Source of the DNA: Ignavibacterium sp.
Lineage (GTDB): Bacteria > Bacteroidota > Ignavibacteria > UBA10030
Length of the DNA stretch: 64,000 bases
NCBI GenBank assembly: GCA_039961715.1
Contig: JABRVW010000067.1
Coordinates: forward strand, 18,396 to 82,395
Reading direction: 5' to 3'
This document shows, piece after piece, positions 1 through 64,000 of the stretch. The number at the start of each line of letters is the position of its first letter. Within the stretch, counting starts at the first letter, position 1. Under the pieces are notes generated by a model. It did no database searches. It was given only the letters and a program-made list of their open reading frames with translations, and was not told the DNA's origin. The position numbers were made by a program, and so were the translations under genes.

Positions 1-1
1 G

Positions 2-220
2 GACAAGCTCACCAAGCCTCTGTTCGTCATTCAGGGCAAGAACGATCCCCGTGTTCCCGCGTTCGAATCCGAACAGATCGTCGCCGCCCTCAAGAAGCGC
101 AGCACCCCTGTCTGGTACCTTCTGGCCAACGACGAGGGCCACGGGTTTTCGAAGAAAACGAATCAGGACTTTCAGTTTTATGCGACGATCATGTTTGTGA
201 GGGAGTTTCTTATCAAGTAA
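2..220 (+). CDS. S9 family (prolyl oligopeptidase-type) serine peptidase, C-terminal fragment (5' end outside window)
   Basis: Frame is open from the window edge to TAA at 218-220. Translation DKLTKPLFVIQGKNDPRVP...ANDEGHGF carries the catalytic Asp and His regions of alpha/beta-hydrolase S9 peptidases. Confidence 0.75.
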   Translation, partial: DKLTKPLFVIQGKNDPRVPAFESEQIVAALKKRSTPVWYLLANDEGHGFSKKTNQDFQFYATIMFVREFLIK

Positions 221-240
221 AAAGGAAAAGAGGAAAGAGG

Positions 241-1746
241 ATGGCAATGAGGGAATATAAGCTCTTTCTCAATGGTTCGTTTGTCGATGCGTCGTCAGGC
301 GCGACGTTCGAATCGATGAATCCGTTCGATCAATCCGTCGTTGCAAAGGTGGCCCGCGCAGGAGCCGAGGATGTGCGCAAAGCCGTTGCGGCGGCGCGGG
401 AGGCGTTTGACAAAGGTCCATGGCCGCGCATGTCTCCCCAGGAGCGCAGTGCACTGCTCAAGGCTGTCTCGGACAAAATCAACGAGCGTTCAAAAGATCT
501 TGTTGCTCTGGAGGTCATGGACTCGGGATCGACGGTTCGCAAGGCAAAGGAAGACATCTTTCTCTCCGCCCGGAGCATGAACTATTTCTCGAAGCTTGCC
601 GCGATGGATCACTCGGCACCCATCGAAGGACTTGGCAAGCCGGGATTCAGCCGCAATCTGCTTGTCCGGGAGCCGATTGGCGTCGTGGCGGCAATCATTC
701 CCTGGAATTTTCCGCTGAAGATGGCCGTCTGGAAACTTGGCCCTGCGCTTGCCGCGGGCAACACGGTGGTGCTCAAGCCGTCGGAGTTCACCCCCTGCAC
801 GGCAATGGAACTTGCATCAATTATTCACGAGGTCGGCTTCCCAAAAGGGGTTGTCAATGTCGTTCCCGGCTTCGGACCAGAGGCGGGCGAAGAGCTGGTC
901 AAGCATCCCGGAGTGGACAAGATCTCGTTCACCGGCTCGACCAGAGTGGGAAAACACATCATGAGTCTGGCAGCCGGACAACTGAAGAAGGTTACCCTGG
1001 AGTGCGGAGGCAAATCGGCCAACATCGTCCTCGACGACGCCGATCTCGACCTCGCGGTGGACGGCGCCATGTACGCGATCTTCTATCATCAGGGGCAATG
1101 TTGTGAGGCGGGCAGTCGATTGCTTCTCCCCAAGTCCATCGCGCCGGTGTTCATGGAGAAGCTGATCGCCAAGACGAGAAAGCTCACACTGGGTGACCCG
1201 TCCGATCCCGCGACAGACCTGGGTCCCCTGGTCTCAAAGGCGCAGCAAGACCGTGTGCTTGGGTACATTGAAGATGGAAAGCGTGAGGGAGCCAGGCTGG
1301 CGGTTGGCGGAGGAGCTCCGAAGGATGGATCGCTGGCAAGGGGATTCTTCGTTGAGCCCACCGTGTTCACGGGTGTTTCCAATACGATGAAGATTGCGCG
1401 CGAAGAGATCTTCGGACCCGTGCTGTCGGTCATTGAGTACGACTCGGATGACGAAGCTGTTGCGCTGGCGAACGATTCGTCGTACGGGCTTGGGGCCGGG
1501 GTGTGGTCGAAGAATGAGGACAGGGCGCGTTCCGTGGCAGATCGGCTGAGAGCGGGAACGGTGTGGATCAACGAATGGCACCTCATCAGCGAAAAAGCCC
1601 CCTTCGGTGGCTACAAGGAAAGCGGCATCGGACGCGAGTTCGGAGTGGAGGGGTTGTACGAATACATGGAAGCAAAACATCTGCATATCGACGAACTCGG
1701 CTCGCGGGAAAAGAAGACGTGGTACGATACAGTGGTACCGAAGTAG
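241..1746 (+). CDS. NAD(P)-dependent aldehyde dehydrogenase
   Basis: 501 aa. ALDH motifs present: VLKPSEFTP, FTGSTRVGK, LECGGKSA (catalytic Glu region), GQCCEAGSR (catalytic Cys). AG-rich RBS lies just upstream of the ATG. Confidence 0.95.
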   Translation: MAMREYKLFLNGSFVDASSGATFESMNPFDQSVVAKVARAGAEDVRKAVAAAREAFDKGPWPRMSPQERSALLKAVSDKINERSKDLVALEVMDSGSTVRKAKEDIFLSARSMNYFSKLAAMDHSAPIEGLGKPGFSRNLLVREPIGVVAAIIPWNFPLKMAVWKLGPALAAGNTVVLKPSEFTPCTAMELASIIHEVGFPKGVVNVVPGFGPEAGEELVKHPGVDKISFTGSTRVGKHIMSLAAGQLKKVTLECGGKSANIVLDDADLDLAVDGAMYAIFYHQGQCCEAGSRLLLPKSIAPVFMEKLIAKTRKLTLGDPSDPATDLGPLVSKAQQDRVLGYIEDGKREGARLAVGGGAPKDGSLARGFFVEPTVFTGVSNTMKIAREEIFGPVLSVIEYDSDDEAVALANDSSYGLGAGVWSKNEDRARSVADRLRAGTVWINEWHLISEKAPFGGYKESGIGREFGVEGLYEYMEAKHLHIDELGSREKKTWYDTVVPK

Positions 1747-1753
1747 AGGATGG

Positions 1754-1790
1754 GGATTTTCCATTGTCGATTTTCGATTGCCCATTGATC
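1754..1790. repeat. GATTT-core low-complexity intergenic element (copy a)
   Basis: GGATTTTCCATTGTCGATTTTCGATTGCCCATTGATC sits directly after the ALDH stop. By hand alignment about 25 of 34 positions match copy b at 3604-3637. Shared core is CGATTTTC[G/A]ATTG. Confidence 0.6.
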
Positions 1791-1885
1791 GGACGAATCA
1801 TGGCATGCGCGATTCACGATAAACACCTAAAAAAATGCTTCCACCGTTCTTTTAATGTTTCCTTTTGAATTGCTGATTCCCTTCC

Positions 1886-3592
1886 ATGGACATTAAAAAC
1901 AACACCGTACTCGTTCTCGGCGGTTGGGGCCTTGTCGGCTCCGCTGTCGTCCGCCAGCTGATGGACGAACAGCCCAGGCGCATCATTGTCACGTCGCTCC
2001 TTGAACGCGAGGCCCGTCAGGCCGTTGACGAGTTCCGCAAGGAGTATCCTCGCGCCCCCAAGGGACAGTTCGTCCCCTGGTGGGGCAATGTTTTCATGAG
2101 AAACGAGTTCAAGGACAAGAGCCGCGAGGAGCTTCTTGAGAACGATGCAACGCGCCAGAAGCTCATCGACGACCTCCTCGACGAGCTCTCTCCCGCGGTC
2201 ATCCAGCGGTCCGCCATTTACCACCTTCTCGAAAAACATCGTCCTGAGATCGTCGTGGATTGCATCAATTCCGCCACTGCCATCGCCTACCAGGACCTGT
2301 TCCAGGCGTCACGGGGAGTTCGAAAGGCGATCAGAGAGGTGCGGTCCGGGAAGCAGGCTGACCTGATCGAAGCCACGGAGCGTCTCATAGCCACCCAGTA
2401 CATCCCCCAGCTCATCCGGCACGTTCAACTCCTCTACCGGTCGATGCAGATGGTGGGCACGCGCATCTACGTCAAGATTGGCACCAGCGGAACGGGCGGT
2501 ATGGGACTGAACATTCCGTACACCCATAGCGAAGAGCGGCCCTCCAGCGTCCTTCTCAGCAAATCAGCCGTGGCGGGCGCGCATACTCTGTTGTTGTTCC
2601 TCATGGGCCGAACGCCGGACGCTCCGATTACCAAGGAGATCAAACCCGCTGCCGCCATTGCCTGGAAGCGGATCGGGTTTGGAGAGATCCGCAAGCGCGG
2701 CAAGCTCATCGCACTTGAAGACTGTCCGCCGGAACAGGCCGTGCGGCTGTCCAAGACTCTGAAGCTTCAGGAGGAACATGTCGGGAAGAAGACCACTGCC
2801 CCCCTCCGATCGGTGTTCATCGACACGGGGGAAAACGGCATTTTTTCGCGGGGAGAATTCGAGGCCATCGCCACTCCGGGACAGATGGAGTTTGTGACTC
2901 CCGAAGAAATTGCGGAGAGCGTGGTCTTTGAAATTCTCGGCGGAAACACGGGGCATGACATCATCAACGCCCTCGACAACGCCACGCTGAACCCGACGTA
3001 CCGGGCGGGCTTCCTCTTCGAAAGCGCGGTCCGTGAAATGAAACGTCTGGAGTCTGTCTACAAGACACGCAGCGTGGCTTTCGAGATCCTCGGTCCACCC
3101 AGGCTTTCCAAGCTCCTGTACGAGGCGCATCTTCTCGAAACGGCCTACGGCTCGATGAAGGCGGTTCTCAAGGTGTCCCCGAAGAACCTTTCAACCGCGC
3201 TTGAGCGGCTCATTCGGGAACAGGCCGACCTTCGCCAGAGGATCATCTCCATCGGAATCCCGGTCCTTCTGTCGGACGGCACGACTCTCCTGCGCGGCTC
3301 AGAAATCAAGATTCCGCCCTTCAGGGGTGAAAACGAGCTTCCCGTCACGGAGCAATCGATCAACGCGTGGGCCCATGACGGATGGGTGGATTTACGCCCG
3401 AAGAACATGGAGCGATGGAAAAAGAGATTTGAGCTGATTATCGCGGCAGCGGAGGAGATCCCTGAAGGCGACTCATCGTCGCGCTTTCAGCGGACAAAGC
3501 AGTACTGGAACAACTTCGACCAGATCGAGCCGGGAAAGCTGGTGGGATGGATCTTCTCGGAAGAGGAAAAGGGAAAGAGGATGAAAGCGTGA
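1886..3592 (+). CDS. Hypothetical large NAD(P)-binding Rossmann-fold protein, function unknown
   Basis: 568-aa ORF. N-terminal VLVLGGWGLVGSAV is a dinucleotide-binding-type glycine motif. A glycine-rich KIGTSGTGGMGLNIPY segment follows. I recognise no specific family. Confidence 0.7.
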   Translation: MDIKNNTVLVLGGWGLVGSAVVRQLMDEQPRRIIVTSLLEREARQAVDEFRKEYPRAPKGQFVPWWGNVFMRNEFKDKSREELLENDATRQKLIDDLLDELSPAVIQRSAIYHLLEKHRPEIVVDCINSATAIAYQDLFQASRGVRKAIREVRSGKQADLIEATERLIATQYIPQLIRHVQLLYRSMQMVGTRIYVKIGTSGTGGMGLNIPYTHSEERPSSVLLSKSAVAGAHTLLLFLMGRTPDAPITKEIKPAAAIAWKRIGFGEIRKRGKLIALEDCPPEQAVRLSKTLKLQEEHVGKKTTAPLRSVFIDTGENGIFSRGEFEAIATPGQMEFVTPEEIAESVVFEILGGNTGHDIINALDNATLNPTYRAGFLFESAVREMKRLESVYKTRSVAFEILGPPRLSKLLYEAHLLETAYGSMKAVLKVSPKNLSTALERLIREQADLRQRIISIGIPVLLSDGTTLLRGSEIKIPPFRGENELPVTEQSINAWAHDGWVDLRPKNMERWKKRFELIIAAAEEIPEGDSSSRFQRTKQYWNNFDQIEPGKLVGWIFSEEEKGKRMKA

Positions 3593-3603
3593 TGGAAGCA
3601 GGG

Positions 3604-3638
3604 TGATTTCCGGTTTCCGATTTTCAATTGGCGATTGT
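3604..3638. repeat. GATTT-core low-complexity intergenic element (copy b)
   Basis: TGATTTCCGGTTTCCGATTTTCAATTGGCGATTGTC lies between the convergent stops at 3592 and 3659, in the same orientation as copy a. Confidence 0.6.
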
Positions 3639-3658
3639 CAAGGGGGGAAGATCGATAA

Positions 3659-4888
3659 TCACTCGTATCGCAGCGCCTCAACCGGATCCAGATTCGCCGC
3701 CTTCCACGCCGGATACACGCCAAAGACCAGTCCGATCAGCGCGCACAGCGCAAAGCCTATAAACGCCCAGTCCCACGGAATGGTCGGGGGCACCTCGAAC
3801 ATGAGGGCAACCAGGTTCCCCATCACGATTCCCACCAGGATGCCGATGATGCCGCCAAGCTGGCAGAGCACAACGGCTTCGGTGATAAACTGACTGAGAA
3901 TACTGCGTTTCTGTGCTCCGATGGCTTTCCGGATGCCAATTTCCCTCGTTCGTTCTGTCACCGATACAAGCATGATGTTCATGATTCCGACTCCCGCCGC
4001 CACAAGCGAAATGAAGCTGATGAAGCCCACGCCGAGTTTCACATACATCGTGAATTCGTTGAACGTGGAGATCATCGAATCGTTGGAGAAGATCGAAAAG
4101 TCGTCCTCCTTCCCAGGCGGCACACGGCGGATGGTCCGGAGATGGAACCGCGCTTCCTCGAGGCAGTCGTCGTAAACCCCGGCGCTCTTCGCCTTGACCA
4201 TGACATGGATACTACGGTCTTTTCCATACAGCGCGAGGAAGGTCGTCATGGGAATGACAACCCGGTTGTCACTATCACCGCCCAGGCTGGCGCCTTTCGG
4301 CTCAAACGTGCCGATCACGGTGAACCGATGTTGACCGACGCGAATCTCCTTGCCGACGGCATCGGCATGCCCCAGGGGAAACAGCTTCTTGACCACCTCG
4401 TCCCCGAGGATGGCGACGTAGCGCGAATACTCGAGATCGGCCGATGAGAGGCTCCGTCCCTCGCGGATCGTCCAGTTATTTGTCAGGATCCCCTCCGGTT
4501 CCTCACCAGCCACACTGACATTCGGATTGGTTTTCATCGACCCGTACTGAATGGTCTGTCCACCCCACCAGTCTTCGAGGGCCACATACTGAGCGAGCGT
4601 CATCTTTTCCTTCAGCCTGAGTCCCTGGTCGTACGTGATGTCCTTTCTCTGACGTGCCTTCCGCCATTCCGCGTGGCTTGCCATGACAGGCATCTTCTGG
4701 ATCTGAAATGTGTGCGCGCCAAGGTTGCTCAATCCTGACTCGATGCTGTTTTGCAGGACCCGGACAGCCGTCATGACCCCGATGATCGAAAACACGCCCA
4801 CGACGATACCGAGGAGAGTAAGGGCTGAACGGAGCTTGTTGGCCCGGATCGCCGCAAGGGCAATGCTTATGATTTCGGAGAATTGCAT
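3659..4888 (-). CDS. ABC transporter permease, FtsX/MacB-type
   Basis: 409 aa. An N-terminal TM helix, a large periplasmic domain and a C-terminal FtsX 3-TM bundle ending DPVEALRYE, typical of MacB/LolCE-type permeases. Confidence 0.9.
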   Translation of the reverse strand: MQFSEIISIALAAIRANKLRSALTLLGIVVGVFSIIGVMTAVRVLQNSIESGLSNLGAHTFQIQKMPVMASHAEWRKARQRKDITYDQGLRLKEKMTLAQYVALEDWWGGQTIQYGSMKTNPNVSVAGEEPEGILTNNWTIREGRSLSSADLEYSRYVAILGDEVVKKLFPLGHADAVGKEIRVGQHRFTVIGTFEPKGASLGGDSDNRVVIPMTTFLALYGKDRSIHVMVKAKSAGVYDDCLEEARFHLRTIRRVPPGKEDDFSIFSNDSMISTFNEFTMYVKLGVGFISFISLVAAGVGIMNIMLVSVTERTREIGIRKAIGAQKRSILSQFITEAVVLCQLGGIIGILVGIVMGNLVALMFEVPPTIPWDWAFIGFALCALIGLVFGVYPAWKAANLDPVEALRYE

Positions 4889-4891
4889 AGG

Positions 4892-6121
4892 TTACTCGTA
4901 ACGAAGCGCATCAACGGGATCGAGCCGCGACGCCCTGTATGCTGGCAGGAATCCGGAAACCACGCCGACAAACAGAGAGATCAGGAGGGCGATGACGACG
5001 ATGCTGACAGGCATCGCCGTCGGGAGGATCTGGTCGATGATCAGGCTGAGAGGAAATGCGATAACCAGGCCGATCAGGCCGCCAATCAGACAAATCACGG
5101 CGGATTCCAGCAAGAACTGAATGAGGATTGCGCGTTTCGGCGCACCAATCGCCTTCCTGATGCCGATCTCTTTTGTACGCTCGGTGACCGAAACAAACAT
5201 GATGTTCATGATCCCAATTCCCCCAACGAAAAGCGCCAGCCCTGTAATGAACAGCCCCACGGCGGCGATGACTCCGCCAATGGCATTGAACGTCTCAATG
5301 AGAAATTCCTGCTGGTTGATCGCAAAATCATCCTGCGCCCCCGGTTCCACTTTCCGTGCTTTGCGGAGAATGCCTCGGACTTCCTCCCGTGTTTCATCCA
5401 CATTTTCAAGTGATGCCGCCCTTACCCAGATCTGAATGCCCCCGCGCCGGGACATAAACTCCGCAAAAAACCGGTTGATGGGTACGTACACCCTGTTATC
5501 GAAGCTTTCCAGGCCCAGGAAGCTTCCCTGCTTCTCGAGCACTCCGACGACCCGGTACGGATGATTCCCCACCTTGATGACCTTACCGACGGGAAATTCG
5601 TTGGGAAAAAGTGATTCGGCGACTTCGGAGCCCAGCACGCACACAGGCCGTCCTCCGTTTGCTTCCATGGCGGTCAGAAACCGTCCCAAGTCAACATTCG
5701 CGTTGGTCGTCGTGATGAAATCCGCGTCCGTCCCGATCACAATCACGCCTTCGACGAGCTTCCCGCCGTACGTAACGTTCCGCATCGTCCCCATGATCGG
5801 CGAGACGCTCGCCACCGTGGTGGCGTCGTCTTCGATCGCCCTGGCATGCTGAATGAGAAGGTCCTTCCGGTTTCTGATCTCCCACCAATTCGCTCCTCCG
5901 CCCCACGGCCACTTTTGCACATAGAGCACATCGGCGCCAATGACGGCGACGGATCGATTGAATGCCTGATTGAGGCCCTCGATAGCCGTGCCCATCAGCG
6001 TCACAGACACGATCCCGATCACGATTCCCAGCGTGGTCAGAGCCGAGCGCATTTTGTTTGCCCGGATTGCCCCGAAGGCGATCGCGAGACCTTCTTTCAG
6101 TTCATCGAGCCACCAGCTCAT
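4892..6121 (-). CDS. ABC transporter permease, FtsX/MacB-type (tandem paralogue)
   Basis: 409 aa with the same architecture and the same C-terminal DPVDALRYE. Lies 3 nt from the neighbouring genes. Confidence 0.9.
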   Translation of the reverse strand: MSWWLDELKEGLAIAFGAIRANKMRSALTTLGIVIGIVSVTLMGTAIEGLNQAFNRSVAVIGADVLYVQKWPWGGGANWWEIRNRKDLLIQHARAIEDDATTVASVSPIMGTMRNVTYGGKLVEGVIVIGTDADFITTTNANVDLGRFLTAMEANGGRPVCVLGSEVAESLFPNEFPVGKVIKVGNHPYRVVGVLEKQGSFLGLESFDNRVYVPINRFFAEFMSRRGGIQIWVRAASLENVDETREEVRGILRKARKVEPGAQDDFAINQQEFLIETFNAIGGVIAAVGLFITGLALFVGGIGIMNIMFVSVTERTKEIGIRKAIGAPKRAILIQFLLESAVICLIGGLIGLVIAFPLSLIIDQILPTAMPVSIVVIALLISLFVGVVSGFLPAYRASRLDPVDALRYE

Positions 6122-6123
6122 GA

Positions 6124-6852
6124 TCAGACGCTCGTCAGCGTGGGATGGGTGATGACCTTGCGGTCCTTCACAAGCTCATCGGTTTCGATGTGGCCGTCCT
6201 TGATACGGACGCGGCGATGGGCGTGGGCTGCAATATCTTCTTCATGCGTGACCAGGATGATCGTATTGCCCTGGCGGTGGAGAATGTCGAACAGCGCCAT
6301 GATCTCCTCGCCGGTCTTGCTGTCGAGGTTTCCCGTGGGCTCGTCCGCCAGCAAAATCGACGGCTTGGTCACGAGAGCTCTGGCAATGGCCACGCGCTGT
6401 CGTTGTCCGCCCGAGAGCTCGTTTGGCTTGTGATGGGCACGGTCTCCGAGGCCAACCTGCTCGATGGCCTCCATCGCCAGCTTCTTGCGGTCTGCCGAAT
6501 TCACACCTCCGTAGATCAGCGGAAGCTCGACATTGTGCAGAACGTTGGACCGTGCGAGGAGGTTGAATGTCTGGAACACAAACCCGATCTCCTTGTTCCT
6601 GATCCTCGCAAGTTGGTTGTCATTCATCTCACTGACATTCGTGTCGTTCAGCTCATACAGCCCTGAAGTCGGCGTGTCCAGACAGCCGATGATGTTCATC
6701 AGGGTTGACTTGCCCGAACCGGACGGGCCCATAATGGCCACGTACTCATTGCGGTTGATGTTCAGGGACACGCCGCGAAGGGCATGCACCTCTTCCGCTC
6801 CCATCTGATAGACCTTCGTAATATCAACCAAACGAATAACGGGGGACGCCAT
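6124..6852 (-). CDS. ABC transporter ATP-binding protein (MacB/LolD-like)
   Basis: Walker [13 protein letters not shown] signature LSGGQRQR, Walker [10 protein letters not shown]-loop VTHE. Confidence 0.95.
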
Positions 6853-6890
6853 ACGTTGTTCTCCTTTTTCCGCCGCGGCGGGTTCGACAA

Positions 6891-8153
6891 TTACTGTTGG
6901 GCCAGGGTTCCCGCTGGACGTCGGGCGGCCCGATTCTCCACTTTTACTTTCGCACCGTTCTCAAGCTCTCTGTTGATCGCCTTGAAGGGTCCCGACACAA
7001 CCTCTTTTCCTTCAAGGTCCCCTGAAGTGATCTCTACGTGCGTATCACTGGTCAGGCCGCGATTGACAACAATCGTCTTTGCCACGCCGTCCTCCACGAC
7101 AAAGACCACCTCATCCAGCTTCTGTTCTTCTCTCGCCACCCCGCCTGCAATTCTCACAGAACCCTCCCCTTCCTCTCCTTCTTCCTTCTTCTCCATCTTG
7201 GGGGCACGAACAGTGACAGACTGAATGGGGACTGCAAGGACATTGTGATGAGTCTCGGTCTCAATATCCGCCGTCATGGACATGCCAGGCCTCAACTCGA
7301 CGCCCGCAGGCGTCTTCAGGAGAATCCGAACCTCGAAATTGATGACCTGGTCCTGGGTTCCGAGCCCGGTGGTCTTCGCGGTGTTGGCAATCTGCGACAC
7401 GACGCCGATGAATGTGCTGTCCGAATACGCGTCCACTTTGACGCGGGCGGTGTCGCCCAGGCTGACCAGGACGATGTCGTTTTCCCCCACGTCCACGCGC
7501 GCTTCCATCCGGGCGAGATCGGCTACGGTCATGATCTCGGTTCCCTGCGTAAACGTGCTTCCGCTCACCCGTTCCCCAACCTCCCGGAGGAGCTGGCTGA
7601 CGACGCCGTCCATGGGTGAATAGATTGTCGTCTTTGCAAGAGTTTCCCGGGATTCCTTGAGGGAGGCTTGGGCTTGCGCATGCGATGCTTTCGCGCTCTG
7701 GTACGTCGCCCGGGCGATGTCCATCTCCGCATCGGAAATAAGCTTCTTCTCATACAGCTCGCTGGCCCGTTTGAACTCGGCCTCGGCCCTCACGAGATTC
7801 GATTCGGCAATGATCAGCGAAGCTTGCGACCGCTCATACTGCGCCTGATAGGCGTCGGGCTTGATGCGCACGAGGAGCTGTCCCTTCTTCACGCGATCTC
7901 CTTCCCGAACGGGAAGATCCACGATTTCCCCGCTCACCTCCGCGTTGATCTTCACCTGTGTCACGGGCTGGATCTTTCCGGTCGCCGTGACGATCTGGGT
8001 GATGGTTCTCCGGTCAACTTTCTCGGTCTGAACAGTGATGATGTTTTCCCGGCCGCTGCCCATGATCACGAGGGCAACAAGCGTGATGACAAGCGCCCCG
8101 AGGATCAGAAAGACGATCAGTTTCTTTCTGGAGTTCTTTTTTCCATTAGCCAT
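6891..8153 (-). CDS. Efflux periplasmic adaptor (HlyD/MacA family membrane fusion protein)
   Basis: 420 aa. N-terminal TM anchor, coiled-coil hairpin region and lipoyl / beta-barrel segments. Positioned between the TolC-like gene and the ABC genes. Confidence 0.9.
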
Positions 8154-8180
8154 TGAAATGGGTCCTTTGTGCGCGGCGTC

Positions 8181-9527
8181 TCAGTATCCCCGTTCGCCCA
8201 CGGCGAATTCGAGGTTTCTGCTTGCGATGATGAAGTTGTAGTTTGCATTTACGTTGCTGGCCTGAGCATTGACATAGTTCGCGTTCGCGATATAGAGATC
8301 CAGCAATGTCCCTGCTCCCAGGTTATACCGCTCCTCTGCAACGCGCCGGTCCTGCTCCGCCGAGATCAGGCTCTTTTGCGTCGCCTCCAGCTGTTTGCGC
8401 GCCGCCTCCAGATCCAGAACGGCCTTCTTCACCTCGACGCGAACGTCCCGGGTTTTCTGCTCGAGCTGGAGATCCGCGTTGCGCCGCGAAATGTAGGCGT
8501 TCTGGATCCTTGCCAGAGAGCCGAAGATTTCCGGAAGCTGCCAGCTGAGCGTCAAGCCAACGTTGGACGCCCTGTTCCCCCAACTCGTGGCCGGCACGAA
8601 CTCCTGGGCATTCGTGGAGAATCCTCCGTTCACGCTCACGGTGGGGTAGTAAAAGCTCCATGCCCGCGTGATCCCGTTGTCAGCCAGGTCAACTCCCGCC
8701 ATGGTGCTCTTGTAATCCGGGCGAGAATCCAGCGCGCGCCGGGTCAGATCCTCGAACGGAAGCAGGGCTTCATATCCTGTGCTTTGCTGTTTGATCTGCT
8801 CATCGATCGAAGGATCGGCAATCACATACTCGGTGTTCGGATCGAGGGCAAGAAGATTCAAAAGGTCGGCCTTCGATTTGTCGTACGTGTTCTGCGCGCT
8901 GATCAGGTTCACCTCATCGTTGGCGACAACGGATTGCTGCCGGTAGACATCGGCAAGGGAGGCCGCACCGACCTTGTTGGATTCTGTAATCCGCTCCAAC
9001 TGCCGCCGGTCGCGCTTCAGGTTCTCCTCCGCCACCTTGACCAATTGCTCGTTCCGCAGAACGTTCAGATATGCGCTTTGCACGAGGAAGGCCGTCTGCT
9101 GCCGCGTCCGGTGGTACTGAAAGACCGCCTGATCCTCAGTTGTGAGCGCAGAGCTCAATGATGCTTCGCGGTTGAAGCCGTCAAACACCGTGTAGGTGAG
9201 CCCGAATCCGGTTCTATAGGTGTTGTAGTAGGTCTCCGTGCGCTGAGTCTGGAAAGGAATTCCCCCAATGCTTTGAATAGTCGGGGGCGAGCTGATGCCG
9301 GTGCGATTAAAGCTGGCGCCTGCATAGAGCTGTGGAATGTATGATCCGTAGGCGGACGTTACGCTATTCCCGGCGGATTCCACGTTGTTCTCCGCGATCC
9401 TCACGCTGGTGTTTTGCTCCAGTGCAATCCTCAACGCGTCGTCAAGGCGGAGCACCTTCTGTGTTTCCTGAGCGCCGGCGAGACCTGCCCAGCACACGAC
9501 CATGACTGCAACAAACACTTTTTTCAT
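8181..9527 (-). CDS. tolC: TolC family outer-membrane efflux protein
   Basis: Start re-picked to ATG at 9527 (MKKVFVAVMVVCWAGLAGAQE signal peptide). Shows the two-repeat TolC-type sequence. First gene of the efflux operon. Confidence 0.85.
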   Translation of the reverse strand: MKKVFVAVMVVCWAGLAGAQETQKVLRLDDALRIALEQNTSVRIAENNVESAGNSVTSAYGSYIPQLYAGASFNRTGISSPPTIQSIGGIPFQTQRTETYYNTYRTGFGLTYTVFDGFNREASLSSALTTEDQAVFQYHRTRQQTAFLVQSAYLNVLRNEQLVKVAEENLKRDRRQLERITESNKVGAASLADVYRQQSVVANDEVNLISAQNTYDKSKADLLNLLALDPNTEYVIADPSIDEQIKQQSTGYEALLPFEDLTRRALDSRPDYKSTMAGVDLADNGITRAWSFYYPTVSVNGGFSTNAQEFVPATSWGNRASNVGLTLSWQLPEIFGSLARIQNAYISRRNADLQLEQKTRDVRVEVKKAVLDLEAARKQLEATQKSLISAEQDRRVAEERYNLGAGTLLDLYIANANYVNAQASNVNANYNFIIASRNLEFAVGERGY

Positions 9528-9720
9528 CGAACACCCTCTCCTTGAAATTGAGTACCCGGGGGAAAAGATCAGTCCTTCGGCTGCGGAAATAAAAACTCTA
9601 TGTAGTAAACGTGAAACCGGAAGCAAAGTTTCATCAGAATGCCAAAAAGTCGTTGATTCTCTGCCTCTTGGGGATCCCCGCATTAGACTCCCCCGGATGG
9701 CAAAAAGTTTCGCTCTTTGT

Positions 9721-11127
9721 CTACCGCGCGGTTCCCAGCAGCTTGTCCTTGACGGAATGCAGATACTGCAGAGCGGCGTCGTGCTCGTTGGGGATATGTC
9801 CGTCCAGAATGGCGTCCACGACAGCCTGTTTGAGCTTCCCGACCATCGGCCCCGGCCCGATGCCGCACTCTTTCATGATCTCTTCGCCGTTGAGCGCCGG
9901 ACGCCAGTTCCGCATCCGATCCTTTTCCTCGACTTCCGCCATCTTGCGCGCCACCATCTCGTAGTTCTGCCGGACCTCACGCACAAGCCGCGGGTTCTTC
10001 GACGTGATGTCGGCGCGGCAGAGGGACATCAGATCATCGACGTCTTCGCCGGCCTCAAACAACAGCCTTCGTACCGCAGAGTCCGTGACCTCCTCGTCCA
10101 CGAGGGCCATGGGACGGAGGTGGAGGCGAACGAGCTTTTCCACGTACGGCACGCGTTCCAGGGGAAGCTTCATTCTTCGAAAGATCGGCTTTACCATCCT
10201 CGCCCCGACCTCCTCATGCCCGTGGAACGTCCACCCCACCCCTTCGCGGAACGCCTTCGTTCGCGGCTTTGCGATATCGTGCAATACGGCGGCCATCCTC
10301 AGCCAGACGTTCTCCGTTTCGCGACTGATGTTATCCAGAACCTTCAGCGTGTGAAGGAATACATCCTTGTGGTGGTACTCCTTCCGCTGTTCCACGCCGG
10401 ACAGGGCCGCCATCTCCGGAAAGACAATGTTCAGAATGCCGGTTTCCTGCATGGGCAGAAAGCCGACCGATGGCCGCGGGGTCGACAACAATTTCAAAAA
10501 CTCGTCCGTGATGCGCTCCTGGGAAACAATCCGCAGACGCTCGCGCATTTCTTCCGCCGCTCGCAAGGCTGCAGAGTCGATCCGGAAGTCAAGCTGTGCG
10601 GCAAACCTCATGGCGCGCAGAATTCTCAGCGGGTCGTCATCGAACGTCTTTGCCGGATCCAGCGGCGTTCGGAGGATCCGGGCTTTGAGGTCCTTCCTCC
10701 CCCCGAGCGGATCCAGCAATTTCCCACGGGCTGACGCGTTCAATGCGGCGGCCATGGCGTTCACAGTGAAATCCCGCCTGAGCAGGTCTTCCTCGATAGT
10801 ACCCGCAGCCACGGCGGGCTTTCTTGACCCGGGATCATACCGCTCCTGCCGGGCGCCGACAAATTCGATCTTTCCGCCGTCGTACGGCACCATCGCCGTG
10901 CCGAACTTTGGAAAGGTCACAACATTCTCCGCGCGCAGCTCCCTGGCCACGATTCCCGCGAACACAATACCATCCCCTACGACTACAATATCCACATCCT
11001 TTCCGGGTTTTCCCAGAAGGCTGTCGCGCACAAATCCCCCTACCACGTAAGCTTCGATCTGCTCGCGGTCCGCGACCTCTCCAATGACGGACAGGATCTC
11101 CAGTTTCAGTGGGATGGTATCGGTCAT
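9721..11127 (-). CDS. cca: CCA tRNA nucleotidyltransferase / poly(A) polymerase family with HD domain
   Basis: GGFVRDSLLG...DVDIVV nucleotidyltransferase head, RRDFTVNAMA motif, C-terminal HD domain (LHDIAKP). ATG overlaps the upstream stop (ATGA at 11124-11127). Confidence 0.85.
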   Translation of the reverse strand: MTDTIPLKLEILSVIGEVADREQIEAYVVGGFVRDSLLGKPGKDVDIVVVGDGIVFAGIVARELRAENVVTFPKFGTAMVPYDGGKIEFVGARQERYDPGSRKPAVAAGTIEEDLLRRDFTVNAMAAALNASARGKLLDPLGGRKDLKARILRTPLDPAKTFDDDPLRILRAMRFAAQLDFRIDSAALRAAEEMRERLRIVSQERITDEFLKLLSTPRPSVGFLPMQETGILNIVFPEMAALSGVEQRKEYHHKDVFLHTLKVLDNISRETENVWLRMAAVLHDIAKPRTKAFREGVGWTFHGHEEVGARMVKPIFRRMKLPLERVPYVEKLVRLHLRPMALVDEEVTDSAVRRLLFEAGEDVDDLMSLCRADITSKNPRLVREVRQNYEMVARKMAEVEEKDRMRNWRPALNGEEIMKECGIGPGPMVGKLKQAVVDAILDGHIPNEHDAALQYLHSVKDKLLGTAR

Positions 11128-12134
11128 GAGCCCATGGTGATGGTTTGTTGCTCAATGGTTTCCAGAATCTCGGCCGCAACCTCCAGCGCCTGGAGGCCGT
11201 CGCGTCCGGTCACAGGCGGCTCTTTTCCGTCCCTGATGCACTGGGCAAAGAGCTCGAGTTCATGTTTCAGGGCATTTACTTCGCGGATTTCAGGCTGTTC
11301 GTACACGATCACGCGTTTGCGGGTGCCCTGCTCGATCTTCCCCAGCAGCATGGTCGAATGCACGTGGGGGTCGGACTCATCGACGATCCGGAACACTTCC
11401 GCCATTCCCTGTGCAAAATCGATTGAGATGTACGCATCGCGCTGGAACAGCCTCATTTTTCGCATGCGATTTTGGGAAATGCGGCTGGCCGTGACATTCG
11501 CGACACATCCGTTTTCGAACTGAAGACGCGCGTTTGCAATGTCTGCAGAATCGGAGACCACTGCGACACCGTTTGCATCGATGCGCGTAACCCGGGAGCG
11601 CACCAGGCTCAGGATCAGGTCGATGTCGTGGATCATGAGGTCGAGAACCACGGCAACGTCTGTTCCGCGGGGATTGAACTGTGCCAGACGATGTGACTCG
11701 ATGAAGAGCGGATTGAGATTGTACTGTTCCAGGGAAAGGATCGCAGGGTTGAAGCGTTCGATATGCCCCACCTGGATGCTGCGCTTTCGTTGATCTGCAA
11801 GCTCCACGAGCATCCTGGCCTGCTCGATGGTTGCCGTCATGGGCTTCTCAACGAACACATGACGATCCGCCTCGAGCGCCTGCCGGGCAATGTCGAAGTG
11901 GGCCTTCGTGGACGCGGCAATGCTCACGGCGTCTGCGGAAGCGATGGCTTCGTCAAGGCTCCGAAAAACGGGCACGGTACAATCGCCCGCCACAGCCTGC
12001 GCCTTCTTCGCATCGATGTCGAAAATGCCCGTGAGCCTTACTCCCTCAATTCCTGCAAGCATCTTCGCGTGAAGAGCACCCAAATGTCCCGCTCCGATGA
12101 CGGCGATCTTCAGCATCCCATCCCCATGCGTCAT
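11124..12134 (-). CDS. Gfo/Idh/MocA family oxidoreductase
   Basis: KIAVIGAGHLG Rossmann start and EKP motif (VFVEKPM). AGGAG lies 6 nt upstream of the ATG at 12134. Confidence 0.85.
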   Translation of the reverse strand: MTHGDGMLKIAVIGAGHLGALHAKMLAGIEGVRLTGIFDIDAKKAQAVAGDCTVPVFRSLDEAIASADAVSIAASTKAHFDIARQALEADRHVFVEKPMTATIEQARMLVELADQRKRSIQVGHIERFNPAILSLEQYNLNPLFIESHRLAQFNPRGTDVAVVLDLMIHDIDLILSLVRSRVTRIDANGVAVVSDSADIANARLQFENGCVANVTASRISQNRMRKMRLFQRDAYISIDFAQGMAEVFRIVDESDPHVHSTMLLGKIEQGTRKRVIVYEQPEIREVNALKHELELFAQCIRDGKEPPVTGRDGLQALEVAAEILETIEQQTITMGS

Positions 12135-12143
12135 GACAGTCTC

Positions 12144-13364
12144 CTAAGGTTGTTCGGTCACCTCGGTACCTCCGGGGCTTCGGCCGGAAACAAAGCCGGC
12201 GATCCTGTCGAAGCCGCCGAACCGCGGATCCCTATAATAGACAAATGCAGTATAGGTGTTAACGGTCCGCCAATCGTTTCCTTCGAGGACCACCCAGTCA
12301 TCCCCCGCAACGTATTGATAATCGTAGCGCCCGCGCCTGACGGACACCTCCCAGGAATAACGATTGCCGTCCTTCATCATCGGACCTCCCCTGGCCGTGT
12401 TCCAGCCGTTGAAATCTCCCACGACAAAGACCGAATCCCGTCCACCGTCCCAGACCAGTTCCAGAATCAGATTGAGATATTCGGCGTAGCGGTTCCCGGT
12501 TATCAGAGCCGAAGCGCCATTATAGTCCGGCGCAGATTTGGCTAGGAAACGGCTGACGTCGGCACCGCCGCGCAATCGGACCGGCCTGTCCTGAGGATAG
12601 AAATCGATATCGCGCAGATCCGCGACCCGGTACTCGTTTCCGGGCTGAATGTTATCGATTCTGAACCGAAGCCGTGCGGTACCAAATCCCCGGACAAAAG
12701 TATCCGGGTCATCGTCATCGTCGTCGATCCTCCATCGTCTTGTGATTTCACGATTCTTGTACAGATCGACCGTGCTGAAATCCGTGCTGTAGCATGCCAT
12801 CCCTGTGGCAGAGTCCGACAACGGGACCGTGAATGCGACGCTTACCTGGTTCACCTGGTTCCAGGGACTCACGGCCTGAGGATCCTGGCGATTGGTGACA
12901 ACCATCTGCGGCTGGATCAACGACTCCACAACGAAAAATCGTCCTTGTGCCAGGAGTTCGTTTCGATCCAGATCATGGATCTCGAGAAGATAGTTTCCCG
13001 AAAACGGGAATCCCTCGAATTGCGGTTCCTGAGGGATCGCAACCCTGTACTCAAACGAGTAGCCCTTCACGCCCTGGGGAGCATATCCGTAGGGCAGATC
13101 CGAGCGCGTGCGGAGACGAAGCTCGTCATTCACGAAGATTGTCTGTGTTGGATTCCAGTCGCGGTCGCAATGCACGAACCGTATTTGGAGATTCGGCGGC
13201 GCATCATCCAACAGGTCGAACTCGAGCATCATGGGAGCTGATGCCTGCCTCACCACGGGGAGGCCGGCCTCCGTCTGTCCGTACAGCCGCACGCCTTTGA
13301 TTCGTTCCGAAAAGGTCTCCTGTGCCGCCCCCGCCGCCGGAACGACGAGCGAGAGAAAGAACAT
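12144..13364 (-). CDS. DUF5103 / T9SS Plug-like protein with C-terminal CBM48-like domain
   Basis: Start re-picked to MFFLSLVVPAAGAAQ (signal peptide). IKGVRLY...LEFDLLDD...IRFVHCDRDWNPT matches the pattern I recall for the T9SS_plug_1st (DUF5103) family. The tail VVGDFNGWN...RYDYQYV is CBM48-like. Confidence 0.6.
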   Translation of the reverse strand: MFFLSLVVPAAGAAQETFSERIKGVRLYGQTEAGLPVVRQASAPMMLEFDLLDDAPPNLQIRFVHCDRDWNPTQTIFVNDELRLRTRSDLPYGYAPQGVKGYSFEYRVAIPQEPQFEGFPFSGNYLLEIHDLDRNELLAQGRFFVVESLIQPQMVVTNRQDPQAVSPWNQVNQVSVAFTVPLSDSATGMACYSTDFSTVDLYKNREITRRWRIDDDDDDPDTFVRGFGTARLRFRIDNIQPGNEYRVADLRDIDFYPQDRPVRLRGGADVSRFLAKSAPDYNGASALITGNRYAEYLNLILELVWDGGRDSVFVVGDFNGWNTARGGPMMKDGNRYSWEVSVRRGRYDYQYVAGDDWVVLEGNDWRTVNTYTAFVYYRDPRFGGFDRIAGFVSGRSPGGTEVTEQP

Positions 13365-13390
13365 GGTCGGGCACCAGAAGATGATTCCCC

Positions 13391-14053
13391 TCACGCTGAC
13401 ACTCCCACCATGTGTTTCCGCAGCCACTCGCGAAAATCACGCACGGCGTGAAACACGAAATCCGTCTTCATGTTCAGCACGCGCTCCTTTCCGTACGAGT
13501 CCCAGAGAACCGCCGCGATGGGAATTCCAGCCTCTCTCGCGGCCTTCACGTCCGACACGGCATCTCCGACCATCAGCACTTCGCTGCGGTTCAGGTCAAA
13601 TTGTTCCATGATCTTCCTGATGCCTTCGGCGGAGGGCTTGTGCTCCTGCACATCGTTGCCCGTCACGATCGCATCGAAATAGTCCCTGATTCCGCATTCC
13701 TCCAGCGTGATCGTCGTCGTGTGAATTCCCTTGCCGGTAAAGAGAGCGATGATCCTGCCCGCTTGACGGACATCATCGAGCACTTCTTTCATGCCGGGCA
13801 CCAGCTGCGCCAGGGTCTTATGGTGTTCCCGGTAGTATTCAAGGTATTCCGCCATCGCAGTTTCCAGCAGATCCTCGCCGACGATCTTCACAAGCGCTCC
13901 CTCTTCAGGCGGGCCGAACAGGGCAGTGATTTCGTGATCCGGCATCGTCCGACCCTGGTACTTCTTTACAATATAATTGAAGGAATCGAAGATGAGACGG
14001 TTGGTTTCCGTCAACGTTCCGTCCATATCGAAGATCACACAGCGCAGGTGCAT
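13391..14053 (-). CDS. HAD-superfamily hydrolase (phosphoglycolate phosphatase / PpaX-like)
   Basis: Start re-picked to ATG at 14053, because the track start is a TTG inside a hairpin / T-run. Motif I FDMDGTL, motif III K, motif IV GDAVSD. Confidence 0.85.
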   Translation of the reverse strand: MHLRCVIFDMDGTLTETNRLIFDSFNYIVKKYQGRTMPDHEITALFGPPEEGALVKIVGEDLLETAMAEYLEYYREHHKTLAQLVPGMKEVLDDVRQAGRIIALFTGKGIHTTTITLEECGIRDYFDAIVTGNDVQEHKPSAEGIRKIMEQFDLNRSEVLMVGDAVSDVKAAREAGIPIAAVLWDSYGKERVLNMKTDFVFHAVRDFREWLRKHMVGVSA

Positions 14054-14065
14054 CTGCTTCCTCTC

Positions 14066-14114
14066 AGAAAAAAAAGGCGTCAAGTCGTCCTGGAGGATCG
14101 TTGCTTGACGCCTT
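14066..14114 (-). terminator. Rho-independent terminator-like hairpin after the aldolase gene
   Basis: On the minus strand, AAGGCGTCAAG...CTTGACGCCTT (14074-14084 pairs with 14104-14114) is followed by 8 T (14068-14075). The HAD ATG is only about 14 nt further on, so this may act as an attenuator or processing hairpin. Confidence 0.5.
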
Positions 14115-14164
14115 GGTCAATACGCGGCTTCTCCGTGCGACAACCGGAGCAATCCCGGCTGTTG

Positions 14165-15220
<1,056 letters not shown>

Positions 15221-15369
15221 GACATCTCCAGATGAACAACAGTGTGGTGGTGAAACACAAAAATATATCATTCCTTTGTCTCGATAGCAAGGAACGCCCC
15301 TGTGTCCCCAACACTCCCGCTCAGCGCACATTTCTTGCATCTGCGTGGAATTCTGTCTACCATGAAACC

Positions 15370-16539
15370 ATGACGAAGAAGGTCGTTCTGAAAAGAAATG
15401 AAGAGGGTCGGATCCTCGCCGGACATCAGTGGGTGTTCAGCAATGAAACGAAATCCGTCGAAGGAAGCCCTGAGGCAGGTGACGTGGTGGCCCTGCACCG
15501 CCACGACGGGAAGTTCCTCGGCATCGGCTTCTACCATCCCCATTCCCTCATCTGTTTCCGTCTGCTCAGCCGGGAACGTGAGGAAGTAACCTTCGAGTTC
15601 TTCGAGAAGAGATTGAACCGGGCGCTGGATCTCCGCAGGAGGGTGTACCCGACGTCGGAGACCTTCAGGCTTGTTCATGGCGAGGGGGATTTTCTCCCGG
15701 GGCTGATCATTGACAAATACAACGAGTTTCTCTCCGTACAGACGCTCTCCTACGGCATGGACCGGCGTTTGACTCTGATCTGCGACGTGCTGGAATCGAT
15801 TTTGCATCCCAAAGCGATCGTCGAGCGCAACGAATCGCCCCTCCGCACCCTTGAACAGCTTCCTCTGAAGAAAGGCGTTCTGCGAGGCACGCCCGACCAG
15901 ACGATCATTTCTGAGTACGGCATAAAGTTCAAGATCGATCTGCTTACCGGCCAGAAGACGGGGATTTTTCTGGATCAGCGTGAAAACCGCAAGGCGGTGC
16001 GAAGGTACGTGAAGGGCGCCAGGGTGCTGGATTGCTTCTGCAACGAGGGAGGATTCAGCCTTAATGCGGTTGAAGGGGGCGCCGAGACCGTCGAGGGATA
16101 CGATTCTTCCGAGACCGCCGTCGCGAAGGCGGCAGTCAATGCGACGATCAACCACATGGAGAAGGTCACCTTCGGCATCGCAGACATTTTCGATCTTCTG
16201 AAAGGACATGTTGCGGCGGGAAAGCGGTACGATGCCGTCATTCTCGATCCTCCTTCGTTTGCTCGGAGCAAGAAGACGATCGCCACCGCGTTGAAGGGAT
16301 ACAAGGAAATCAACGGGAACGCGTTGCGGATGATCGAACCGGGGGGATTTCTGGTTACGGCCTCTTGTTCGCATCATGTGTCCGAAGAAGCGTTCTTCCG
16401 CACGATCGAATCCGCGGCGCGGAGTGCCGGAAGAACCGTTCAACTGCTCGATTCCGCAGGCGCCGGCCCCGACCATCCAGTTGTGCCGGCCATGCCCGAA
16501 ACGCGGTATCTCAAGTTCGGTATTTTTGCCGTGTGGTAG
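15370..16539 (+). CDS. rlmI: Class I SAM-dependent rRNA methyltransferase, RlmI-like (PUA + MTase)
   Basis: Start re-picked to ATG at 15370 ([26 protein letters not shown]-like). SAM motif [12 protein letters not shown] and motif [10 protein letters not shown] are present. Confidence 0.85.
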
Positions 16540-16625
16540 GCCGCACCCCCCCTTGCCTTTGGCAGCGGAGGGAACTATATTGCAGTGGTATGGTGTTCGG
16601 TGAGTACACTATCGTCGAGGCATGC

Positions 16626-17369
16626 ATGCCGAGAACACGCCTTTTTCTTTCCCTTGCCGTTTTCGTCCTTGCAACGGCCATTGCCGTCGCTCAACAGCCC
16701 CCGCAAACCGATACGACCATTGTCTTTCAGCCGTCGCGCCCGGATCTCATTCGTGAAGACACCTTTGAGAATCCCTCGAAGGCCTGGGGATTTGACGTCA
16801 TGATCTCAAATAATGGCTTCGGCGCAGGGGCGTTTCTCCGCCATGAGTTTTCTGACAACCTCTCCGGCATCCTGACGTTCGCGATTTCAGACGTGAAGGA
16901 TGAGGCGGAGGTCGAGTACTTCGACCTCTTCGGCAATTCCGTCATCCCGGGCAAGAAGAACAGACTGATTATGATGCCCCTGGTCGCGGCTGTGCAGTAC
17001 AGGTTGTTCCGCGAGGACATCATGGATAACTTCAGGCCATACATCTCGGGCGGCATTGGTCCAACCATGATGTACGTCGCCCCCTATGCGTATACGACCG
17101 TGTTCACAGACACCGCATCCGGCCTCACGTTTACGTTTACGGAGGAAGTGGAATTCTTTGAGAGCCTTGGACGAGGTCAGGCGAAGTTCACTCTGGGGGG
17201 GTATCTCTCGGCGGGAGCATATTTCGGAGCTCCCTACGGCACACTCATCGGGTTGAGTATTCGTTACTACGTGGTGCCATTTCCTCAGGGGATCGAGATC
17301 ATGGAAGGGGTGACGGTCAAGAATTTCGGCGGGTTTTTCATCACGCTGAACATCGGTTCCTTCTACTGA
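16626..17369 (+). CDS. Hypothetical outer-membrane beta-barrel protein
   Basis: Start re-picked to MPRTRLFLSLAVFVLATAIAVAQQ (signal peptide). Alternating-hydrophobic strands; C-terminus ends ...NIGSFY. Confidence 0.6.
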   Translation: MPRTRLFLSLAVFVLATAIAVAQQPPQTDTTIVFQPSRPDLIREDTFENPSKAWGFDVMISNNGFGAGAFLRHEFSDNLSGILTFAISDVKDEAEVEYFDLFGNSVIPGKKNRLIMMPLVAAVQYRLFREDIMDNFRPYISGGIGPTMMYVAPYAYTTVFTDTASGLTFTFTEEVEFFESLGRGQAKFTLGGYLSAGAYFGAPYGTLIGLSIRYYVVPFPQGIEIMEGVTVKNFGGFFITLNIGSFY

Positions 17370-17416
17370 CCGCGAGGAACCGCCAAGAAGCAAGGCACAC
17401 GGAGTTCTGAGAACAC

Positions 17417-17480
17417 GAAAGCACCGGATTCACCCAGAGTCTCCCCTGAGCTCTGAGGAATCGCGGTGCTTTCTTTTTGT
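17417..17480 (+). terminator. Rho-independent terminator-like long hairpin
   Basis: GAAAGCACCG (17417-17426) pairs with CGGTGCTTTC (17464-17473). Inner GATTC/GAATC and CAGAG/CTCTG pairs are present, followed by TTTTTGT. Confidence 0.55.
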
Positions 17481-17593
17481 GCTTTTGCAAGCTACACAAA
17501 ACGAGAAGATCACCCCGTGATGCGAGTCACATCCACCGCCGGCTTCCCTCCTTTTTACGTTGTAGCGTTCTGCCCCTGGCATGCGTCTCACCC

Positions 17594-18142
17594 ATGACAG
17601 ACCACTCCTCATCAATGGATGAACCGCAGCTGATTGCCAGGGCCCGGCAGGGAGACCACAACGCCTTCCGGACGCTGTATGAACTCCATGTGGATGGCTT
17701 GTACAGGTTTCTCAAGCAGTTTTCCGGGAATCACGACGATGTGGAGGACTGGGTACAGCGCAGTTTCATCCGCGCTTACCGCGCCCTTGACCGGTTCGGG
17801 GGCAGGTCGCGCTTCGCCACCTGGCTCATTGCCATCGGTCTCAACGAAATGCGGTCTGATCGGCGCAAGCCCGCCATGGTGATTGTGGGCGGTGGAGCAG
17901 AGCCGGCGGCAGAGGAAGACCTCGCGGAGCGCTTTGTCTGGGACGACCTGATGCGGGGTTGGCTTGCAGAGCTCGACGAGACCAAGCGTGCCGTGTTTCT
18001 CCTCTATGAGGTGGAGGGCTTCTCCCACGCGGAAATTGCCGCAATGCTGGAAATCGGCGAAAGCGCCTCCCGGACAATTCTTGCAAGGACAAAACAATGG
18101 CTCAGAGAACAATGGAATCGGGAAAGGAAGGAGGCCGGATGA
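17594..18142 (+). CDS. ECF-type RNA polymerase sigma-70 factor
   Basis: Start re-picked to ATG at 17594. Region 2 (AFRTLYELHVDGLYRF, DVEDWVQRSFIRAY) and region 4 HTH (FSHAEIAAMLEIGESASRTILAR) are present. Confidence 0.9.
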   Translation: MTDHSSSMDEPQLIARARQGDHNAFRTLYELHVDGLYRFLKQFSGNHDDVEDWVQRSFIRAYRALDRFGGRSRFATWLIAIGLNEMRSDRRKPAMVIVGGGAEPAAEEDLAERFVWDDLMRGWLAELDETKRAVFLLYEVEGFSHAEIAAMLEIGESASRTILARTKQWLREQWNRERKEAG

Positions 18143-18636
18143 ATCCTTCACAGTATTATCAAGAGAGCGACCTTCCCACGTCACGCCAGAGGCGCCGAAT
18201 GTGGGGACGTATCGAAGCTTCCCTGCGTCCGAGGACAATCATCCGGGTCGACGATCGAAGAAGCTTCTTCTGGGGAATGGCGGCGGCGTTTCTGCTTTTC
18301 TTCAGTGCGTACGGCGCCTATCACGCCTTGTCGCACCTCAGCGAGTCGGAGCGGCCGATTGCCCTCCGGTTCGACGCAGCTTACCGTTCCGCCATTGCCG
18401 AATTTGAAAGCGTGCTTCCGGCAGCCATCCGGTCGGACGATCCCGGACAGGATCACGTTCTTCTCGACATCCAGCGGCAACGGATCGAGTTGCTTGATAC
18501 GGCCATCCGCGAACTTCAGCAGGATATGAACCGCACCGACCTTTCGCCGCTCAAGCGCGCCCGACTGCGCCAGCTCTACATGCTCAAGCTGCAGGCCTTG
18601 TTTGATCTCATTGAACGCGGAGATACGATCTTATGA
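18139..18636 (+). CDS. Putative anti-sigma factor (single-pass membrane protein)
   Basis: ATGA overlap with the sigma stop (18139-18142). A short cytoplasmic N-terminus, one TM helix (FFWGMAAAFLLFFSAYGAY) and a periplasmic helical tail. Confidence 0.55.
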   Translation: MNPSQYYQESDLPTSRQRRRMWGRIEASLRPRTIIRVDDRRSFFWGMAAAFLLFFSAYGAYHALSHLSESERPIALRFDAAYRSAIAEFESVLPAAIRSDDPGQDHVLLDIQRQRIELLDTAIRELQQDMNRTDLSPLKRARLRQLYMLKLQALFDLIERGDTIL

Positions 18637-20030
18637 ACATGCTCACCGTGCTTGTTTCCGCCGCTGCGACCTTCGGGCTTGTCGTTCCATCTGAGCGGAC
18701 ACGCGACCTGGAACACCATGCGGTCGTCACGCCAGCACAGAAGCTGGAAATCAGGGGTCTTTCCGGTTCGCACATCGAGTTTCGCTCGTGGGACAAGAAC
18801 GAGGTTTCCATCCGCCTCCGTGCGAGAATTGCATCGTCCGACGAGGAGTATGAAGAGGAATACATCAATTCTCTGGAGATCGCGGAAACCAGAACGGCTT
18901 CGGCTCTGGTCCTCGAGTTCCGGGAAACGACGCGCAGTCTGAAGGGCTCGGGTTTCTGGAGCATCTTCACCGGCGGGGCTTTCGTGAAAAAGGAATTGAG
19001 GGGCGAGGTGTACGTTCCACGTTCCAATGCTCTTACCCTGGACTTCCGCCATGGTTCGATCACGCTGGAGGACATGAGGGGAGAATTGAACATCCGGGGA
19101 AAGAACAACACGCTTTCCCTCAAGAACTGCCAGAACGTGCGGACCGTTGAGAACGACTACGGTACGTCCGAGATACGCTCTTCCGGGGGGGCCCTTGAGC
19201 TCGACGGAACGAGCTCAACGATCACCATCGCCGCGTTCAAGGGAACCGTCGCAGTCAACGCGCCGTATTCCACGATCAGAATCAGTGATCTGACCGGCAG
19301 TGGAACCATCAAGTCCAAGAGCGGGAAGATCGCGGTGGAAAACGCCGGGGCCGGCCTGGCGATTGAGGCGGAGTACTCGATGGTCACTGCGGCGGACATC
19401 GGCGGACCCCTCTCCGTTACGACCAAAAGCGGTACTGTTCGCGTGCGCAAGGTGCGCGGTCTTGCGGTGGATGCCCCCTACTCGGATGTGGAGGCATCGG
19501 AGATTGACAACGCGGAACAGAAGGATGTCATCCTGACGAACCAATCCGGGTCGATCGCCCTCGAAAAGGTCAAGGGGAACGTTGTTCTGGATTGTCCTTA
19601 CACGGGCGTGGATCTCAGGGAGATCGACGGTTCCGTCACAGTCCGCTCGAAGAGCTCAACGATCAGAGCCGACGGGGTGGGAGGAGACTGGAAATCGGAA
19701 ACCGAATACTGCACGTTGCGGCTCCGCGCGCTTCGGCCCAAACAGCTCATCGCCGACAACAAGAGCGGCCTGATTCACGTGGAAGCCCTCAGCGTGCCGG
19801 AGAGAGTGGAGCTCCGGAATGAATATGGAAATGTCGAGATCGAGATTCCGAAAGGATTCTCGGGGGCGGTGGATCTTGATGCGGAATACGGAACGGTTGA
19901 AACCGATTTGCCGCTGAACGTTCGAAAGCGTGCCTCTTCGGCCTACGCCGTTGGAACCGTCGGATCCGGCTCCGGGTCAATCCTTATCCACACGCGTTCG
20001 GGCAACATCCGGCTCGAACAGTCCAGGTAG
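18633..20030 (+). CDS. DUF4097-like repeat (putative adhesin / beta-helix) protein
   Basis: ATGA overlap with the upstream stop. Contains many roughly 20-aa repeats of the type G.I.V....G.L....SG.I, as in DUF4097 proteins commonly found beside ECF pairs. Confidence 0.65.
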   Translation: MNMLTVLVSAAATFGLVVPSERTRDLEHHAVVTPAQKLEIRGLSGSHIEFRSWDKNEVSIRLRARIASSDEEYEEEYINSLEIAETRTASALVLEFRETTRSLKGSGFWSIFTGGAFVKKELRGEVYVPRSNALTLDFRHGSITLEDMRGELNIRGKNNTLSLKNCQNVRTVENDYGTSEIRSSGGALELDGTSSTITIAAFKGTVAVNAPYSTIRISDLTGSGTIKSKSGKIAVENAGAGLAIEAEYSMVTAADIGGPLSVTTKSGTVRVRKVRGLAVDAPYSDVEASEIDNAEQKDVILTNQSGSIALEKVKGNVVLDCPYTGVDLREIDGSVTVRSKSSTIRADGVGGDWKSETEYCTLRLRALRPKQLIADNKSGLIHVEALSVPERVELRNEYGNVEIEIPKGFSGAVDLDAEYGTVETDLPLNVRKRASSAYAVGTVGSGSGSILIHTRSGNIRLEQSR

Positions 20031-20037
20031 AAGCTAT

Positions 20038-20068
20038 CCGGCCCTCCGCGGAAACAGTTGAGGGCCGG
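20038..20068. terminator. GC hairpin between convergent genes (possible bidirectional terminator)
   Basis: CCGGCCCTC (20038-20046) pairs with GAGGGCCGG (20060-20068). There is no clear T-run on either side. Confidence 0.35.
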
Positions 20069-20092
20069 TGCTCTTCGGCCAGGCAGGATCTT

Positions 20093-20551
20093 TTACGGAT
20101 AGAACCGAAACGCTATTCCCCCTTCGAGGCCCAGGCCGACGACGGGGCTCAGAAAGAGCGCTGGGCCGATCTCGAAGGCAATGTCAAACGGATCCCGAGG
20201 AAAAATGTAATCAGCCCCGAACATGAACCGGGCACCGAGAGCAAGCGTGCTCTTGTCGTAGCGCGGTCCTCCAAACGACGCCGCACCGAGAAACACGCCC
20301 GGGCCATAGTAGAACGGGATGTCGGGATTTCTGAAGGCGTTGGAATGAAACAGGTAATCAGCACCGAACGCTATTCCGCCGAATCCTCCCCCCACAAATC
20401 CCTGAAGGGCTTCGGAAGGCTTGCTCCAGTACTTGACGGAGAATCCGGTCGGCGCTCCCACAATAAGCCCGATGCCCACCTTCTTCGTCTGAGCCATGCT
20501 CCCCACGGCAATCACGAGGCTCAGGACAACCATCGCAAGTATCCTCTTCAT
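20093..20551 (-). CDS. Small outer-membrane beta-barrel protein
   Basis: Start re-picked to MKRILAMVVLSLVIAVGSMAQ. ATGA overlap with the uvrA stop (20548-20551). Glycine/aromatic-rich strands; ends AFRFYP. Confidence 0.6.
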   Translation of the reverse strand: MKRILAMVVLSLVIAVGSMAQTKKVGIGLIVGAPTGFSVKYWSKPSEALQGFVGGGFGGIAFGADYLFHSNAFRNPDIPFYYGPGVFLGAASFGGPRYDKSTLALGARFMFGADYIFPRDPFDIAFEIGPALFLSPVVGLGLEGGIAFRFYP

Positions 20552-23418
20552 TCTGCTTCCTCCATGTGTGACGGATGATGAAACAGCAATTGTCTCAAAA
20601 ACCTTCCTGTATGCGATTTCTTTGAGCGAGCAACGTCCTCCGGCGTGCCCGTAGCAACGATCCTGCCGCCTGCCTCTCCCCCCTCGGGACCAAGATCGAT
20701 GACAAAATCTGCGCATTTCACCACGTCCATCTGGTGCTCGATGACTACGACGGAATGTCCCGCCTCCACGAGAGCATTCAAACACCGGAGAAGCTTTGCA
20801 ATGTCGTCAAAGTGCAGCCCGGTTGTCGGTTCATCAAAGATAAACAACGTCCGACCTTCTGTCTGTGACGCAGACAGGTGGTGGGCGAGCTTGATCCTTT
20901 GCGCCTCCCCTCCCGAGAGCGACGTTGCCGCCTGTCCCAGCCGTATGTACCCCAGTCCCACATCATCCAATACCTGCAGTTTTGAGGCAATGCGTTCCCC
21001 TTGCTTTGACTCGCGAAAGAACGCCATTGCCTCCGAGACGGTCATGCCCAGGATATCATCCACGTTCTTCCCCCGGAAGCGTATCTCCAGGATCTCCCGC
21101 TTGAATCTCCTGCCTTTGCAGGTCTCGCATGTCAGATAGAGATCAGCCAGGAACTGCATCTCGACCTTCTGAACGCCGTCGCCTTCGCAAGTCTCACAGC
21201 GGCCGCCGGGCACGTTGAACGAAAAGTGTCCCGGTTTGAATCCCCGCGCCCGTGCCGCGGGCGTTTTGGCAAGCACATCCCTGATCAGATCGAACACCTT
21301 GATGTAGGTCGCGGGATTCGAGCGCGGAGTTCTTCCGATGGGCGATTGATCCACCAATTCAACGTGGCCGATCTGCTCAGCCCCTTCAAGAGAAGCAAAT
21401 TTCCCGGGGGTACCGTCATATCCCCCTTTCACCTTTTTCAGCCCGGCATAGAGCACGTCATGCACGAGCGTGCTCTTGCCGGAACCGCTGACGCCAGTGA
21501 TGCAGACGAACATCGAGAGCGGGATGCGAACATCGATCGATTTCAGGTTGTTCTCGGACGCCCCGCGGATGAACAAGGATTGCTCGGAATCGCTCCTGCG
21601 TTTCGCCGGGACGGGGATAGCCAGGCTTCCTCGCAAGTATTGCGCCGTAAGGGACGCGGGATGGTGCACCAACTCCCTGACCGGTCCGCAGAACACGACC
21701 TCGCCTCCGTTTTCTCCTGCGCGGGGACCCATGTCCACAATCACATCGCCGGCGCGGATCATATCTTCGTCGTGTTCCACCACCATGACCGTATTACCCA
21801 CATCCCTGAGCGACTTGAGGATCCTGATAAGCCGCTCGTTGTCTCTCGGATGCAGACCGATGCTCGGTTCGTCGAGAACATACAGTGAACCCACCAGGGA
21901 GGAGCCAAGCGACGTGGCCAGGTTGATGCGCTGGGATTCCCCGCCCGACAGCGTCATCGACAAGCGGTCCAGAGTGAGGTATCCGATGCCCACTTCATTC
22001 AAGAACCTCAAACGCTTTCGCAATTCCTCCAGGATCCTCCGCGCGACCTCACGGTCATATGCGGAAAGCGCCAACGTGCGGAAGAATTCCTGCGCCTCTT
22101 CCAGCGTCATGCGAACAATGTCATGGATCGTCTTTCCGCCCACCCGGATATTGAGGGCATCCTTCCGAAGCCGCGAGCCTCCGCATTCGTCGCAGGTCGT
22201 GTATCCGCGATACCGGCTCAGAAACACACGGTAATGGACCTTGTACGATTTTCGTTCAATGAAGCGAAAGAACTTGTGAATCCCGTCAAATCCCTCCGTT
22301 CCGTCCATGATGATCCGGAGATGCTCGGGCGAAAGCCGGCTGAACGGAACGTCGACGGGTATCCCGTATTTCGGCGCGATGCTGAGCAGGTCGCGCAAAT
22401 TCTCGCGCCATTTCGGAAAGTTCCATGGATGGATGGCTCCGGCACGGATTGAACGGTTCGGGTCGGGAACCACGAGATTCATGTCAATCCCCACGGATCG
22501 TCCGAATCCCTGGCACTTGGGGCACGCTCCGAAGGGGTTGTTGAAGGAGAACAACCGCGGTTCGGGCTCTTCGTACCTCAGGCCGTCGCGCGGGCATTCG
22601 TAATGCTGTGTAAACCGCCTTTTCTCTCCCGAATCCGGGAACAAGAGCCACAGGTAGCCGTCCCCCTCGTTGAAAGCCGTTTCGAGGGAATCCGCCAACC
22701 GACCCTCCGCGTCCGTGTCTCCATGCCGGAGGACGGTCCGGTCCGCCACCACAAGGACCTCCGCCTTGTTCTTTCCCTTGTATGCAGTCTCATTCAGGTC
22801 AACGATCTGCCCATCAGCGACAATCCTGAAAAACCCGCGTTGTTTCAGGATGCTCAGTTCCTCCTTCATCGACCGGTTCGGATGGTCGTGAAGCGGAAAC
22901 AGAACATAGAGCTTTGATCCCTCGGGTTGTTCCTTGAGCCACTGGATGACCGTGCTCACCGTGTCCCTCTGGACGATCTGCCCGCACTCCCGGCAATACG
23001 TCTTCCCGATGCGGCCAAACAACAGACGAAGATAGTCGTAGATCTCGGTCGTGGTGGCAACTGTGGAGCGGGGATTGCGGCTGGTGGTTTTCTGCTCGAT
23101 CGCGATCGAAGGGCTGATGCCCTGGATGAAATCCACGTCGGGCTTGTCCATACGCTCGAGGAACTGTCTGGCGTAGGACGAGAGGCTTTCGACGTAGCGC
23201 CTCTGCCCTTCGGCGTAGATCGTATCAAAGGCAAGACTTGACTTGCCCGATCCGCTGACGCCCGTCACCACAATCAACGTATTCCGCGGAAGCTCCAGGC
23301 TCACATTCTTGAGATTGTGAACGCGCGCACCGCGCACTATGAGGGAGCGCAGGGGGCCGGAAGAGCCGTTTCCTTCCCGGGATGCAGACGCAACCGGAAT
23401 GGTGGGGGATGGTTTCAT
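20548..23418 (-). CDS. uvrA: Excinuclease ABC subunit A
   Basis: GVSGSGKSSLAFDTIYAEGQRRYVESLS, two ABC modules (LSGGESQR, LSGGEAQR) and CxxC zinc modules. The ATG at 23418 is preferred over the TTG at 23424. Confidence 0.97.
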   Translation of the reverse strand: MKPSPTIPVASASREGNGSSGPLRSLIVRGARVHNLKNVSLELPRNTLIVVTGVSGSGKSSLAFDTIYAEGQRRYVESLSSYARQFLERMDKPDVDFIQGISPSIAIEQKTTSRNPRSTVATTTEIYDYLRLLFGRIGKTYCRECGQIVQRDTVSTVIQWLKEQPEGSKLYVLFPLHDHPNRSMKEELSILKQRGFFRIVADGQIVDLNETAYKGKNKAEVLVVADRTVLRHGDTDAEGRLADSLETAFNEGDGYLWLLFPDSGEKRRFTQHYECPRDGLRYEEPEPRLFSFNNPFGACPKCQGFGRSVGIDMNLVVPDPNRSIRAGAIHPWNFPKWRENLRDLLSIAPKYGIPVDVPFSRLSPEHLRIIMDGTEGFDGIHKFFRFIERKSYKVHYRVFLSRYRGYTTCDECGGSRLRKDALNIRVGGKTIHDIVRMTLEEAQEFFRTLALSAYDREVARRILEELRKRLRFLNEVGIGYLTLDRLSMTLSGGESQRINLATSLGSSLVGSLYVLDEPSIGLHPRDNERLIRILKSLRDVGNTVMVVEHDEDMIRAGDVIVDMGPRAGENGGEVVFCGPVRELVHHPASLTAQYLRGSLAIPVPAKRRSDSEQSLFIRGASENNLKSIDVRIPLSMFVCITGVSGSGKSTLVHDVLYAGLKKVKGGYDGTPGKFASLEGAEQIGHVELVDQSPIGRTPRSNPATYIKVFDLIRDVLAKTPAARARGFKPGHFSFNVPGGRCETCEGDGVQKVEMQFLADLYLTCETCKGRRFKREILEIRFRGKNVDDILGMTVSEAMAFFRESKQGERIASKLQVLDDVGLGYIRLGQAATSLSGGEAQRIKLAHHLSASQTEGRTLFIFDEPTTGLHFDDIAKLLRCLNALVEAGHSVVVIEHQMDVVKCADFVIDLGPEGGEAGGRIVATGTPEDVARSKKSHTGRFLRQLLFHHPSHMEEAE

Positions 23419-23492
23419 TGCCAAGTCTCAAAGATACGCAATTGCGGTTTTAGAGGAAACCGCGAAGAGTCAAAAGAATGGGTGCCGGACGA

Positions 23493-24359
23493 TCAGAACG
23501 ATACGGAGAGCGAAGCGGTCGGGACAAACTCGACAAAGCCAAGCGAACGAGCTGTGGGCACCAGCCGCGTTTCGAGGCGGACGGCCTCATTAAACGCTTT
23601 TGCCCCCAGCGCTGCATCCACCATGCTGAGAAGATGGTTCGCCACGATCATGGCCGCGGCAGTACGGGCGACGGTGTAGAAATCATTTGCTCGTCCGCGC
23701 ATATCCCTGTAGGCCTGGAACCGGGCAGACATGACTGCAAGGTAGTCCGTCCGCGAGGGGTCCCAATCCTCCCATCCCATATTGTACTGAAGGTACTTGC
23801 CGATCAGCTCGTAGTATTGCTGATCTGGCCTCCGGGGCAGGCGGTGGCTGAACCCGGTGCTTGGCACGCCTCCGATGTGCTGTTCCCACGCATTCAGCTT
23901 TTCCCAATCGACGCGATCCCAGGGCGGCACATTGGGATCAGAGTTCACCACGATCCCGCCCGGCGGCGGATTTGGATTTAACGAGGGCCCGTGCGTCTCC
24001 ATCCATTCCGCGTACCGGACGACCGACCAGTAGGCGTCTGCGTACCGTTGAAATTCCTCTGTCTGGCGATCTCCCTTTCCATCGTACGACGTATGCACAA
24101 TCCACAGGATCACCTCGGCGCCAAAGAACACCGCCGCCCTCCAGTACGCCTCCGCGTAGAACTCTCCCGCCCCGGGAATGATTGCAGAATACAGCGCGGC
24201 GCGCATGACAGATTTCTCCCGCGGTTGTTCAGCCCCCCTCTCTCCCACCGACGAATCAGCCGCAAGCGCAAGATCCAAACGAAGATTGCCGGTCAGCGGC
24301 GGGGGGAGTTGCGAAAGAGCAACCTGGGAGACGAGCAGGACGGCAATCACGTGCTTCAT
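23493..24359 (-). CDS. Hypothetical secreted/membrane protein with DUF5683-like N-terminal segment
   Basis: Start re-picked to MKHVIAVLLVSQVALSQ. ATGA overlap with the upstream stop. AALYSAIIPGAGEFY resembles DUF5683. Last gene of the porU-led operon. Confidence 0.55.
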   Translation of the reverse strand: MKHVIAVLLVSQVALSQLPPPLTGNLRLDLALAADSSVGERGAEQPREKSVMRAALYSAIIPGAGEFYAEAYWRAAVFFGAEVILWIVHTSYDGKGDRQTEEFQRYADAYWSVVRYAEWMETHGPSLNPNPPPGGIVVNSDPNVPPWDRVDWEKLNAWEQHIGGVPSTGFSHRLPRRPDQQYYELIGKYLQYNMGWEDWDPSRTDYLAVMSARFQAYRDMRGRANDFYTVARTAAAMIVANHLLSMVDAALGAKAFNEAVRLETRLVPTARSLGFVEFVPTASLSVSF

Positions 24360-27300
24360 CTGTCCCACCTCGCCAGTGGGGAGCCCCATTGGCTCAACTC
24401 GAAGCCGAACAGAATGCCGAAGTACCATCGCCATTCGCGGCCGTAACGGACCGGAGTCCCGGCGAAGGTTCTGGTGAAATCGTCAAACCCGTATGCGCCG
24501 GAGAAAAAAAAGCGTGTCGGATACGCGTAGAACGAAAAGGCCTCGAGCCTTACCTCAAAACCCGCATCCGTCTTCCAATCCGAAAAGTCCGGCATCTCCC
24601 CGGTCCATGCATTGCCGACGTCTGCAAAGACAGAGAAGAACAGTTTTGTGAAGGAAAGTTGGAGGATTCGAAAACCGAGATCGCGGCTGATCGGCAGGCG
24701 ATAGGTGAGGTTGGCCGCGGCATTGGTGTTTCCGCCAAGGGAGTAGAAAGGATATCCCCTCATGCCCGTCAGGCCACCTGCATAGAAGTCGAAAAATCCA
24801 TCCACGGTTTTCCCAATGATGCCTGCCGCGCGAACGCTGAGGGAAAGGGTGTGTCGGGGAAAAGGCAGCGCAAGGTACTCATTCCACTGCAATTCGGCCC
24901 GATGGAATGCGAACGTCTGGTACACCGGGACCGCTATTCCGGAAGAAATGTCGAACTCCCCCTCGGGATTGAACTTGTTGATCTCATAGACATAGCGCAG
25001 AAGCAGGGAGCGGCCCGTGGGGTTGATCTCTGAGTCCACTCCCTGGTCGCGATAATCTCCGCTTACCTGAACACCAAAGGCATTGCCCACGAAATAGGTG
25101 TTCCGAAACGCAGGAACGAGCGTGACAGGAGGATTGGGATTGATGAACGCTCCGATATCGGCGCTGTACCTGCTCAGAGTGTACGATGCCTTGAGGTGAG
25201 TTCGTTCCTGAATCACCGGCTGGCGAAGCGAGAGCGTGAATTCAAAGAGATTGTAGGTGATTTCAGGGGAGATCGGCTCGGGAGAGGGCTCAAGGAAGAA
25301 CGTCGTGGACGTCTTTCGCGTGAGATTGTACACCTCCAGGGTCAGCGCCGGTTCGAGACCCGCCGCAGAGAACAACGGGAGCTTGTCACGATACTCGAAA
25401 ACCAGTGCAAGATCGCGCTCGAATCTCCGGTTCACCATGGCGCCGGCAAACAGGCTCAGTTTGTCGAGCATGTCGTACGAACTCGCATACAATCCGGCCT
25501 TGAGCGCGTCCAATCCCCGGTTGAGCGGGTTGTAGGTGTCGACGCGGAGAACCGGAAAAATGCTCAGGCTTGAAAACGTGTGACGGTAGTCGCGACCAGT
25601 CATCCCGTTACCGGGATCCGCAAAGCGTGCCTCATCGTCGGTCGAAGGCTGCTGGTCCCGGGTGAGCGTTGATCCACGTACGGACTCGAGCCTCTGATCC
25701 GACGCCGGCATCCATGCAACGGAGTATCCTGAGGAAGAGTACGATGCATAGACCAGATCGCCGGCGGCATTCACCGACGGGAGGAACGCTCCCCCAAGGG
25801 CATTGGTAACCCTCGATGTCTTGCCGGTCTCAGGGTTCATGGAATAGATGTTGAAGATGCCCGTCCGGTCGGAGGAAAAATACAGCAAACCATCTGGTGA
25901 AAAGGAGGGATTGCGGCAGTCACCATCCGCCGCGATGATGTGTACTTCGCCTCCGAGGGAGCTTACCTGAGCAAGCGATTGTCCGTGACCATTGGAATAT
26001 CCAAAGACGATTCGCGTGCCATCGGGCGACCAGGCCGGGGTATAGACCTGGGTTCCGGGAGGGACATCGGTGAGACGACGCACATCCGTTCCGTCAAGCG
26101 CGCACGTCCCGACATTCAGCGTGCCGTCAGATCCGTACGCAAAAGCAATCCGCGTCCCGTCGGGGGAAAGGCGGGGATTAAAGGCGCGCAATCCATGCGT
26201 GATCCGGACCTCCTTGCCGGTCAGGAGATCGTAGGAATAGAGATCCGACCAGCGGGACCAGTGCGGGTTGTCGCCTGAGATCCTTGCGTACACAAGAGTG
26301 CGCCCATTTGGCGTTACGGAGAGCGTCGAGCGCACGTTGTGAACCACGAGCTTCGATTCCTTCCGTTCCAAATCATACCGATAAACCGAACTTGCTCCAA
26401 AAGAGTCCTTCCCCTTATTGGAAACGTAGAAGACGGATCTTCCGTCCGGATGAAACACCGGATAGAAGTTCCCAAAACCCTCCTCCTCGATCCGGATTCC
26501 CTCCCTGACGGGTCCGATGGATTCCTTCACGGCACGATAGAGCTCCTTCTTTGCATCACGCCATTCGTTGTAGAGGTCTTCTCCGCTCTTTCCGAGGACA
26601 TCGACAATGGCTCCATCTATCGTGATCCGGGAAATCGACGCCAGAGAACGAGAGATTCGTTCCAGCGTCTCAGGCCCGTAGGTTTCCGCTATGTATTGTA
26701 CAATTGAGAACCCGGCATTGTAGGCCGATTCGTTCCCCAGGCTGTTCTTGCCGAACACTGCCATCTCCTCCCACGAGAGAAGACGATCTTCCAGAATGCT
26801 CATGCGAAGCATCATGTCCCGATGCGTGTCCCAGAAATCGTAGGTCAGGGAAGGATGATTGTATTGGGCCGTTCCCTCCGCGAACCAGCTTGGTACCAGG
26901 AAGAACGAAAACGGATACGAAACGAGGACGTTTGGAAAACCGTAGAGGACATCCGGCCTCCGTTCGGATTCGTACCCGAACCATTGCAGATACAGGGCCG
27001 GCAGCCGGCGTCCGAGTTTCATGGCCGTCTGAATCTGCACAATGTGCACAAACTCATGGGTCACTACATTCTGGAGCCAGGGATGGATTCCGCGGAGTTC
27101 AAAGTCCATCGCCGGAGCCCAGATTTCGATCTTGTTATCGAAGAAATAGGCCGCCCCGTTCGAATAATCATCGTGGTCGCGAACAACGATGCTGACTTTC
27201 TGATCCGGCTCATGGCGGTACATCCCCGTAACCGGAACGTAGGCCGATTCAGCAATCGCCGCCACGAGTTGTCCTGTTCTGAGGGCTCCGTCGTGGACAT

Positions 27301-27430
27301 GTACAAGGAAATGCTCGGTCTCCAACGTTCTCCAGGTTAGCTCAGTGTGCGGCATGGCATTTTGTGCTTCGGAGAGCGAGGCAGAGACGGCCACAACCAC
27401 AAAAAGTATGGCTCCCATTCGTCCTGTCAT
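24356..27430 (-). CDS. Fusion protein: peptidase-MA-like domain + PD40/TolB-like beta-propeller + Omp85-type C-terminal barrel
   Basis: Signal peptide. HEFVH (HExxH) plus downstream WFAEGTAQY. At least five PD40 units (HPDGRSVFYVS, TPNGRTLVYA, SPDGTRIAFA, SPDGTRIVFG, SPDGLLYFSSDR). C-terminal FYAGGLTGMRGYPFYSLGGN and aromatic-rich strands resemble bacterial surface antigen (D15) barrels. Confidence 0.7.
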   Translation of the reverse strand: MTGRMGAILFVVVAVSASLSEAQNAMPHTELTWRTLETEHFLVHVHDGALRTGQLVAAIAESAYVPVTGMYRHEPDQKVSIVVRDHDDYSNGAAYFFDNKIEIWAPAMDFELRGIHPWLQNVVTHEFVHIVQIQTAMKLGRRLPALYLQWFGYESERRPDVLYGFPNVLVSYPFSFFLVPSWFAEGTAQYNHPSLTYDFWDTHRDMMLRMSILEDRLLSWEEMAVFGKNSLGNESAYNAGFSIVQYIAETYGPETLERISRSLASISRITIDGAIVDVLGKSGEDLYNEWRDAKKELYRAVKESIGPVREGIRIEEEGFGNFYPVFHPDGRSVFYVSNKGKDSFGASSVYRYDLERKESKLVVHNVRSTLSVTPNGRTLVYARISGDNPHWSRWSDLYSYDLLTGKEVRITHGLRAFNPRLSPDGTRIAFAYGSDGTLNVGTCALDGTDVRRLTDVPPGTQVYTPAWSPDGTRIVFGYSNGHGQSLAQVSSLGGEVHIIAADGDCRNPSFSPDGLLYFSSDRTGIFNIYSMNPETGKTSRVTNALGGAFLPSVNAAGDLVYASYSSSGYSVAWMPASDQRLESVRGSTLTRDQQPSTDDEARFADPGNGMTGRDYRHTFSSLSIFPVLRVDTYNPLNRGLDALKAGLYASSYDMLDKLSLFAGAMVNRRFERDLALVFEYRDKLPLFSAAGLEPALTLEVYNLTRKTSTTFFLEPSPEPISPEITYNLFEFTLSLRQPVIQERTHLKASYTLSRYSADIGAFINPNPPVTLVPAFRNTYFVGNAFGVQVSGDYRDQGVDSEINPTGRSLLLRYVYEINKFNPEGEFDISSGIAVPVYQTFAFHRAELQWNEYLALPFPRHTLSLSVRAAGIIGKTVDGFFDFYAGGLTGMRGYPFYSLGGNTNAAANLTYRLPISRDLGFRILQLSFTKLFFSVFADVGNAWTGEMPDFSDWKTDAGFEVRLEAFSFYAYPTRFFFSGAYGFDDFTRTFAGTPVRYGREWRWYFGILFGFELSQWGSPLARWDR

Positions 27431-28089
27431 CGGACTCGCACCAGCAGCCGTTTCGTTTGGTTCAATTCCAACACAACGGAGTACACGTACGTATTAGCCC
27501 CGACGGTAAACTCGAGGTAGGCAAGGTTTTGAATTCTGTAGTTTCCAAGAAAAGCATCGGCTCCGCTGTAGAGTGGGGCGGGGTAGTAGCCAACGGGGAG
27601 AAGATTGTCGGGGATGATGAAAACCCCGTTGGTGTCGGTGGTTGCGGAAACATGCCCGTCGACCACTACGGTGTACGAGTGACGTGTTGACCCGTTGACA
27701 GTGTATCGCACGAAATAGATGCCGCTCGGCACAAGGGCGCCTGCGCTGTTCCGTTTGTTCCATTGCACGAGGAGGCTGGTCCCGACAGGCGTTCCCGCGT
27801 ACAAGGACCGGACATGACCACCGGCCAGATTGTACACGTCGACGAGAACAAACTCCCCCGGCGATTGCAGAACATACTCCCTCTGGGGAACGGGCGACCC
27901 GCTGACGTACTCGGTTCCGTAGAAGAGCCGGATTCCGAGTCCGGCAATTGGATTATCCAGCCCGTCGAGAACGGTCCCGACAATTCTGTATCCCTCGGTT
28001 CCTTCACGCACGTCGAGGAGGTTTATGTCGCGGCAACCGCTCACGAGCGCCACGGTGAGGCCCAGAACAAGTCGCATAGACAATTTCAT
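27427..28089 (-). CDS. Lipoprotein with internal FlgD-Ig / T9SS-CTD-like beta-sandwich
   Basis: Lipobox LVSGC. The internal segment FVLVDVYNLAGGHVRSLYAG...SGIYFVRYTVNGS resembles por-secretion-tail sandwiches. ATGA overlaps on both sides. Confidence 0.6.
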   Translation of the reverse strand: MKLSMRLVLGLTVALVSGCRDINLLDVREGTEGYRIVGTVLDGLDNPIAGLGIRLFYGTEYVSGSPVPQREYVLQSPGEFVLVDVYNLAGGHVRSLYAGTPVGTSLLVQWNKRNSAGALVPSGIYFVRYTVNGSTRHSYTVVVDGHVSATTDTNGVFIIPDNLLPVGYYPAPLYSGADAFLGNYRIQNLAYLEFTVGANTYVYSVVLELNQTKRLLVRVR

Positions 28090-31000
28090 TTGACAACCGC
28101 AATCTTGATCACAACGGCTTCCTGTTTTCCGCCGGCAACTGCCTCGATGCGTGCAAGGTACACCCCGCTGTCAATACCGGACACATCCCAGGACAGTTCC
28201 TCATCCGCTCCTCCAGACGATGTCCCCTGCAATTCAGCAACGATCCTGCCGGCAAGGGTCATGATCGTGACAGAGATGCGCGCGGGATCCGACGTATAGT
28301 AGCGAATCCTCGTCGTTTGGCCGTACACGGGATTGGGCCAATTATAGACCCTTTCCCGCGGAAGAAACACGTCCGACAGCGGTGTTGTTCCGCTCGCGGA
28401 GAGCATGGAGGCGGAGACTTTCTCCGGCGATCCTCGCTCCTGCAGCCATTGACCTTCGATGTCCGTAAATGGCCGCGCGATCTCCCACACATCCAGGCCT
28501 CCGTTGCCGGAGGACACAGCAAATCGTACGTCTCCGGTGGGAGAACGAAACAGGGCGGGCGTCGAAGGCGAGACGCCACTCACCTGCAGGCTTAGATCCC
28601 GGATCAACCGACCGTTCCCCGAAAGCGCATGGAGGACTCCGTCCGTCGTCAGCACGATCACATCGAGCTTGCCGTCCCCCGATACGTCGGCAACAAGGGG
28701 CTCCGTTGCAATGTCCGTGCTGAACTGAACCGGATATCCGTCGAGAAGGAATCCGCGCTCATTCACGGCCAACAACCACGATTCCGCCGCGACGAGGACA
28801 TCAAGCACTCCGTCGCGATCGAGGTCTGTCGGAACCACATGCCGTACTGTACCCAACGTGCGGCTTAGAGGAAATCGTTGGAGATCGATTCGAAAAAAAG
28901 AGCCAGGCACCAAGTACCTGTATGAGGAAAGCACAAGCGGGTCCTCAAGGACCAGGAGAATATCCGATCCCCCGAACCTCACTCCCCTCAAGACGTTTGC
29001 TTGCGGGGCGGAGAGAGGAACCGTCCACGTTCCATCAGTGAGCGCGGAAGGCGTCAGGGCAACAATGGAAGGTGTGCCGGAGGACGGCAAGGCGATGACC
29101 TCCGCGATGCGATCAGGCGCTATCGCCTTCAGATGATGTGTCCCATCGTCGAGTCGAATCGTCACGAGGTTACCGCCTTGCGTGCCTGCAAATGCATGTG
29201 GGATACCTGCTGAATCCGCAATGATCGGCCCCGCTGTGACAGGCTCGCCGGGAGCAAAGGCGGAAACCGTGGTAAGATCAAAGAGGCCATCACCGTTGGA
29301 GTCAGCGATCGTTCGGACCGTAATGGCGCTGTCGCTCACCGTAACAAGCGAGGTCGGAACACCCTCCCGCACCGCCATATGTCGAACGGACGGTTCCAAT
29401 CCGATCAACCCGTTCGCCGAATCGGTTCGTGACACCCCTGTCAATGTGACTGAAGAAACTCCGTTCACGCCTGCCCAGTACAATCCGGAATCCGTAACAG
29501 CGATGCGCACGTGTTCAGGTCCGCCAATGGGCGTCGTTCGGAACACGCGCCGCACAAGATCCCCACCCTGGGAAACAAGCACAGTCATGACCGGTCCCCG
29601 CGGACTGAAGTTCCGGACTCGTACGAACGTTGGAAATCCGGAATTCGCCCTGCTGTCGGGATACGTTGAGCTCCCAAACTCGTTGGTGTAGACGGGCGAA
29701 GCGTTTCCGCCAAACCAGAAATCCAGCGGCCACCCGTTCTCTGTTCCGCTCCCCGGTTCGAGGAGATCGTACGGAACGCCAATGTCCTGAGATCCGTCCG
29801 CTTCCTCGAGATCCACCGTCCGCCTGTGTGGATCGGCATTTAAGGTGTTGGTTGAGAGTTTCTGTGCCAGGTCAGATTCATCGATGTGCCAGATCAGGAT
29901 TCCTCCGCCCTCATAGCCCGCCTCCAGCGTCGATCCGGGAAGGGCCCAGTCGAAGTCTTCAGCGTCTATGAGGGAGCCATGGATGGCACTGAGGTCGTTG
30001 AATGCAAACCCTGCCGTATCCCCGCCAAAATGGAGGACCTCGATCTGTCCGTTCCGGAAGAGGCTCAGGGTCTGCCCGTTCCCGAGCGGATCACGGCTTC
30101 GATTCTCAACCAGAAAGTACTCTGTTGCGGAGACCGGGATCTTGTATACTGTATCCGGCCCGGCTGAAGCACCGCTTGCGGCGGGAACGGACAACGAAAC
30201 GCTTCCGGCATCAACGGTGACGGGTGTGGACCATCCAAGTAAGATCTTTTCCCACGCCGAAGGCTCGGGGGGAAGAACACCCTGATAGGCAAAGATGGCC
30301 GCTCCGTCCATCAACCCGAACTGGCCGATGCCCGAGCGTCCCGTGGAGGTGTCAAACAGGTCCGGCAGGCCAAGATAGCTTCCAAAGGACGCGGCCAGAA
30401 GGCCGTTGATTCCCAACTGAAGCGTATCGGGCGTGGAACCCAACGCAAAAACGCGCGTCTCTGTCTCGGGCAGGATCATGCTGTTGGTGATGTGGAATCC
30501 CCCGCCGTTGACGGGGACGCCCGGGTACAGGGGATCCTTCAGAAACGACCTCAAGGTTTGGAGATTGATGGTAATGGATGGAATGTCATGGGGGGCGGGA
30601 TCGAATCCCAGCAGCTGGACAAGATCAATGTCCCTGCCGGCTCCTGCATGAAAAACGATGAAAGCATCATACGAGGAAAACGGAAAGGCCGGTCGTGCGG
30701 CATCGGCGGCCTTCCAACCGTCAACCATCAATGCGGCCAGTTTGCCCACATCATCGTTTCCTTGAGGCGAGTATGCGGCCATGGAGTCGGGAAGCGTGAC
30801 CACCACCGGAAACAGTTCCCCCTGAACATCCAGGGCGCCGTTTGAGACTTTGTTGAAGTAGTTCGCGAGGAACAACAGTTTTGAGGCAAAGTAGGCCGAG
30901 TCGTGAGGCGGGGGATCGATCTGGAGCGCCGGGCCCGACGTGAGAAATCTTCCCGTGCCGCTTGTTCTCGGATCCATGTCCTCCTGAAACTCCACCATCA

Positions 31001-31145
31001 GACCAAGGACGCGGACTGTCTGCGAAGCGGTCATCGCAGCAGAAACGTGGATGAGCGGACGATGACGCAGTAGCATCGGGTGTTGGGATGCCGCTGTCGA
31101 GAAACAAAGAACGACCGTCAGGGCAACAAACCGAATCTGTCTCAT
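28086..31145 (-). CDS. T9SS cargo-type protein: immune-inhibitor-A (M6)-like domain lacking HExxH + FG-GAP/VCBS-like repeats + C-terminal sorting domain
   Basis: Start re-picked to MRQIRFVALTVVLCFSTAASQ. LLAASFGSYLGLPDLFDT...GIGQFGLMDG aligns to the M6 HEFGHxLGLPDLYD...G.G.W.LM.G region. D.D.DG repeats present (DLDRDGVLDVLV, DVSGDGKLDVIVL). The tail NWPNPV...GVYLARIEAV...IKIAVVK is a T9SS CTD. Confidence 0.75.
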   Translation of the reverse strand: MRQIRFVALTVVLCFSTAASQHPMLLRHRPLIHVSAAMTASQTVRVLGLMVEFQEDMDPRTSGTGRFLTSGPALQIDPPPHDSAYFASKLLFLANYFNKVSNGALDVQGELFPVVVTLPDSMAAYSPQGNDDVGKLAALMVDGWKAADAARPAFPFSSYDAFIVFHAGAGRDIDLVQLLGFDPAPHDIPSITINLQTLRSFLKDPLYPGVPVNGGGFHITNSMILPETETRVFALGSTPDTLQLGINGLLAASFGSYLGLPDLFDTSTGRSGIGQFGLMDGAAIFAYQGVLPPEPSAWEKILLGWSTPVTVDAGSVSLSVPAASGASAGPDTVYKIPVSATEYFLVENRSRDPLGNGQTLSLFRNGQIEVLHFGGDTAGFAFNDLSAIHGSLIDAEDFDWALPGSTLEAGYEGGGILIWHIDESDLAQKLSTNTLNADPHRRTVDLEEADGSQDIGVPYDLLEPGSGTENGWPLDFWFGGNASPVYTNEFGSSTYPDSRANSGFPTFVRVRNFSPRGPVMTVLVSQGGDLVRRVFRTTPIGGPEHVRIAVTDSGLYWAGVNGVSSVTLTGVSRTDSANGLIGLEPSVRHMAVREGVPTSLVTVSDSAITVRTIADSNGDGLFDLTTVSAFAPGEPVTAGPIIADSAGIPHAFAGTQGGNLVTIRLDDGTHHLKAIAPDRIAEVIALPSSGTPSIVALTPSALTDGTWTVPLSAPQANVLRGVRFGGSDILLVLEDPLVLSSYRYLVPGSFFRIDLQRFPLSRTLGTVRHVVPTDLDRDGVLDVLVAAESWLLAVNERGFLLDGYPVQFSTDIATEPLVADVSGDGKLDVIVLTTDGVLHALSGNGRLIRDLSLQVSGVSPSTPALFRSPTGDVRFAVSSGNGGLDVWEIARPFTDIEGQWLQERGSPEKVSASMLSASGTTPLSDVFLPRERVYNWPNPVYGQTTRIRYYTSDPARISVTIMTLAGRIVAELQGTSSGGADEELSWDVSGIDSGVYLARIEAVAGGKQEAVVIKIAVVK

Positions 31146-31177
31146 CCGAACCCGCCAGGTTCCGCGCAACTCCCCGA

Positions 31178-32290
31178 TCAGAACGGCGATTGCTCCCACG
31201 TCATCATCAAAGTGAATCGAAGCGTTTCTCCGAGGGGATGATTTCGCTCAAACGCGTCGATATAGCTGAAATCGAAGCCGTAGATATCATATCGCAATCC
31301 AGCTCCGAACGTCATAAACTTTCTGTTTCCGTATTTCGGATCCTCGTAGAAGTACCCGATCCTCATCGCGATGAGTTTCGGCGAGCCATACCAATATTCC
31401 AATCCCATGCTCGTGGTGATATCGCGAAGTTCCTCCCTGAGGGATTTGTCCACCCACGAATAGTAAACGGCCCGATAGAAAGGATCTGTCTTCCCCTTGC
31501 TGTTCCGCCGGACGAGGAGTTTGTTGAAATCGAGAATATAGGTCAGATTATTGAATTCGCTCTGAATGACGTCGACGGAGAATCCCAGACGAAAATTCAT
31601 CGGCAGAGGGTCCGCCTGCTCCTCGTCGATGTAGGTCAGGCTCGGACCAATGTTCGAAAGGTTCACACCGATCCCGACTGCATCACGGAGGGTCGTTTCG
31701 GTGAACGGGATTGTCACGTTCTGGGGCCGGTAGAGAAGCCCGATATCGAAACTGATGCCCGAGGCTGTACCGGTTCCCTTTTCCGCCTCGGTACCAAACG
31801 GTGCAAGGCGGCTGTGAATGAAGCGGGCGTTCACTCCCAGCCCGAGTTCATCCAGCACCCGCGTTGCATAACCGCCGGTGACCGCGAACTCGTATCCCTT
31901 GAAGCGGCCGATCTCTTCGGGACCCGTGGATGCCGTGCGGATGAATTCGCCAAGATTCAAATAGGTCAATCCTGCGGAGATCATGCCGTCGAACTCCGGT
32001 ACTTCATGCTTGAAGACCGTGTGAGCAATCCACAAGTCCGAAAGGCCGAACCCGGGCAGCCAGTTGGCATGGGAGATCGCAAGCTCGGTCCCCTTCTGGT
32101 AGGCATAGCCGGCTGGATTCCAGTGAATGGCCCACACATCATCGGCGAGGCCTCCTCCGCCTTCGCCCATTCCGCTTGCCCGTGAATTCGGGGCGATCAG
32201 AAGAAACGGGACCGCCGAGGTTGATACCTGGGCGACCAGCGAACCCGCCGAAACGCACAGGAGACAAAAGACAAAGCCAGGCTTCTTCAT
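31178..32290 (-). CDS. porV: T9SS outer-membrane shuttle protein PorV (PorV/PorQ family)
   Basis: Start re-picked to MKKPGFVFCLLCVSAGSLVAQ, with GAGGAAGG upstream. N-terminal SRASGMGEGG...DVWAIHWNPAG motif and a beta-barrel of about 370 aa. Lies directly downstream of porU, the arrangement known in Bacteroidota. Confidence 0.8.
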   Translation of the reverse strand: MKKPGFVFCLLCVSAGSLVAQVSTSAVPFLLIAPNSRASGMGEGGGGLADDVWAIHWNPAGYAYQKGTELAISHANWLPGFGLSDLWIAHTVFKHEVPEFDGMISAGLTYLNLGEFIRTASTGPEEIGRFKGYEFAVTGGYATRVLDELGLGVNARFIHSRLAPFGTEAEKGTGTASGISFDIGLLYRPQNVTIPFTETTLRDAVGIGVNLSNIGPSLTYIDEEQADPLPMNFRLGFSVDVIQSEFNNLTYILDFNKLLVRRNSKGKTDPFYRAVYYSWVDKSLREELRDITTSMGLEYWYGSPKLIAMRIGYFYEDPKYGNRKFMTFGAGLRYDIYGFDFSYIDAFERNHPLGETLRFTLMMTWEQSPF

Positions 32291-32361
32291 AGAACCTTCC
32301 TCAGTGCACAATCAATAAATATAGGATTAATCGACGAACTTCAAAAATCTGCCGATGACTC

Positions 32362-35300
32362 TCACCGGATCCTTGCGAGCTTCCCGATCACCTCCCGTAC
32401 CTTCGTTCTTGCAAGATCCCGCGTGACGATCTTGTAAAGATACACTCCATTGGCAATGTGATCGCCATTCTGATCGCGTCCGTCCCAGGGAACGGCAACA
32501 AATCGGTCCGTCACGGCCGGCGCGTTCAGGCGGGCGATCAGCCTCCCGGAAACCGTGTAGATTCTGATCTCCACGTCGATGGGGCTCGTGGAGCTACGCT
32601 GAAACGTGAAGGTCGTGGATCCTGAAAACGGGTTCGGAACGTTGAATGCGTTGTATACGTCGACGTCCGAGACCCCTTTAACATCAAACCAGACCGCTTC
32701 CGACGCGGCGTTGTTGTACGTATCCCACGCCGTCACTGTCAGAAGCTGTCTGCCCTCGGGGAGGCCGCTCAGCGAGTACCGAATCTCTCCGCTTTGAAAC
32801 GTGTCGAGATCGCCTTTGTAGTACTCGTTCAGTGTCAAGGACACGCCTGTACTGCCGAACGTGGCTTCAAGGCGGTGCCCCACGCCGGCCGTGGAGGTAT
32901 TGATCCCGTTCTCATCGAACAACTTCACGATCAGCTCCGGGTCGGGGGGCACGATGTCTCCTGATCGGAATGATTCGTCCCCAAGGAATACGGAGATCTG
33001 CGGCCCGGTGGTGTCCGCCGACGCAGTCGAATCACTGCCCGCGACCAGGACATTCTCGGTATATCCTGCCACGTGGCCCAAGGACCCGGCCGCGTAAAAC
33101 GCGATGCGTGCCGGCGTCGTCTCGTACGAGATATCCCGCGGGATCGGAACGATAGCCTGGAACCGGCCGTCTCTCACGCTCACCTCTCCTCTATAGAGCA
33201 GACTCCCGGTGACCTCAAACTCGAAGCCTCCCCACTCCGGCACAACGATACGACGCCGGGCATCAAACACTTCCAGCAAAGCCGTCCCTGTAAAATCCGT
33301 CCACGCCGTGCTATCGGGCCTCAGCACACTCCCCGTAACCCCTGCCTTCTGGAGGGCTTTCACCTGTACCGGCGCGTTCACCGGATTCCCGTTCAGGCTG
33401 TCGATACGACCGGAATCAAAAGGCAGATTGAGCCGCATGGTGGGGTCACCGAGGAGATGGTACTTGAGGTCATTGAGCGAGAAATGGATCTGTTTCGTCC
33501 TGAAAAAAGCATCGCCAATCCGCGGCGGACGGCCATCGGGATCCCTCCGGAAAAATTCCGTGAAGAGCGCCTTATTGAATTGTGAGTTGTCGAACGAATA
33601 AACGGCTCTCGAGGCTGTGACCACGGCGATGGCGCCGCCCTCCCTCATCACGATCATCTTCTCGCCCGCGCTGACCTCGCCGGGGAGGTCATAGCGTGCG
33701 AAGTCACAGGTCGCGGCCACAAGGAGAAACGGCCTGTCGGCGTTCCTCAGCTTCGGCAGGCTTTCTTCTCCGACGAACACCGCCTCGTGTGCCCATGATT
33801 GAGGGTTTCCGTGTCCGGTGTAGTTCAGAATCAGCGTCCCCTCGTTCATCGCACGGATGATCGCTTCATTGGCTTCAGGCTTTCTTCGCCCTGACGAGCT
33901 GTTGACCGTCGGATACTCGACGATATAGATCTTCCGCTTGTCGATCCCATCCGGCGTGTTCAACCGTGACAGCTCATCGGCCTGCATGGTGTGGAGACCT
34001 CCGTCGTCTCCGGTTGACGTGAGCCCGTCGTCGGCCACAAACGTCACCCGGTTGCGCCAGGATCCCGAGGCGGCGGACAGATCATGGGAGATGATCTTGT
34101 CAACGACTGCGCTCGCCTCCTCGACCGAAGACACGGGAAGCCTTCCCAGGGCGAGGGAAACGCGTTGGTTGCCGGCGGTGAGCCTTGCCAGCACGTCATC
34201 GCTCGCGTAGGAATTGATCTGATGAACCGATTCTGCGGACTCATACGGCGGGATTCTATTCGGTCGCGATTGGGCAATCCCCCTGTAATCGTAATGCCCG
34301 TCGCCGAACAGCAGAACGTACCTGGGAGAAGTGGTCCATTGCAGTGTCGCAAACGCCAGAAAATCCCTGATGGCGAGGGGGTCCGCCAACCCGCCCCCGA
34401 ATTCGTCCACAATGGCTTCCAGAGGAATCACCACGACTGACAACGAGTCGTTCGTTCTTCGGTGCCCGGCAAGCCGTTCGGCTTCCGCGGCAAACTCGGC
34501 CGGCGTGATGATGATGAATTCTGCACCGTCCGTATTCTCGCGAAGACCGGCATGAGTCACTTTCGTGATCTCCGCCGGGGTCTTCAAGCCTGCAGGACCT
34601 GCCGCAAGAATCATCCGCGGAGCACCGGCAGTTCCTGCCATTTGAAACGTGTATGTTCCCACACCCGAAGAGCCCCCAACCACCCTCACCACGCTGTCGT
34701 GGTCGGTGACGTCAAAGACAAAAGGTGCCCCTGACGCAAACCCCGCAAGCGTGAATTGATTGACGGTGGAAGTATCCGGCGTCGGAAACATCAGCACATC
34801 ATTGACCGCCACAAGTTTTCGTCGATAATGGATCTCGATCCAATTCACCCACCCAATCCCGGTTTGCGTCTGGAACTCGATTCGAACATTGCTCTGATTT
34901 CCGCTCAAGGCCCCCGTCCGGATGAACGAAGCAACCGGGGCGACATAGGCATAGTTGGTCTCGAGCGACGTCAAGCTCACCGGAAAAATCGTAATCGGGC
35001 TTCCCAACGTCTGGCCGGTTTCACTAATCACAAACGATTCAGTGCGGCCTGTCCTTCCCAGCACCGCGATTTTGTAGGTCACAGGGCGTGTCGCGTCGAC
35101 GCCAGGAAGCGGAATGCCGTAGGTCCGCGCGGGTGCTTCTGGGGTGAGCGGAAGACCGAACCATTCCCGTCCGGACTGGATCAGATTCACCCTGTCTTCC
35201 TCAACGAACTCCATACCTGCGACGTCTTGTACAATAGAGGGGGCCGGGTTGTTCAGGGATGCCACCGAATCCATCTCTCGTCCCGCAAGTCCTCCAAAGG

Positions 35301-35790
35301 TGAGAAAATAGACATTATGCGTCGTGTAGGGATTCACAGTGTGGGAAAACCCGGAGCCGGCGGAGTACCTCCATTCCGAAACGCCCTTTCCGAAGAACAC
35401 AATCGAGTCTTCAGGATCGAAAATTCCGTTTCCATTCAGGTCCACGATCATACGCCGCACTTCCTGGAGGCCATTCGGTCGCGGCTGTGCCGGATCTTCG
35501 GGAAGGGGCTGTCCGCCGTTTCCGAAGAGGCGGAAGGATTCGAAATTCAGAAACGCTTCCGGCATCACTCCAGCCGCCGCGAGCATTTCCCTGTCAAGTT
35601 TGTACACGCCGGTTTCATGGACGACGATCTTGTACCACTCTCCCTGACTGAACGATTGTTCTGAACGATTCTCGTTGCGGATTTGGCTGGCCGTTCTTCT
35701 TCCGCTATCGCGACCAAAGCGGAGATCGTCTCCGTTTGCGGCGAAAAGGCCCAACGGGACCAGCAAGAGAACCGTTGCACAGAGGCGCAT
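32362..35790 (-). CDS. porU: T9SS sortase PorU (peptidase C25 family)
   Basis: About 1140 aa. The ATG at 35790 gives the signal peptide MRLCATVLLLVPLGLFAANG. Gingipain-type dyad YTGHGN / AATCDF. C-terminal CTD-like sandwich (VPNPFSG...GVYLYKIV). Confidence 0.85.
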   Translation of the reverse strand: MRLCATVLLLVPLGLFAANGDDLRFGRDSGRRTASQIRNENRSEQSFSQGEWYKIVVHETGVYKLDREMLAAAGVMPEAFLNFESFRLFGNGGQPLPEDPAQPRPNGLQEVRRMIVDLNGNGIFDPEDSIVFFGKGVSEWRYSAGSGFSHTVNPYTTHNVYFLTFGGLAGREMDSVASLNNPAPSIVQDVAGMEFVEEDRVNLIQSGREWFGLPLTPEAPARTYGIPLPGVDATRPVTYKIAVLGRTGRTESFVISETGQTLGSPITIFPVSLTSLETNYAYVAPVASFIRTGALSGNQSNVRIEFQTQTGIGWVNWIEIHYRRKLVAVNDVLMFPTPDTSTVNQFTLAGFASGAPFVFDVTDHDSVVRVVGGSSGVGTYTFQMAGTAGAPRMILAAGPAGLKTPAEITKVTHAGLRENTDGAEFIIITPAEFAAEAERLAGHRRTNDSLSVVVIPLEAIVDEFGGGLADPLAIRDFLAFATLQWTTSPRYVLLFGDGHYDYRGIAQSRPNRIPPYESAESVHQINSYASDDVLARLTAGNQRVSLALGRLPVSSVEEASAVVDKIISHDLSAASGSWRNRVTFVADDGLTSTGDDGGLHTMQADELSRLNTPDGIDKRKIYIVEYPTVNSSSGRRKPEANEAIIRAMNEGTLILNYTGHGNPQSWAHEAVFVGEESLPKLRNADRPFLLVAATCDFARYDLPGEVSAGEKMIVMREGGAIAVVTASRAVYSFDNSQFNKALFTEFFRRDPDGRPPRIGDAFFRTKQIHFSLNDLKYHLLGDPTMRLNLPFDSGRIDSLNGNPVNAPVQVKALQKAGVTGSVLRPDSTAWTDFTGTALLEVFDARRRIVVPEWGGFEFEVTGSLLYRGEVSVRDGRFQAIVPIPRDISYETTPARIAFYAAGSLGHVAGYTENVLVAGSDSTASADTTGPQISVFLGDESFRSGDIVPPDPELIVKLFDENGINTSTAGVGHRLEATFGSTGVSLTLNEYYKGDLDTFQSGEIRYSLSGLPEGRQLLTVTAWDTYNNAASEAVWFDVKGVSDVDVYNAFNVPNPFSGSTTFTFQRSSTSPIDVEIRIYTVSGRLIARLNAPAVTDRFVAVPWDGRDQNGDHIANGVYLYKIVTRDLARTKVREVIGKLARIR

Positions 35791-36110
35791 AAACGAAAAA
35801 AGCCGGTGAGGGAACAATGCCCGCTCACTCGGCTTCACAATCCTTCCGACATGACAAAGGCTGTTCCCGAAAGCAACCTGAGCAAACGTGGGTGTTTGAT
35901 CAGGAACGAACCTTTACCAATGCGCGATAGGATCTTTCTTCTGTTATGAATTTGTACGCTTTACATCAATGTACGCCATAGCGTTTCGATAATCAACATG
36001 TTCGCCGGGGTCATACGGTGTGTACCTGGAACAGTCAAGATCGTCCTTGCAGTTCTGTCAAAAAAATGCTAAATTTTCTCTGTTTTTCTCACATTTTTAC
36101 TATATAAGGA

Positions 36111-37589
36111 ATGTCAAGGCCCCTGAATATTCTGTTTGTTTCCAGTGAAGTTGAGCCGTTCGCCAAGACAGGGGGGCTCGCCGACGTTTCCAGCGCTCTT
36201 CCCAAGGCCATCAAGGAATGCGGGCATGAAGTTCGGATCATGATGCCCCGCTACCGCTTCATCAGTGAGCGCAAGTTCAAGCTCCATGACATCATACGGC
36301 TCAGGGACATCCCTGTCCCGGTCGGGAACCAATCCGAGTTAGCCAACGTCAAATCTTCGTTTATCAGTAATCTGAAGGATAAGGTTCAAGTTTATTTTAT
36401 CGACAATGCCAAATATTTTGGCCGGGACGGGATTTACCAGAGTCCCGTTGGCAAGAAGGATTACCAGGACAACGATGAGCGGTTTATTTTCTTCTGCCGT
36501 GGCGTTTTGGAAACTCTGAAGCGGCTGGGTTGGCAACCGGACATCATTCACTGCAATGACTGGCAGACGGCTCTCATTCCCGCCTACATGAAGACCCTGT
36601 ATGCCTCCGATCCGTTCTTCAAGAGCATCAAGACGGTGTTTACGATCCACAACATGGCCTACCAGGGCTCTTTTCCTGCCGAATCGTTCAAGAAATCAGG
36701 CCTTCCCAAAGAGTTGTTCACTCATGAGCAGGCGGAAGCATACGGCAGGTTTAACTTCCTGAAAACCGCTCTGGCTTTCGCGGACGCCATTACCACCGTA
36801 AGCCGGAAGTACGCCGATGAGATTTGTACCTCCCCGGACCTGGGAGCGGGCCTGGATGGATTTCTGGCAACGCGACGAAAAGACCTCCACGGCATTCTGA
36901 ACGGGATTGATTATCACCAGTGGAATCCGCTGACCGACGAGCACATTTACCGGAAGTACGACGCCAAGTCGATCGAGGCGAAGGTGGACAATAAGAAGGC
37001 TCTCGCTCAGAGGTTTGGTCTCGCGTACGACGAGCGTATACCCCTGATCGGCGCGATCTCAAGGCTCGTGGAACAGAAGGGATTTGACCTCGTGCTCGAG
37101 GCAATGGATGATCTCATGAAGCTCAACGTGCAGTTTGTTCTGCTTGCCTCGGGGGAGACAAAGGTGGAAAAGAAGTTTGAGGCATTTCAAAAGAAGTACG
37201 CCGATCGCCTGGGGTTGTTTTTCGGCTTCGACGAATCCCTGGCGCACTTGATTGAGGCCGGAAGCGACATGTTTCTCATGCCGTCGCGGTACGAGCCTTG
37301 CGGACTCAACCAGATGTACAGCATGCGATACGGCACGGTGCCGATCGTCCGCGCGACCGGCGGTCTTGATGACACGGTGGAGGACCATGCGGGCAACGGG
37401 AAGGGAACGGGATTCAAATTTGAAAGATATGACGCCAGGGAGCTTGTAAAAGCTGTGCAGAGGGCGATCAAGGTGTACCAGCAACCGGACGAATGGAAGA
37501 AGTTGATGAAGAACGGTATGGCCCGTGATTTTTCATGGGTGCACTCAGCCCGGCAGTACGGCAGTCTCTACAAAGAACTGCTGAAGTGA
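36111..37589 (+). CDS. glgA: Glycogen synthase (ADP-glucose type)
   Basis: FVSSEVEPFAKTGGLADV (KTGGL motif), GT5 architecture, 492 aa. Confidence 0.95.
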   Translation: MSRPLNILFVSSEVEPFAKTGGLADVSSALPKAIKECGHEVRIMMPRYRFISERKFKLHDIIRLRDIPVPVGNQSELANVKSSFISNLKDKVQVYFIDNAKYFGRDGIYQSPVGKKDYQDNDERFIFFCRGVLETLKRLGWQPDIIHCNDWQTALIPAYMKTLYASDPFFKSIKTVFTIHNMAYQGSFPAESFKKSGLPKELFTHEQAEAYGRFNFLKTALAFADAITTVSRKYADEICTSPDLGAGLDGFLATRRKDLHGILNGIDYHQWNPLTDEHIYRKYDAKSIEAKVDNKKALAQRFGLAYDERIPLIGAISRLVEQKGFDLVLEAMDDLMKLNVQFVLLASGETKVEKKFEAFQKKYADRLGLFFGFDESLAHLIEAGSDMFLMPSRYEPCGLNQMYSMRYGTVPIVRATGGLDDTVEDHAGNGKGTGFKFERYDARELVKAVQRAIKVYQQPDEWKKLMKNGMARDFSWVHSARQYGSLYKELLK

Positions 37590-38164
37590 GCATTGAGACG
37601 ACAGCGTTGTTTCTCGACCGCGATGGTACGATCAACGTCGAAGCAGAGTACCTCTCGGATCCGGATCGCGTGGAACTGATTCCCGGGTCGGCGGAGGCGA
37701 TCCGAGAAGCGAATGAGGCCGGGATCCGGGTGATTGTCATCACGAATCAATCAGGCGTCGCCCGCGGACTCCACTCCGAAGCCGATGTTCTCGCCGTGCA
37801 CCGAAGACTTGAGGAGCTTCTTGCCGCGCACAGGGCAAGACTCGATGCCCTGTACTACTGTCCGCACCATCCCGACGTCGGTTCCCCACCGTACAGAAAA
37901 GTTTGCAATTGTCGCAAACCGAAGACAGGAATGCTCGAACAAGCGGCAAAATCACACGGCATTGATCTTGCATCATCCTTTGTGGTGGGAGATAAATGTT
38001 CCGATATTGAGGCAGGGAGAAACGCCCGATGCGGAACCGTGCTGGTGCTTACGGGATACGGGCGGACTGAGAGCGGGCTCTGCCGACCCGACCATGTGGC
38101 AGACAACCTGTATGCGGCATGGCACCATATCCGAGGCATCCTCCAGTCCCGGAAAACTAAATGA
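37586..38164 (+). CDS. gmhB: D,D-heptose 1,7-bisphosphate phosphatase-like HAD-IIIA phosphatase
   Basis: GTG at 37586 overlaps the glgA stop (GTGA). LFLDRDGTIN motif I, zinc-site-like YYCPHHPD...CNCRKP, GDKCSD motif. Confidence 0.8.
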   Translation: MSIETTALFLDRDGTINVEAEYLSDPDRVELIPGSAEAIREANEAGIRVIVITNQSGVARGLHSEADVLAVHRRLEELLAAHRARLDALYYCPHHPDVGSPPYRKVCNCRKPKTGMLEQAAKSHGIDLASSFVVGDKCSDIEAGRNARCGTVLVLTGYGRTESGLCRPDHVADNLYAAWHHIRGILQSRKTK

Positions 38165-39318
38165 AACCTTTCCCGATTCATACAACGATCCCTGCGCTTG
38201 TCGTCGGGCTGTTCATACTCGCCGGATGCGTGAATGAACCCGGCATCGTCGGATCAGGCCTGGTTCCCGGAGGCGACTTTCTCAGGACAGACAGTCTTGT
38301 CCTTCGGCCGCGGACAAGCTTCAGCGTGCTCACCGTTCCCGACACCGTGAACAGCCTGCAGACCGTTGTTGCCATCGGCAGGACACCTTTTGCAGAGGCA
38401 TGGGGTATTACGCTCTTCGAGAACTTTGGCGGCATCTATGACAGCATTGCGGTATTGACCGCCGAACTGCGACTGCAGACCTCGTTCCATCAGGGTGACT
38501 CTGCCGGACAGGTCACGCTTGCGGTCAGGAAGGCCTTGAAGACCTGGGCGGCACATTCCATCACGTATGCAGATCTTCGCGCGCCGGGCTTTTACGCGGA
38601 CCCCCCGCTTTCGACCCACGACCTGGGATCCATCGGCGACACCGTGGACATTGCCATTCCCCTTGACACGGCGCTCGTCAGCTCGTGGTTCCGCTCCGAT
38701 AGCACCAACCCGAACTACGGCATCGTCCTTGAGCCAACCAACAACACCGTGATCAAGGGATTCATCAATCCACGTCTGGTTATTACCTACATTCCCGCCG
38801 GCACCTCTGATCCGGATACGGTAACGTTTGCCTCCGCGAACGGGAATTACGGCTTTGTCCTCGGAGGCATCGACACATCTGCATTTCAAGACAGCGTTGC
38901 AGTCCATGTTCGCGCAGGAGCGGCCTCGCGCGCAATCCTCGGGTTCGACATCACCGGCCTCCCACCTCACTCCGCCATTCATCGCGCCCTGTTGGAGGTC
39001 TCAGCTGACGAGTCCCTCTTCGATCGTTCCTCCAATATGCGGGATTCCCTCATGGCGACGTTCCGCGATCAGCTTGGATTCATTCTGCAGTTTGAAGAAT
39101 TGAGCACTGCGGGGGGGAACGGGTCTGAGCGCGTGTACACGTTCAACGTCACCTCGTTCGTTCAGTTCTGGGTACAAGGCACAGGAATCCCCGAGATCGG
39201 ACTGCGCGCCGTCGCTGAGCGAAACGGGATTGAGGGCTTCGTCCTCCACGGATCGGCCGCGGCGGACTCCACACGAAGGCCGCGCCTGCGCATCCTCTAT
39301 TCTGCGACACGCCAATGA
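38161..39318 (+). CDS. Lipoprotein with two DNRLRE-like modules
   Basis: Lipobox ILAGC. Segments TAELRLQ...W..HSITY and AILGFDITGLPPHSAIHRALLEVSAD resemble DNRLRE-type domains. ATGA overlap with gmhB. Confidence 0.6.
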   Translation: MKPFPIHTTIPALVVGLFILAGCVNEPGIVGSGLVPGGDFLRTDSLVLRPRTSFSVLTVPDTVNSLQTVVAIGRTPFAEAWGITLFENFGGIYDSIAVLTAELRLQTSFHQGDSAGQVTLAVRKALKTWAAHSITYADLRAPGFYADPPLSTHDLGSIGDTVDIAIPLDTALVSSWFRSDSTNPNYGIVLEPTNNTVIKGFINPRLVITYIPAGTSDPDTVTFASANGNYGFVLGGIDTSAFQDSVAVHVRAGAASRAILGFDITGLPPHSAIHRALLEVSADESLFDRSSNMRDSLMATFRDQLGFILQFEELSTAGGNGSERVYTFNVTSFVQFWVQGTGIPEIGLRAVAERNGIEGFVLHGSAAADSTRRPRLRILYSATRQ

Positions 39319-40547
39319 GACGACGAACGTTTTTTCTCGGAATTCTGAGCGCGTTGATTGTCGGCCTTTCGCCGGCAGGCGGACCGGTGTATTCCCGGTT
39401 TGGCATTGGTGACCTGCTTTCGTTTGGAAGCAACCGTGCGAACGGCATGGGCATTATGGGGTATGCCTTGCGAGGGGACGGGTTCATCAACCTGGCAAAT
39501 CCCGCGGGCCTCTCAGGGCTCACGTACACACGCATCGCCGGGGGTTTTGATTATCGAACCCTCTCGCTCAGGGACGACTCAGGTTCCCAGCGGTTTGCCA
39601 CCGGCGGCTTTCAGAGCCTCGCGCTGGCTGTTCCCGTTGCGGACAGCGCAGGTGTGGTTCTGTTTGCCGGCGCGGTGCCGTACAGCATCGTGGCATACGA
39701 CGTTCGGGTACAATCGTTTGCCGGCAGTGCTTCCGTCAATCAGCGCATGAGCGGAACGGGCGGACTCTCAACGTTGAATCTGGGCGGCTCCTTTCGACTT
39801 TCACATGACGTCACGCTGGGTGTCGCGTTCTCCTACTATTATGGAACCATTCATCGCAGACTCGAGGTGGATTTCAATGACGATTCCTTTGCAAGCACAG
39901 AAGTGCGAACGACGTTGTCTCACAAGGGCCCGGGTTTTACCCTTGGAATGACTTACGGAGGCATCGGCTCGCTGTTCGGCACCCCCTCGCTTCCGCTGAC
40001 GCTTGGCCTTGTGTTCACGACACCTGCTTCGCTCTCCGTCAAGGAGGAGACGTTGTTGTTGACGGAGAGGACGGCGGATACGACGCAGACCCGGCGCGGC
40101 TCAGCACGCCTCCCTGCGGGCATCGGCCTGGGGCTCGCGTACGACGGCACCGGATTTGCCCTTTCGGGAGATCTGGCCCTCCAAGACTGGAGCTCCGCAA
40201 ACTTTTTTGAGACCCCTTCTGTTCAGGTCAGAAACAGCCTCAGGGCTGCTGCAGGAATTGAGTTCAAAGCGAAACAGGATCCCATAACGTATTGGGACCG
40301 GGTGGCATATAGGGCGGGTTTTGCGTATACTTCGTCTTACATAGCCGTGAACGGCCAGCCGATCAACTCGTGGGCTCTCTCCGGTGGCGTTGTCCTTCCC
40401 ATCGGACCCGACGCCCGGATGAGTGTGGATCTGACCGCAGGCTCCCGCGGCACGACTGACCGTGGCCTGGTTCGCGAGACCTTTTTCAGGCTTTCGGTTT
40501 CGGTGGATGCAAGCGAGGTCTGGTTCGTAACGATTGAAGAAGACTGA
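39315..40547 (+). CDS. Hypothetical outer-membrane beta-barrel (FadL/porin-like)
   Basis: Signal peptide, glycine/aromatic strand pattern throughout. ATGA overlap with the upstream gene. Confidence 0.6.
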   Translation: MRRRTFFLGILSALIVGLSPAGGPVYSRFGIGDLLSFGSNRANGMGIMGYALRGDGFINLANPAGLSGLTYTRIAGGFDYRTLSLRDDSGSQRFATGGFQSLALAVPVADSAGVVLFAGAVPYSIVAYDVRVQSFAGSASVNQRMSGTGGLSTLNLGGSFRLSHDVTLGVAFSYYYGTIHRRLEVDFNDDSFASTEVRTTLSHKGPGFTLGMTYGGIGSLFGTPSLPLTLGLVFTTPASLSVKEETLLLTERTADTTQTRRGSARLPAGIGLGLAYDGTGFALSGDLALQDWSSANFFETPSVQVRNSLRAAAGIEFKAKQDPITYWDRVAYRAGFAYTSSYIAVNGQPINSWALSGGVVLPIGPDARMSVDLTAGSRGTTDRGLVRETFFRLSVSVDASEVWFVTIEED

Positions 40548-40572
40548 CAGCCACAAAGGAGATCACAGAATA

Positions 40573-41844
40573 ATGAAACGACTCTTGCTCCTCCTCACTG
40601 TTGCCGCATGGATCGTCACAGGAAGTTCCATTGCGCAGGGGAACGACGCCGAAGCGGCGAAGAACTGGAGCCTGTTCTTTGAGTATCACAAGAACGGAGA
40701 CTACATTACGGCCGCTCCGTATGGCTGGAAGGTGATCCAGCTGAATCCGACGCGGTTCAAGACCGTCTACGCCAAGCTCGCGGAGTGTTATTTCAATTTT
40801 TCACAGAGCGCCCAGGGAGATGCACGGAAGGCCCACGTGGACACAATGATCGCGATCTATGACATGGGTATCAAGAATCTTCCCGACCGTGCCCCAAGCC
40901 TGTACCTTATGCGCGCCTACGCGCTGGAAAACTACACCGAAAGCGCGAGGGACCTCGAAGCGATCGACAGCTACGAAAAAGCAGTCGCCGGAGACACGTC
41001 GATTGCCTTTGCCTACTTCGACCGGCTCGGCCTGCTGTACATGAAGCACATGGAGGAAACACCCTCATTCCGCACAAAGGCCATTGAGTTGTACCGGACC
41101 CAGAAGGAGCGTGATCAGGACAATCCGGTCATCATCGATCGGCTCCGGACGCTCATCAGCGATCCGCAGGAACTGATCAAGATCGCCGAGGAGGATCTGA
41201 AGAACGACCCGAACAACCTTGAAAAGATGTGGAATGCGGCGCAGGCGTACATTGAGGGAGAGCAATTTAACGGCGCCGAACGGCACCTTCTGGCCCTGGT
41301 GAAGAAATCCCCCAAGACAGCGACGTATTGGAATGAGCTGGGAAAGGTGCGCCAGCGGAGCGGAAAATACCGCCAGGCGATCGACGCCTATGAAGAGGCG
41401 CTCAAGCTTAATCCCGCCCTTCGGGAGAACCATTTGAACATCACGGTCTGCTATCGCATGATGAAGAACTTCAGCGCTGCCCGGGAGACGGCACGGCGTG
41501 CGGCCCGGCTCGAGCGGGGTTGGGGCAGACCGTACATGGAATTGGCCGAAGTCTACAAGGCCGCCGTCGAGGCCTGCATCAAGGACACCAAGAACGGCGA
41601 TTGGTCGAAACTCGACATCGACGACAAGCTCGTGTACCGTCTGGCCCAGGATGCCCTCCAGGACGCGAAGAGGGTGGAACCTGCGCTCGCCTCGGAAGCA
41701 AACCAGCGCTACAGCGAGCTTTCGACCCTCGTCCCCACCAAGGAAGATCTCTTCTTCAATAAAGACCGTATCATCAACGGCCGGATGAGGATCATGGGAT
41801 CGTGTTATTCCTGGGTCGAAGAACAGGTTGCCGTTTCCCTCTGA
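40573..41844 (+). CDS. Secreted tetratricopeptide (TPR) repeat protein
   Basis: Start re-picked to MKRLLLLLTVAAWIVTGSSIAQG. TPR-like helices present ([30 protein letters not shown] and others). Confidence 0.7.
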   Translation: MKRLLLLLTVAAWIVTGSSIAQGNDAEAAKNWSLFFEYHKNGDYITAAPYGWKVIQLNPTRFKTVYAKLAECYFNFSQSAQGDARKAHVDTMIAIYDMGIKNLPDRAPSLYLMRAYALENYTESARDLEAIDSYEKAVAGDTSIAFAYFDRLGLLYMKHMEETPSFRTKAIELYRTQKERDQDNPVIIDRLRTLISDPQELIKIAEEDLKNDPNNLEKMWNAAQAYIEGEQFNGAERHLLALVKKSPKTATYWNELGKVRQRSGKYRQAIDAYEEALKLNPALRENHLNITVCYRMMKNFSAARETARRAARLERGWGRPYMELAEVYKAAVEACIKDTKNGDWSKLDIDDKLVYRLAQDALQDAKRVEPALASEANQRYSELSTLVPTKEDLFFNKDRIINGRMRIMGSCYSWVEEQVAVSL

Positions 41845-41845
41845 C

Positions 41846-42283
41846 ATGGTAGCCATCGGTAGCGACCACGCGGGATATGAGTACAAGGAGCAGCTGAAGA
41901 AGCTGTTGGCCGATCTGAAGATCCCGTTCAAGGACTTCGGGCCAGACAGTCCTGAGTCCACCGACTATCCTGACTGGGCGCAAAAGGTCGCCCGGAGCGT
42001 GTCCACGGGAGAATGTGAACACGGAATCCTGGTCTGTGGCACCGGAATCGGCATGGCGATTGTCGCCAACAAGCATAAGGGCGTCCGGGCGGCGCCCTGC
42101 GAATCGGTGACAGCGGCACGTCTTGCCCGCCGGCACAACAATGCAAATGTCCTCACCATCGGCGCCCGGTTGACTGGCTGGGAAGCGGTCGCCGACATCG
42201 TCAGGACGTTTTTTTCCGAGCCCTTCGAGGGCGGACGGCATGAACGGCGGGTTCAGAAGATCCACACACTGACCAGCCTTTGA
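41846..42283 (+). CDS. rpiB: Ribose-5-phosphate isomerase B
   Basis: [27 protein letters not shown], 145 aa. Confidence 0.92.
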
Positions 42284-42333
42284 CCGCGTTGCGGTCCCCG
42301 TTCCGTCTCATCCTCACTTCCAGAGCATCCATC

Positions 42334-43638
42334 ATGAAGAACTCTCTTCAGCAGGTTGACCCTGCGGTCTTCGCGGCCCTTGCCGGGGAAATCCACCGTC
42401 AGAACTCCACCCTGGAACTCATCGCATCTGAAAACTTCGTCAGCCTTGCGGTCCTCGAAGCGCTTGGATCGGTGATGACGAACAAGTATGCCGAGGGATA
42501 TCCGGGACGGCGGTACTATGGAGGATGTGAATTTGTGGATCAGGCGGAGAACCTGGCCCGCGAACGCGTACAACAATTGTTCGGAGCCGCATACGCCAAC
42601 GTTCAGCCGCATTCCGGCTCCCAAGCCAATATGGCCGTGTATTTTTCGTTTCTGAAGCCCGGAGACAAAGTCCTCGGCATGGACCTCTCCCACGGCGGGC
42701 ACCTGACCCACGGATCTCCGGTGAACTTCTCCGGACAACTCTATTCCTTCGCCGCGTATGGCGTGTCGCGCGAAACCGGAATGATCGATTACAACCGTGT
42801 GGAGGACATCGCCCGCAAGGAGCGTCCGCGAATGATCACTGTCGGAGCCAGCGCCTACTCGCGCAACATCGACTACAAGGCCTTCCGCCAGATCGCCGAT
42901 GCAGTCGGGGCGTTTCTCTTTGCGGACATCGCGCATCCGGCCGGCCTGATTGCCGCCAAACTGCTCAACGATCCCCTTCCCCATTGCCATGTGGTCACGT
43001 CCACCACCCACAAAACCCTGAGGGGACCGAGGGGCGGTTTGATCCTCATGGGACGGGACTTCGAAAACCCATTCGGCGTTGTCGCACCAAAGTCCGGCAG
43101 AAAGAAGATGATGTCAGAGTTGATCGATTCCATGGTCATTCCGGGCATTCAGGGCGGACCACTCATGCACGTCATCGCTGCAAAAGCCGTCGGGTTCGGG
43201 GAGAACCTGCGTCCCGAATTTGTGCAGTACTCCCGCCAGGTCATCCGGAATGCGCAGGCCCTTGCCCGAGCGCTGACCGAGCGCGGATTCCAGGTGATTT
43301 CGGGAGGGACAGACAATCACCTCATGCTTATCGACCTTCGCAACAAGAACGTGACAGGAAAGCAGGCCCAGGAGGCCCTTGACCAGGCCGGTATTACGGT
43401 GAACAAGAATGCGGTGCCCTTTGACGATAAATCCCCGTTCATTACCAGCGGGATCCGGATCGGCACTCCGGCTCTGACAACCCGGGGAATGAAGGAGCCG
43501 GAGATGGACCGGATTGCAGGACTGATCGACAAGGTCATCACGAATCTCGACAAGCCCGGCATTTTCAAATCCGTCCACACCGAGGTCGAGACGCTGTGCG
43601 CTGCTTTTCCTCTGTACCCTGAAATCGGCAGATCCTGA
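42334..43638 (+). CDS. glyA: Serine hydroxymethyltransferase
   Basis: [20 protein letters not shown] (PLP lysine), full-length SHMT pattern. Confidence 0.97.
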
Positions 43639-43641
43639 CCC

Positions 43642-44448
43642 ATGGTTCCCTTCCTGAAACGAGGCGGCGGTGCAGCTGACCAGCAGGAGATGTCGTTCCT
43701 GGACCACCTTGAGGAACTCCGCTGGCATATCATCCGCGCCCTGATCGGGTTGCTGGTGGCCACGGCGATTTGCGGCGTCTACGCCGACCTGATCGTGCAG
43801 GACATCCTGATGCGCCCGCTCCGCGAAGCAGGGCTCAAGGCACAGGTGCTCACGCCGTACGGAATCGTGCTTCTGTATATGCAGACGGTCCTGATCTGCG
43901 GGCTGATCGTGAGCATGCCAAACACTCTCTATTGGTTGTGGAAGTTCGTGGCACCAGGCCTGTTGCCGAAAGAACGACGATATGTTGCGAGGGTCGTCTT
44001 CCTCACATCATTCTGTTTTTTCGGAGGAGTCGCGTTTTCCTATTTCATCCTTCTTCCCTATTCCCTGACATTCTTTGCAACGTTTGGGACACAATCCATC
44101 GACCTGAACATAGCCATCGACCATTATATCGGGTTCATTCTCACCCTGCTCCTCGGCGCCGGGCTTGTGTTCGAGCTTCCGATGATCTCGTATTTCCTCA
44201 CGAAGATCGGATTCCTGACACCGGAGTTCATGCGGCAATACCGCAGGCACTCGATCGTGGTCATCCTGATCCTCGCGGCCCTCGTCACACCGACACCCGA
44301 TCCCCTGACGCAGTTGATGCTCGCCGTCCCCCTTTTGCTCTTGTATGAAACCAGCATCTTCGTTTCCAAGATGGCTCTGAAGCAATCCGAAGCCGAACGC
44401 GCAGTTGCGGCGGATGAGTCCGCCACCGCCGGGGGGCATTCCTCATGA
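43642..44448 (+). CDS. tatC: Twin-arginine translocase subunit TatC
   Basis: MSFLDHLEELRWHII start region and a six-TM pattern. The true start may be the second Met. Confidence 0.9.
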   Translation: MVPFLKRGGGAADQQEMSFLDHLEELRWHIIRALIGLLVATAICGVYADLIVQDILMRPLREAGLKAQVLTPYGIVLLYMQTVLICGLIVSMPNTLYWLWKFVAPGLLPKERRYVARVVFLTSFCFFGGVAFSYFILLPYSLTFFATFGTQSIDLNIAIDHYIGFILTLLLGAGLVFELPMISYFLTKIGFLTPEFMRQYRRHSIVVILILAALVTPTPDPLTQLMLAVPLLLLYETSIFVSKMALKQSEAERAVAADESATAGGHSS

Positions 44449-45440
44449 CGCTTGCCGGCAAACGCGTTGTGACGCTGGACCACATCCGGGAACCTATTCG
44501 GGAGGAGCTTCGCGAGTTTGAGCGGTACTTCCGGGAAGCCATGCGCTCGAACGTCGGCCTTGTCGATCTGGTTGCCCGATACCTGGTGCGTCAGAAGGGA
44601 AAGAAAGTCCGCCCTCTCCTCGTCCTCTTGAGCGCCAAAGCCTGCGGGCAAATCACGGCAAAGACGATGCGCGGCGCCACGCTGGTGGAGATTCTGCACA
44701 CCGCCACGCTCGTTCACGATGATGTGGTCGATGATGCCGACACGAGGAGGGGATTCGCATCGATCAACGCCGTCTGGAAGAACAAGATTGCCGTTCTCAT
44801 GGGCGACTATCTGCTTGCCCGGGGATTGCTGTTGTCGCTGGAACATTCCGACCACTACTTCCTGCACGCCACTTCACGCGCCGTGAAGCGGATGAGCGAG
44901 GGAGAGCTGTTGCAGATCCAGAAGAGCCGGCAGTTGGACATCGATGAGGAGACCTACCTGAGGATCATCGGAGACAAGACAGCCTCCCTGCTCTCAACCT
45001 GCACGGACATCGGATGCGCCAGTGTCAGCGATGACCAGGAACTTCGCGCAATCATGCGCGCGTTTGGGGAACATGTCGGGATGGCCTTCCAGATCCGGGA
45101 TGACCTGCTGGATTACCTGGGACGAAAGAGCATCATTGGAAAACCCACGGGGATCGACCTGAAGGAAAAGAAACTGACTCTGCCGCTCATTCACGCTTTG
45201 AGGGAAGCGGATCGGAGGGACTCCCGGAAGGCGCTCGGGATCATCCGGGGTGGCGCCAAGACAAAAGAGATTCCTTGGATTGTGGAGTTTGTACGAAACA
45301 ACGGTGGGATTGAGTACGCTCTTGCGAAGGCAGCTCACTATGCCGGTCTCGCCCGGCAGAATCTCACCTCCCTGGCGGACACCCCCGCACGCGAGGCCTT
45401 GCTTCAGTTCGTGGACTACGTGATGGACCGCGAGGCCTGA
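44445..45440 (+). CDS. Polyprenyl diphosphate synthase (trans-IPPS, IspB-like)
   Basis: First DDxxD LVHDDVVDD, second QIRDDLLD. ATGA overlap with tatC. Confidence 0.92.
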   Translation: MTLAGKRVVTLDHIREPIREELREFERYFREAMRSNVGLVDLVARYLVRQKGKKVRPLLVLLSAKACGQITAKTMRGATLVEILHTATLVHDDVVDDADTRRGFASINAVWKNKIAVLMGDYLLARGLLLSLEHSDHYFLHATSRAVKRMSEGELLQIQKSRQLDIDEETYLRIIGDKTASLLSTCTDIGCASVSDDQELRAIMRAFGEHVGMAFQIRDDLLDYLGRKSIIGKPTGIDLKEKKLTLPLIHALREADRRDSRKALGIIRGGAKTKEIPWIVEFVRNNGGIEYALAKAAHYAGLARQNLTSLADTPAREALLQFVDYVMDREA

Positions 45441-45441
45441 T

Positions 45442-45966
45442 TTACTTCACAAATTCCCGCTCACCTGAACGAACCACCAGCACCGGACACGGCGCCTTGC
45501 GGACGACTTTTTCCGCCGTACTGCCGAACAGCACGTGCTCAATGCCCGTGTGTCCGTGCGTGGCGATGATGATCAGATCCATCTTTTCCTCCCTGGCATA
45601 GAGGATAATCTCGTAAAAGGCCTTCCCCGTTCGCACAGCCCTCCTGGCCTTGACCCTCTTCCCAATCTCCTTCTCGACCAGCTCGTCCAGCTCCTCCGCC
45701 CCGCGCTTCCTCAATTCATCCTCGATGGCGGGAAAACCCACCTGCCCGAAACTGAAGTCCGCCGGATAGACGGTTGGTTCCACCACGTACACAAGGTCGA
45801 TGGTCGCTCCGAACTGTTCGGCAAACGGGATGGCGTACCGGAGAGCTTTGCGTGAATGGTCTGAGAAATCGATTGGAACGAGGATCCGGTTCAGGTCGAT
45901 CGTCGAGGGCCATTTACGCCCCTGGCGTCTGACCGCGCTCTTCCTTGCTGTTTTCTTGCGGGCCAT
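45442..45966 (-). CDS. Universal stress protein (UspA family)
   Basis: ILVPIDFSDHS ... GHTGIEHVLFGSTAEKVVRKAPCPVLVV. With the ATG at 45966 it overlaps the upstream gene by 53 nt, so the start is uncertain. Confidence 0.8.
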   Translation of the reverse strand: MARKKTARKSAVRRQGRKWPSTIDLNRILVPIDFSDHSRKALRYAIPFAEQFGATIDLVYVVEPTVYPADFSFGQVGFPAIEDELRKRGAEELDELVEKEIGKRVKARRAVRTGKAFYEIILYAREEKMDLIIIATHGHTGIEHVLFGSTAEKVVRKAPCPVLVVRSGEREFVK

Positions 45967-46525
45967 TGGTCTTCCTTTCAAATTCCGCCCGGAGGGCATC
46001 CATTTGGCTTTTCAATCTGGAGAGTTCCTTGTCCGTCTTCCGGAGGCGCTCGCCGACGATTTCCGCGAGCTTCGACACGATCTTGACCCCGAGAGCCGGC
46101 TTCCGTTCGATCAGTTCCATCAAATCGGGTCGAAAGAATCCGATCAGCAGGCAATCCGTCTTGCAGAGAGCCGCCGCGGACCGCGGGGACTCGTCGAGCA
46201 ATGCGAGCTCGCCGAAGAAATCCCCCTCGGTCAGCACCGCCAGTTCCTTTTGCTCCCCGTCCTGCTCGGATATCACGATGGCGACCGAGCCTTCCTGAAT
46301 GATGTACATCCCCAGACCCGGATCGCCCTGATAGAACACCGGCTCTCCGGCGCGGTATTCGCGTTTGTGGACGATTGCCGCGACCTCCTTGAGCTCGCGA
46401 AACGACAAGTGCGCGAACGCCGGCACCCGGCTCAGGAGCTCATGGGTCGATCCCTTCCGGACACTGCGGCCGGAAAAGATGTTCTTCCAAATCGTGGATT
46501 CGCCGACGAATTTCGGGACGGCCAT
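45914..46525 (-). CDS. Cyclic-nucleotide-binding domain protein
   Basis: Start re-picked to the ATG at 46525. cNMP motif FFGELALL...PRSAAALC. C-terminal coiled-coil tail and no obvious HTH. Confidence 0.75.
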   Translation of the reverse strand: MAVPKFVGESTIWKNIFSGRSVRKGSTHELLSRVPAFAHLSFRELKEVAAIVHKREYRAGEPVFYQGDPGLGMYIIQEGSVAIVISEQDGEQKELAVLTEGDFFGELALLDESPRSAAALCKTDCLLIGFFRPDLMELIERKPALGVKIVSKLAEIVGERLRKTDKELSRLKSQMDALRAEFERKTNGPQENSKEERGQTPGA

Positions 46526-46526
46526 G

Positions 46527-47444
46527 TCAGACAGACGTAAGCCAGTTGAACCGATCGTTTCCGTTGCGCACGATGTCAAAGAAGGCCGTCTGCAGCGCAC
46601 GCGTCACCGGCCCGGGCTTTCCTTCACCCACCATGATCTTGTCCACCGACCGGATAGGGGTAATCTCCGCCGCCGTCCCGCTGAAGAAAGCCTCTTCCAC
46701 CGTGAACAGCATTTCCCGTGGAATGTTCATTTCCACAACGGCATATCCCAGATCCTTCGCCAGTGTGATGATGGCCGACCTCGTCACACCCGGCAGCAGC
46801 GCCGCCGACAAGGGGGGCGTGAAGACAGTCTTGTCCCGGATCAGAAAAATGTTCTCTCCGCTTCCCTCGCTGACGTTGCCGAAGAAGTCGAGCGCGATGC
46901 CCTCGACATAGCCTCCCGCGATGGCTTCGAGCTTGATCAGTTGGGAATTAAGGTAGTTCCCGCTTGATTTCGCCATCGTCGCAAAAGTGTTGGGCGCGGG
47001 ACGCTGCCAGGAAGCAACACAGACGTCGATTCCGCGTTCCAGCGCCTCCTCTCCAAGATACGCGCCCCACTCCCAAACCGCAATAGAGACGTCCACGGGA
47101 CATCCCAGAGGATTCACTCCCACTTCCCCATACCCTCGGTACACGAGGGGACGAATGTAGCAGGCCTTGAGCTTGTTTGCGCGGATCGTCTCCTTGATCG
47201 CCCCTTCAAGCTGTTCCCTGGTGTAGGGAATGACGGACCGGTAAATTTTCACCGAATCGTACAACCGTCGCAGGTGGGCATCCAGCCTGAAGATCGCGGA
47301 ACCCTTTTTGGTTTCATAACAGCGGATCCCTTCAAACCATCCCGATCCGTAATGAATAACGTGAGACAGAATATGGATCTTCGCGTCATCCCATTTCACG
47401 AGCTTTCCGTTCATCCAGATAACGTCTGCTTTCTTGACTGGCAT
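46527..47444 (-). CDS. ilvE: Branched-chain amino acid aminotransferase (class IV)
   Basis: 305 aa. YHYGSGWFEGIRCY-type start, EGSGENIF, class IV fold pattern. Confidence 0.93.
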   Translation of the reverse strand: MPVKKADVIWMNGKLVKWDDAKIHILSHVIHYGSGWFEGIRCYETKKGSAIFRLDAHLRRLYDSVKIYRSVIPYTREQLEGAIKETIRANKLKACYIRPLVYRGYGEVGVNPLGCPVDVSIAVWEWGAYLGEEALERGIDVCVASWQRPAPNTFATMAKSSGNYLNSQLIKLEAIAGGYVEGIALDFFGNVSEGSGENIFLIRDKTVFTPPLSAALLPGVTRSAIITLAKDLGYAVVEMNIPREMLFTVEEAFFSGTAAEITPIRSVDKIMVGEGKPGPVTRALQTAFFDIVRNGNDRFNWLTSV

Positions 47445-47467
47445 GATGACATCCTTTGCTGGTGAGA

Positions 47468-48586
47468 TTACAAAGGCTTTTCGTAAATGCGGTAGGTTTT
47501 GTACGCTTCCCCCCGCAGGGTCTGCGCCGCCTTGATCATCCTGTCGTTGTCCTCCAGGATCCAGCCGGCCTCGCCGTAGTGATATCCCAGAGACCGCGCC
47601 CGCGCCGCCGTTTCGTAGAACAGCACCCCCGCCGCCCCTGTCGGCTGATGCTCAGGCAGGACCCCGAGGACGATGATCCGCACCAGATTGATCTTCTTCT
47701 TGTGCAGGACCAGCCTCAGAAGCCCCGGAAGGAGTCTTCCCTTCTTGTTATGCCGCAGGGCAATGTTAATATCGGGAAGAGAAAGTGCAAATCCAATGGT
47801 TTTCCCTTTGAGCTCCGCGAAGAGCACCAATTCAGGAATCACTATCGGTTTCAGGTCCGCCGCCAGCGCGTCGATTTCTGCATCTGTAAGAGGGACCGCC
47901 CCCCAGTTATACGCCCATGCCTTGTTGTAGATCTCTTTGATCAACTGGACTTCGCTCTTGAACTTCCTCATGTCCATTGAGCGGATTGTCAGGCCGTATC
48001 GCTCCTTCACAAGATTATTGACGCGTTCGAGCTTCTCCGAGTAGACCGTGTCCTGCGAGAGCAGGTAGGAATACAGATCCTTTGCTTTTTGGAGGCCGTA
48101 GGACTCCAGGAGGTCGATATAGTAGGGGGGATTGTACGGCATGAGGATGACCGGCGGCTTGTCGAACGCGTCGACGAGCAAACCGTACTCGTCGTTCACC
48201 GACGGTGTGGCGGGGCCGCGCATTCTCTCCATGCCGTGAGCCCTCAGGAACTGCGCTGCCTGGTCGAGCAGGGCGTGTGCGGCTTCTCTGTCGTTCAGGC
48301 ACTCAAAGAAACCGAAGAACCCGACCTTGTCCTTGTGTTCCTTGTTGTGGTTATGGTTAACGATGGCTGCGATCCGTCCCACCACGCGTCCGCTGCGCTC
48401 GGCGAGATAGAACTCCGCTTCAGCATGCTGATAGAAGGGGTTTTTTTTCCGGTCCATTAGCTTCCGGCGGTCCATCCAGAGAGGGGGGACCCAGGCGGGA
48501 TTGCCGGCATAGACCGTCCAGAGAAATCCGATGAAGCGCCTTGTGTCGGCTGCCGTTCTGACGGGCCGGATGATCAACGAGCTCAT
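47468..48586 (-). CDS. GNAT-superfamily N-acyltransferase, about 370 aa (candidate lipid N-acyltransferase)
   Basis: C-terminal GNAT core with acyl-CoA motif QPTGAA (Q/R-x-x-G-x-G/A) and a preceding GNAT-like half. Lies 112 nt downstream of the alpha-oxoamine synthase gene on the same strand. Confidence 0.7.
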   Translation of the reverse strand: MSSLIIRPVRTAADTRRFIGFLWTVYAGNPAWVPPLWMDRRKLMDRKKNPFYQHAEAEFYLAERSGRVVGRIAAIVNHNHNKEHKDKVGFFGFFECLNDREAAHALLDQAAQFLRAHGMERMRGPATPSVNDEYGLLVDAFDKPPVILMPYNPPYYIDLLESYGLQKAKDLYSYLLSQDTVYSEKLERVNNLVKERYGLTIRSMDMRKFKSEVQLIKEIYNKAWAYNWGAVPLTDAEIDALAADLKPIVIPELVLFAELKGKTIGFALSLPDINIALRHNKKGRLLPGLLRLVLHKKKINLVRIIVLGVLPEHQPTGAAGVLFYETAARARSLGYHYGEAGWILEDNDRMIKAAQTLRGEAYKTYRIYEKPL

Positions 48587-48698
48587 GAGCGGGTTATCCG
48601 GTCATCAAGGCGTCGTGGGATGGCGAAAGAGATGGAGATGGGAAACGATGGCCGTATCGGAGAGTGTCGGCGCCACTATCCATGGAGTGCCGGTTCGT

Positions 48699-49916
48699 TC
48701 AGGTGATGACGCCCAGGCTTTTCCCAACATTCTTGAAGATCTCGAGGGCCTTGTCCAGATGTTCGTCTTCGTGTGTCGCCATGTAGCTTGTCCTGAGCAT
48801 TTCCATGCCCGGAGGAACGCCTGGCCTGATGAACGCGTTGACGAACAAGCCCGCATCGAACAATCCGCGCCACATCCTCAGAACCTTTTCCGTGTCGCCG
48901 ATGATCACCGGCACCACGGCCGAGTCATGCTCGCCCACCCGATAGCCCATTCGAGCCAATCCTGTTCGCATTTTCCGGGCATTTCTCATAAGCCTGTCGA
49001 TCCGCTCAGGTTCTTTTTCGAGGATGTCCAGGGCGGCGAGTGCTGCAGCAACGGAAGACGGCGTGGGGCTGGCGCTGAAGATCAGGGCCGGTGCCTGGTG
49101 TTTCAGATAGTCGATCACCACGCTGTCCCCCACCACAAATCCGCCCAGCGAGGCAAACGTTTTGCTGAAGGTCCCCATCGTCATGTCCGTTTCCTTCTCC
49201 AGCCCGTAGTGGCTTGCCGTTCCGCGTCCCCCTTTTCCGATCACTCCCACAGCGTGCGCGTCATCCACGAGGATTCGCCCGTTGTATTTCCTGGCAATCC
49301 TCACCATTTCGGGAAGGTTCACGATTTCGCCGGACGTGCTGAAGATCCCGTCGGACACAATCAGCTTTCCCGCTTCGGCGGGGAGTTTTGAAATCACCGA
49401 TTCCAGGTGATTCATGTCATTGTGCTTGTACCGCACGATCGTTTTGGCTTCGCCATTGACCAGGGCGTTTGCCCCCGCCGCCATGAGATTTCCGGCAACA
49501 ATGCAGGCGTGGTTGTCTTTGTCCGATACAACGTATTCGCCCCGTTGAACGAGGGTCGGGATGATTCCCTGGGCCGTCTGGTATCCCGTGCTGTAGAGGA
49601 GACAGTCCTCCTTGCCGAAGAAAGCGGCGAGCCGTCTCTCCAGCTCCACGTGAAGATCCAGAGTGCCGGTCAGATACCGGGAACCGGAACATCCTGTTCC
49701 GTACTTGTCGATTGCCTTTCGGGCCGCTTCCTTGACGCGGGGATCCGCGGTGAGACCGAGGTAGTTGTTGGACCCGGCCATGATGACCGTCCGCCCCCCG
49801 ATGCGAACAACCGGTCCCTCGTTTTCTTCGATGGCATGAAAGTAGGGATACAATCCCATTGCTTTCGTTTCGTTGGCGCGGGTGAATTGCCTGCACTTTT
49901 CAAAAAGATCCAACAC
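48699..49916 (-). CDS. Alpha-oxoamine synthase family PLP enzyme, serine palmitoyltransferase-like
   Basis: [59 protein letters not shown] (PLP Lys). By recalled alignment, the STGY and GTFSK..GGFV blocks match Spt sequences rather than E. coli Kbl (SSCFDAN, GTLGKALGGASGGY). GTG/TTG start. Confidence 0.85.
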
Positions 49917-49973
49917 TCAGCTCCGGGATTGTATGGGAGAAAACTTCCGACACCGTTGGAAGTCAGGGCAATT

Positions 49974-51032
49974 TTGAATATACTTCAATATCAGAGGAAA
50001 GTCAATCAATCCAAGGAACGTACGATCGAGGAGCGGGCAATCAACGACACGGATCGCACAGTTGCCGTCACGGGGGGAACGGGCTTCATTGGAAGCCACA
50101 CCGTGGAGGCACTGCTTGCCCGCGGATACAAGGTTCGCTGTCTTGTACGGCCGGGCCGCATGACGCTGGGGTGGCTCGAAGGCCTCCCGGCACAGTTCAC
50201 ACACGTGAACCTGTTCGATCAAAGCGCGGTCCGTTCTGCTCTCGAGGGCTGTAATGCGGTTGTGCACATTGCCGGAGTGACCCGCGCGCGGCGCCGAGCC
50301 GATTTCTTTCGGGGGAACGTTGATAGTACACGCACAGTGCTGGCCGCAAGCCGCGATGCCGGAACCGTGCGTTCCTTCTGTTACATCAGCAGTCTCACGG
50401 CCGCCGGTCCTAGCCCTGCCTCCACTCCAGCGACGGAAGATTCTCCATGCCGTCCCATCACCGCGTATGGCGCCTCGAAGCTCGAAGCTGAGCGCGTGTG
50501 CAGGTCGTTTGAAGATGCCTTTCGAGTGATGATTCTTCGACCCCCGGCCGTTTATGGGCCCAGAGACGGCGATATCCTGCACATGTTTCGGTGGATCAAA
50601 TTCGGCTTTGTGCCCGTCATGGGCCCGCGCGACAAGATGCTCAGCGTGATCTACGTGACGGAGCTCGCACGGGCAATTGTCTGCACGCTTGAATCGGCTC
50701 CCGCGGGATCGACGTATTTTGTCGGCGACCCGGAGCCCTACGCCTACTCCGCGTTGGCCGGAATCGCGGCATCATTGCTGGAAAAGAAGACGCACAACCT
50801 TCCGATTCCCGCTCCTCTCGTTTATCTCGTCGGGGCCGCCACCCAAGCCATTTCCTGGCTGCTTCCACAGCCGTCGGTCGTCAATATCGACAAAGTCCGC
50901 GACCTGCTGGCCGCACATTGGATTTGCAGTACCGGGAAGATTCGACGGGAACTCGGTTTCACACCGGCGATTCAGGCAGAGGAAGGGCTTCGAAGGACGT
51001 TGGCCTGGTACAAGGAGAAGGGCTGGTTGTAG
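49974..51032 (+). CDS. NAD-dependent epimerase/dehydratase family (extended SDR) protein
   Basis: VAVTGGTGFIGSH Rossmann motif and catalytic YGASK (YxxxK). The only in-frame canonical starts before the Rossmann motif and outside the divergent Spt-like CDS are the TTGs at 49956 and 49974, so the start is uncertain. The upstream part of the track ORF overlaps the Spt-like gene on the other strand. Confidence 0.75.
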   Translation: MNILQYQRKVNQSKERTIEERAINDTDRTVAVTGGTGFIGSHTVEALLARGYKVRCLVRPGRMTLGWLEGLPAQFTHVNLFDQSAVRSALEGCNAVVHIAGVTRARRRADFFRGNVDSTRTVLAASRDAGTVRSFCYISSLTAAGPSPASTPATEDSPCRPITAYGASKLEAERVCRSFEDAFRVMILRPPAVYGPRDGDILHMFRWIKFGFVPVMGPRDKMLSVIYVTELARAIVCTLESAPAGSTYFVGDPEPYAYSALAGIAASLLEKKTHNLPIPAPLVYLVGAATQAISWLLPQPSVVNIDKVRDLLAAHWICSTGKIRRELGFTPAIQAEEGLRRTLAWYKEKGWL

Positions 51033-51066
51033 GGAAAGGGATTTTCATTCAATTCCTACCTGCCTG

Positions 51067-52053
51067 TCAGAAAAGCGGAATTGTGAATTCGTAGACGAGG
51101 GCGGCCACTGCGGCGGCGACCGGAATTGTCAGCACCCAGGCCACCACGATCCTTCCGGCAACGCCCCACCGCACTGCAGACAAACGGCGCGTGGAACCGA
51201 CACCCATGATCGCTCCCGCGATCGTGTGTGTTGTGCTGACGGGGATTCCTGCCAGGGCCGTCCCCAAAAGAACGAACGCACCGCCGGTCTCTGCACAGAA
51301 TCCCCCGACAGGCCGCAGATGCGTCAGCTTCACGCCCATTGTGCGAATGACTTTCCAACCACCCACCAGCGTGCCCAAGCCAATCGCCACGTGCGCAGAG
51401 AGAATGACCCACATCGGCACCATGAACTCGCTGAGATAACCGCCCGAGTAAAGCAAAACTGCGATAATCCCCATGGTTTTTTGTGCGTCATTCGTTCCGT
51501 GACCCAGGCTATACGCTGCCGAGGAGACGAGCTGACCGACCCTGAAAAACTTGTCGACAGTCCGGCCGGGGAAGTTCCGCGCCAACCACGTCACGATAAT
51601 CATCAGGCTGAAGCCCATGACCAGGCCGATGATCGGGGCAAGGAAGATGAACACTGTCACTTTGGTAATCCCCGCCGCGTTCAGCGCGTCCAGGCCGCCT
51701 TCCATCAGCCCCGCCCCGGCCAATCCGCCAATGAGGGCGTGTGAAACGCTGATCGGAAAACCGTACCGCGTGCACAGGTGGGTCCAGAGGATTGCTCCGC
51801 TCAGCGCAGCAAGGATCACATGATGCGTAACGATTTCAGGATCAATGATCCCGCGGCCGATCGTGTTTGCCACGGCCACGCCGAATCCAAAAGCCGCCAC
51901 AAAGTTGAAAAAGGCCGCCCAGATGACGGCCATGCGGGGCGATAACACCCGCGTGGATACCACTGTCGCAATGGAATTGGCGGCATCATTCATTCCATTG
52001 AGAAAATCAAACAACAACGCGACGGCAATAAGGAAAACGGTCAGAGTCAGCAT
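51067..52053 (-). CDS. Inorganic phosphate transporter, PiT family
   Basis: FLNGMNDAANSIAT and HGTNDAQKTMG signature pair; polytopic membrane protein. Confidence 0.92.
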   Translation of the reverse strand: MLTLTVFLIAVALLFDFLNGMNDAANSIATVVSTRVLSPRMAVIWAAFFNFVAAFGFGVAVANTIGRGIIDPEIVTHHVILAALSGAILWTHLCTRYGFPISVSHALIGGLAGAGLMEGGLDALNAAGITKVTVFIFLAPIIGLVMGFSLMIIVTWLARNFPGRTVDKFFRVGQLVSSAAYSLGHGTNDAQKTMGIIAVLLYSGGYLSEFMVPMWVILSAHVAIGLGTLVGGWKVIRTMGVKLTHLRPVGGFCAETGGAFVLLGTALAGIPVSTTHTIAGAIMGVGSTRRLSAVRWGVAGRIVVAWVLTIPVAAAVAALVYEFTIPLF

Positions 52054-52080
52054 GGACGGTTTGGCGGTTGAATCGGAGGT

Positions 52081-52728
52081 TCAGGCATGCTTGATCACGA
52101 TGCCCTCAAGGACATTGGCCACATCTTCACACTTGTCCGTCGCGGTCTCCAGGCCGACGTAGATTTCCTTCAATTTGATGATCGTGATCGGATTTTTCTC
52201 CCGCTTGAAGAGATCCGCAACGGTCTGGTCGAAGATGGTGTCCGCGTCATTTTCATACTGGTTGACGCGCTGAAACACCTCTTCAAGCCGCTCCGTGTCA
52301 TGCAGATTCCGCATCAGGCCAATCCCGCGATGGAGCTCGACGATCGAAAGGTGAAGGACGTCGCAAAGACGGATCATGGGGGCCGGCACCTTCCGGATGT
52401 CGTACAGGACAAACCGCTGGGCACTGCCGTCGATATGATCCAGAATGTCATCGAGGGCCGAGGCGAGAAGATGAATATCCTCACGATCGAGCGCGGTCAC
52501 AAAGGTCGCGTTCAATTGAGAGAACACTTTGTGCGTGATCGTATCGCCGCGATGTTCGCGGTCCTTGATCTCTTCCACGATCCGTCTTTGATTCTTTCTG
52601 TCCGCGGTGGCCGCGAGCTTCTTCAGCAGCTCCGAGGCACTGACGAGATTCTGGGTGGACTCCTCAAGCATCGCGAAGAATTTGTCGTCGCGGGGCAGGA
52701 GTTTTCTGATGAATTGGTCGAATTTCAT
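52081..52728 (-). CDS. DUF47 / PhoU-like phosphate transport regulator (TIGR00153 type)
   Basis: 215-aa helical protein immediately upstream of the PiT gene, the standard pairing. Confidence 0.85.
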   Translation of the reverse strand: MKFDQFIRKLLPRDDKFFAMLEESTQNLVSASELLKKLAATADRKNQRRIVEEIKDREHRGDTITHKVFSQLNATFVTALDREDIHLLASALDDILDHIDGSAQRFVLYDIRKVPAPMIRLCDVLHLSIVELHRGIGLMRNLHDTERLEEVFQRVNQYENDADTIFDQTVADLFKREKNPITIIKLKEIYVGLETATDKCEDVANVLEGIVIKHA

Positions 52729-52735
52729 GGGAAGG

Positions 52736-54496
52736 TCACGATTGGTACTGAGTGGTTGAATTCAGACTCCGCGCAAGCCGTGCGTGCTCGTCGCGAATTG
52801 CCGGGGGAAGCTTATCCCCGAACTTCCGGAAAAACGCCGACATCTCCTCCGCCTCCCCACGCCAGCCTTCGCGATCAAGGGCAGTCAGGGCCCTCATCTG
52901 ATCGCGGCTTACGCTGAGCCCGTGAATGTCGATCGATCCGTCCTCGGGCAAATGACCGATGAAGGTCTCCCGCGCGCCTGTTTTTCCCTGAAGACGCTCG
53001 AGGATCCATTTGAGGACCCTGATGTTTTCTCCGAATCCCGGCCAGATGAATTTTCCATTCTCTCCTTTACGGAACCAGTTGACGCGGAAAATTGCAGGCG
53101 GATGTTTCAGGGCTCGACCCATCGTCAGCCAGTGCGAAAAATATTCCGCCATGTCATAGGCGCAGAAGGGCAGCATGGCCATCGGGTCTCTTCGCACCAC
53201 GCCCACCTTCCCTGTGGCCGCGGCGGTTGTCTCCGCCCCCATGCCCGCACCCATAAAGACGCCATGTTCCCAGCTTAGCGCCTCTGTGACCAGAGGAATC
53301 AGCGTTGAGCGGCGCGAGCCGAAAAGAATCGCCGAAATCGGCACGCCGCGCGGGTTCTCCCAATCGGGATCAATGATCGGACACTGACGGGCCGGAACCG
53401 TGAAGCGGGAATTCGGATGCGCCGCCGGTCCCGTCCCATCCCACACCGTTCCGCGCCAATTCAACAGCCCGCCCGGAGGAGGCGTCCCCATCCCCTCCCA
53501 CCAGGGACGGCCATCCGGAGTCATGGCAACGTTTGTAAAGATCGTGTTCTTTTCGATGGTGTGCATCGCCACCGGATTCGTGCTGACACTTGTTCCCGGC
53601 GCGACACCAAAGAATCCTGCCTCCGGATTGATCGCGCGCAAGCGTCCTTCCTCGTCGATTCTCAGCCACGCGATGTCATCCCCCACGGTCCACACCTTGT
53701 ACCCCTCGGTCTCAAGCGCCGAAACCATCATGGCAAGATTTGTCTTTCCCGACGCGCTCGGGAATGCAGCCGCCATGTAGGTCTTGCCTCCGGACGGATC
53801 CTGAAGGCCGAGGATCAGCATGTGCTCGGCCATCCATCCCTGTTCACGGGCCATCCAGCTGGCAATGCGCAGGGCAAAGCACTTCTTGCCCAGCAGGGCA
53901 TTGCCGCCGTATCCTGATCCGATGCTCCAGATCAACCGCTCTTCCGGAAAATGCAGAATAAAACGACGGTCGGGCGAAAGATCCCCCAGGGAATGCAGGC
54001 CGGGAACGAATTCATCAGATGTTTTCAGCTGATCGAGGGCGGGTTTGCCGACCCTCGTCATCAGAAACATGCTTGCAGCCACATACGGGCTGTCCGTCAC
54101 CTCGACTCCGACCTTGCTGGACGGTGAACCCACGGGGCCCATCAGATACGGGATGACGTACATCGTCCTCCCCTTCATGCTTCCCTCAAAGAGCTTCCCG
54201 ACCCTGGTCTTTGCCTCCGACGGGCTCATCCAGTTGTTGTTGGGGCCCGCGGCCTCCCGCGTTCGTGTGCAGATGTAAGTCAGGTTTTCGGTTCTCGCAA
54301 CGTCGTTCGGATCGCTTCGATGAAGATACGAATCGGGATACAATTGCTCGTTCAGCCGAATCAGGGTCCCATCACGTACCATCACTTCAATCAGGTTCGA
54401 GTATTCCTCCGGTGTTCCGTTACACCAGACCGTATCCTTCGGTCGAGTCAAGCCGGCAACGTCCTCGACCCATCGTTCAACGCTGTTCAAAGACAC
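52736..54496 (-). CDS. pckG: Phosphoenolpyruvate carboxykinase (GTP)
   Basis: 586 aa. FPSASGKTNLAM kinase-1a loop and GTP-PEPCK-type sequence throughout. GTG start. Confidence 0.95.
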   Translation of the reverse strand: MSLNSVERWVEDVAGLTRPKDTVWCNGTPEEYSNLIEVMVRDGTLIRLNEQLYPDSYLHRSDPNDVARTENLTYICTRTREAAGPNNNWMSPSEAKTRVGKLFEGSMKGRTMYVIPYLMGPVGSPSSKVGVEVTDSPYVAASMFLMTRVGKPALDQLKTSDEFVPGLHSLGDLSPDRRFILHFPEERLIWSIGSGYGGNALLGKKCFALRIASWMAREQGWMAEHMLILGLQDPSGGKTYMAAAFPSASGKTNLAMMVSALETEGYKVWTVGDDIAWLRIDEEGRLRAINPEAGFFGVAPGTSVSTNPVAMHTIEKNTIFTNVAMTPDGRPWWEGMGTPPPGGLLNWRGTVWDGTGPAAHPNSRFTVPARQCPIIDPDWENPRGVPISAILFGSRRSTLIPLVTEALSWEHGVFMGAGMGAETTAAATGKVGVVRRDPMAMLPFCAYDMAEYFSHWLTMGRALKHPPAIFRVNWFRKGENGKFIWPGFGENIRVLKWILERLQGKTGARETFIGHLPEDGSIDIHGLSVSRDQMRALTALDREGWRGEAEEMSAFFRKFGDKLPPAIRDEHARLARSLNSTTQYQS

Positions 54497-54513
54497 TCAA
54501 AGACTCCTTGTTG

Positions 54514-55158
54514 TCATAATCTGCTCTGCCACTGCCGTACCCTCGAGGCATCGATCAGCACCAGGTCCCCCGAGACTACGCTCGGAATCGGGTCCGGATA
54601 ATAGCGCTGACAGCACGCGTATGCCTCCAGGCTCGCCATGTTCCAGTACGACGGGCATGAAGCGCAATGAATGTTGTTTCCGCTCAGATAAAAATCCGTC
54701 GAGCCGCAATGCTCGCTCCGGCTCATGGCGGTCACGAGTTTTCCCTGCGGCGTTACATAAGCAATGAGCGGGGTTTCCTGAATCCGCTCCGGATCGAAGA
54801 ACCGGACCAGCTTGTGTTCCTGCACGAGACGCAACGGCACGGCGATCTTGCCGTCCTTCATCGAAGCCTCGACAGGCGTGCTGCGGATCTGCTCATCACG
54901 GTACATTGTGACCAGCGCAACGGTCGGTTGTGCCTCGATCACCGGGTGAAACGTTCTGAGCAGCTGGTTCAGATAAATCGCAATGCCGACGACGAGCACA
55001 ACCGTCAGCGCGCCGCGCACAACCCACTGCTTTGCGGTGAGGGCGGTCCGTGCCGGCGCCGTCGGGGCTTCAGCCTTCTGAAGACTGATGCTCGAACCGC
55101 ATGTGGGGCAGAACCTCACCTCCTGGGAAGTCTCCGATCCGCATCGTTTGCACTGCAT
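54514..55158 (-). CDS. Zinc-ribbon + single TM + Cys-rich DUF2318-like domain protein
   Basis: Start re-picked to the ATG at 55158 (MQCKRCGSETSQEVRFCPTCG), with AGGAGGAGG upstream. One TM helix. C-terminal HCGS...HCASCPSYW...ACCQRYYP cysteine cluster. Confidence 0.6.
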   Translation of the reverse strand: MQCKRCGSETSQEVRFCPTCGSSISLQKAEAPTAPARTALTAKQWVVRGALTVVLVVGIAIYLNQLLRTFHPVIEAQPTVALVTMYRDEQIRSTPVEASMKDGKIAVPLRLVQEHKLVRFFDPERIQETPLIAYVTPQGKLVTAMSRSEHCGSTDFYLSGNNIHCASCPSYWNMASLEAYACCQRYYPDPIPSVVSGDLVLIDASRVRQWQSRL

Positions 55159-55181
55159 CGTATTCTCCTCCTCCTGACTCT

Positions 55182-56366
55182 TTATACAGCCGGCATCGAT
55201 TGCCGGATGGATTGCGGTTGCGTCCGCCCTCCATCCTCTCCTATCATGGCTTCGATTTCCCGCACGATCTTCTCGACCTCCTCCGCTGACGGTCGAAGGA
55301 TCGTGACATGACCCATTTTCCTCTTCGGCTCGCTTCTCTTTTTCCCATACAGATGCACCTTCACGCCCGGAATCCTGCTTGCCGCCTCGATGTCGATCCG
55401 CTCCAGATGCTTCCCCAGCAGGTTCACCATCGCACAGGGGGTAAGCAGGCGGGGGAGCGGAACAGCGAGCCGGCAGACACAACGAACGAGGGCCTCAAAC
55501 TGCGAGAGCGAACAGGCATCGAGGGAAAAATGTCCGGAATTATGAGGCCGCGGGGCGAGTTCGTTGACCAGGAGCTTCCTTTCCCGCGTGACAAACATTT
55601 CAACGCACAGCACCCCCACCATATCGAAGTGATCGATAATCGCGGTCCCAAGCCCCACCGCCTCCGTGCGGAGATCCTCGGATATTCCGGCAGGCACGCG
55701 AGAGACGTGAAGGATGTTCTCGCGATGCTCGTTCTCGATCACCGGAAATGTGGTGACGTTTCCATCACCGCTTCGGACGGCAATAACGGAGATTTCGCGA
55801 TCGAGGTTCAGAAAGCGTTCAACAACGCACTCGGGAAATCTGCCGGCATAGGAGCGGCAGAGGGCCGTCACGTCCGCCTGCGTTCGAAGCACACTCTGCC
55901 CTTTTCCGTCGTAGCCGGCCGTGACGGTCTTCACCACGACGGGAAAGCCAAGGCGTTTGATGCTCTCGTCAAGCTCCTTTTCGTTTCGCGCAGACGCATG
56001 GGGAACTACAGGAAAGCCTGCTCTTTGCAGGGATTCTTTTTCGTTCTTCCGATGCCGGGCAATTCTGAGAATTCTGCTTCCGGGAAAAACGGGCTTGAGC
56101 TTCTCGACGACTTCGACCGTGCCGGGATCGATGTTTTCAAATTCGTACGTCACGACATCCGACGCGCCCGCCAGCTTCTTCGCAGCATCAGGATCAGCAA
56201 AGGATGAGGTAATGACGGTGTCGGCAGGCCTTGCCGCGGGGCAATCCGGATCCGGATCCCAGATCACGGTACGATATCCCATCCGATGCGCTTCGCGGAC
56301 TGTCATCATGCCGAGTTGCCCACCGCCAATAATGCCAATCGTCGATGACGGCAAAAGTGTCCTCAT
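55182..56366 (-). CDS. purK: N5-carboxyaminoimidazole ribonucleotide synthase
   Basis: [12 protein letters not shown] and ATP-grasp pattern. ATGA overlap with the purE stop. Confidence 0.93.
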
Positions 56367-56908
56367 ACCTTTGAAGCAAGGGCCTTTTGTTCGAGTTCCT
56401 TGCGGTATGCGGCAAGTTTCTCCGCATACTCGGGCCGGCGAAGGGCGAGGATTCTGATGGCGAGGAGCGCGGCGTTGGCCGCCCCGTCGATGGCAACCGT
56501 GGCCACCGGTACTCCGGAAGGCATTTGAACAATGGAGAGGAGGGAATCCAGTCCGCCCAATGACCGGGACTTCACCGGTACGCCGATGACGGGGAGAATC
56601 GTCTTGGAGGCAACCATGCCGGGGAGATGGGCGGCTCCTCCTGCTGCAGCGATAATGACCTCCAGACCGCGTTCCGCAGCGTTCTCGGCATAAGAGAACA
56701 TCCGATCAGGCGTGCGGTGTGCGGAAACAACGAGGAACTCAAATGGAACGCCGAATTCCTTCAAAATGGTCCGTGCGGGCTCAAGATGCTCCGCATCCGA
56801 CGAACTGCCCATGATAACGCCCACAAGGGGCCGGCCGGCGTTCGGCTTGGCAGATGAATGTGACTTGGTGTTCTTGGACAAAGGTCGTTCGGGAAATGGG
56901 AGACTCAA
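56363..56908 (-). CDS. purE: N5-carboxyaminoimidazole ribonucleotide mutase
   Basis: [30 protein letters not shown]. Track start is a TTG, so the N-terminus is uncertain. Confidence 0.92.
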
Positions 56909-56932
56909 AGATACAAAACACTTCCCAAAAAT

Positions 56933-57691
56933 CTAAAGCATTTTTTTGGACTTTTTGGCGGGCGTACGGGGGGCGGATTGGTGCAAGGCCTGCGCGAGAC
57001 GGTTGGCGATCAGTGCCGCCGTGGCTCCGGCACCAAACCCGTTATCGATGTTCACGACGGTCAGGCCGGGTGCACAGGACTGAAGCATGGTCATCAAGGC
57101 GGCCTCTCCTCTGCCCCCGTATCCGTACCCCACGCTGGTGGGCACGCCGATGACAGGCACGGCGACGAGACTCCGAACAACGGTTGGCAGGGCGCCTTCC
57201 ATCCCGGCAACAGCAACCACTGCAGCGGCGTCATGTTTCCGGATCTCCTCCAGAGGAGAAACAAGCCGGTGAATTCCGGCAACTCCGACGTCATAGAACG
57301 TCAGGACTCTGCACCCCATCATTTCCGCCGTTACCCGCGCTTCCTCGGCCACGGGGACATCGGATGTTCCCGCCGCAAGCACTGCGATCGTTCCACCGGA
57401 AACCGGCGCCGTCCATCCGGGCCGGCTTGCCGTGACGACTCGCGCCGATTCGTAATAGCGGAGAGTCCCTTGATCCCCCAGTCGCTTTCGAATTTCTGTA
57501 AAGACCTCCGGAGACACTCTACTCGCCATGGCTGCGCCTGTCCTGGCAACCATCCGTTCGATGATCAACACAACCTGTTCCACGGTCTTTCCCTCGGCAA
57601 GGATCACCTCCGGTATTCCCGTGCGTTCCTTCCGTACATAGTCCAGATTGGCAAAGTTGTCAAGCATGTCCCTGGTTTCATGAGGTTTCAT
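56933..57691 (-). CDS. larB: LarB-like pyridinium-3,5-biscarboxylic acid mononucleotide synthase (PurE-fold, nickel-pincer cofactor pathway)
   Basis: Start re-picked to the ATG at 57691 (MKPHETRDMLDNFANLDYVRKERTGIPEVILAEGKT), about 252 aa. PurE-like core AVLAAGTSDVPVAEEA ... VAGMEGALP. Overlaps the sua5 3' end by 14 nt. Confidence 0.8.
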   Translation of the reverse strand: MKPHETRDMLDNFANLDYVRKERTGIPEVILAEGKTVEQVVLIIERMVARTGAAMASRVSPEVFTEIRKRLGDQGTLRYYESARVVTASRPGWTAPVSGGTIAVLAAGTSDVPVAEEARVTAEMMGCRVLTFYDVGVAGIHRLVSPLEEIRKHDAAAVVAVAGMEGALPTVVRSLVAVPVIGVPTSVGYGYGGRGEAALMTMLQSCAPGLTVVNIDNGFGAGATAALIANRLAQALHQSAPRTPAKKSKKML

Positions 57692-58703
57692 TGGCTGCCT
57701 CCGAAGCTTTCCGAAGCCTGTCCATGACGGCCGTTCCGAGTCCCTGTTCCGCGACCTCCTCCACGAGAATGATGTCAACGCCTTCCTGATCGAGTTCTCT
57801 GAAAGTTCGGAACAGGTGCCTCGCGTAGAAATCGATGGGGGTCGGCAGAACACGGAACAGGCTTCCTGTTTCCACTCGTGCCATCTCCCGCGAATGCACA
57901 ATGCAGGCGACCGATTTCCCCTGCTGGCGCAGCTCCCCCAGGAGTTGGCCAAGCATGTCAGCGTTTCCTTCGGCAACCAGCAATACCCGTGCTCGTGGAG
58001 CATAATGCCGGTGAACCGTGCCGGGCGACCGTTTCAATTGCTCTCTTGTGGTGGCAAGGGAAACCGGACCGACGATGTCTTCCAGGCTTTCCTTGTGAAT
58101 GCCGCCGGGGCGGAGAATCAAGGGCGGATCGACTGTTACATCGACCACCGTGGATTCGATGCCGATTTCAACCGGGCCGGCATCCAGCACCATGTCGATC
58201 CTGCCTCTCAGATCCTCCAGCACATGGAGGGCAGTGGTTGGGCTTGGCCTCCCGGACAGGTTTGCGCTTGGACCGACGATTCCACCGTTGAACTCCTTGA
58301 TCAACGCCAGGGCAACCGGATGATCCGGCATGCGTACGGCCACAGTATCCATTCCCCCCGTAGCAACTGTCGGGACAAGAAACGTCTTCCTGACAACGAG
58401 CGTCAACGGTCCGGGCCAGAATTCCTTGCCGAGCTTCAGGCCTTTTTCCGGAATCTCGTCCGCAAGATCGATCAATTGATTCCGGTCGGCAATATGGACG
58501 ATAAGGGGATTTTCCTGTGGTCTGCCCTTTGCCGCAAAGACCTTTTTCACAGCCTCCTCGTTCAGCGCATCCGCTCCCAGGCCATACACCGTTTCCGTCG
58601 GAAAGGCGACCAGCCCGCCCTTCCGGAGGATCTCCGCTGCATCGGCAATAATGCGCGGATCAGGAGCGTCGGAGGAGAGAAGCTCGAACCTGGTCTCAAG
58701 CAC
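57678..58703 (-). CDS. tsaC: L-threonylcarbamoyladenylate synthase, long Sua5 form
   Basis: VAFPTETVYGLGADA and a YrdC domain plus Sua5 C-terminal domain (341 aa). GTG start. Confidence 0.92.
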   Translation of the reverse strand: MLETRFELLSSDAPDPRIIADAAEILRKGGLVAFPTETVYGLGADALNEEAVKKVFAAKGRPQENPLIVHIADRNQLIDLADEIPEKGLKLGKEFWPGPLTLVVRKTFLVPTVATGGMDTVAVRMPDHPVALALIKEFNGGIVGPSANLSGRPSPTTALHVLEDLRGRIDMVLDAGPVEIGIESTVVDVTVDPPLILRPGGIHKESLEDIVGPVSLATTREQLKRSPGTVHRHYAPRARVLLVAEGNADMLGQLLGELRQQGKSVACIVHSREMARVETGSLFRVLPTPIDFYARHLFRTFRELDQEGVDIILVEEVAEQGLGTAVMDRLRKASEAANETS

Positions 58704-58719
58704 GGGTGGTTAATGGTTG

Positions 58720-58782
58720 ACGATTTACGATTTACGATTTACGATTTACGATTTACTATGGACGATGGACAATCGACGATTC
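58720..58782. repeat. Phased heptamer tandem array (ACGATTT)x5 followed by four degenerate heptads
   Basis: Five perfect ACGATTT copies (58720-58754), then ACTATGG ACGATGG ACAATCG ACGATTC in the same 7-nt phase. Fills the paaD-sua5 spacer. Confidence 0.9.
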
Positions 58783-58783
58783 A

Positions 58784-59269
58784 TTATAACGGTTTAAACC
58801 TCTCAAAACTCTGCCGACAGGAGTTGCAGAGGTAGTACTGTTTGCAGAGCGTGCTTCCGAACTCGCCGTCGGGATGCGTATCCAGAGATTGACAGAACGG
58901 GCAGGGGACGGGCTTTGAGAGCGTTTCTTGGAGGGAGTCGGCCTTCCGGGGCGGAGGGGCAATGCCAAAGGTACGAAGTTTGTCGGCGGCCTCCCGGGAC
59001 AAGTTCTCAGTACTCCACGCGGCGGTCCGATCCACCTGCACGCTGACGTCTCCGAATCCCATCTCCGCAAGTCTCCGCTCCACGTCGCGCCTCATCGCTT
59101 CCATCGCCGGACATCCGGCGAAGGTCGGAACAAGGCGTACGTTCACCGAGGAGCCGTCGACCGTCACTTCGCGGACCACGTTCAGGTCAACAAGAGAAAG
59201 TACGGGGATTTCCGGATCCTGAACCTGTGCCAGGGCTTTCCAGACATCTTCTGTGGTATGGTGAGACAT
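58784..59269 (-). CDS. paaD: Phenylacetyl-CoA epoxidase subunit PaaD-like (DUF59 + C-terminal zinc ribbon)
   Basis: Start re-picked to MSHHTTEDVWKALAQVQDPEIPVLSLVDLN. C-terminal CPFC...CNSC. Confidence 0.85.
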   Translation of the reverse strand: MSHHTTEDVWKALAQVQDPEIPVLSLVDLNVVREVTVDGSSVNVRLVPTFAGCPAMEAMRRDVERRLAEMGFGDVSVQVDRTAAWSTENLSREAADKLRTFGIAPPPRKADSLQETLSKPVPCPFCQSLDTHPDGEFGSTLCKQYYLCNSCRQSFERFKPL

Positions 59270-59270
59270 T

Positions 59271-60047
59271 CTACCAGCTCCCGCCCGGAGCCATTTTGTA
59301 TACTTGCTGAAGGTCCGCCACAATCTGCCGAAGGTATTCGGCGTGGTTTCCCGTTCTTCCTCCGTACTCCGGCTTGCACGAAAGGTCATATGAAGCGCCG
59401 TTGACACGTACAGGAGGACGAAGGCCGGCGGATTCGAGCGTCGGAACGACGCTCTTCAGCCAAGCGTCCATCAGTTCCGAATCCGGACGGACAACGCCGT
59501 CGTCGATGAGCTTTTTCGCATCGTGGACCGGCTCAAACAGACCGAGAGCCTGAGGAAATGCCGTATCCACCGCGGCCTGCATTCTGCGGTGGCTTTCCCC
59601 CGTGGCATTCCCAAGCCGTTCCACCAGCCCTTTGCTGTGCATCAGATGATAGGCCTCTTCGGCGAGGATCTTTTCGGAAAGATCGCGCAAGGGTCCAAAA
59701 CTGCTTCCAGCATGTGATTGCATTCTGACCAGTTCCGCCTCGTCGTACAAGTACTGCCTCACCACCGTGTAAGCGAAATCCCCCTTTGGGTAGGTCACAA
59801 ACCGACAGCATGAAAAGTCCTTCCAGGGCCGTTCGAACGCCATGGCATCCGGGTTTTTTCCGCCCAGCTCCTGGGCGAGCGTGTAGAGTGCGAGGGCATG
59901 ACCGATCTCATCCTGGGCAATGTTCGAGAAGGCAATGTCTTCCTCCAGGATCGGCGCGTAGCCGGTCCATTCGGAGTCGCGGTGGCCGAGGATGAGCTCA
60001 TCGTCGGCGAGAGCGGTTAAATACGATATAAGGGCGGAGTCCGACAA
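59271..60047 (-). CDS. paaC: Phenylacetyl-CoA epoxidase subunit PaaC-like
   Basis: LADDELILGHRDSEWTGYAPILEEDIAFSNIAQDEIGHA matches the PaaC N-terminal pattern. TTG start. Confidence 0.85.
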   Translation of the reverse strand: MSDSALISYLTALADDELILGHRDSEWTGYAPILEEDIAFSNIAQDEIGHALALYTLAQELGGKNPDAMAFERPWKDFSCCRFVTYPKGDFAYTVVRQYLYDEAELVRMQSHAGSSFGPLRDLSEKILAEEAYHLMHSKGLVERLGNATGESHRRMQAAVDTAFPQALGLFEPVHDAKKLIDDGVVRPDSELMDAWLKSVVPTLESAGLRPPVRVNGASYDLSCKPEYGGRTGNHAEYLRQIVADLQQVYKMAPGGSW

Positions 60048-60086
60048 ATTCTAATAGTGGAAGCACGACATCTATGGAAAGCCGAC

Positions 60087-60207
60087 ATTCGAATACCGAA
60101 ATACGAAACAAGTCCGAAGCACGAAAATCGAAAGGTGCCTGTCCTCTGGTTTCGAATTTATGATTTTGAATTTGTTTCGTGCTTCGGATTTCGGATTTCG
60201 AATTTCC
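60087..60207. repeat. Long imperfect palindrome of CGAAAT / ATTTCG degenerate units (paaC-paaB spacer)
   Basis: Left arm is CGAAA-type, right arm TTTCG-type. A perfect 13-bp inverted pair CCGAAGCACGAAA (60114-60126) / TTTCGTGCTTCGG (60175-60187), plus an inner TCGAAA/TTTCGA pair. Confidence 0.75.
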
Positions 60208-60212
60208 TCCAG

Positions 60213-60488
60213 CTATTCCTTCTCTGGCGCGTCGAAGGCCTTCGGATCCCGGTAACTCTTGTCGAACGCCCGGGCAAAGAAATTCGGGTCCTGATAGTCC
60301 GTTTGGGCGATATCCTTCGATCTCACGACCCACAGACTCACGCATTCCAGCCGGCGTGCGAACTGGTCCCGTGCCATCTGCAGGGCCATCTGAGGATCAG
60401 GTGCGTGCACCGAGCCCACATGCTCATGCGGCCTCCCACGGCGGGACTGATGGAAGACCTCGTATGTTTCCCACTGAGTGTCAGTCAT
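60213..60488 (-). CDS. paaB: Phenylacetyl-CoA epoxidase subunit PaaB
   Basis: Start re-picked to MTDTQWETYEVFHQSRRGRPHEHVGSVHA; 91 aa, PaaB-like throughout. Confidence 0.9.
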   Translation of the reverse strand: MTDTQWETYEVFHQSRRGRPHEHVGSVHAPDPQMALQMARDQFARRLECVSLWVVRSKDIAQTDYQDPNFFARAFDKSYRDPKAFDAPEKE

Positions 60489-60504
60489 AGAAAGACCTGG
60501 AAAA

Positions 60505-60661
60505 GCACGAAATCCTGAACAAATCCGAAGCTCGAAATCCAAAATCCGAAACAAATCCAAAATACGAAGGACGAAATTCGAAAGTACGAGTTCCTAGTTT
60601 CTGATTTCGAATTCAGCAATTCGCATTTGTTTCGATATTCGGATTTCGTATTTCGGATTTC
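60505..60661. repeat. Long imperfect palindrome of CGAAAT / ATTTCG degenerate units (paaA-paaB spacer, extending into the paaA 3' end)
   Basis: Three collinear complementary blocks: 60533-60540 with 60641-60648, 60547-60556 with 60625-60634, and 60576-60583 with 60605-60612. Confidence 0.75.
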
Positions 60662-61578
60662 TCTCTGGTTCCTCCAACAGCCAACGCTTCCCTCACCCAT
60701 CGCCCTTCCTCGTGTGCCTTCTTCCGCGCGGCGATGCGCTCTTTGTTCATCGGTCCGTCGCCGTTGACCACGCGTTTCAGCTCCTCCCAGTCGGGAGGCG
60801 TAAACTTGTAATGTCCGGTTGCTTCGTCGTACCGGCATTCCGGATCGGGCACATCAAGTCCGAGGGCGCGGATTTGCGGAACGATATGGTCCACGAATTC
60901 CTGGCGCACCTGATCGTTGGTCTTGGTCTTGATCCGCCATCTCATGGCGCGCGCCGTGTGCTCAGACATCGAATCCGGCGGACCGGACATCATGAGCGTG
61001 GGGTACCACCAGCGGTTGATGGCATCCTGTGCCATGGCTTTCTGTTCCGGCGTTCCTTTGGCCAAGGCCACCACGGCGTCATAGCCTTGCTTGATGTGGA
61101 AGGACTCTTCGTAGCAGATGCGTTTCATGGCGCGCGCGTACGGACCATAGGAACCCTGCGCGAGCATGCTCTGGTTGATCACCGCGGCGGTATCCACGAG
61201 CCATCCGATCACGCCCACATCGGCCCACGTGGGTGTGGGATAGTTGAAGACGTTGGAGTATTTGGCCTTTCCGGACAACAGTTCCTCCATCATCTCTTCG
61301 CGGGTCTTTCCCAGCGTTTCCGCTGCGCGATAGAGCAGTTGTCCGTGCCCCGCCTCGTCCTGCACCTTGGCGATCAGCGTGAGCTTTCGTCTGAATCCCG
61401 GCGCATAGGGAATCCATTTGCCTTCCGGCAGTTGTCCCACGATCTCGCTGTGGGCATGCTGGCCGATCATGCGAATGAGGTTCTTTCGGTATTCTTCCGG
61501 CATCCAGTCGCCGGGCTCCACCTTGTCGCCTCTGGCTACGCGGGCCTCGAATTCGGCAAGTTTCTGCTCATCGGTCAT
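60613..61578 (-). CDS. paaA: Phenylacetyl-CoA epoxidase catalytic subunit PaaA (di-iron, ferritin-like)
   Basis: The ATG at 61578 ([14 protein letters not shown]...[28 protein letters not shown]) aligns with the E. coli PaaA N-terminus as I recall it. The last 15 or so codons lie in the repeat. Confidence 0.93.
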
Positions 61579-61670
61579 TCTGCCACCGTTTGTTGATTCC
61601 ACATTCACTTGTATAAAGATAACATTTTTCCGCTATCGATGAAACACATCTTGACCGGTGCTGAAGCCGA

Positions 61671-61819
61671 TATTCGATGAGAGTTGTTTGGAGATTGTTC
61701 ATTGGTAATTGAAAGCTGTTTGAGATTTGGGATTTCGAACTTGGGCCTTTCTCTCGGACCTTGATTCCTTGGATATTGGGATTTGTTCAGCATTTTGTGT
61801 TTGGAACCTGGATTTTTTT
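61671..61819. repeat. T/G-rich degenerate TTGG/GATTT repeat arm (left)
   Basis: Contains ATTTGGGATTTCGAACTTGG (61725-61744). Ends GGAACCTGG + A + 7 T (61803-61819). Confidence 0.7.
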
Positions 61820-62020
61820 GGGCGTTCCCCTTCGTCCGCCATCCGGGGTAGAGCAATGAGGCGGACTCAGGGTCGGTGCCCTACGGGGTCCGTTTCACTT
61901 CCGTGCTCCCTGATCATAGTGATGGGATAGTTGGTCGCACCGGCTCGCCGAAGGCTCGCCGCCCTTCGGGCACCTAACGCGCGAAACGTCACCGTTCGGT
62001 GTAGTCGTCCGGTCGACCGG
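61820..62020. other. GC-rich hairpin-dense core: candidate structured RNA or small inserted element (strand unknown)
   Basis: Hairpins: GTCCGCC/GGCGGAC (61834-61840 with 61860-61866), TCAGGG/CCCTGA (61867-61872 with 61908-61913), GCCC-TTC-GGGC (61961-61971), CACC-GTTC-GGTG (61990-62001), and the palindrome CCGGTCGACCGG (62009-62020). Direct repeat GGCTCGCC GAA GGCTCGCC (61942-61960). No convincing ORF. Confidence 0.3.
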
Positions 62021-62107
62021 CTTGGAATTAGGATTTTCCTTTCCTCCCTTGCCTGCATTTGGTCTTTGGAAATTGGAACTTATTTGGGATTTGGAACTTG
62101 GTTTTTT
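62021..62107. repeat. T/G-rich degenerate TTGG/GATTT repeat arm (right)
   Basis: Contains ATTTGGGATTTGGAACTTGG (62082-62101), 19/20 identical to the left-arm copy. Ends GGAACTTGG + 6 T. Confidence 0.7.
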
Positions 62108-62283
62108 CCTCCCCCCTTCCCACCTCATTCGGGAGTTTGCGTTCACAATTCGTTATTCGGCATTGTTTGGTCTATGCTATCACCTCCGTTTGCATTTTTG
62201 CCTCTCCTCCCCTACCTTCCCTTGCCAGCCCATGTCCCAACCCGGGATGTCCGGAAGAAAGCACACAAATCTGAGGCTCTGGA

Positions 62284-62967
62284 ATGACAGCCAACACGAT
62301 CCAGGCACGACAACTGTTGTTTGCCGCGCAAGTGATTCTGGCTGGTGTGATTCTTTCAGGGCCGGTTGCTGTCGCCGTCGTTGAATTCCTCGCCCCACAG
62401 CCCGCCTGGCAGGATGCAACCACCCTCATCAGCCACTACTCCTGGATCCAGTCGTCGCCGTACGTGTTCGGTTTTCTGATCGCCGTCGGGTTTCTGTTTC
62501 TGATGTCCGTGCTTGTTGATGTGGCATTGGATGCTCACCGGCCACTTGCCCGCGCGGCGCTGGCCTTCACGGCCGTCTCCGCGTCCTTGATCTTCTTCAA
62601 CTACACACTGCAAACCGCATTCGTCCCTCTCTGGCTTCACCGTTCTCCTTCAGCAGTTTCCATGGTAACCATGGCCAATCCTGACTCCCTCGGATGGTCG
62701 CTTGAGATGTACGGCTACGGCCTTCTCGGCATCGCCACGGCATGCGCGGCTCCCGTTTTCGAGCCGCAGGGACGGCGGCGACTGATCCGGCTGTTCCTGA
62801 TCCTGAACTGCATACTGAGCGTCATCGGTGCGGTCCTGGTTCCGATCATTCCGGGCTGGGTGCTGACGCCATGGGGCATGGTCGCCGGCGCGTTCTGGAA
62901 CATCTTGATCGCGGTCACCATGATCATGATCATGGTTGAATTCAGGCAACAGCATACAACCGGATAA
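62284..62967 (+). CDS. Hypothetical polytopic membrane protein
   Basis: 227 aa with about six hydrophobic helices. I recognise no family. Confidence 0.6.
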   Translation: MTANTIQARQLLFAAQVILAGVILSGPVAVAVVEFLAPQPAWQDATTLISHYSWIQSSPYVFGFLIAVGFLFLMSVLVDVALDAHRPLARAALAFTAVSASLIFFNYTLQTAFVPLWLHRSPSAVSMVTMANPDSLGWSLEMYGYGLLGIATACAAPVFEPQGRRRLIRLFLILNCILSVIGAVLVPIIPGWVLTPWGMVAGAFWNILIAVTMIMIMVEFRQQHTTG

Positions 62968-63196
62968 CAAGTGGAATATACCATGTCCAAACATCCCATT
63001 TTTACGGATGGAGAACGTTGCGGATCCGGTGATGCGGAAGATATGGTATCTGGACAAACTGCTCAATGAGCTGACGAAGGGGAATACATTCGAGAAGATT
63101 ATGAGACAGGATCGGGTCAAGCAATAGATAGGACCCTCGATTCGGAGCATCGGTGAAAGTGTCTCCTTGTTTTCAGACATCATAATGGGGGGTTGT

Positions 63197-64000
63197 ATGA
63201 AGAAAAAGCGGGGGTTATTCGAAGTGTTCAATGAGGAATTGCGGTTACGGAACTACAGTCCGAAGACCATCAAGGCGTACGCAAGCAATCTGAGAGCCTT
63301 TGTCCGACACTTTTCTCCGCGTCATCCCCGGGAATTGACCGGGGAGGACATCAGGCGTTATTTACTCTACTTGATTGCAGAGAAGAAACATTCCTCGGGA
63401 ACGGTAAATCAGGTTTATAATTCGCTGAAGTTTCTTTACGAGGGTTTGTATGATCGGGAATTCATGTTCGAGAGACTTCCGCGGCCCTTCGGGGAGCAAA
63501 AACTTCCGGATGTTCTTAGCTATGAGGAGGTTTTGAGGATTCTCCGGCAGGTGGTCAATCTCAAGCATCGGATCATGCTGATGCTTGCCTATGCGGCCGG
63601 GTTGCGTGTAGGGGAACTGGTTCAATTGAAGGTTGAGGATCTGGACCCCGAGCGCGGTCTGATACATGTCAGAGGCGGAAAGGGAAGAAAGGATCGGTAC
63701 ACAATTCTGCCGAAGATCATTCTGCCGCTGTTACATGAATATGTCATGGAATATCGCATAGGACCATCGGGTTGGCTATTCCCTTCGGGTTGGAAGGCAT
63801 CACGACACCTGGCGATCAGGAGCATTCAGGCGGTTTTTGAAGAAGCGGTCAAGAGTGCAGGAATTCAGAAGCGGGCAACGATGCACACATTAAGGCACTC
63901 GTTCGCGACGCATTTGCTTGAGAGCGGGACGGATTTGAGGTACATTCAGGAGCTTTTGGGGCATCAGAGTTCGCGGACCACCGAGATCTACACGCACGTG
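63197..64000 (+). CDS. Tyrosine-type site-specific recombinase/integrase (3' end outside window)
   Basis: Not in the ORF track because it runs off the window. ATG at 63197. N-terminal SAM-like core-binding domain (LRLRNYSPKTIKAYASNLRAFVRHF). Catalytic residues: AGLRVGEL (Arg), HTLRHSFATHLL (His-x-x-Arg), LLGH, and EIYTHV (Tyr) at the very edge. Confidence 0.85.
   Translation, partial: MKKKRGLFEVFNEELRLRNYSPKTIKAYASNLRAFVRHFSPRHPRELTGEDIRRYLLYLIAEKKHSSGTVNQVYNSLKFLYEGLYDREFMFERLPRPFGEQKLPDVLSYEEVLRILRQVVNLKHRIMLMLAYAAGLRVGELVQLKVEDLDPERGLIHVRGGKGRKDRYTILPKIILPLLHEYVMEYRIGPSGWLFPSGWKASRHLAIRSIQAVFEEAVKSAGIQKRATMHTLRHSFATHLLESGTDLRYIQELLGHQSSRTTEIYTHV

Follow-up and report, generated by a model that had tools for sequence, protein, structure and literature searches.

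The T9SS attachment complex of P. gingivalis consists of PorU, PorV, PorZ and PorQ, and to our knowledge porZ and porQ do not lie next to porU and porV in that organism. PorV is presumably a FadL-like barrel of 14 strands. In Omp85 insertases substrates are handled by the POTRA domain, and we know of no described Omp85 protein with a gluzincin peptidase and a PD40 propeller in place of POTRA. In E. coli, BepA is a soluble protein in its own right, an M48 protease carrying TPR repeats. The extended BAM of F. johnsoniae comprises BamA, BamD, BamG, BamH, BamM and BamP and unites an Omp85 barrel, a FadL-type barrel of 14 strands and subunits exposed at the cell surface; T9SS components are reported not to co-purify with it (PMC12611786).

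The locus described here lies in a window of 64,000 nt (the whole stretch of Ignavibacterium sp. DNA analysed, to which all positions refer). Reading of the junctions gave six genes, all on the minus strand, in the order porU, porV, g3, g4, g5, g6:

35790..32362, minus strand, porU: 1142 aa, T9SS sortase; C25 peptidase domain, own type-A CTD
32290..31178, minus strand, porV: 370 aa, PorV-type outer-membrane barrel of the T9SS
31145..28086, minus strand, g3: 1019 aa, secreted pseudo-protease with signal peptide, inactivated M6-like domain, FG-GAP repeats and type-A CTD
28089..27427, minus strand, g4: 220 aa, lipoprotein with a variable insert
27430..24356, minus strand, g5: 1024 aa, signal peptide, gluzincin peptidase, PD40 beta-propeller and Omp85-type barrel
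24359..23493, minus strand, g6: 288 aa, signal peptide, DUF5683-like motif, helical core and C-terminal beta-hairpin

The same gene boundaries were obtained from independent gene calls on public contigs of 99% identity. The spacers are 71 nt (porU to porV) and 32 nt (porV to g3), followed by ATGA overlaps of g3/g4 (28089-28086), g4/g5 (27430-27427) and g5/g6 (24359-24356); the 32-nt gap and the three overlaps had been reported in the initial annotation and were read in the sequence as claimed. Median gaps over 80 related loci were 122 nt (porU-porV), 72 nt (porV-g3), 9 nt (g3-g4), 3 nt (g4-g5) and 30 nt (g5-g6), with porU-porV the longest junction and never overlapping. Because short gaps recur across these loci, the spacing is tighter than chance. 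Two hairpins lie close to gene ends:

32352..32368, minus strand, terminator-like hairpin with a T-run, overlapping the stop codon of porU where the 71-nt spacer to porV begins
23444..23463, minus strand, weak hairpin between g6 and uvrA (GCGGTTT, 6-nt loop, AAACCGC; 7-bp stem)

A pattern scan found 14 terminator-like sites in the region versus 15.5 expected by chance, and the hairpin at the porU stop is therefore only a lead. The hairpin after g6 has no T-run and was not called by the terminator scan, and uvrA starts only 74 nt past g6 on the same strand, so that a 3' end of the transcription unit at 23444-23463, as placed earlier, is not supported. Judged by gene order, the six genes may be co-transcribed and their products may form a complex.

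PorU matched NF033707 at 931.7 bits (cut-off 420), Peptidase_C25 at E 1e-89 and TIGR04183 at 25.4 bits (cut-off 23), and its translation contains both motifs first noted for it, YTGHG and AATCDF. PorV matched NF033710 at 255.2 bits (cut-off 250), NF033709 at 297.9 bits and Pfam PorV at 107.7 bits. Its sole relative in a PDB sequence search was F. johnsoniae PorV (6h3i_F, E 5e-40); that search matched none of the chains in 9n2d, the BAM entry that includes BamG. Judged by these matches, the barrel gene of the cluster is a real PorV. PorU and PorV are thus shared with the P. gingivalis attachment complex, and are adjacent in the window; PorQ, however, is absent from the cluster, and for g5 and g6 the described complex offers no equivalent.

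The product of g3 resembles PorZ in being CTD-bearing and non-catalytic and in its propeller-type repeats, but the PorZ model matches its CTD only (15.6 bits, cut-off 260) and the principal domain of g3 is an inactive M6 protease. It scored 785.4 bits (cut-off 600) against NF052323, the T9SS-dependent M6-like inactivated metalloprotease family; the M6-like domain occupies approximately residues 40-545 and the type-A CTD residues 936-1013, and FG-GAP_3 (31.2 bits) and TIGR04183 (27.1 bits) both passed their cut-offs. The HExxH position of the window protein reads AASFGSYLGLPDLFD, and HExxH was found in none of the 77 orthologs read: the M6 protease site is uniformly dead. Every ortholog matches NF052323, those from other phyla at 314-629 bits (mostly under the 600 cut-off), and has a type-A CTD that exceeds the TIGR04183 cut-off, as does g3 itself. 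Being Sec-exported and equipped with this CTD, g3 is therefore a T9SS substrate. A PDB sequence search found no relative. The protein had been labelled a CTD-bearing propeller-type pseudo-peptidase of a possibly undescribed set; the architecture stands, with FG-GAP repeats, but its family is already curated by NCBI, so that g3 is not wholly unknown. The family name is a description of the protein only, and we found no paper on the function of NF052323 or its fixed place after porV.

The product of g5 is divided as follows:

26516..27358, minus strand, peptidase domain, residues 25-305
27044-27058, minus strand, HEFVH motif, residues 125-129
25709..26497, minus strand, beta-propeller, residues 312-574 (PD40, 78.7 bits)
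24407..25564, minus strand, C-terminal barrel of 16 long strands, residues 623-1008

Searched alone, the peptidase domain matched Peptidase_MA_2 at 34.9 bits (cut-off 32.4), as did all 23 of the 23 orthologs. H125, E126, H129 and E185 are invariant across phyla, which argues that the peptidase is under selection; E185 is the likely third zinc ligand, and the gluzincin site is, from these residues, predicted to be catalytically intact. No PDB relative of this domain was found by profile search. In the AF2 model (mean pLDDT 77) the linker at residues 575-622 is of low confidence, the DSSP listing gives the 16 strands, and no POTRA precedes the barrel. Foldseek with this model returned TolB (1e-13) and F. 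johnsoniae BamA (9n2d_A, 1e-7). The barrel carries GMRGY at residues 889-893 and FADVG at 935-939, both of which were spanned when the ortholog profile was aligned to the TamA barrel at a marginal E of 0.07; Pfam Omp85 matched 10/23 orthologs (best E 2e-7) and nothing in the window protein at E 0.1. The peptidase-PD40-Omp85 fusion proposed at the outset is thus supported at the domain level by Peptidase_MA_2, PD40, Foldseek and the ortholog profile. With BamA, TamA, FhaC and PlpD, g5 shares 16 strands, RGY at the loop 6 position and FxDxG; unlike them it has no POTRA, and a gluzincin peptidase and PD40 propeller stand in its place. As with BepA and BAM, a zinc metalloprotease is paired with an Omp85 machine, but the g5 protease belongs to another gluzincin type and forms one chain with the barrel. 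The propeller resembles TolB in its PD40 repeats and its top Foldseek matches, which are TolB structures; it differs in making up only a quarter of g5. More than 3300 homologs were found, with record names 'biopolymer transporter Tol' or 'PD40 domain-containing protein', and all named clusters sampled among them belong to FCB phyla. The 'Tol' name is a mis-annotation: the TolB equivalog model gave 104 bits, far under its cut-off of 343, and there are no tol-pal neighbours.

The product of g6, a conserved exported protein (671 homologs found), matched DUF5683 at 38.2 bits (cut-off 26.7) over only 48 of 151 profile positions, in keeping with the DUF5683-like label first given to it. The motif lies at residues 49-96, and the terminal beta-hairpin finishes in Phe. 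The AF2 model has a pLDDT of 85.8; no PDB match was found by fold (best E 0.06, TM below 0.25) or by profile search of PDB sequences. The product of g4 has the lipobox LVSGC followed by RD. Cys followed by R-D or E-R-E was seen by eye in most orthologs, and a simple lipobox pattern matched 34/45, some on an earlier Cys. FlgD_ig (18.6 bits) and TIGR04183 (20.5 bits) both scored below their cut-offs. All six initial identities held at the domain level, g4 as a lipoprotein; the CTD-like sandwich proposed for g4 falls below the family cut-offs.

Conservation of the gene order was followed within the class in 80 Ignavibacteria-type loci (g5 identity 89-47%). Where the contig extends far enough to test it, porU precedes porV in 59/59 and porV precedes g3 in 64/64; g3 precedes g5 in 78/79 and g6 follows g5 in 69/71. 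Beyond Ignavibacteria, BLAST-confirmed orthologs stand in the same order in Rhodothermales, Calditrichota, KSB1, Electryonea, Fidelibacterota/Marinimicrobia (including Fidelibacter multiformis), Fibrobacterota and an 'FCB group' MAG, so that porV-g3-g5, usually with g6, is contiguous in eight phylum- or class-level FCB lineages. Across phyla g5 is a single ortholog (30-40% identity) in one position beside porV. The Fibrobacterota locus has no g6, and in Calditrichota, KSB1 and Electryonea a second g6-like paralog follows g6. The core is accordingly porV-g3-g5, usually with g6 and usually with porU in front. The initial annotation had treated porUV as the anchor and all four downstream genes as its companions. 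The anchor proves to be porV: porU heads the cluster in five lineages and is not adjacent in four, Fidelibacterota/Marinimicrobia, KSB1 and Fibrobacterota among them. The prediction of shared synteny is borne out for g3, g5 and g6 and fails for g4, which occurs in ~49/79 Ignavibacteria-type loci and in no locus examined outside the class, and is a lineage-specific extra of the cluster.

The best reading of this pattern is an ancient PorV-centred outer-membrane module in FCB bacteria other than the model organisms of the Bacteroidia; no paper describing the PorV-linked cluster was found. We consider it moderately probable that g3, g5 and g6 form a functional partner set with PorV in the T9SS. 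The extended BAM of F. johnsoniae, in which an Omp85 protein, a FadL-type barrel and surface partners are assembled, offers a structural precedent for a g5-PorV-g3 assembly, since here too an Omp85-type barrel gene travels with PorV and a surface-destined protein; PDB sequence comparison gave no BAM subunit match for PorV, g3, g4 or a g6 profile. The specific mechanistic steps are much less certain than this general claim. By analogy with PorU and PorZ, g3 may retain its CTD and remain at the cell surface, docked on a PorV-type barrel, where it would serve as a binding subunit without catalysis. As in other Omp85 proteins, g5 would reside in the outer membrane with its predicted peptidase and propeller in the periplasm, and the terminal hairpin of g6 might pair with the g5 barrel. 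The set and PorV would act after translocation; possible tasks are to trim, release or clear cargo or used CTDs, or to keep PorV free for further rounds.

The flanks vary among lineages, and some of them point to general envelope biogenesis: bamD follows g6 in Fidelibacterota/Marinimicrobia, overlapping the g6 stop by 4 nt in Fidelibacter and one Marinimicrobia locus and following it in another, and mlaEFD lies just upstream of the cluster in Marinimicrobia. The coupling of bamD to g6 opens the main rival, left out of the initial interpretation and in our judgement unlikely, namely a role in the biogenesis or quality control of outer-membrane proteins instead of secretion. Here g5 would be a BamA/TamA-like Omp85 protein whose protease is part of the same chain, in a role like that of BepA with BAM, assembling or policing large or abundant barrels, possibly those of the T9SS; it would lie beside porV because PorV is its client or structural partner, as BamG is for BamA. 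The Omp85 fold with both signature motifs, the bamD and mlaEFD neighbours, a Latescibacterota g5 homolog located beside a nuo operon without porV, and the FadL-type barrel and surface subunits in the F. johnsoniae BAM (PMC12611786) are all consistent with it. Against this, g5 lacks POTRA, g3 is tagged for the T9SS, the barrel partner is PorV and not BamG, the T9SS-specific sortase gene porU heads the cluster in five lineages, and Ignavibacteria, Rhodothermales, Calditrichota, KSB1 and Electryonea have no bamD next to the cluster.

It is improbable that g5 is instead a self-exporting surface protease resembling a type Vd autotransporter, with peptidase and propeller outside the cell for nutrient acquisition, g3 an ordinary T9SS cargo and the adjacency to porV a matter of shared regulation only. 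Hydrolases are common among T9SS cargoes, the peptidase site appears intact, and an N-terminal enzyme before a C-terminal 16-strand Omp85 barrel recalls PlpD; yet no POTRA separates passenger from barrel as in PlpD, nutrient hydrolases usually vary in copy number and position whereas g5 is single and fixed by porV, and a g3 that is dead in every lineage would be odd for a nutrient-acquisition enzyme. Order inherited without functional link in a region of FCB genomes that rearranges slowly may explain some of the neighbourhood, since the housekeeping genes rpiB and glyA (with two unknown genes and a TPR gene) lie near the cluster both in this window and in Fidelibacterota/Marinimicrobia and 38 Ignavibacteria-type loci have a divergent glgA upstream of porU, but as an account of the whole it is very improbable, as the flanks change by phylum, and the adjacency of uvrA, seen only in the closest relatives, does not hold even throughout the class, whereas porV-g3-g5 stays contiguous and co-oriented with gaps or overlaps of a few bases. 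The recurrence of this cluster beside porV in eight lineages suggests that the PorV partner set proposed here may be an unstudied part of the T9SS.

The cluster comprises six open reading frames on the minus strand, with all junctions read directly in the sequence: porU, porV and the genes for a dead M6-like protease with a CTD (g3), a lipoprotein (g4), a peptidase-propeller-barrel fusion (g5) and a DUF5683-like protein (g6).

Features of the cluster in the window
35790..23493 (-): six-ORF cluster, porU to g6
32362 to 32290 (-): porU stop to porV start, 71-nt gap
31178 to 31145 (-): porV stop to g3 start, 32-nt gap
28089-28086 (-): ATGA stop/start overlap
27430-27427 (-): ATGA stop/start overlap
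24359-24356 (-): ATGA stop/start overlap

The 32-nt gap and the three ATGA overlaps lie where the initial annotation had placed them, and the same six proteins are called independently on public contigs 99% identical to the window. The weak hairpin proposed to end the unit before uvrA (23444-23463) is present with a 7-bp stem, but it lacks a T-run and was not called by the terminator scan. Since uvrA starts on the same strand 74 nt beyond g6, the transcription unit may not end at g6. The same-strand gene run may extend beyond uvrA, given a DUF3996 gene (152 aa, window 20093-20551, minus strand; coordinates mapped from L093, one of the 99%-identical contigs) that overlaps the uvrA stop by 4 nt. 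A terminator-like hairpin at 32368-32352 overlaps the porU stop codon and is only a lead; such sites are not above chance frequency here. Scans for sigma-70 promoters and terminators, whose patterns may be ill-suited to this lineage, found no more sites than chance would give, and an Rfam search of the window returned no RNA family.

Several other genes of the window were recorded in passing. A 427-aa protein (12144-13427, minus strand) matches PF17116, the first domain of the T9SS plug protein (50.7 bits vs 23.9), and glycogen-binding AMPK1_CBM; its gene is a second T9SS-related one, about 10 kb from the cluster. At 17477-20030 (plus strand) lies a set of three genes, for an ECF sigma factor, a protein of 179 aa that matches no family and a DUF4097 'toastrack' protein; the set is kept in four relatives and looks like a sigma/anti-sigma unit. 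A MacB-type efflux operon (3659-9683, minus strand) encodes two MacB_PCD/FtsX permeases, an ABC ATPase, an HlyD-family adaptor and an outer-membrane efflux protein, and a 356-aa protein with an AIRC domain in its C-terminal half only (56363-58003, minus strand) adjoins purK and a standard 181-aa AIR carboxylase (purE).

By profile and sequence comparison, the predicted identities of PorU and PorV are secure. PorU scored 931.7 bits against NF033707 (cut-off 420), with profile positions 2-1093 of 1095 covered, and matched Peptidase_C25 at E 1e-89. The dyad motifs YTGHG and AATCDF were read in its translation, and its CTD-like tail, also previously proposed, passed TIGR04183 (25.4 vs 23). PorV was marginal against NF033710 (255.2 bits, cut-off 250) and scored 297.9 with PorV_fam; its sole match among PDB sequences was F. 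johnsoniae PorV (6h3i_F, E 5e-40).

The g3 product matched NF052323, 'T9SS-dependent M6-like inactivated metalloprotease', at 785.4 bits (cut-off 600), and carries FG-GAP repeats and a type-A CTD by HMM matches. The position of the M6 protease HExxH is occupied by AASFGSYLGLPDLFD, the Ignavibacteria consensus there being A[AS]SxGS[YFH]LGLPDLFD; HExxH is absent from this position in 77/77 loci read, other phyla included, so that its description as a pseudo-peptidase was correct. Its CTD scored 27.1 against TIGR04183 (cut-off 23) and 24.5 against Pfam Por_Secre_tail, under the cut-off of 27. All g3 orthologs match NF052323 (those of other phyla at 314-629 bits, mostly under the cut-off) and carry the CTD, at 27-38 bits with TIGR04183. 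By this CTD, g3 is a predicted T9SS substrate. The family is already curated by NCBI, so g3 is not an unknown protein. The g4 product is a 220-aa lipoprotein whose signal peptide ends, by eye, at a Cys followed by R-D or E-R-E in most orthologs; a simple lipobox pattern matched in 34/45 of them. The CTD-like sandwich ascribed to g4 was not supported by the profiles, the FlgD_ig and CTD similarities both falling under family cut-offs. Searches of g3 and g4 against PDB sequences gave nothing useful; the folds of these two proteins are inferred from HMM hits alone, and AF2 models cover g5 and g6.

The AF2 model of g5 (mean pLDDT 77) has three parts: a gluzincin domain, a PD40 propeller and a 16-strand barrel. 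In the peptidase, HEFVH occupies residues 125-129 and E185 is the probable downstream Glu ligand; H125, E126, H129 and E185 do not vary among 63 close homologs, nor among 23 orthologs drawn from several phyla. Peptidase_MA_2 matched the isolated domain at 34.9 bits vs 32.4 (the full-length protein at 30.2, under the cut-off) and matched 23/23 orthologs, and a profile of the domain found no match among PDB sequences. For the propeller, the top fold matches by Foldseek were TolB structures (E 1e-13). Identity of g5 with TolB was ruled out by the TIGR02800 equivalog (104.3 bits vs 343), the propeller alone being TolB-like; public records label the protein variously as Tol or PD40. The barrel consists of 16 long strands in the model (residues 623-1008) and matched F. 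johnsoniae BamA by Foldseek (9n2d_A, E 1e-7). It carries GMRGY at 889-893, corresponding to the loop-6 motif (V/I)RG(F/Y), and FADVG at 935-939, corresponding to FxDxG, with the Gly, Tyr and Asp invariant; in a profile alignment both align with the respective motifs of TamA. Pfam Omp85 (PF01103) matched 10/23 orthologs (best E 2e-7) and gave no match to the window copy at E 0.1. Relative to the Omp85 superfamily, g5 thus shares the 16-strand fold and both motifs but differs in having no POTRA: residues 575-622 form a low-confidence linker without a POTRA-like alpha/beta unit, and no POTRA family matched. On the model and these motifs, g5 is a predicted outer-membrane barrel with an intact protease site, and by analogy with Omp85 topology its N-terminal domains would be periplasmic.

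The g6 product comprises a signal peptide, a DUF5683-like segment, a helical core and a C-terminal beta-hairpin ending in Phe, and its AF2 model is confident (pLDDT 85.8). DUF5683 (PF18935) matched at 38.2 bits vs 26.7, yet over profile positions 3-50 of 151 only. The remainder matched no family, and neither a Foldseek fold search nor a sequence profile found a PDB match; the top Foldseek matches, PorM and GldM, were dismissed as noise (E >0.06, TM <0.2).

Species-representative genomes, scanned with the g5 alignment, yielded at least 586 stretches with relatives. The best 80 of these matches were Ignavibacteria-type MAGs with g5 identities of 89-47%, the closest being 'Bacteroidia bacterium HBSIN02'. 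Adjacency was counted in these 80 loci by tblastn of the window proteins, using only loci where the contig reached far enough.

Adjacency in the best 80 loci (testable loci only)
porU before porV: 59/59
porV before g3: 64/64
g3 before g5: 78/79
g6 after g5: 69/71
g4 between g3 and g5: about 49/79

Median gaps were 122 nt for porU-porV, 72 for porV-g3, 9 for g3-g4, 3 for g4-g5 and 30 for g5-g6. Behind g6, uvrA was found in the closest relatives only. Upstream, glgA (glycogen synthase; window 36111-37589, plus strand) diverges from porU over a 320-nt spacer (35791-36110), and this divergent pair recurs in 38 related loci. With these flanks partly retained, synteny within the class is by itself weak functional evidence.

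An all-against-library search with g5 returned 984 clusters (E ≤ 1e-30). The homologs of full length, with identities of 30-45%, bear the names KSB1, Electryonea, Marinimicrobia/Fidelibacterota, 'FCB group' MAG, Calditrichota, Rhodothermales, Latescibacterota, Fibrobacterota and Chitinivibrionales. The orthology of each cluster protein across lineages was confirmed by BLAST.

Gene order at g5 loci of other lineages
Electryonea, 'FCB group', Calditrichota: porU-porV-g3-g5-g6, then a gene of ~250 aa (in Calditrichota a second g6-like gene by BLAST)
Rhodothermales: porU-porV-g3-g5-ahpC-g6
KSB1: porV-g3-g5-g6, then a second g6-like gene
Fidelibacter multiformis and two Marinimicrobia: porV-g3-g5-g6-bamD
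Fibrobacterota: porV-g3-g5
Latescibacterota: more distant g5-like gene by the nuo operon, no porV

Of the six-gene arrangement first proposed, a core of porV-g3-g5, usually with g6, is what persists; porU is often adjacent but can be separated from it, in agreement with its longer spacer to porV, and g4 is a local addition. The tandem g6-like (DUF5683-type) genes after g5 lie in Calditrichota and KSB1 (L088 13683-15407; L085 13116-14792), and genes of similar size after g6 in two further loci (L084, L086) had no BLAST match to g6. In Fidelibacterota/Marinimicrobia bamD follows g6 (L081 13812-14564, TIGR03302 155 bits; L083 14148-14933; L087 13863-14657); in L081 and L087 the two genes overlap by 4 nt at the g6 stop. 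The g6-bamD pair was seen only there; the window cluster, with uvrA after g6, has no bamD and in this differs from the extended BAM of F. johnsoniae, which includes BamD. The one sampled g5 neighbourhood that breaks the pattern is that of Latescibacterota (L090 10001-13804), where a 1267-aa g5-like protein, which may represent a paralogous subfamily, is encoded after the nuo operon with no porV nearby. Among cultured organisms, g5 is encoded in Fidelibacter multiformis, in which the cluster was confirmed, and in Rhodothermaceae bacterium RA; for Ignavibacterium album, another cultured candidate carrier, the cluster was examined in a MAG.

Some genes flanking these loci also occur near the cluster in the window. 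The stretch at 38161-43638 (plus strand) encodes two ~400-aa proteins without Pfam match, a TPR protein, rpiB (about 41830-42265) and glyA; in the Fidelibacterota/Marinimicrobia loci (L081 1-5017; L083 1-2433; L087 1-2235), TPR-rpiB-glyA-nrdR directly precedes porV in Fidelibacter, and mlaEFD intervenes in Marinimicrobia. The ~400-aa proteins near rpiB/glyA show weak similarity across lineages (22% identity, E 2e-7).

Eight phylum- or class-level lineages keep the order, with neighbouring genes overlapping or a few bases apart and the flanks changing; this speaks for a functional unit connected with PorV. T9SS mechanism is known almost wholly from Porphyromonas and Flavobacterium, and PorU and PorZ, whose CTDs are retained, dock on PorV and PorQ. 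We reasonably infer that g3 would likewise keep its CTD and dock on a PorV-type barrel. The cluster differs from a P. gingivalis-type attachment complex: in a comparison made within the cluster, neither PorZ nor PorQ was matched, g3 meeting the PorZ model over the CTD alone (15.6 vs 260 bits, which rules out g3 as PorZ) and PorV scoring 78 vs 220 for PorQ. A putative g5-PorV-g3 assembly has a structural precedent in the F. johnsoniae BAM, where a FadL-type barrel (BamG) and surface subunits accompany an Omp85 barrel (PMC12611786). The PorV-tied gene order, the CTD of g3, the protease-bearing barrel of g5 and the BAM precedent together favour a PorV-centred T9SS accessory module that would act after translocation.

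The main rival places the cluster in outer-membrane biogenesis or quality control, for which the Omp85 nature of g5 and the coupling of bamD to g6 in Fidelibacterota/Marinimicrobia both speak. Against this stand the lack of POTRA in g5, the CTD on g3, the fact that porU leads the cluster in five lineages, and the nature of the accompanying barrel, which is PorV and not BamG: the window protein matched F. johnsoniae PorV but no chain of 9n2d even at E 10, and BamG as the barrel of the cluster, which would have made it a BAM locus, was rejected. A role for g5 as a surface protease of a type Vd-like kind would suit its barrel and intact protease site but is less likely; type Vd autotransporters (PlpD-like) have a patatin passenger and POTRA, neither of which was found in g5. 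Plain inherited synteny, to which the retained flanks within the class would lend themselves, is also less likely as the explanation of a gene order kept between changing flanks across phyla.

The PorV-centred module can be drawn further, into a single T9SS-dedicated outer-membrane supercomplex of PorV, CTD-anchored g3, g5 and g6, built like the Bacteroidota BAM; it would be an ancestral post-translocation cargo machine of the FCB group, serving for example in degradation of cleaved CTDs or release of cargo from PorV, with its role replaced in Bacteroidia by PorZ/PorQ. We consider this full version improbable, though worth stating.

Literature searches found no paper on the cluster, g5 or g6, and we know of no described architecture in which an Omp85 barrel is fused to a zinc protease and a propeller. 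The 'Tol biopolymer transport' label of g5 is a widespread mis-annotation, corrected here. Beyond Porphyromonas and Flavobacterium, hundreds of genomes in the FCB superphylum link porV with three conserved but unstudied envelope proteins, and the cluster appears to add undescribed putative partners, deeply conserved, to a secretion system that is already known. If these are partners of BAM instead, they would constitute a new kind of protease-armed Omp85 machine; if they are partners of PorV, they would be new components of the secretion system and could bear on how cargo and spent CTDs leave PorV.

Follow-up and report, generated by a model that had tools for sequence, protein, structure and literature searches.

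Organization of the locus

Does a cluster of three open reading frames (ORFs) in an uncultured bacterium related to the green sulfur bacteria encode the three-enzyme bacterial route to ceramide, or do its genes serve another lipid, an unrelated pathway, or no pathway at all? The cluster lies in the window, that is, the whole 64,000-nucleotide stretch of Ignavibacterium sp. DNA analysed here. A preliminary description of this window had raised the possibility that the trio encodes ceramide synthesis. Homology, reciprocal best matches, synteny, co-distribution across genomes, and a gene fusion in a relative all support that proposal, and on such sequence grounds we put the probability that the trio encodes the core bacterial (dihydro)ceramide pathway at about 85%.

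The first gene codes for an α-oxoamine synthase (AOS) of the serine palmitoyltransferase (Spt) clade (48699..49916, minus strand, 405 aa). Directly downstream, starting 112 nt past the AOS stop, is a tandem-GNAT N-acyltransferase homologous to bacterial ceramide synthase (bCerS; 47468..48586, minus strand, 372 aa), which carries a QPTGAA motif. The third gene is divergent from the AOS and specifies an extended-SDR reductase homologous to ceramide reductase (CerR; 49974..51032, plus strand). This protein has 352 aa when read from TTG at 49974, the sole canonical in-frame start ahead of the Rossmann motif, and displays the GGTGFIGSH and YGASK motifs. The ORF list thus bears out the three frames and motifs as first described, including the GNAT protein of roughly 370 aa next to the AOS and the spacing of about 57 nt between the divergent genes, which is exactly 57 nt between the TTG at 49974 and the AOS start at 49916. 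This divergent spt/cerR region (49917..49973) is overlapped on both strands by sigma-70-like hexamers, which are weak consensus matches only, and probably serves as a shared promoter region. A consensus scan for promoters and terminators detected no terminator in the 112-nt spt-bcerS spacer on the minus strand (48587..48698), nor in the 23-nt gap between bcerS and the next gene on the same strand, ilvE (46527..47444, minus strand), a branched-chain amino acid aminotransferase that matches its NCBIfam equivalog at 425 bits (cut-off 279). Hence spt and bcerS, and perhaps ilvE with them, are likely to be co-transcribed.

The α-oxoamine synthase belongs with serine palmitoyltransferases

The AOS matches the Pfam model Aminotran_1_2 (E 2e-48) and contains the diagnostic blocks [30 protein letters not shown] and [16 protein letters not shown]. 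Its best NCBIfam match is the Spt model SerpalmtaseCFB (NF047600), with 484 bits where the cut-off is 640, and the other Spt models likewise score below their thresholds (NF047599, 363 bits against 500; NF047603, 319 against 670), as do those for Kbl (350 against 460) and BioF (351 against 426). An NCBIfam equivalog cut-off for Spt is passed by the AOS in only 8 of the 251 genomes sampled from the phylum. Among proteins of known structure, the best match is the Spt of Sphingobacterium multivorum (SmSPT; 8guh/3a2b), at 389 bits and about 47% identity, with Kbl at 235 bits and BioF at 176. In the phylogenetic tree, the clade that contains the window protein has as its sister the clade of bona fide CFB Spt, which includes SmSPT (8guh); the two join the Caulobacter Spt with 100/99 support. 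Kbl proteins group in a clade of their own, likewise supported at 100/99, and BioF stands apart. The sister clade comprises the window's own class, Chlorobiaceae, and family f27, with scores of 460 to 526 bits that fall under the 640-bit cut-off; its members are candidate Spt enzymes. In addition, the AOS is the reciprocal best match of Caulobacter Spt over the full length (38% identity), and the latter clears its NCBIfam cut-off (683 bits against 500). A true Kbl is encoded in the same genome on contig C10 (517 bits against 460). The original view of the AOS as Spt-like and not Kbl is therefore upheld by the NCBIfam and PDB rankings, the grouping with characterised or curated Spt at 100/99, and the separate Kbl.

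Comparison of the active site with that of SmSPT points in the same direction. Alignment against the residues described for that enzyme (PMC10196870) indicates that N52, G80, S81, H138, S185, D210, A212, H213, T241, S243, K244, F272, S273, and A274 are all kept. The features of a fold-type I PLP enzyme are among them: the catalytic lysine, in the GTFSK motif, aligns with K244, and the PLP contacts H138, D210, and H213 are present. In SmSPT, the carboxylate and hydroxyl of serine are contacted by N52, G80, S81, H138, S243, and the main chain of M271 (PMC10196870). The AOS has this set complete but for M271, which is replaced by isoleucine at what is a main-chain contact. Other differences in the pocket are F83 to tyrosine and N117 to alanine, along with a 10-residue insertion.

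These altered pocket positions, together with the placement of the AOS in a sister clade under the Spt equivalog cut-off, could be taken to mean that the trio follows the same enzymatic logic of AOS, N-acyltransferase, and reductase with another amino acid as substrate, and makes a non-serine long-chain-base lipid such as a capnine-type sulfonolipid made from cysteate, or else a ceramide analogue of the 1-deoxy type or one derived from glycine. Sulfonolipids and 1-deoxyceramides are indeed known from Bacteroidota (PMC13692747, PMC11334938). Nevertheless, we regard this as unlikely. Structures of cysteate acyltransferases score far lower against the AOS (28eh, 221 bits; 7u7h, 192 bits) than does SmSPT, and the AOS keeps Gly80-Ser81 and the other serine contacts, whereas in CFAT the pair is Gly81-Ala82 and the pocket is remodelled (PMC13692747). 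On account of these weaker scores and the retained Gly-Ser pair, the identification of the AOS as a CFAT/CapB/SulA-type sulfonolipid enzyme is disfavoured. Moreover, orthologues of the trio are found in Chlorobiaceae (genomes recognised by FMO matches), and an orthologue-bearing Chlorobium produces a genuine sphingolipid, the aminoglycosphingolipid of Chlorobium limicola for which PMC11762602 cites Jensen 1991.

The GNAT and SDR proteins have counterparts in Caulobacter

Serine palmitoyltransferase would supply only the first step of a ceramide pathway, and the case for the pathway also depends on the two neighbouring proteins. The GNAT protein gives a weak Pfam match to Acetyltransf_1 and neither an NCBIfam match nor a PDB sequence match, and therefore its family cannot be named from these libraries. 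NF047601 and NF047602, considered as models for bCerS or CerR, both proved to be MscS channel models. The description of the protein as a double GNAT is corroborated by its AlphaFold (AF2) model, which has a tandem GNAT fold (pLDDT 88, pTM 0.87) and resembles MshD and glucosamine N-acetyltransferase (Foldseek probability 1.0, TM about 0.6). The predicted fold is compatible with N-acylation of 3-ketosphinganine or sphinganine.

A closer link to bCerS comes from comparison with four genomes of Caulobacter spp., other than strain NA1000, located through the N-terminus of the RsaA S-layer protein (75 to 84% identity). Each of the four contains one strong, full-length match to the GNAT protein (38 to 41% identity). 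The ORF at the position of bCerS (CC_1154) aligns at 39% identity (E 1e-82; residues 2-372 against 29-404), and the two are reciprocal best matches, which gives the GNAT protein the affinity to bCerS expected from the preliminary description. The Caulobacter orthologue lies about 7 kb from spt, right after an LptF/LptG (lptF2/lptG2) pair, in agreement with the order CC_1156/CC_1155/CC_1154 on the published map (PMC11324152). Because C. vibrioides itself is not among the genomes compared, the orthologues of CC_1154 and CC_1164 were assigned by synteny with that map and not by locus tag.

The SDR protein is an extended SDR by its Pfam match (Epimerase, E 1.7e-37), and its best named NCBIfam match is HpnA, at 134 bits and well under the model's cut-off. 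It aligns over its full length with the Caulobacter SDR encoded between aasR and acpR-spt (30% identity, E 4e-32), with the GxxGxxG and YxxxK motifs present and in register. This cerR position is its best genome-wide match in three of the four Caulobacter genomes and is near-tied in the fourth (G252), and the SDR and the Caulobacter CerR orthologue are reciprocal best matches. Thus, the concern that it might instead be a threonine dehydrogenase is answered by a best Caulobacter match that lies in the aasR-cerR-acpR-spt block and is not a threonine dehydrogenase. Caulobacter CerR has been reported to be periplasmic (PMC11087976). At the N-terminus of the window protein, a hydrophilic stretch leads directly into the Rossmann motif and no signal peptide is apparent; the Caulobacter orthologue likewise starts at that motif.

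The three genes travel together across the phylum

Across the 251 genomes of the phylum sample used for the AOS and SDR tallies, the genes of the trio occur in the same families and are often adjacent. The Spt-like AOS is present in 193 genomes and the SDR in 191, with family tallies that are near-identical throughout and identical in families f18 (0/5), f20 (0/17), f26 (0/2), f19 (49/51), and f27 (41/41). The GNAT gene adjoins the Spt-like gene in the window's class, f24, and f27. Of the eight genomes in which the AOS exceeds the NCBIfam Spt cut-off, five have the GNAT gene beside spt and on its strand, and in four of these five an SDR match follows the GNAT gene. The SDR gene divergently adjoins the AOS gene across the phylum, including Chlorobiaceae and f27. 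The arrangement in the window is not due to chance, for these genes stand side by side in many relatives. A more intimate association is seen in one genome of the same class (G049), where AOS and GNAT are fused into a single Spt-bCerS ORF of 821 aa.

The same data speak to whether the trio might be homologous to ceramide enzymes and yet be silent or non-functional, as a decaying remnant. We consider this very improbable, given that all three frames are intact and retain their catalytic motifs, that the proteins are 65 to 99% conserved over more than 100 close relatives, and that the synteny holds throughout the order. Finally, we reject the notion that the AOS and SDR constitute a kbl-tdh-type threonine degradation pair (or that the AOS is a BioF-type enzyme) beside an unrelated GNAT gene, for while the AOS scores about 350 bits with the Kbl and BioF models and SDR-type threonine dehydrogenases exist, the AOS falls outside Kbl and BioF in the tree (100/99 support), the bona fide Kbl is the one on C10 (with no tdh among its neighbours either), the Caulobacter cerR position is the best or near-best match of the SDR, and GNAT and AOS are adjacent across classes and fused in G049.

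A predicted route to dihydroceramide

If the trio functions in ceramide synthesis, the first product would be a 3-keto long-chain base, formed by the PLP-dependent Spt-like enzyme through condensation of a long-chain acyl thioester with serine or another amino acid of comparably small size. The tandem-GNAT bCerS homologue would then N-acylate this base from acyl-CoA, with its C-terminal GNAT domain, which bears QPTGAA, probably binding CoA by analogy with MshD, and dihydroceramide would result from NAD(P)H-dependent reduction of the 3-keto group by the CerR homologue. The substrates are inferred, and the suggested order of steps is borrowed from knockouts in Caulobacter and Bacteroides fragilis; in the latter, loss of cerS leads to accumulation of 3-KDS and loss of cerR to that of keto-dihydroceramide (bioRxiv 10.1101/2023.05.23.541633). 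An acyl carrier protein or acyl-ACP synthetase partner elsewhere in the genome, as envisaged at first, did not come to light: the search for a dedicated AcpR or AasR returned only housekeeping-type ACP and generic AMP-binding matches. Since neither dedicated protein was found in the genome, the pathway presumably uses acyl-CoA or housekeeping acyl-ACP.

The ilvE gene, 23 nt downstream of bcerS, is possibly an operon member that is not part of the core pathway. It directly follows the GNAT gene in all 25 fetched loci (L003-L027) of families f1-f5 and f13, and this adjacency is absent in five loci from more distant families of the class. A speculative extension, which we think doubtful, is that spt-bcerS-ilvE forms one unit with the aminotransferase dedicated to iso-/anteiso-branched primers and, separately, that the AOS sister clade prefers a non-serine substrate. 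Were this so, the primers would serve both the long-chain base and the N-acyl chain, and sphingolipid chain structure would be tied to branched-chain amino-acid metabolism at the level of the operon.

The trio has been recorded by metagenomic surveys in about 40 phyla, Bacteroidota among them (PMC11334938), and our literature search found no paper naming both Ignavibacteria and serine palmitoyltransferase. The locus is a clear but ordinary further example of a pathway known in many bacterial phyla, and it leaves the general picture of that pathway unchanged. If the assignment is correct, ceramide-type lipids are predicted in Ignavibacteria-like bacteria of the FCB group, made by the same three enzymes as in Caulobacter and Bacteroides but with neither the ACP nor the acyl-ACP synthetase of the proteobacterial pathway. 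Candidate genes would likewise be at hand for the synthesis of the sphingolipid that has long been known from green sulfur bacteria.

Comparison with known systems

A close counterpart in terms of gene content is Caulobacter crescentus, which has the same three families in Spt (CC_1162/CCNA_01220), bCerS/CerS (CC_1154/CCNA_01212), and CerR (CC_1164/CCNA_01222). The full-length identities and reciprocal best matches to Caulobacter spp. noted above (38%, 39%, and 30%, respectively) sit alongside several differences in organization. The Caulobacter gene order, aasR-cerR-acpR-spt, takes in a dedicated AcpR and AasR (PMC11324152), both missing from the window genome, and cerR in the window diverges from spt. 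Further, Caulobacter cerS belongs to another transcription unit beside lptF2/lptG2 (PMC11324152), in contrast to the window, where bcerS directly follows spt. The same study states that bacterial cerS is always in a different operon from spt. The spt-bcerS layout of the window does not fit this generalization, and the compact arrangement and the Spt-bCerS fusion together contradict it; both would suit acylation straight after condensation.

At the level of fold, the GNAT protein shares its two-domain architecture with the mycothiol synthase MshD (1OZP), a Clostridium glucosamine N-acetyltransferase (5KF1), and MAB_4324 (7Q3A). Like bCerS, these N-acylate amines, but their sequence identity to the GNAT protein is only 12 to 14%, and the groups transferred differ as well: these enzymes acetylate amino sugars, while in the bCerS reaction the acyl chain is long and its acceptor is the amine of a lipid. 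We know of no solved bCerS structure.

Within the phylum, in the GTDB sense, the relevant characterised enzymes are those of Bacteroidia, namely SmSPT (PDB 3A2B/8GUH), Bacteroides thetaiotaomicron Spt (BT_0870), and B. fragilis CerS (BF9343_4218) and CerR (BF9343_4240). SmSPT is the nearest characterised Spt to the window AOS, with a conserved active site. Several of the sampled Bacteroidia genomes have spt-GNAT-SDR operons. Published accounts of Bacteroides describe the three genes as dispersed (PMC11334938, PMC10865984), whereas in the window they are clustered.

Gene content and neighborhood of the trio

Three adjacent ORFs make up the locus, and comparison with the ORF list places them, with every motif quoted for them, where the preliminary description had put them. 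Two lie on the reverse strand: a GNAT ORF (47468-48586, 372 aa), with a weak N-terminal GNAT match in Pfam and NCBIfam, and an alpha-oxoamine synthase (AOS) ORF (48699-49916, 405 aa), assigned to Aminotran_1_2 and the alpha-oxoamine synthases by the same libraries. The third, a forward-strand frame ending at 51032, is an extended SDR of the NAD-dependent epimerase/dehydratase family (Pfam, NCBIfam), in which a single canonical start, a TTG at 49974 and 57 nt from the AOS start, precedes the GGTGFIGSH Rossmann motif. The trio, on contig C67 of a 2.86-Mb genome in 226 contigs, is flanked on one side by ilvE (46527-47444, reverse strand), 23 nt downstream of the GNAT gene (bcerS), and on the other by genes for a PiT phosphate transporter and a PhoU-like protein. 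A terminator scan of the reverse strand saw no terminator-like site between the AOS gene (spt), bcerS, and ilvE. In families f1-f5 and f13, each of the 25 loci fetched (L003-L027) has ilvE directly after the GNAT gene; five loci from more distant families of the window's class do not. We infer that spt, bcerS, and ilvE may be co-transcribed and that the ceramide genes may be linked to branched-chain precursors. The nearest GNAT homologues come from MAGs labelled "Bacteroidota bacterium" or "Ignavibacteriales bacterium."

Affinities of the alpha-oxoamine synthase

The AOS family also includes Kbl, BioF, and cysteate acyltransferase, against which an Spt assignment has to be weighed. The top NCBIfam model is the Bacteroidota-type Spt at 484 bits, below its curated cut-off of 640, followed by beta-proteobacterial Spt (363), BioF (351), and Kbl (350). 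Among solved structures, Sphingobacterium multivorum Spt (SmSPT) leads at 389 bits, ahead of Sphingomonas Spt (about 276), Kbl (235-278), cysteate acyltransferase (221), and BioF (176). The cut-off is reached in just 8 of the 251 sampled genomes of the phylum, and the Ignavibacteria-like, Chlorobiaceae, and f27 enzymes all score 460-526 bits on this model. In a maximum-likelihood tree of 26 sequences, the window AOS falls with its own class, one Chlorobiaceae sequence, and one f27 sequence (98/96), in a clade sister (85/78) to that of SmSPT and eight sequences above the cut-off; together these join Caulobacter Spt (100/99), apart from Kbl (100/99) and BioF. The other AOS of this genome, encoded on contig C10, is a bona fide Kbl (517 bits; cut-off 460). 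The rankings, the tree, and this second enzyme bear out the earlier view that the protein is of Spt rather than Kbl type; it belongs to the sister clade of Bacteroidia Spt, with putative Spt activity.

The alignment with SmSPT (8GUH), read against the SmSPT residues that Ikushiro et al. (PMC10196870) describe, shows that N52, G80, S81, H138, S185, D210, A212, H213, T241, S243, K244, F272, S273, and A274 are kept, with departures at M271 (to I), F83 (to Y), and N117 (to A). Relative to SmSPT, there is also a 10-residue insertion at residues ~148-157, within a 13-residue segment. It may be family-specific, since AOS matches are ~7 codons longer in the window's own family than in others. Separately, a second AOS of one complete Caulobacter sp. 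chromosome (G251, L079, C1:2820007-2821071) groups with Caulobacter Spt (100/100) away from the ceramide cluster and may be a second Spt-like enzyme.

Counterparts in Caulobacter and the order of steps

Caulobacter genomes, found via an S-layer protein query, were searched with the three window proteins. On the G251 chromosome, the top AOS match (3514564-3515745) and the genome-wide top SDR match (3516112-3517047) are separated by a small ORF, and the sole GNAT match (3506176-3507300) covers residues 3-372 at 41% identity (E = 5e-75). Two further genomes repeat this layout; in another, G252, the GNAT match is in two pieces and the in-cluster SDR match is nearly tied with one elsewhere. The annotated region reads AMP-binding enzyme, SDR, ACP, AOS, several genes, an LptF/LptG pair, and a GNAT-like ORF. 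This is the order of the published C. crescentus map, with aasR-cerR-acpR-spt at CC_1165 to CC_1162, lptF2/lptG2 at CC_1156/CC_1155, and cerS at CC_1154 (PMC11324152). The Caulobacter AOS exceeds the NCBI Spt cut-off (683 versus 500). In full-length pairwise comparisons, the window GNAT shares 39% identity (E = 1e-82) with the cerS-position protein, and the SDR 30% (E = 4e-32) with the cerR-position protein, with YxxxK aligned. In the reverse search, Caulobacter Spt, bCerS, and CerR each match the window trio best, and the proposed kinship of the GNAT and SDR proteins with bCerS and CerR holds on these reciprocal best matches.

The predicted GNAT model (pLDDT 88, pTM 0.87) is a tandem GNAT, whose nearest folds (TM about 0.6) are MAB_4324, glucosamine N-acetyltransferase, the clavulanate tandem GNAT, and MshD, all amine N-acyltransferases. 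QPTGAA sits in the C-terminal domain, which by analogy would be where MshD-type enzymes bind CoA. From published work, the steps would run from Spt through bCerS to CerR: Caulobacter cerR mutants build up oxidised ceramide (PMC11087976), and Bacteroides fragilis knockouts build up 3-KDS (cerS) or keto-dihydroceramide (cerR) (bioRxiv 10.1101/2023.05.23.541633). This order fits a genome of the window's class (G049; C12, L084:663-3128, reverse strand) in which AOS and GNAT form one uninterrupted 821-aa ORF, with the Spt-like part N-terminal, the tandem GNAT C-terminal, and a linker of ~35 residues. Such a Rosetta-stone fusion argues for action in consecutive steps; it could be real or reflect a stop codon lost in MAG assembly.

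Distribution across the phylum

Spt-like AOS (E <= 1e-120) and SDR (E <= 1e-30) genes are found in 193 and 191 of the 251 sampled genomes, respectively, in nearly identical families (with the same counts for the two genes in f19, 49/51; f27, 41/41; f18, 0/5; f20, 0/17; f26, 0/2) and, bar one contig-end case, in every sampled genome of the window's class. Strong GNAT matches track the same families, while weaker ones (about 1e-33 to 1e-53) in genomes lacking an Spt-like gene are probably a paralogous family found in the window's genome too. One exception to co-occurrence is a 6.0-Mb f43 genome (G167) with a strong GNAT homologue (C1:5180982-5182103, E = 1e-105), where the sole AOS found is at Kbl/BioF level (E = 4e-70). 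In the window's own genome, two more bCerS-like tandem-GNAT paralogues (C108:25962-27152 and C108:33590-34726, both reverse strand) are 27% identical to bCerS of Caulobacter (E = 1e-35 to 1e-40). The latter is part of a run of genes, all on one strand, that also encodes a DAGK/YegS-like lipid kinase, a PEMT plus DUF3419 membrane protein, an Orn/DAP-type PLP decarboxylase, and a class II aldolase-like protein; these genes may form an aminolipid or head-group cluster that has yet to be characterised.

AOS adjoins GNAT in the window's class, f24, and f27. Likewise, spt and GNAT are same-strand neighbors in five of the eight genomes with an above-cut-off Spt, four of which also show an SDR match after the pair. 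One f27 genome (G180; C1, L067:3154-8980) has two GT4 glycosyltransferase genes between a divergent cerR and spt-bcerS, one of them for an enzyme similar to lipid glycosyltransferases; their position hints at a glycosphingolipid, making this a candidate locus for one. Possession of the FMO bacteriochlorophyll protein identifies the large sister family f19 as Chlorobiaceae. Here AOS and SDR are also divergent neighbors, with GNAT elsewhere: the FMO-positive G098 (C1, L065 and L066) keeps the cerR-spt pair, its AOS 62-65% identical to the window's, and has a bCerS homologue ~1.3 Mb away. According to Jensen et al. (1991), as cited in PMC11762602, Chlorobium limicola contains an aminoglycosphingolipid. 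Its family carries trio orthologues, and the G098 genes are candidates for synthesis of this lipid.

Comparison with known ceramide systems

The AOS tree, the reciprocal Caulobacter matches, the shared families, and the G049 fusion support the original proposal that the trio is a candidate bacterial ceramide pathway, and we predict that it encodes the known one. A metagenomic survey placed Spt-like genes in 40 phyla, Bacteroidota included, often with bCerS and CerR nearby (PMC11334938); our literature search found no paper naming both Ignavibacteria and serine palmitoyltransferase. The pathway itself being already known, the window trio adds another example. Unlike Caulobacter, which has AcpR and AasR, the window's genome yielded neither dedicated counterpart in searches with the Caulobacter proteins. 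The arrangement differs from that of Caulobacter in the position of bcerS, immediately after spt, and in the divergent orientation of cerR; it differs from that of Bacteroides, where the genes are dispersed, in being clustered.

Follow-up and report, generated by a model that had tools for sequence, protein, structure and literature searches.

The 705-nt gap upstream of paaA in the window (the whole 64,000-nucleotide stretch of Ignavibacterium sp. DNA under analysis) contains a GC-rich core which, by transitive homology, is a lone and diverged copy of the Flavo-1 family (RF01705). The core is probably a small non-autonomous repeat element without a dedicated role for the paa operon, and the practical result is a negative one, in that the gap holds neither a paa regulator nor a missed gene. 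Among the explanations put forward in an earlier note on this DNA, the insertion of a small non-autonomous element into a repeat tract fits best, given that the family is multi-copy and that orthologous loci differ in the presence or absence of the element. The copy number of the family, the lack of a common neighbour or of an orientation bias, the gain and loss of copies, and the transcription of Flavo-1 in Flavobacterium psychrophilum all argue for such an element rather than for a dedicated gene.

The gap is bordered by the coding start of paaA (PF05138) at 61578 on the minus strand, and by an ORF starting with an ATG at 62284, which encodes 227 aa and has no family match. It had been described as lacking a credible ORF, and this holds, as none of the six ORFs of 67–120 aa inside it has a Pfam match (E ≤ 0.1). 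No tRNA or tmRNA was found by ARAGORN. Across the whole window, Rfam models at their gathering thresholds gave nothing for the core and no Flavo-1, and at E ≤ 10 the region 61400–62500 yielded chance snoRNA and miRNA matches only. The paaA-proximal part of the gap (61579–61650, minus strand), with the box AAAAATGTTATCTTTATACAA in its minus-strand reading, is the sole part that can still be aligned with the region upstream of paaA in a congener (G002). Synteny with this genome stops near 61650, and from about there to the end of the contig the whole stretch is variable relative to G002, so the core may have come with other DNA. At the other end of the gap, a C/T-rich spacer precedes the 227-aa ORF (62111–62283), in which the ORF/Pfam and Rfam checks recognised nothing. 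The spacer bears a weak 21-nt resemblance to the start of helix P2 of the core (D4, 71%). A second, decayed tandem copy of the core beyond the right arm was considered and rejected, as only these 21 nt at 71% would represent it and a stringent local alignment recovers just the 20-mer shared by the arms.

The core differs sharply in composition from its surroundings, as had been noticed, with a GC content of 0.59–0.64 (61800–62000) vs 0.39–0.45 in the T/G-rich arms on either side and about 0.40 in the flanks. Its description as 'hairpin-dense' stands in part: two long inverted repeats are real (I1, 61828–61840 with 61860–61872; I2, 61875–61887 with 61962–61974), but the folding of the single sequence is unexceptional (z of −1.7 to +0.15). 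The GGCTCGCC-GAA-GGCTCGCC repeat and the CCGGTCGACCGG palindrome are both present in the sequence. The core had been taken to extend from 61820 to 62020, ending with this palindrome; because the palindrome is absent from the conservation seen among relatives, the conserved unit instead ends at 61981, and runs for 162 nt (61820–61981) from GGGCGTTCCCC to CCTAACGC. The tail that is left over (61982–62020, plus strand) consists in sequence of two short palindromes, CACCGTTCGGTG and CCGGTCGACCGG, and the alignment shows that it is not conserved in relatives. The 162-nt unit, a predicted three-way-junction element and a diverged Flavo-1 member, is supported by homologues, a covariance model (R1), covariation, the link to Flavo-1 and the MFE fold. 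It is assigned to the minus strand from the Rfam orientation and weak strand signals, and its fold forms on either strand.

When single-stranded, the core would fold into a tight three-way junction. The closing helix P1 is formed by GCGTT (61822–61826) and AACGC (61976–61980), both assigned from their pairing and the MFE fold. P2 (61828–61872), which rests on I1 and on covariation, is a hairpin made up of CCC, a 3x3 loop (TTC-TCA), GTCCGCC...GGCGGAC and GGG, with a terminal loop of 19 nt. The P3 domain (61875–61974), for which I2 and covariation are the evidence, comprises a GGTGCCC/GGGCACC stem, a 3x3 loop (TAC-TTC), a GGG/CCC stem and a branched distal part, in which the conserved strand CCGTTTCACTTCC (61890–61902) is followed by a GTGC...GCAC hairpin (61903–61940) and a hairpin of the form CGGCTCGCC-GAA-GGCTCGCCG (61941–61961). 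This branched 'type B' interior of P3 recurs in Treponema, Fibrobacter, Leptospira and Parabacteroides copies. Taken by itself, the window copy has an MFE fold with P1, P2 and P3 on either strand, both as RNA and as DNA.

A BLASTN check for further copies had been proposed, and its outcome is mixed: the core has relatives in other genomes and belongs to a multi-copy family, but it is single in the window's own genome (G000), where neither BLAST nor R1 finds another. Having one copy only in that genome counts against a mobile element. Among 40 relatives, BLAST matched 61866–61980 in two members of the window's family (83% and 78% identity) and 61818–61916 in a genome from a different family of that order (70% identity), the core homologues at 70–83% identity being those of G004, G002 and G031. 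The model R1, built from four copies (the window and three Ignavibacteria relatives), has matches in 6 of 86 genomes of the window's family, with 1–3 copies each. A two-gap pattern scan of a species-genome collection returned at least 120 stretches, and the matches listed come from Flavobacteriia, Chitinophagaceae, Bacteroidales, Parabacteroides, Fibrobacter, Treponema, Leptospira, Ignavibacteriota and Chitinivibrionales. R1 confirms 66 of the pattern stretches listed, and the R1 relatives total 76. Tallies with the strict pattern, such as 5 of 401 genomes in the phylum, are lower bounds, because a one-base difference in gap length makes the pattern miss even the window copy. Viral contigs scanned with the pattern gave 0 matches.

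The relatives have a common layout. Parsed by their anchors, 137 distinct copies read GG-GCGUU (P1), one free base, CCC...GGG (P2), YC, GG...CC (P3), U and AACGC (P1). The closing helix P1 has 5 bp (GCGUU/AACGC), while P2 and P3 start with 3–7 mostly G-C pairs, tend to continue into a symmetric 3x3 loop, and are variable in their distal parts, with lengths of 17–144 nt for P2 and 29–166 nt for P3. The 3x3 loop reads UNC/UNC on the window plus strand and GNA/GNA on the minus strand; a GNA/GNA loop motif is compatible with tandem sheared G.A pairs.

Covariation among homologues, which the earlier note had named as a check, is found. It was measured in an alignment (A6) of 123 rows x 60 columns, composed of fixed-length rows from anchored helix ends, from which 13 rows were left out by eye because they were near-duplicates or had a helix boundary visibly misplaced by the anchor pattern. 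Its covariation score is 0.358 vs 0.099 in shuffles (0 of 500 reach 0.358) and 0.07–0.12 for slid partners, and standard-paired cells make up 86.2% vs 70.5% in shuffles (again a level attained by 0 of 500). Two-sided changes occur in 13 pairs of A6 and, in P2, in six of the eight pairs tested; P3 pairs also covary among relatives. The invariance of P1 is no independent evidence, because the search pattern required P1. These results bear on the idea of a chance structure or a decayed gene remnant, for which the unexceptional folding energy of the single sequence might speak. Such an origin is scarcely credible, as compensatory changes are conserved across several phyla and no ORF in the gap has a family match; the suggestion of a decaying gene fragment is dropped.

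The connection with Flavo-1 runs through the relatives of the core. RF01705, which has a gathering threshold of 42 bits, was scanned against 18 related loci and matches the P3 arm of six (L059, L032, L028, L087, L097 and L070) at 45–62 bits, on the strand opposite to that used for pattern reading (window plus); the same six loci are matched by R1 at E of 3e-7 to 6e-4. The model finds no match for the window copy, even at E ≤ 10 in 61400–62500, and none in the whole of its genome, and it also misses a branched-type Parabacteroides copy at E ≤ 10. The 2010 seed alignment of Flavo-1 has rows starting GCGUUAGGGAU and ending AGCCCGACC (Weinberg et al., 2010, Genome Biol 11:R31, PMC2864571), and one seed row carries GAGCGAUAGCG, the reverse complement of CGCUAUCGCUC, which is the conserved strand of the branched P3 type. 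The minus strand of the window reads GCGUUAGGUGCCC...GGGCACCGACCC, in which the parts GCGUUAGG and CCGACCC of the seed signature are kept while the stem between them covaries. As in the Flavo-1 hairpin, there is a purine-rich loop, here a 3x3 GAA/GUA loop on the minus strand (61882–61884 with 61965–61967), and its position is conserved in relatives. Since RF01705 matches relatives that R1 confirms, and since the seed holds the same type of sequence, the core is a diverged Flavo-1 member that the Rfam model misses.

Like Flavo-1, the copies described here are intergenic and multi-copy, and occur in Bacteroidota and Spirochaetes. They differ from the Rfam model, which is one long hairpin of 76 positions, in adding P2 and the closing helix P1, and the long arm in the window is branched ('type B') in contrast to the U6/A6 hairpin of typical Flavobacterium copies. 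The host of the window copy, an Ignavibacteria MAG, also lies beyond the range stated by the authors in 2010, namely Flavobacteria, other Bacteroidetes and Spirochaetes (PMC2864571). The three-way junction is a sub-architecture of the family and not a universal feature, because P1 and P2 are lacking from 20 high-scoring Flavo-1 copies of one Flavobacterium genome, each of them a single hairpin.

The same structure raises the question of an RNA gene. The earlier suggestion of an unannotated structured RNA is upheld as far as a conserved, covarying structure related to Flavo-1 (an 'sRNA' motif) is concerned, but not by transcription: in the transcriptome of F. psychrophilum, Flavo-1 matches lie sense or antisense to transcribed regions and many lie outside them (PMC9723704). 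A non-coding RNA gene on the window minus strand (the Rfam orientation) might produce a trans-acting RNA or a scaffold to which proteins bind, the binding platform being the three-way junction and GNA/GNA loops. This we consider unlikely, although covariation is strong, junction nucleotides are kept across phyla, and the minus strand has purine-purine internal loops and more G.U than A.C pairs. On this strand the helices hold 63 G.U vs 36 A.C pairs and 253 R.R vs 58 Y.Y mismatches, while on the window plus strand they hold 36 G.U vs 63 A.C and 253 Y.Y vs 58 R.R; the folding z is also slightly better on the minus strand (−1.56 vs +0.15). Flavo-1 is among the unannotated transcribed regions in a long-read study of Leptospira (bioRxiv 10.1101/2023.03.29.534852), and at least some copies lie in transcripts, because intrinsic-terminator-like hairpins follow them in the opposite (plus-type) orientation.

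Against an RNA gene, the copies number from 0 to at least 150 per genome, their neighbours show no orientation preference, presence and absence differ at orthologous loci, and transcription in F. psychrophilum is sense, antisense or absent. A scan of the gap for sigma-70 promoters and intrinsic terminators, with FCB promoters outside its coverage, found no such site. The G.U/A.C asymmetry is just 1.75 to 1 and comes from related, non-independent sequences; with so modest a signal, the minus strand is only weakly preferred as the likely sense strand. The conservation of core nucleotides across phyla, together with the mild strand asymmetry, would fit a functional RNA equally.

The reading of the core as a small non-autonomous element draws on how the family is distributed. 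Copies matched by RF01705 number at least 150 in a Flavobacterium genome (G102), 77 in a Bacteroidales MAG (G104) and 6 in Riemerella, with 0 in Fibrobacter intestinalis and 0 in the window's genome. An all-against-all BLASTP of the flanking ORFs at 76 loci found no common neighbour family beyond local synteny. The orientation of flanking genes is unbiased, with 30 on the same and 39 on the opposite strand upstream, and 33 and 32, respectively, downstream. The closest relatives have unrelated surroundings as well: one in G002 separates two hydrolase genes, and that of G004 follows a lipocalin gene.

Three orthologous loci differ in the presence of the element between the congeners G000 and G002. 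The paaA locus is filled in G000 and empty in G002, where paaA is 95% identical and has a different upstream neighbour; the similarity stops about 70 nt upstream of the start codon, with the promoter-like box kept. At a hydrolase pair, G002 has a 378-nt spacer with the element and a left flank of the TTGGATTTGGAAT type, and the short spacer of G000 is empty; the spacers of the two genomes do not align, and the empty site (on contig C166 of G000) gave no exact insertion ends. The third locus holds a second G002 copy, and G000 has there an unrelated insert with a Y1 transposase. Within the Bacteroidales MAG, the junction of GAATT and AGCAAAGCGC is found both with and without a core. No direct duplication was seen beside the core in the window or at this filled/empty junction, and the inverted termini have only 5 bp (GCGTT/AACGC), often lengthened by T-run/A-run pairing. 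The element can also be stably inherited, because three Fibrobacter species keep it at one syntenic locus adjoining uvrB, which counts against the mobile reading.

The comparison with G002 also bears on a paa-operon 5' leader or riboswitch-like element, which would be read on the minus strand and sit some 240 nt before the paaA start codon. Rfam's orientation does place the core upstream of paaA and on its strand. Such a leader, which the earlier note had raised, is nevertheless most improbable because the 95%-identical paaA orthologue lacks the element and retains only 60–70 proximal nt, which include the promoter-like box; paa genes adjoin no other copy of the family, the downstream genes differ everywhere, and there is no orientation bias. 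For the family as a whole, a riboswitch or cis-regulatory leader was rejected on the 76 loci without a common neighbour and with the downstream gene on the same strand in 33 and the opposite in 32, and a 5'-leader or 3'-UTR reading was rejected on the unbiased gene orientations. Flavo-1 was also judged not to be cis-regulatory by its authors (PMC2864571).

As a small non-autonomous element, the core would be of the MITE/REP kind. The junction, on single-stranded nucleic acid, would be the recognition signal for a protein that copies the element into intergenic DNA, and copies would keep their fold because recognition depends on it; at the window site, no dedicated role for the paa operon would follow. 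REP/BIME and REPIN sequences of Proteobacteria are mobilised by RAYT (Y1 HUH) transposases. The present family resembles them in being made up of short, structured intergenic repeats in tens to hundreds of copies, which are indifferent to orientation and whose hairpin is kept by compensatory change. It differs in the absence of a GTAG-type head, in forming a three-way junction and not a simple palindrome, in having a sequence conserved across phyla, and in the lack of a Y1 transposase in the two highest-copy genomes. In these (G102 and G104) there is no match to Y1_Tnp (PF01797; RAYT/IS200-type), and a RAYT/Y1 transposase was rejected as the mobiliser on this account. Bacterial MITEs and modular repeats include the Correia elements of Neisseria and the BOX elements of Streptococcus pneumoniae, which the family resembles in being small and non-coding, in its insertion polymorphism among close relatives and in having modular parts that vary, here P2 and distal P3, which differ in length and architecture among Flavo-1-type copies. 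Unlike MITEs, it has a terminal inverted repeat of 5 bp, no target-site duplication was seen, and no parent IS was found.

A broader proposal can be made only tentatively, and we regard it as doubtful: Flavo-1 may be no sRNA but the visible half of a cross-phylum, structure-specific mobile family, the junction of which, with its GNA/GNA loops, may be recognised in single-stranded form by a non-Y1 enzyme. Such a family might have spread via the FCB group and spirochaetes, and might seed or target heptanucleotide microsatellites.

A different reading starts from the neighbourhood of the core. Beyond the 227-aa ORF there is an integron-like array, in which a tyrosine recombinase (63167–64093) scores best vs integron-integrase models and a GTTAGCC site accompanies co-oriented cassettes (Nmad3, AbiJ, GIY-YIG and metallo-beta-lactamase fold). 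Between the cassettes stand long attC-like sites of roughly 120–280 nt, of the form GC(N)TAAC...GTTAG(S)C. The core, which lies 1.2 kb upstream of the integron-type integrase and cassettes, could be an attI- or attC-like recombination site used by this recombinase, or a functional part of the adjacent array. Like attC, it is a folded single-strand site with internal loops and with GTT and AAC at its ends, genuine attC sites are arrayed 1.5 kb from it, and 3 of 76 loci have a similar integrase no more than 3 kb from the core. We consider this very improbable. The ends of the core are ordered GTT...AAC on both strands vs RYYYAAC...GTTRRRY in attC, and because its end motifs stand in the opposite order the core is no attC site. 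The array's own attC sites are other sequences in the canonical order, and the core is not arrayed and is generally unlinked to an integrase: 73 of the 76 loci have none nearby, and among the closest copies, that of G002 has hydrolase genes on both sides and that of G004 follows a lipocalin gene.

The consequences of placing the core in Flavo-1 reach beyond this site, as Flavo-1 is among the most numerous 'sRNA' families in Rfam. The family extends to Ignavibacteria, Fibrobacter, Leptospira and Chitinivibrionales, where it takes forms missed by the Rfam model; many members have a larger three-way-junction architecture, and copies are gained and lost between sister species. Because of this wider spread, larger architecture, and gain and loss, such matches may be better annotated as repeat elements than as regulatory RNAs. 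The defined structure is also available as bait for a protein that recognises it.

The arms on either side of the core are real and have the same orientation, as originally described; they are degenerate arrays of GGNNNTT heptamers, with 9 and 7 units. The left arm (61651–61819, plus strand; repeat families D1, D2 and D5) ends with GGAACCTGG and a T-run, and its 9 units compare with 1.9 expected from composition; four of them are in 7-nt phase with GGGCGTT, the first heptamer of the core. The right arm (62021–62110, plus strand; repeat families D1 and D2; TRF period of 18 nt) ends with GGAACTTGG and a T-run, and has 7 units vs 0.8 expected, including two in-phase runs of three. The 20-mer reported to be shared by the arms (61725–61744 and 62082–62101) is identical at 19 of 20 positions, and their common ending is confirmed as a 16-nt family, TTGGAAC(C/T)TGG plus a T-run, with copies including 61801–61816 and 62091–62106. 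A 50-nt repeat family has three copies, at 61702–61751, 61769–61818 and 62059–62108.

No copies of the arms were found elsewhere in the window's genome, and in the alignment they are not conserved in relatives of the core. Within 150 nt of a core, tandem repeats of period 7 (with at least 3 copies) make up 5.5% of the intergenic bases, vs 1.9% of the other intergenic bases in these loci, and periods 5, 6, 8 and 9 show no such enrichment near cores. The arms are heptanucleotide microsatellite tracts, which are about three times commoner beside the elements than in other intergenic DNA of the same loci. They are not a defining part of the element, because a period-7 tract is present in only 13 of 129 loci. 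The tracts might be landing sites of the element, or its stable structure might promote slippage alongside. The STRR sequences of heterocystous cyanobacteria are reportedly heptanucleotide repeats too. The arms resemble them as tandem, degenerate 7-nt units in intergenic DNA, with similar tracts in the window's genome and in other FCB genomes, and differ from them in unit sequence, in phylum, and in being enriched about 3-fold beside a structured repeat. Heptamer tracts are not confined to the surroundings of cores: the window's genome (GGTTATT/GGTTGTT) and the Bacteroidales MAG have distant ones, and others adjoin canonical Flavo-1 hairpins.

Several related loci carry a short palindrome immediately 3' of their copies of the GC-rich core, which in the window is the diverged Flavo-1 (RF01705) family member upstream of paaA. 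In these loci the core ends in CCTAACGC, and an inverted copy, GCGTTAGG, follows after 4 nt in L013, L079 and L091 or after 7 nt in L021. The CCTAACGC/GCGTTAGG palindrome may be the leftover of a second copy arranged tail to tail, or it may be a preferred target. Tandem partial copies of the element are also found in two Ignavibacteria genomes (L012, 1693-1772; L014, 1720-1830), where a full copy is followed at once by a repeat of the element's 3' part.

In the window's own genome (G000), the site of the second Flavo-1-like copy of its congener G002 is occupied by a Y1 transposase insert (G000:C100:9800-10750), recognised by a weak match to PF01797. The transposase has a hairpin, CGCTGTCATGGACCACTCCATGACAGCG, and a duplicated GAATTGTGGCTCACGCAAACTT on both flanks, and the insert looks like an IS200/RAYT-type insertion.

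Heptanucleotide tandem tracts of the GGTTATT/GGTTGTT type, and their complements, occur in G000 at C9:59095, C19:3-100, C34:23214, C34:60671, C54:892, C153:1172 and C212:12410, all distant from the core. Heptamer microsatellites appear to belong to intergenic DNA in general, in G000 as in other FCB genomes, and bring to mind the STRR repeats of cyanobacteria. The Bacteroidales MAG Kf353_bin105 has intergenic modules of ~90 nt (L130, 2480-2830; L032; L109; L136), tandemly repeated and composed of three heptamer types (GAATGTA/GAATTTA, AATTGTC/AATTGTT and GAATTAC), with a Flavo-1-type core at the head of some modules and absent from others.

Directly upstream of paaA, on the minus strand, lies a box, AAAAATGTTATCTT(T/A)A(T/A)ACAA (window 61605-61630), which is kept in both G000 and G002. 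It resembles the TAnnTTTG-type -7 element of Bacteroidota and is probably the paa promoter.

On the far side of the gap, the 227-aa ORF (window 62284-62967) has no match in Pfam or NCBIfam. A search of four genomes gave a single relative, a G002 gene at a different locus with 38% identity. Beyond the ORF lies an integron-like array (window 63167-64000, continuing through 1663-9699 of L145, G000:C67:79900-89598). Its tyrosine recombinase scores 224.7 bits against NF040815, above that model's cut-off, and 228.6 bits against TIGR02249, below that model's cut-off. The recombinase gene, which is followed by a GTTAGCC site, and the cassettes share the same orientation rather than being divergent. 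The cassette products are Nmad3, AbiJ, a GIY-YIG nuclease, a metallo-beta-lactamase-fold protein and unknowns, and between the cassettes lie long attC-like sites of ~120-280 nt, GC(N)TAAC...GTTAG(S)C.
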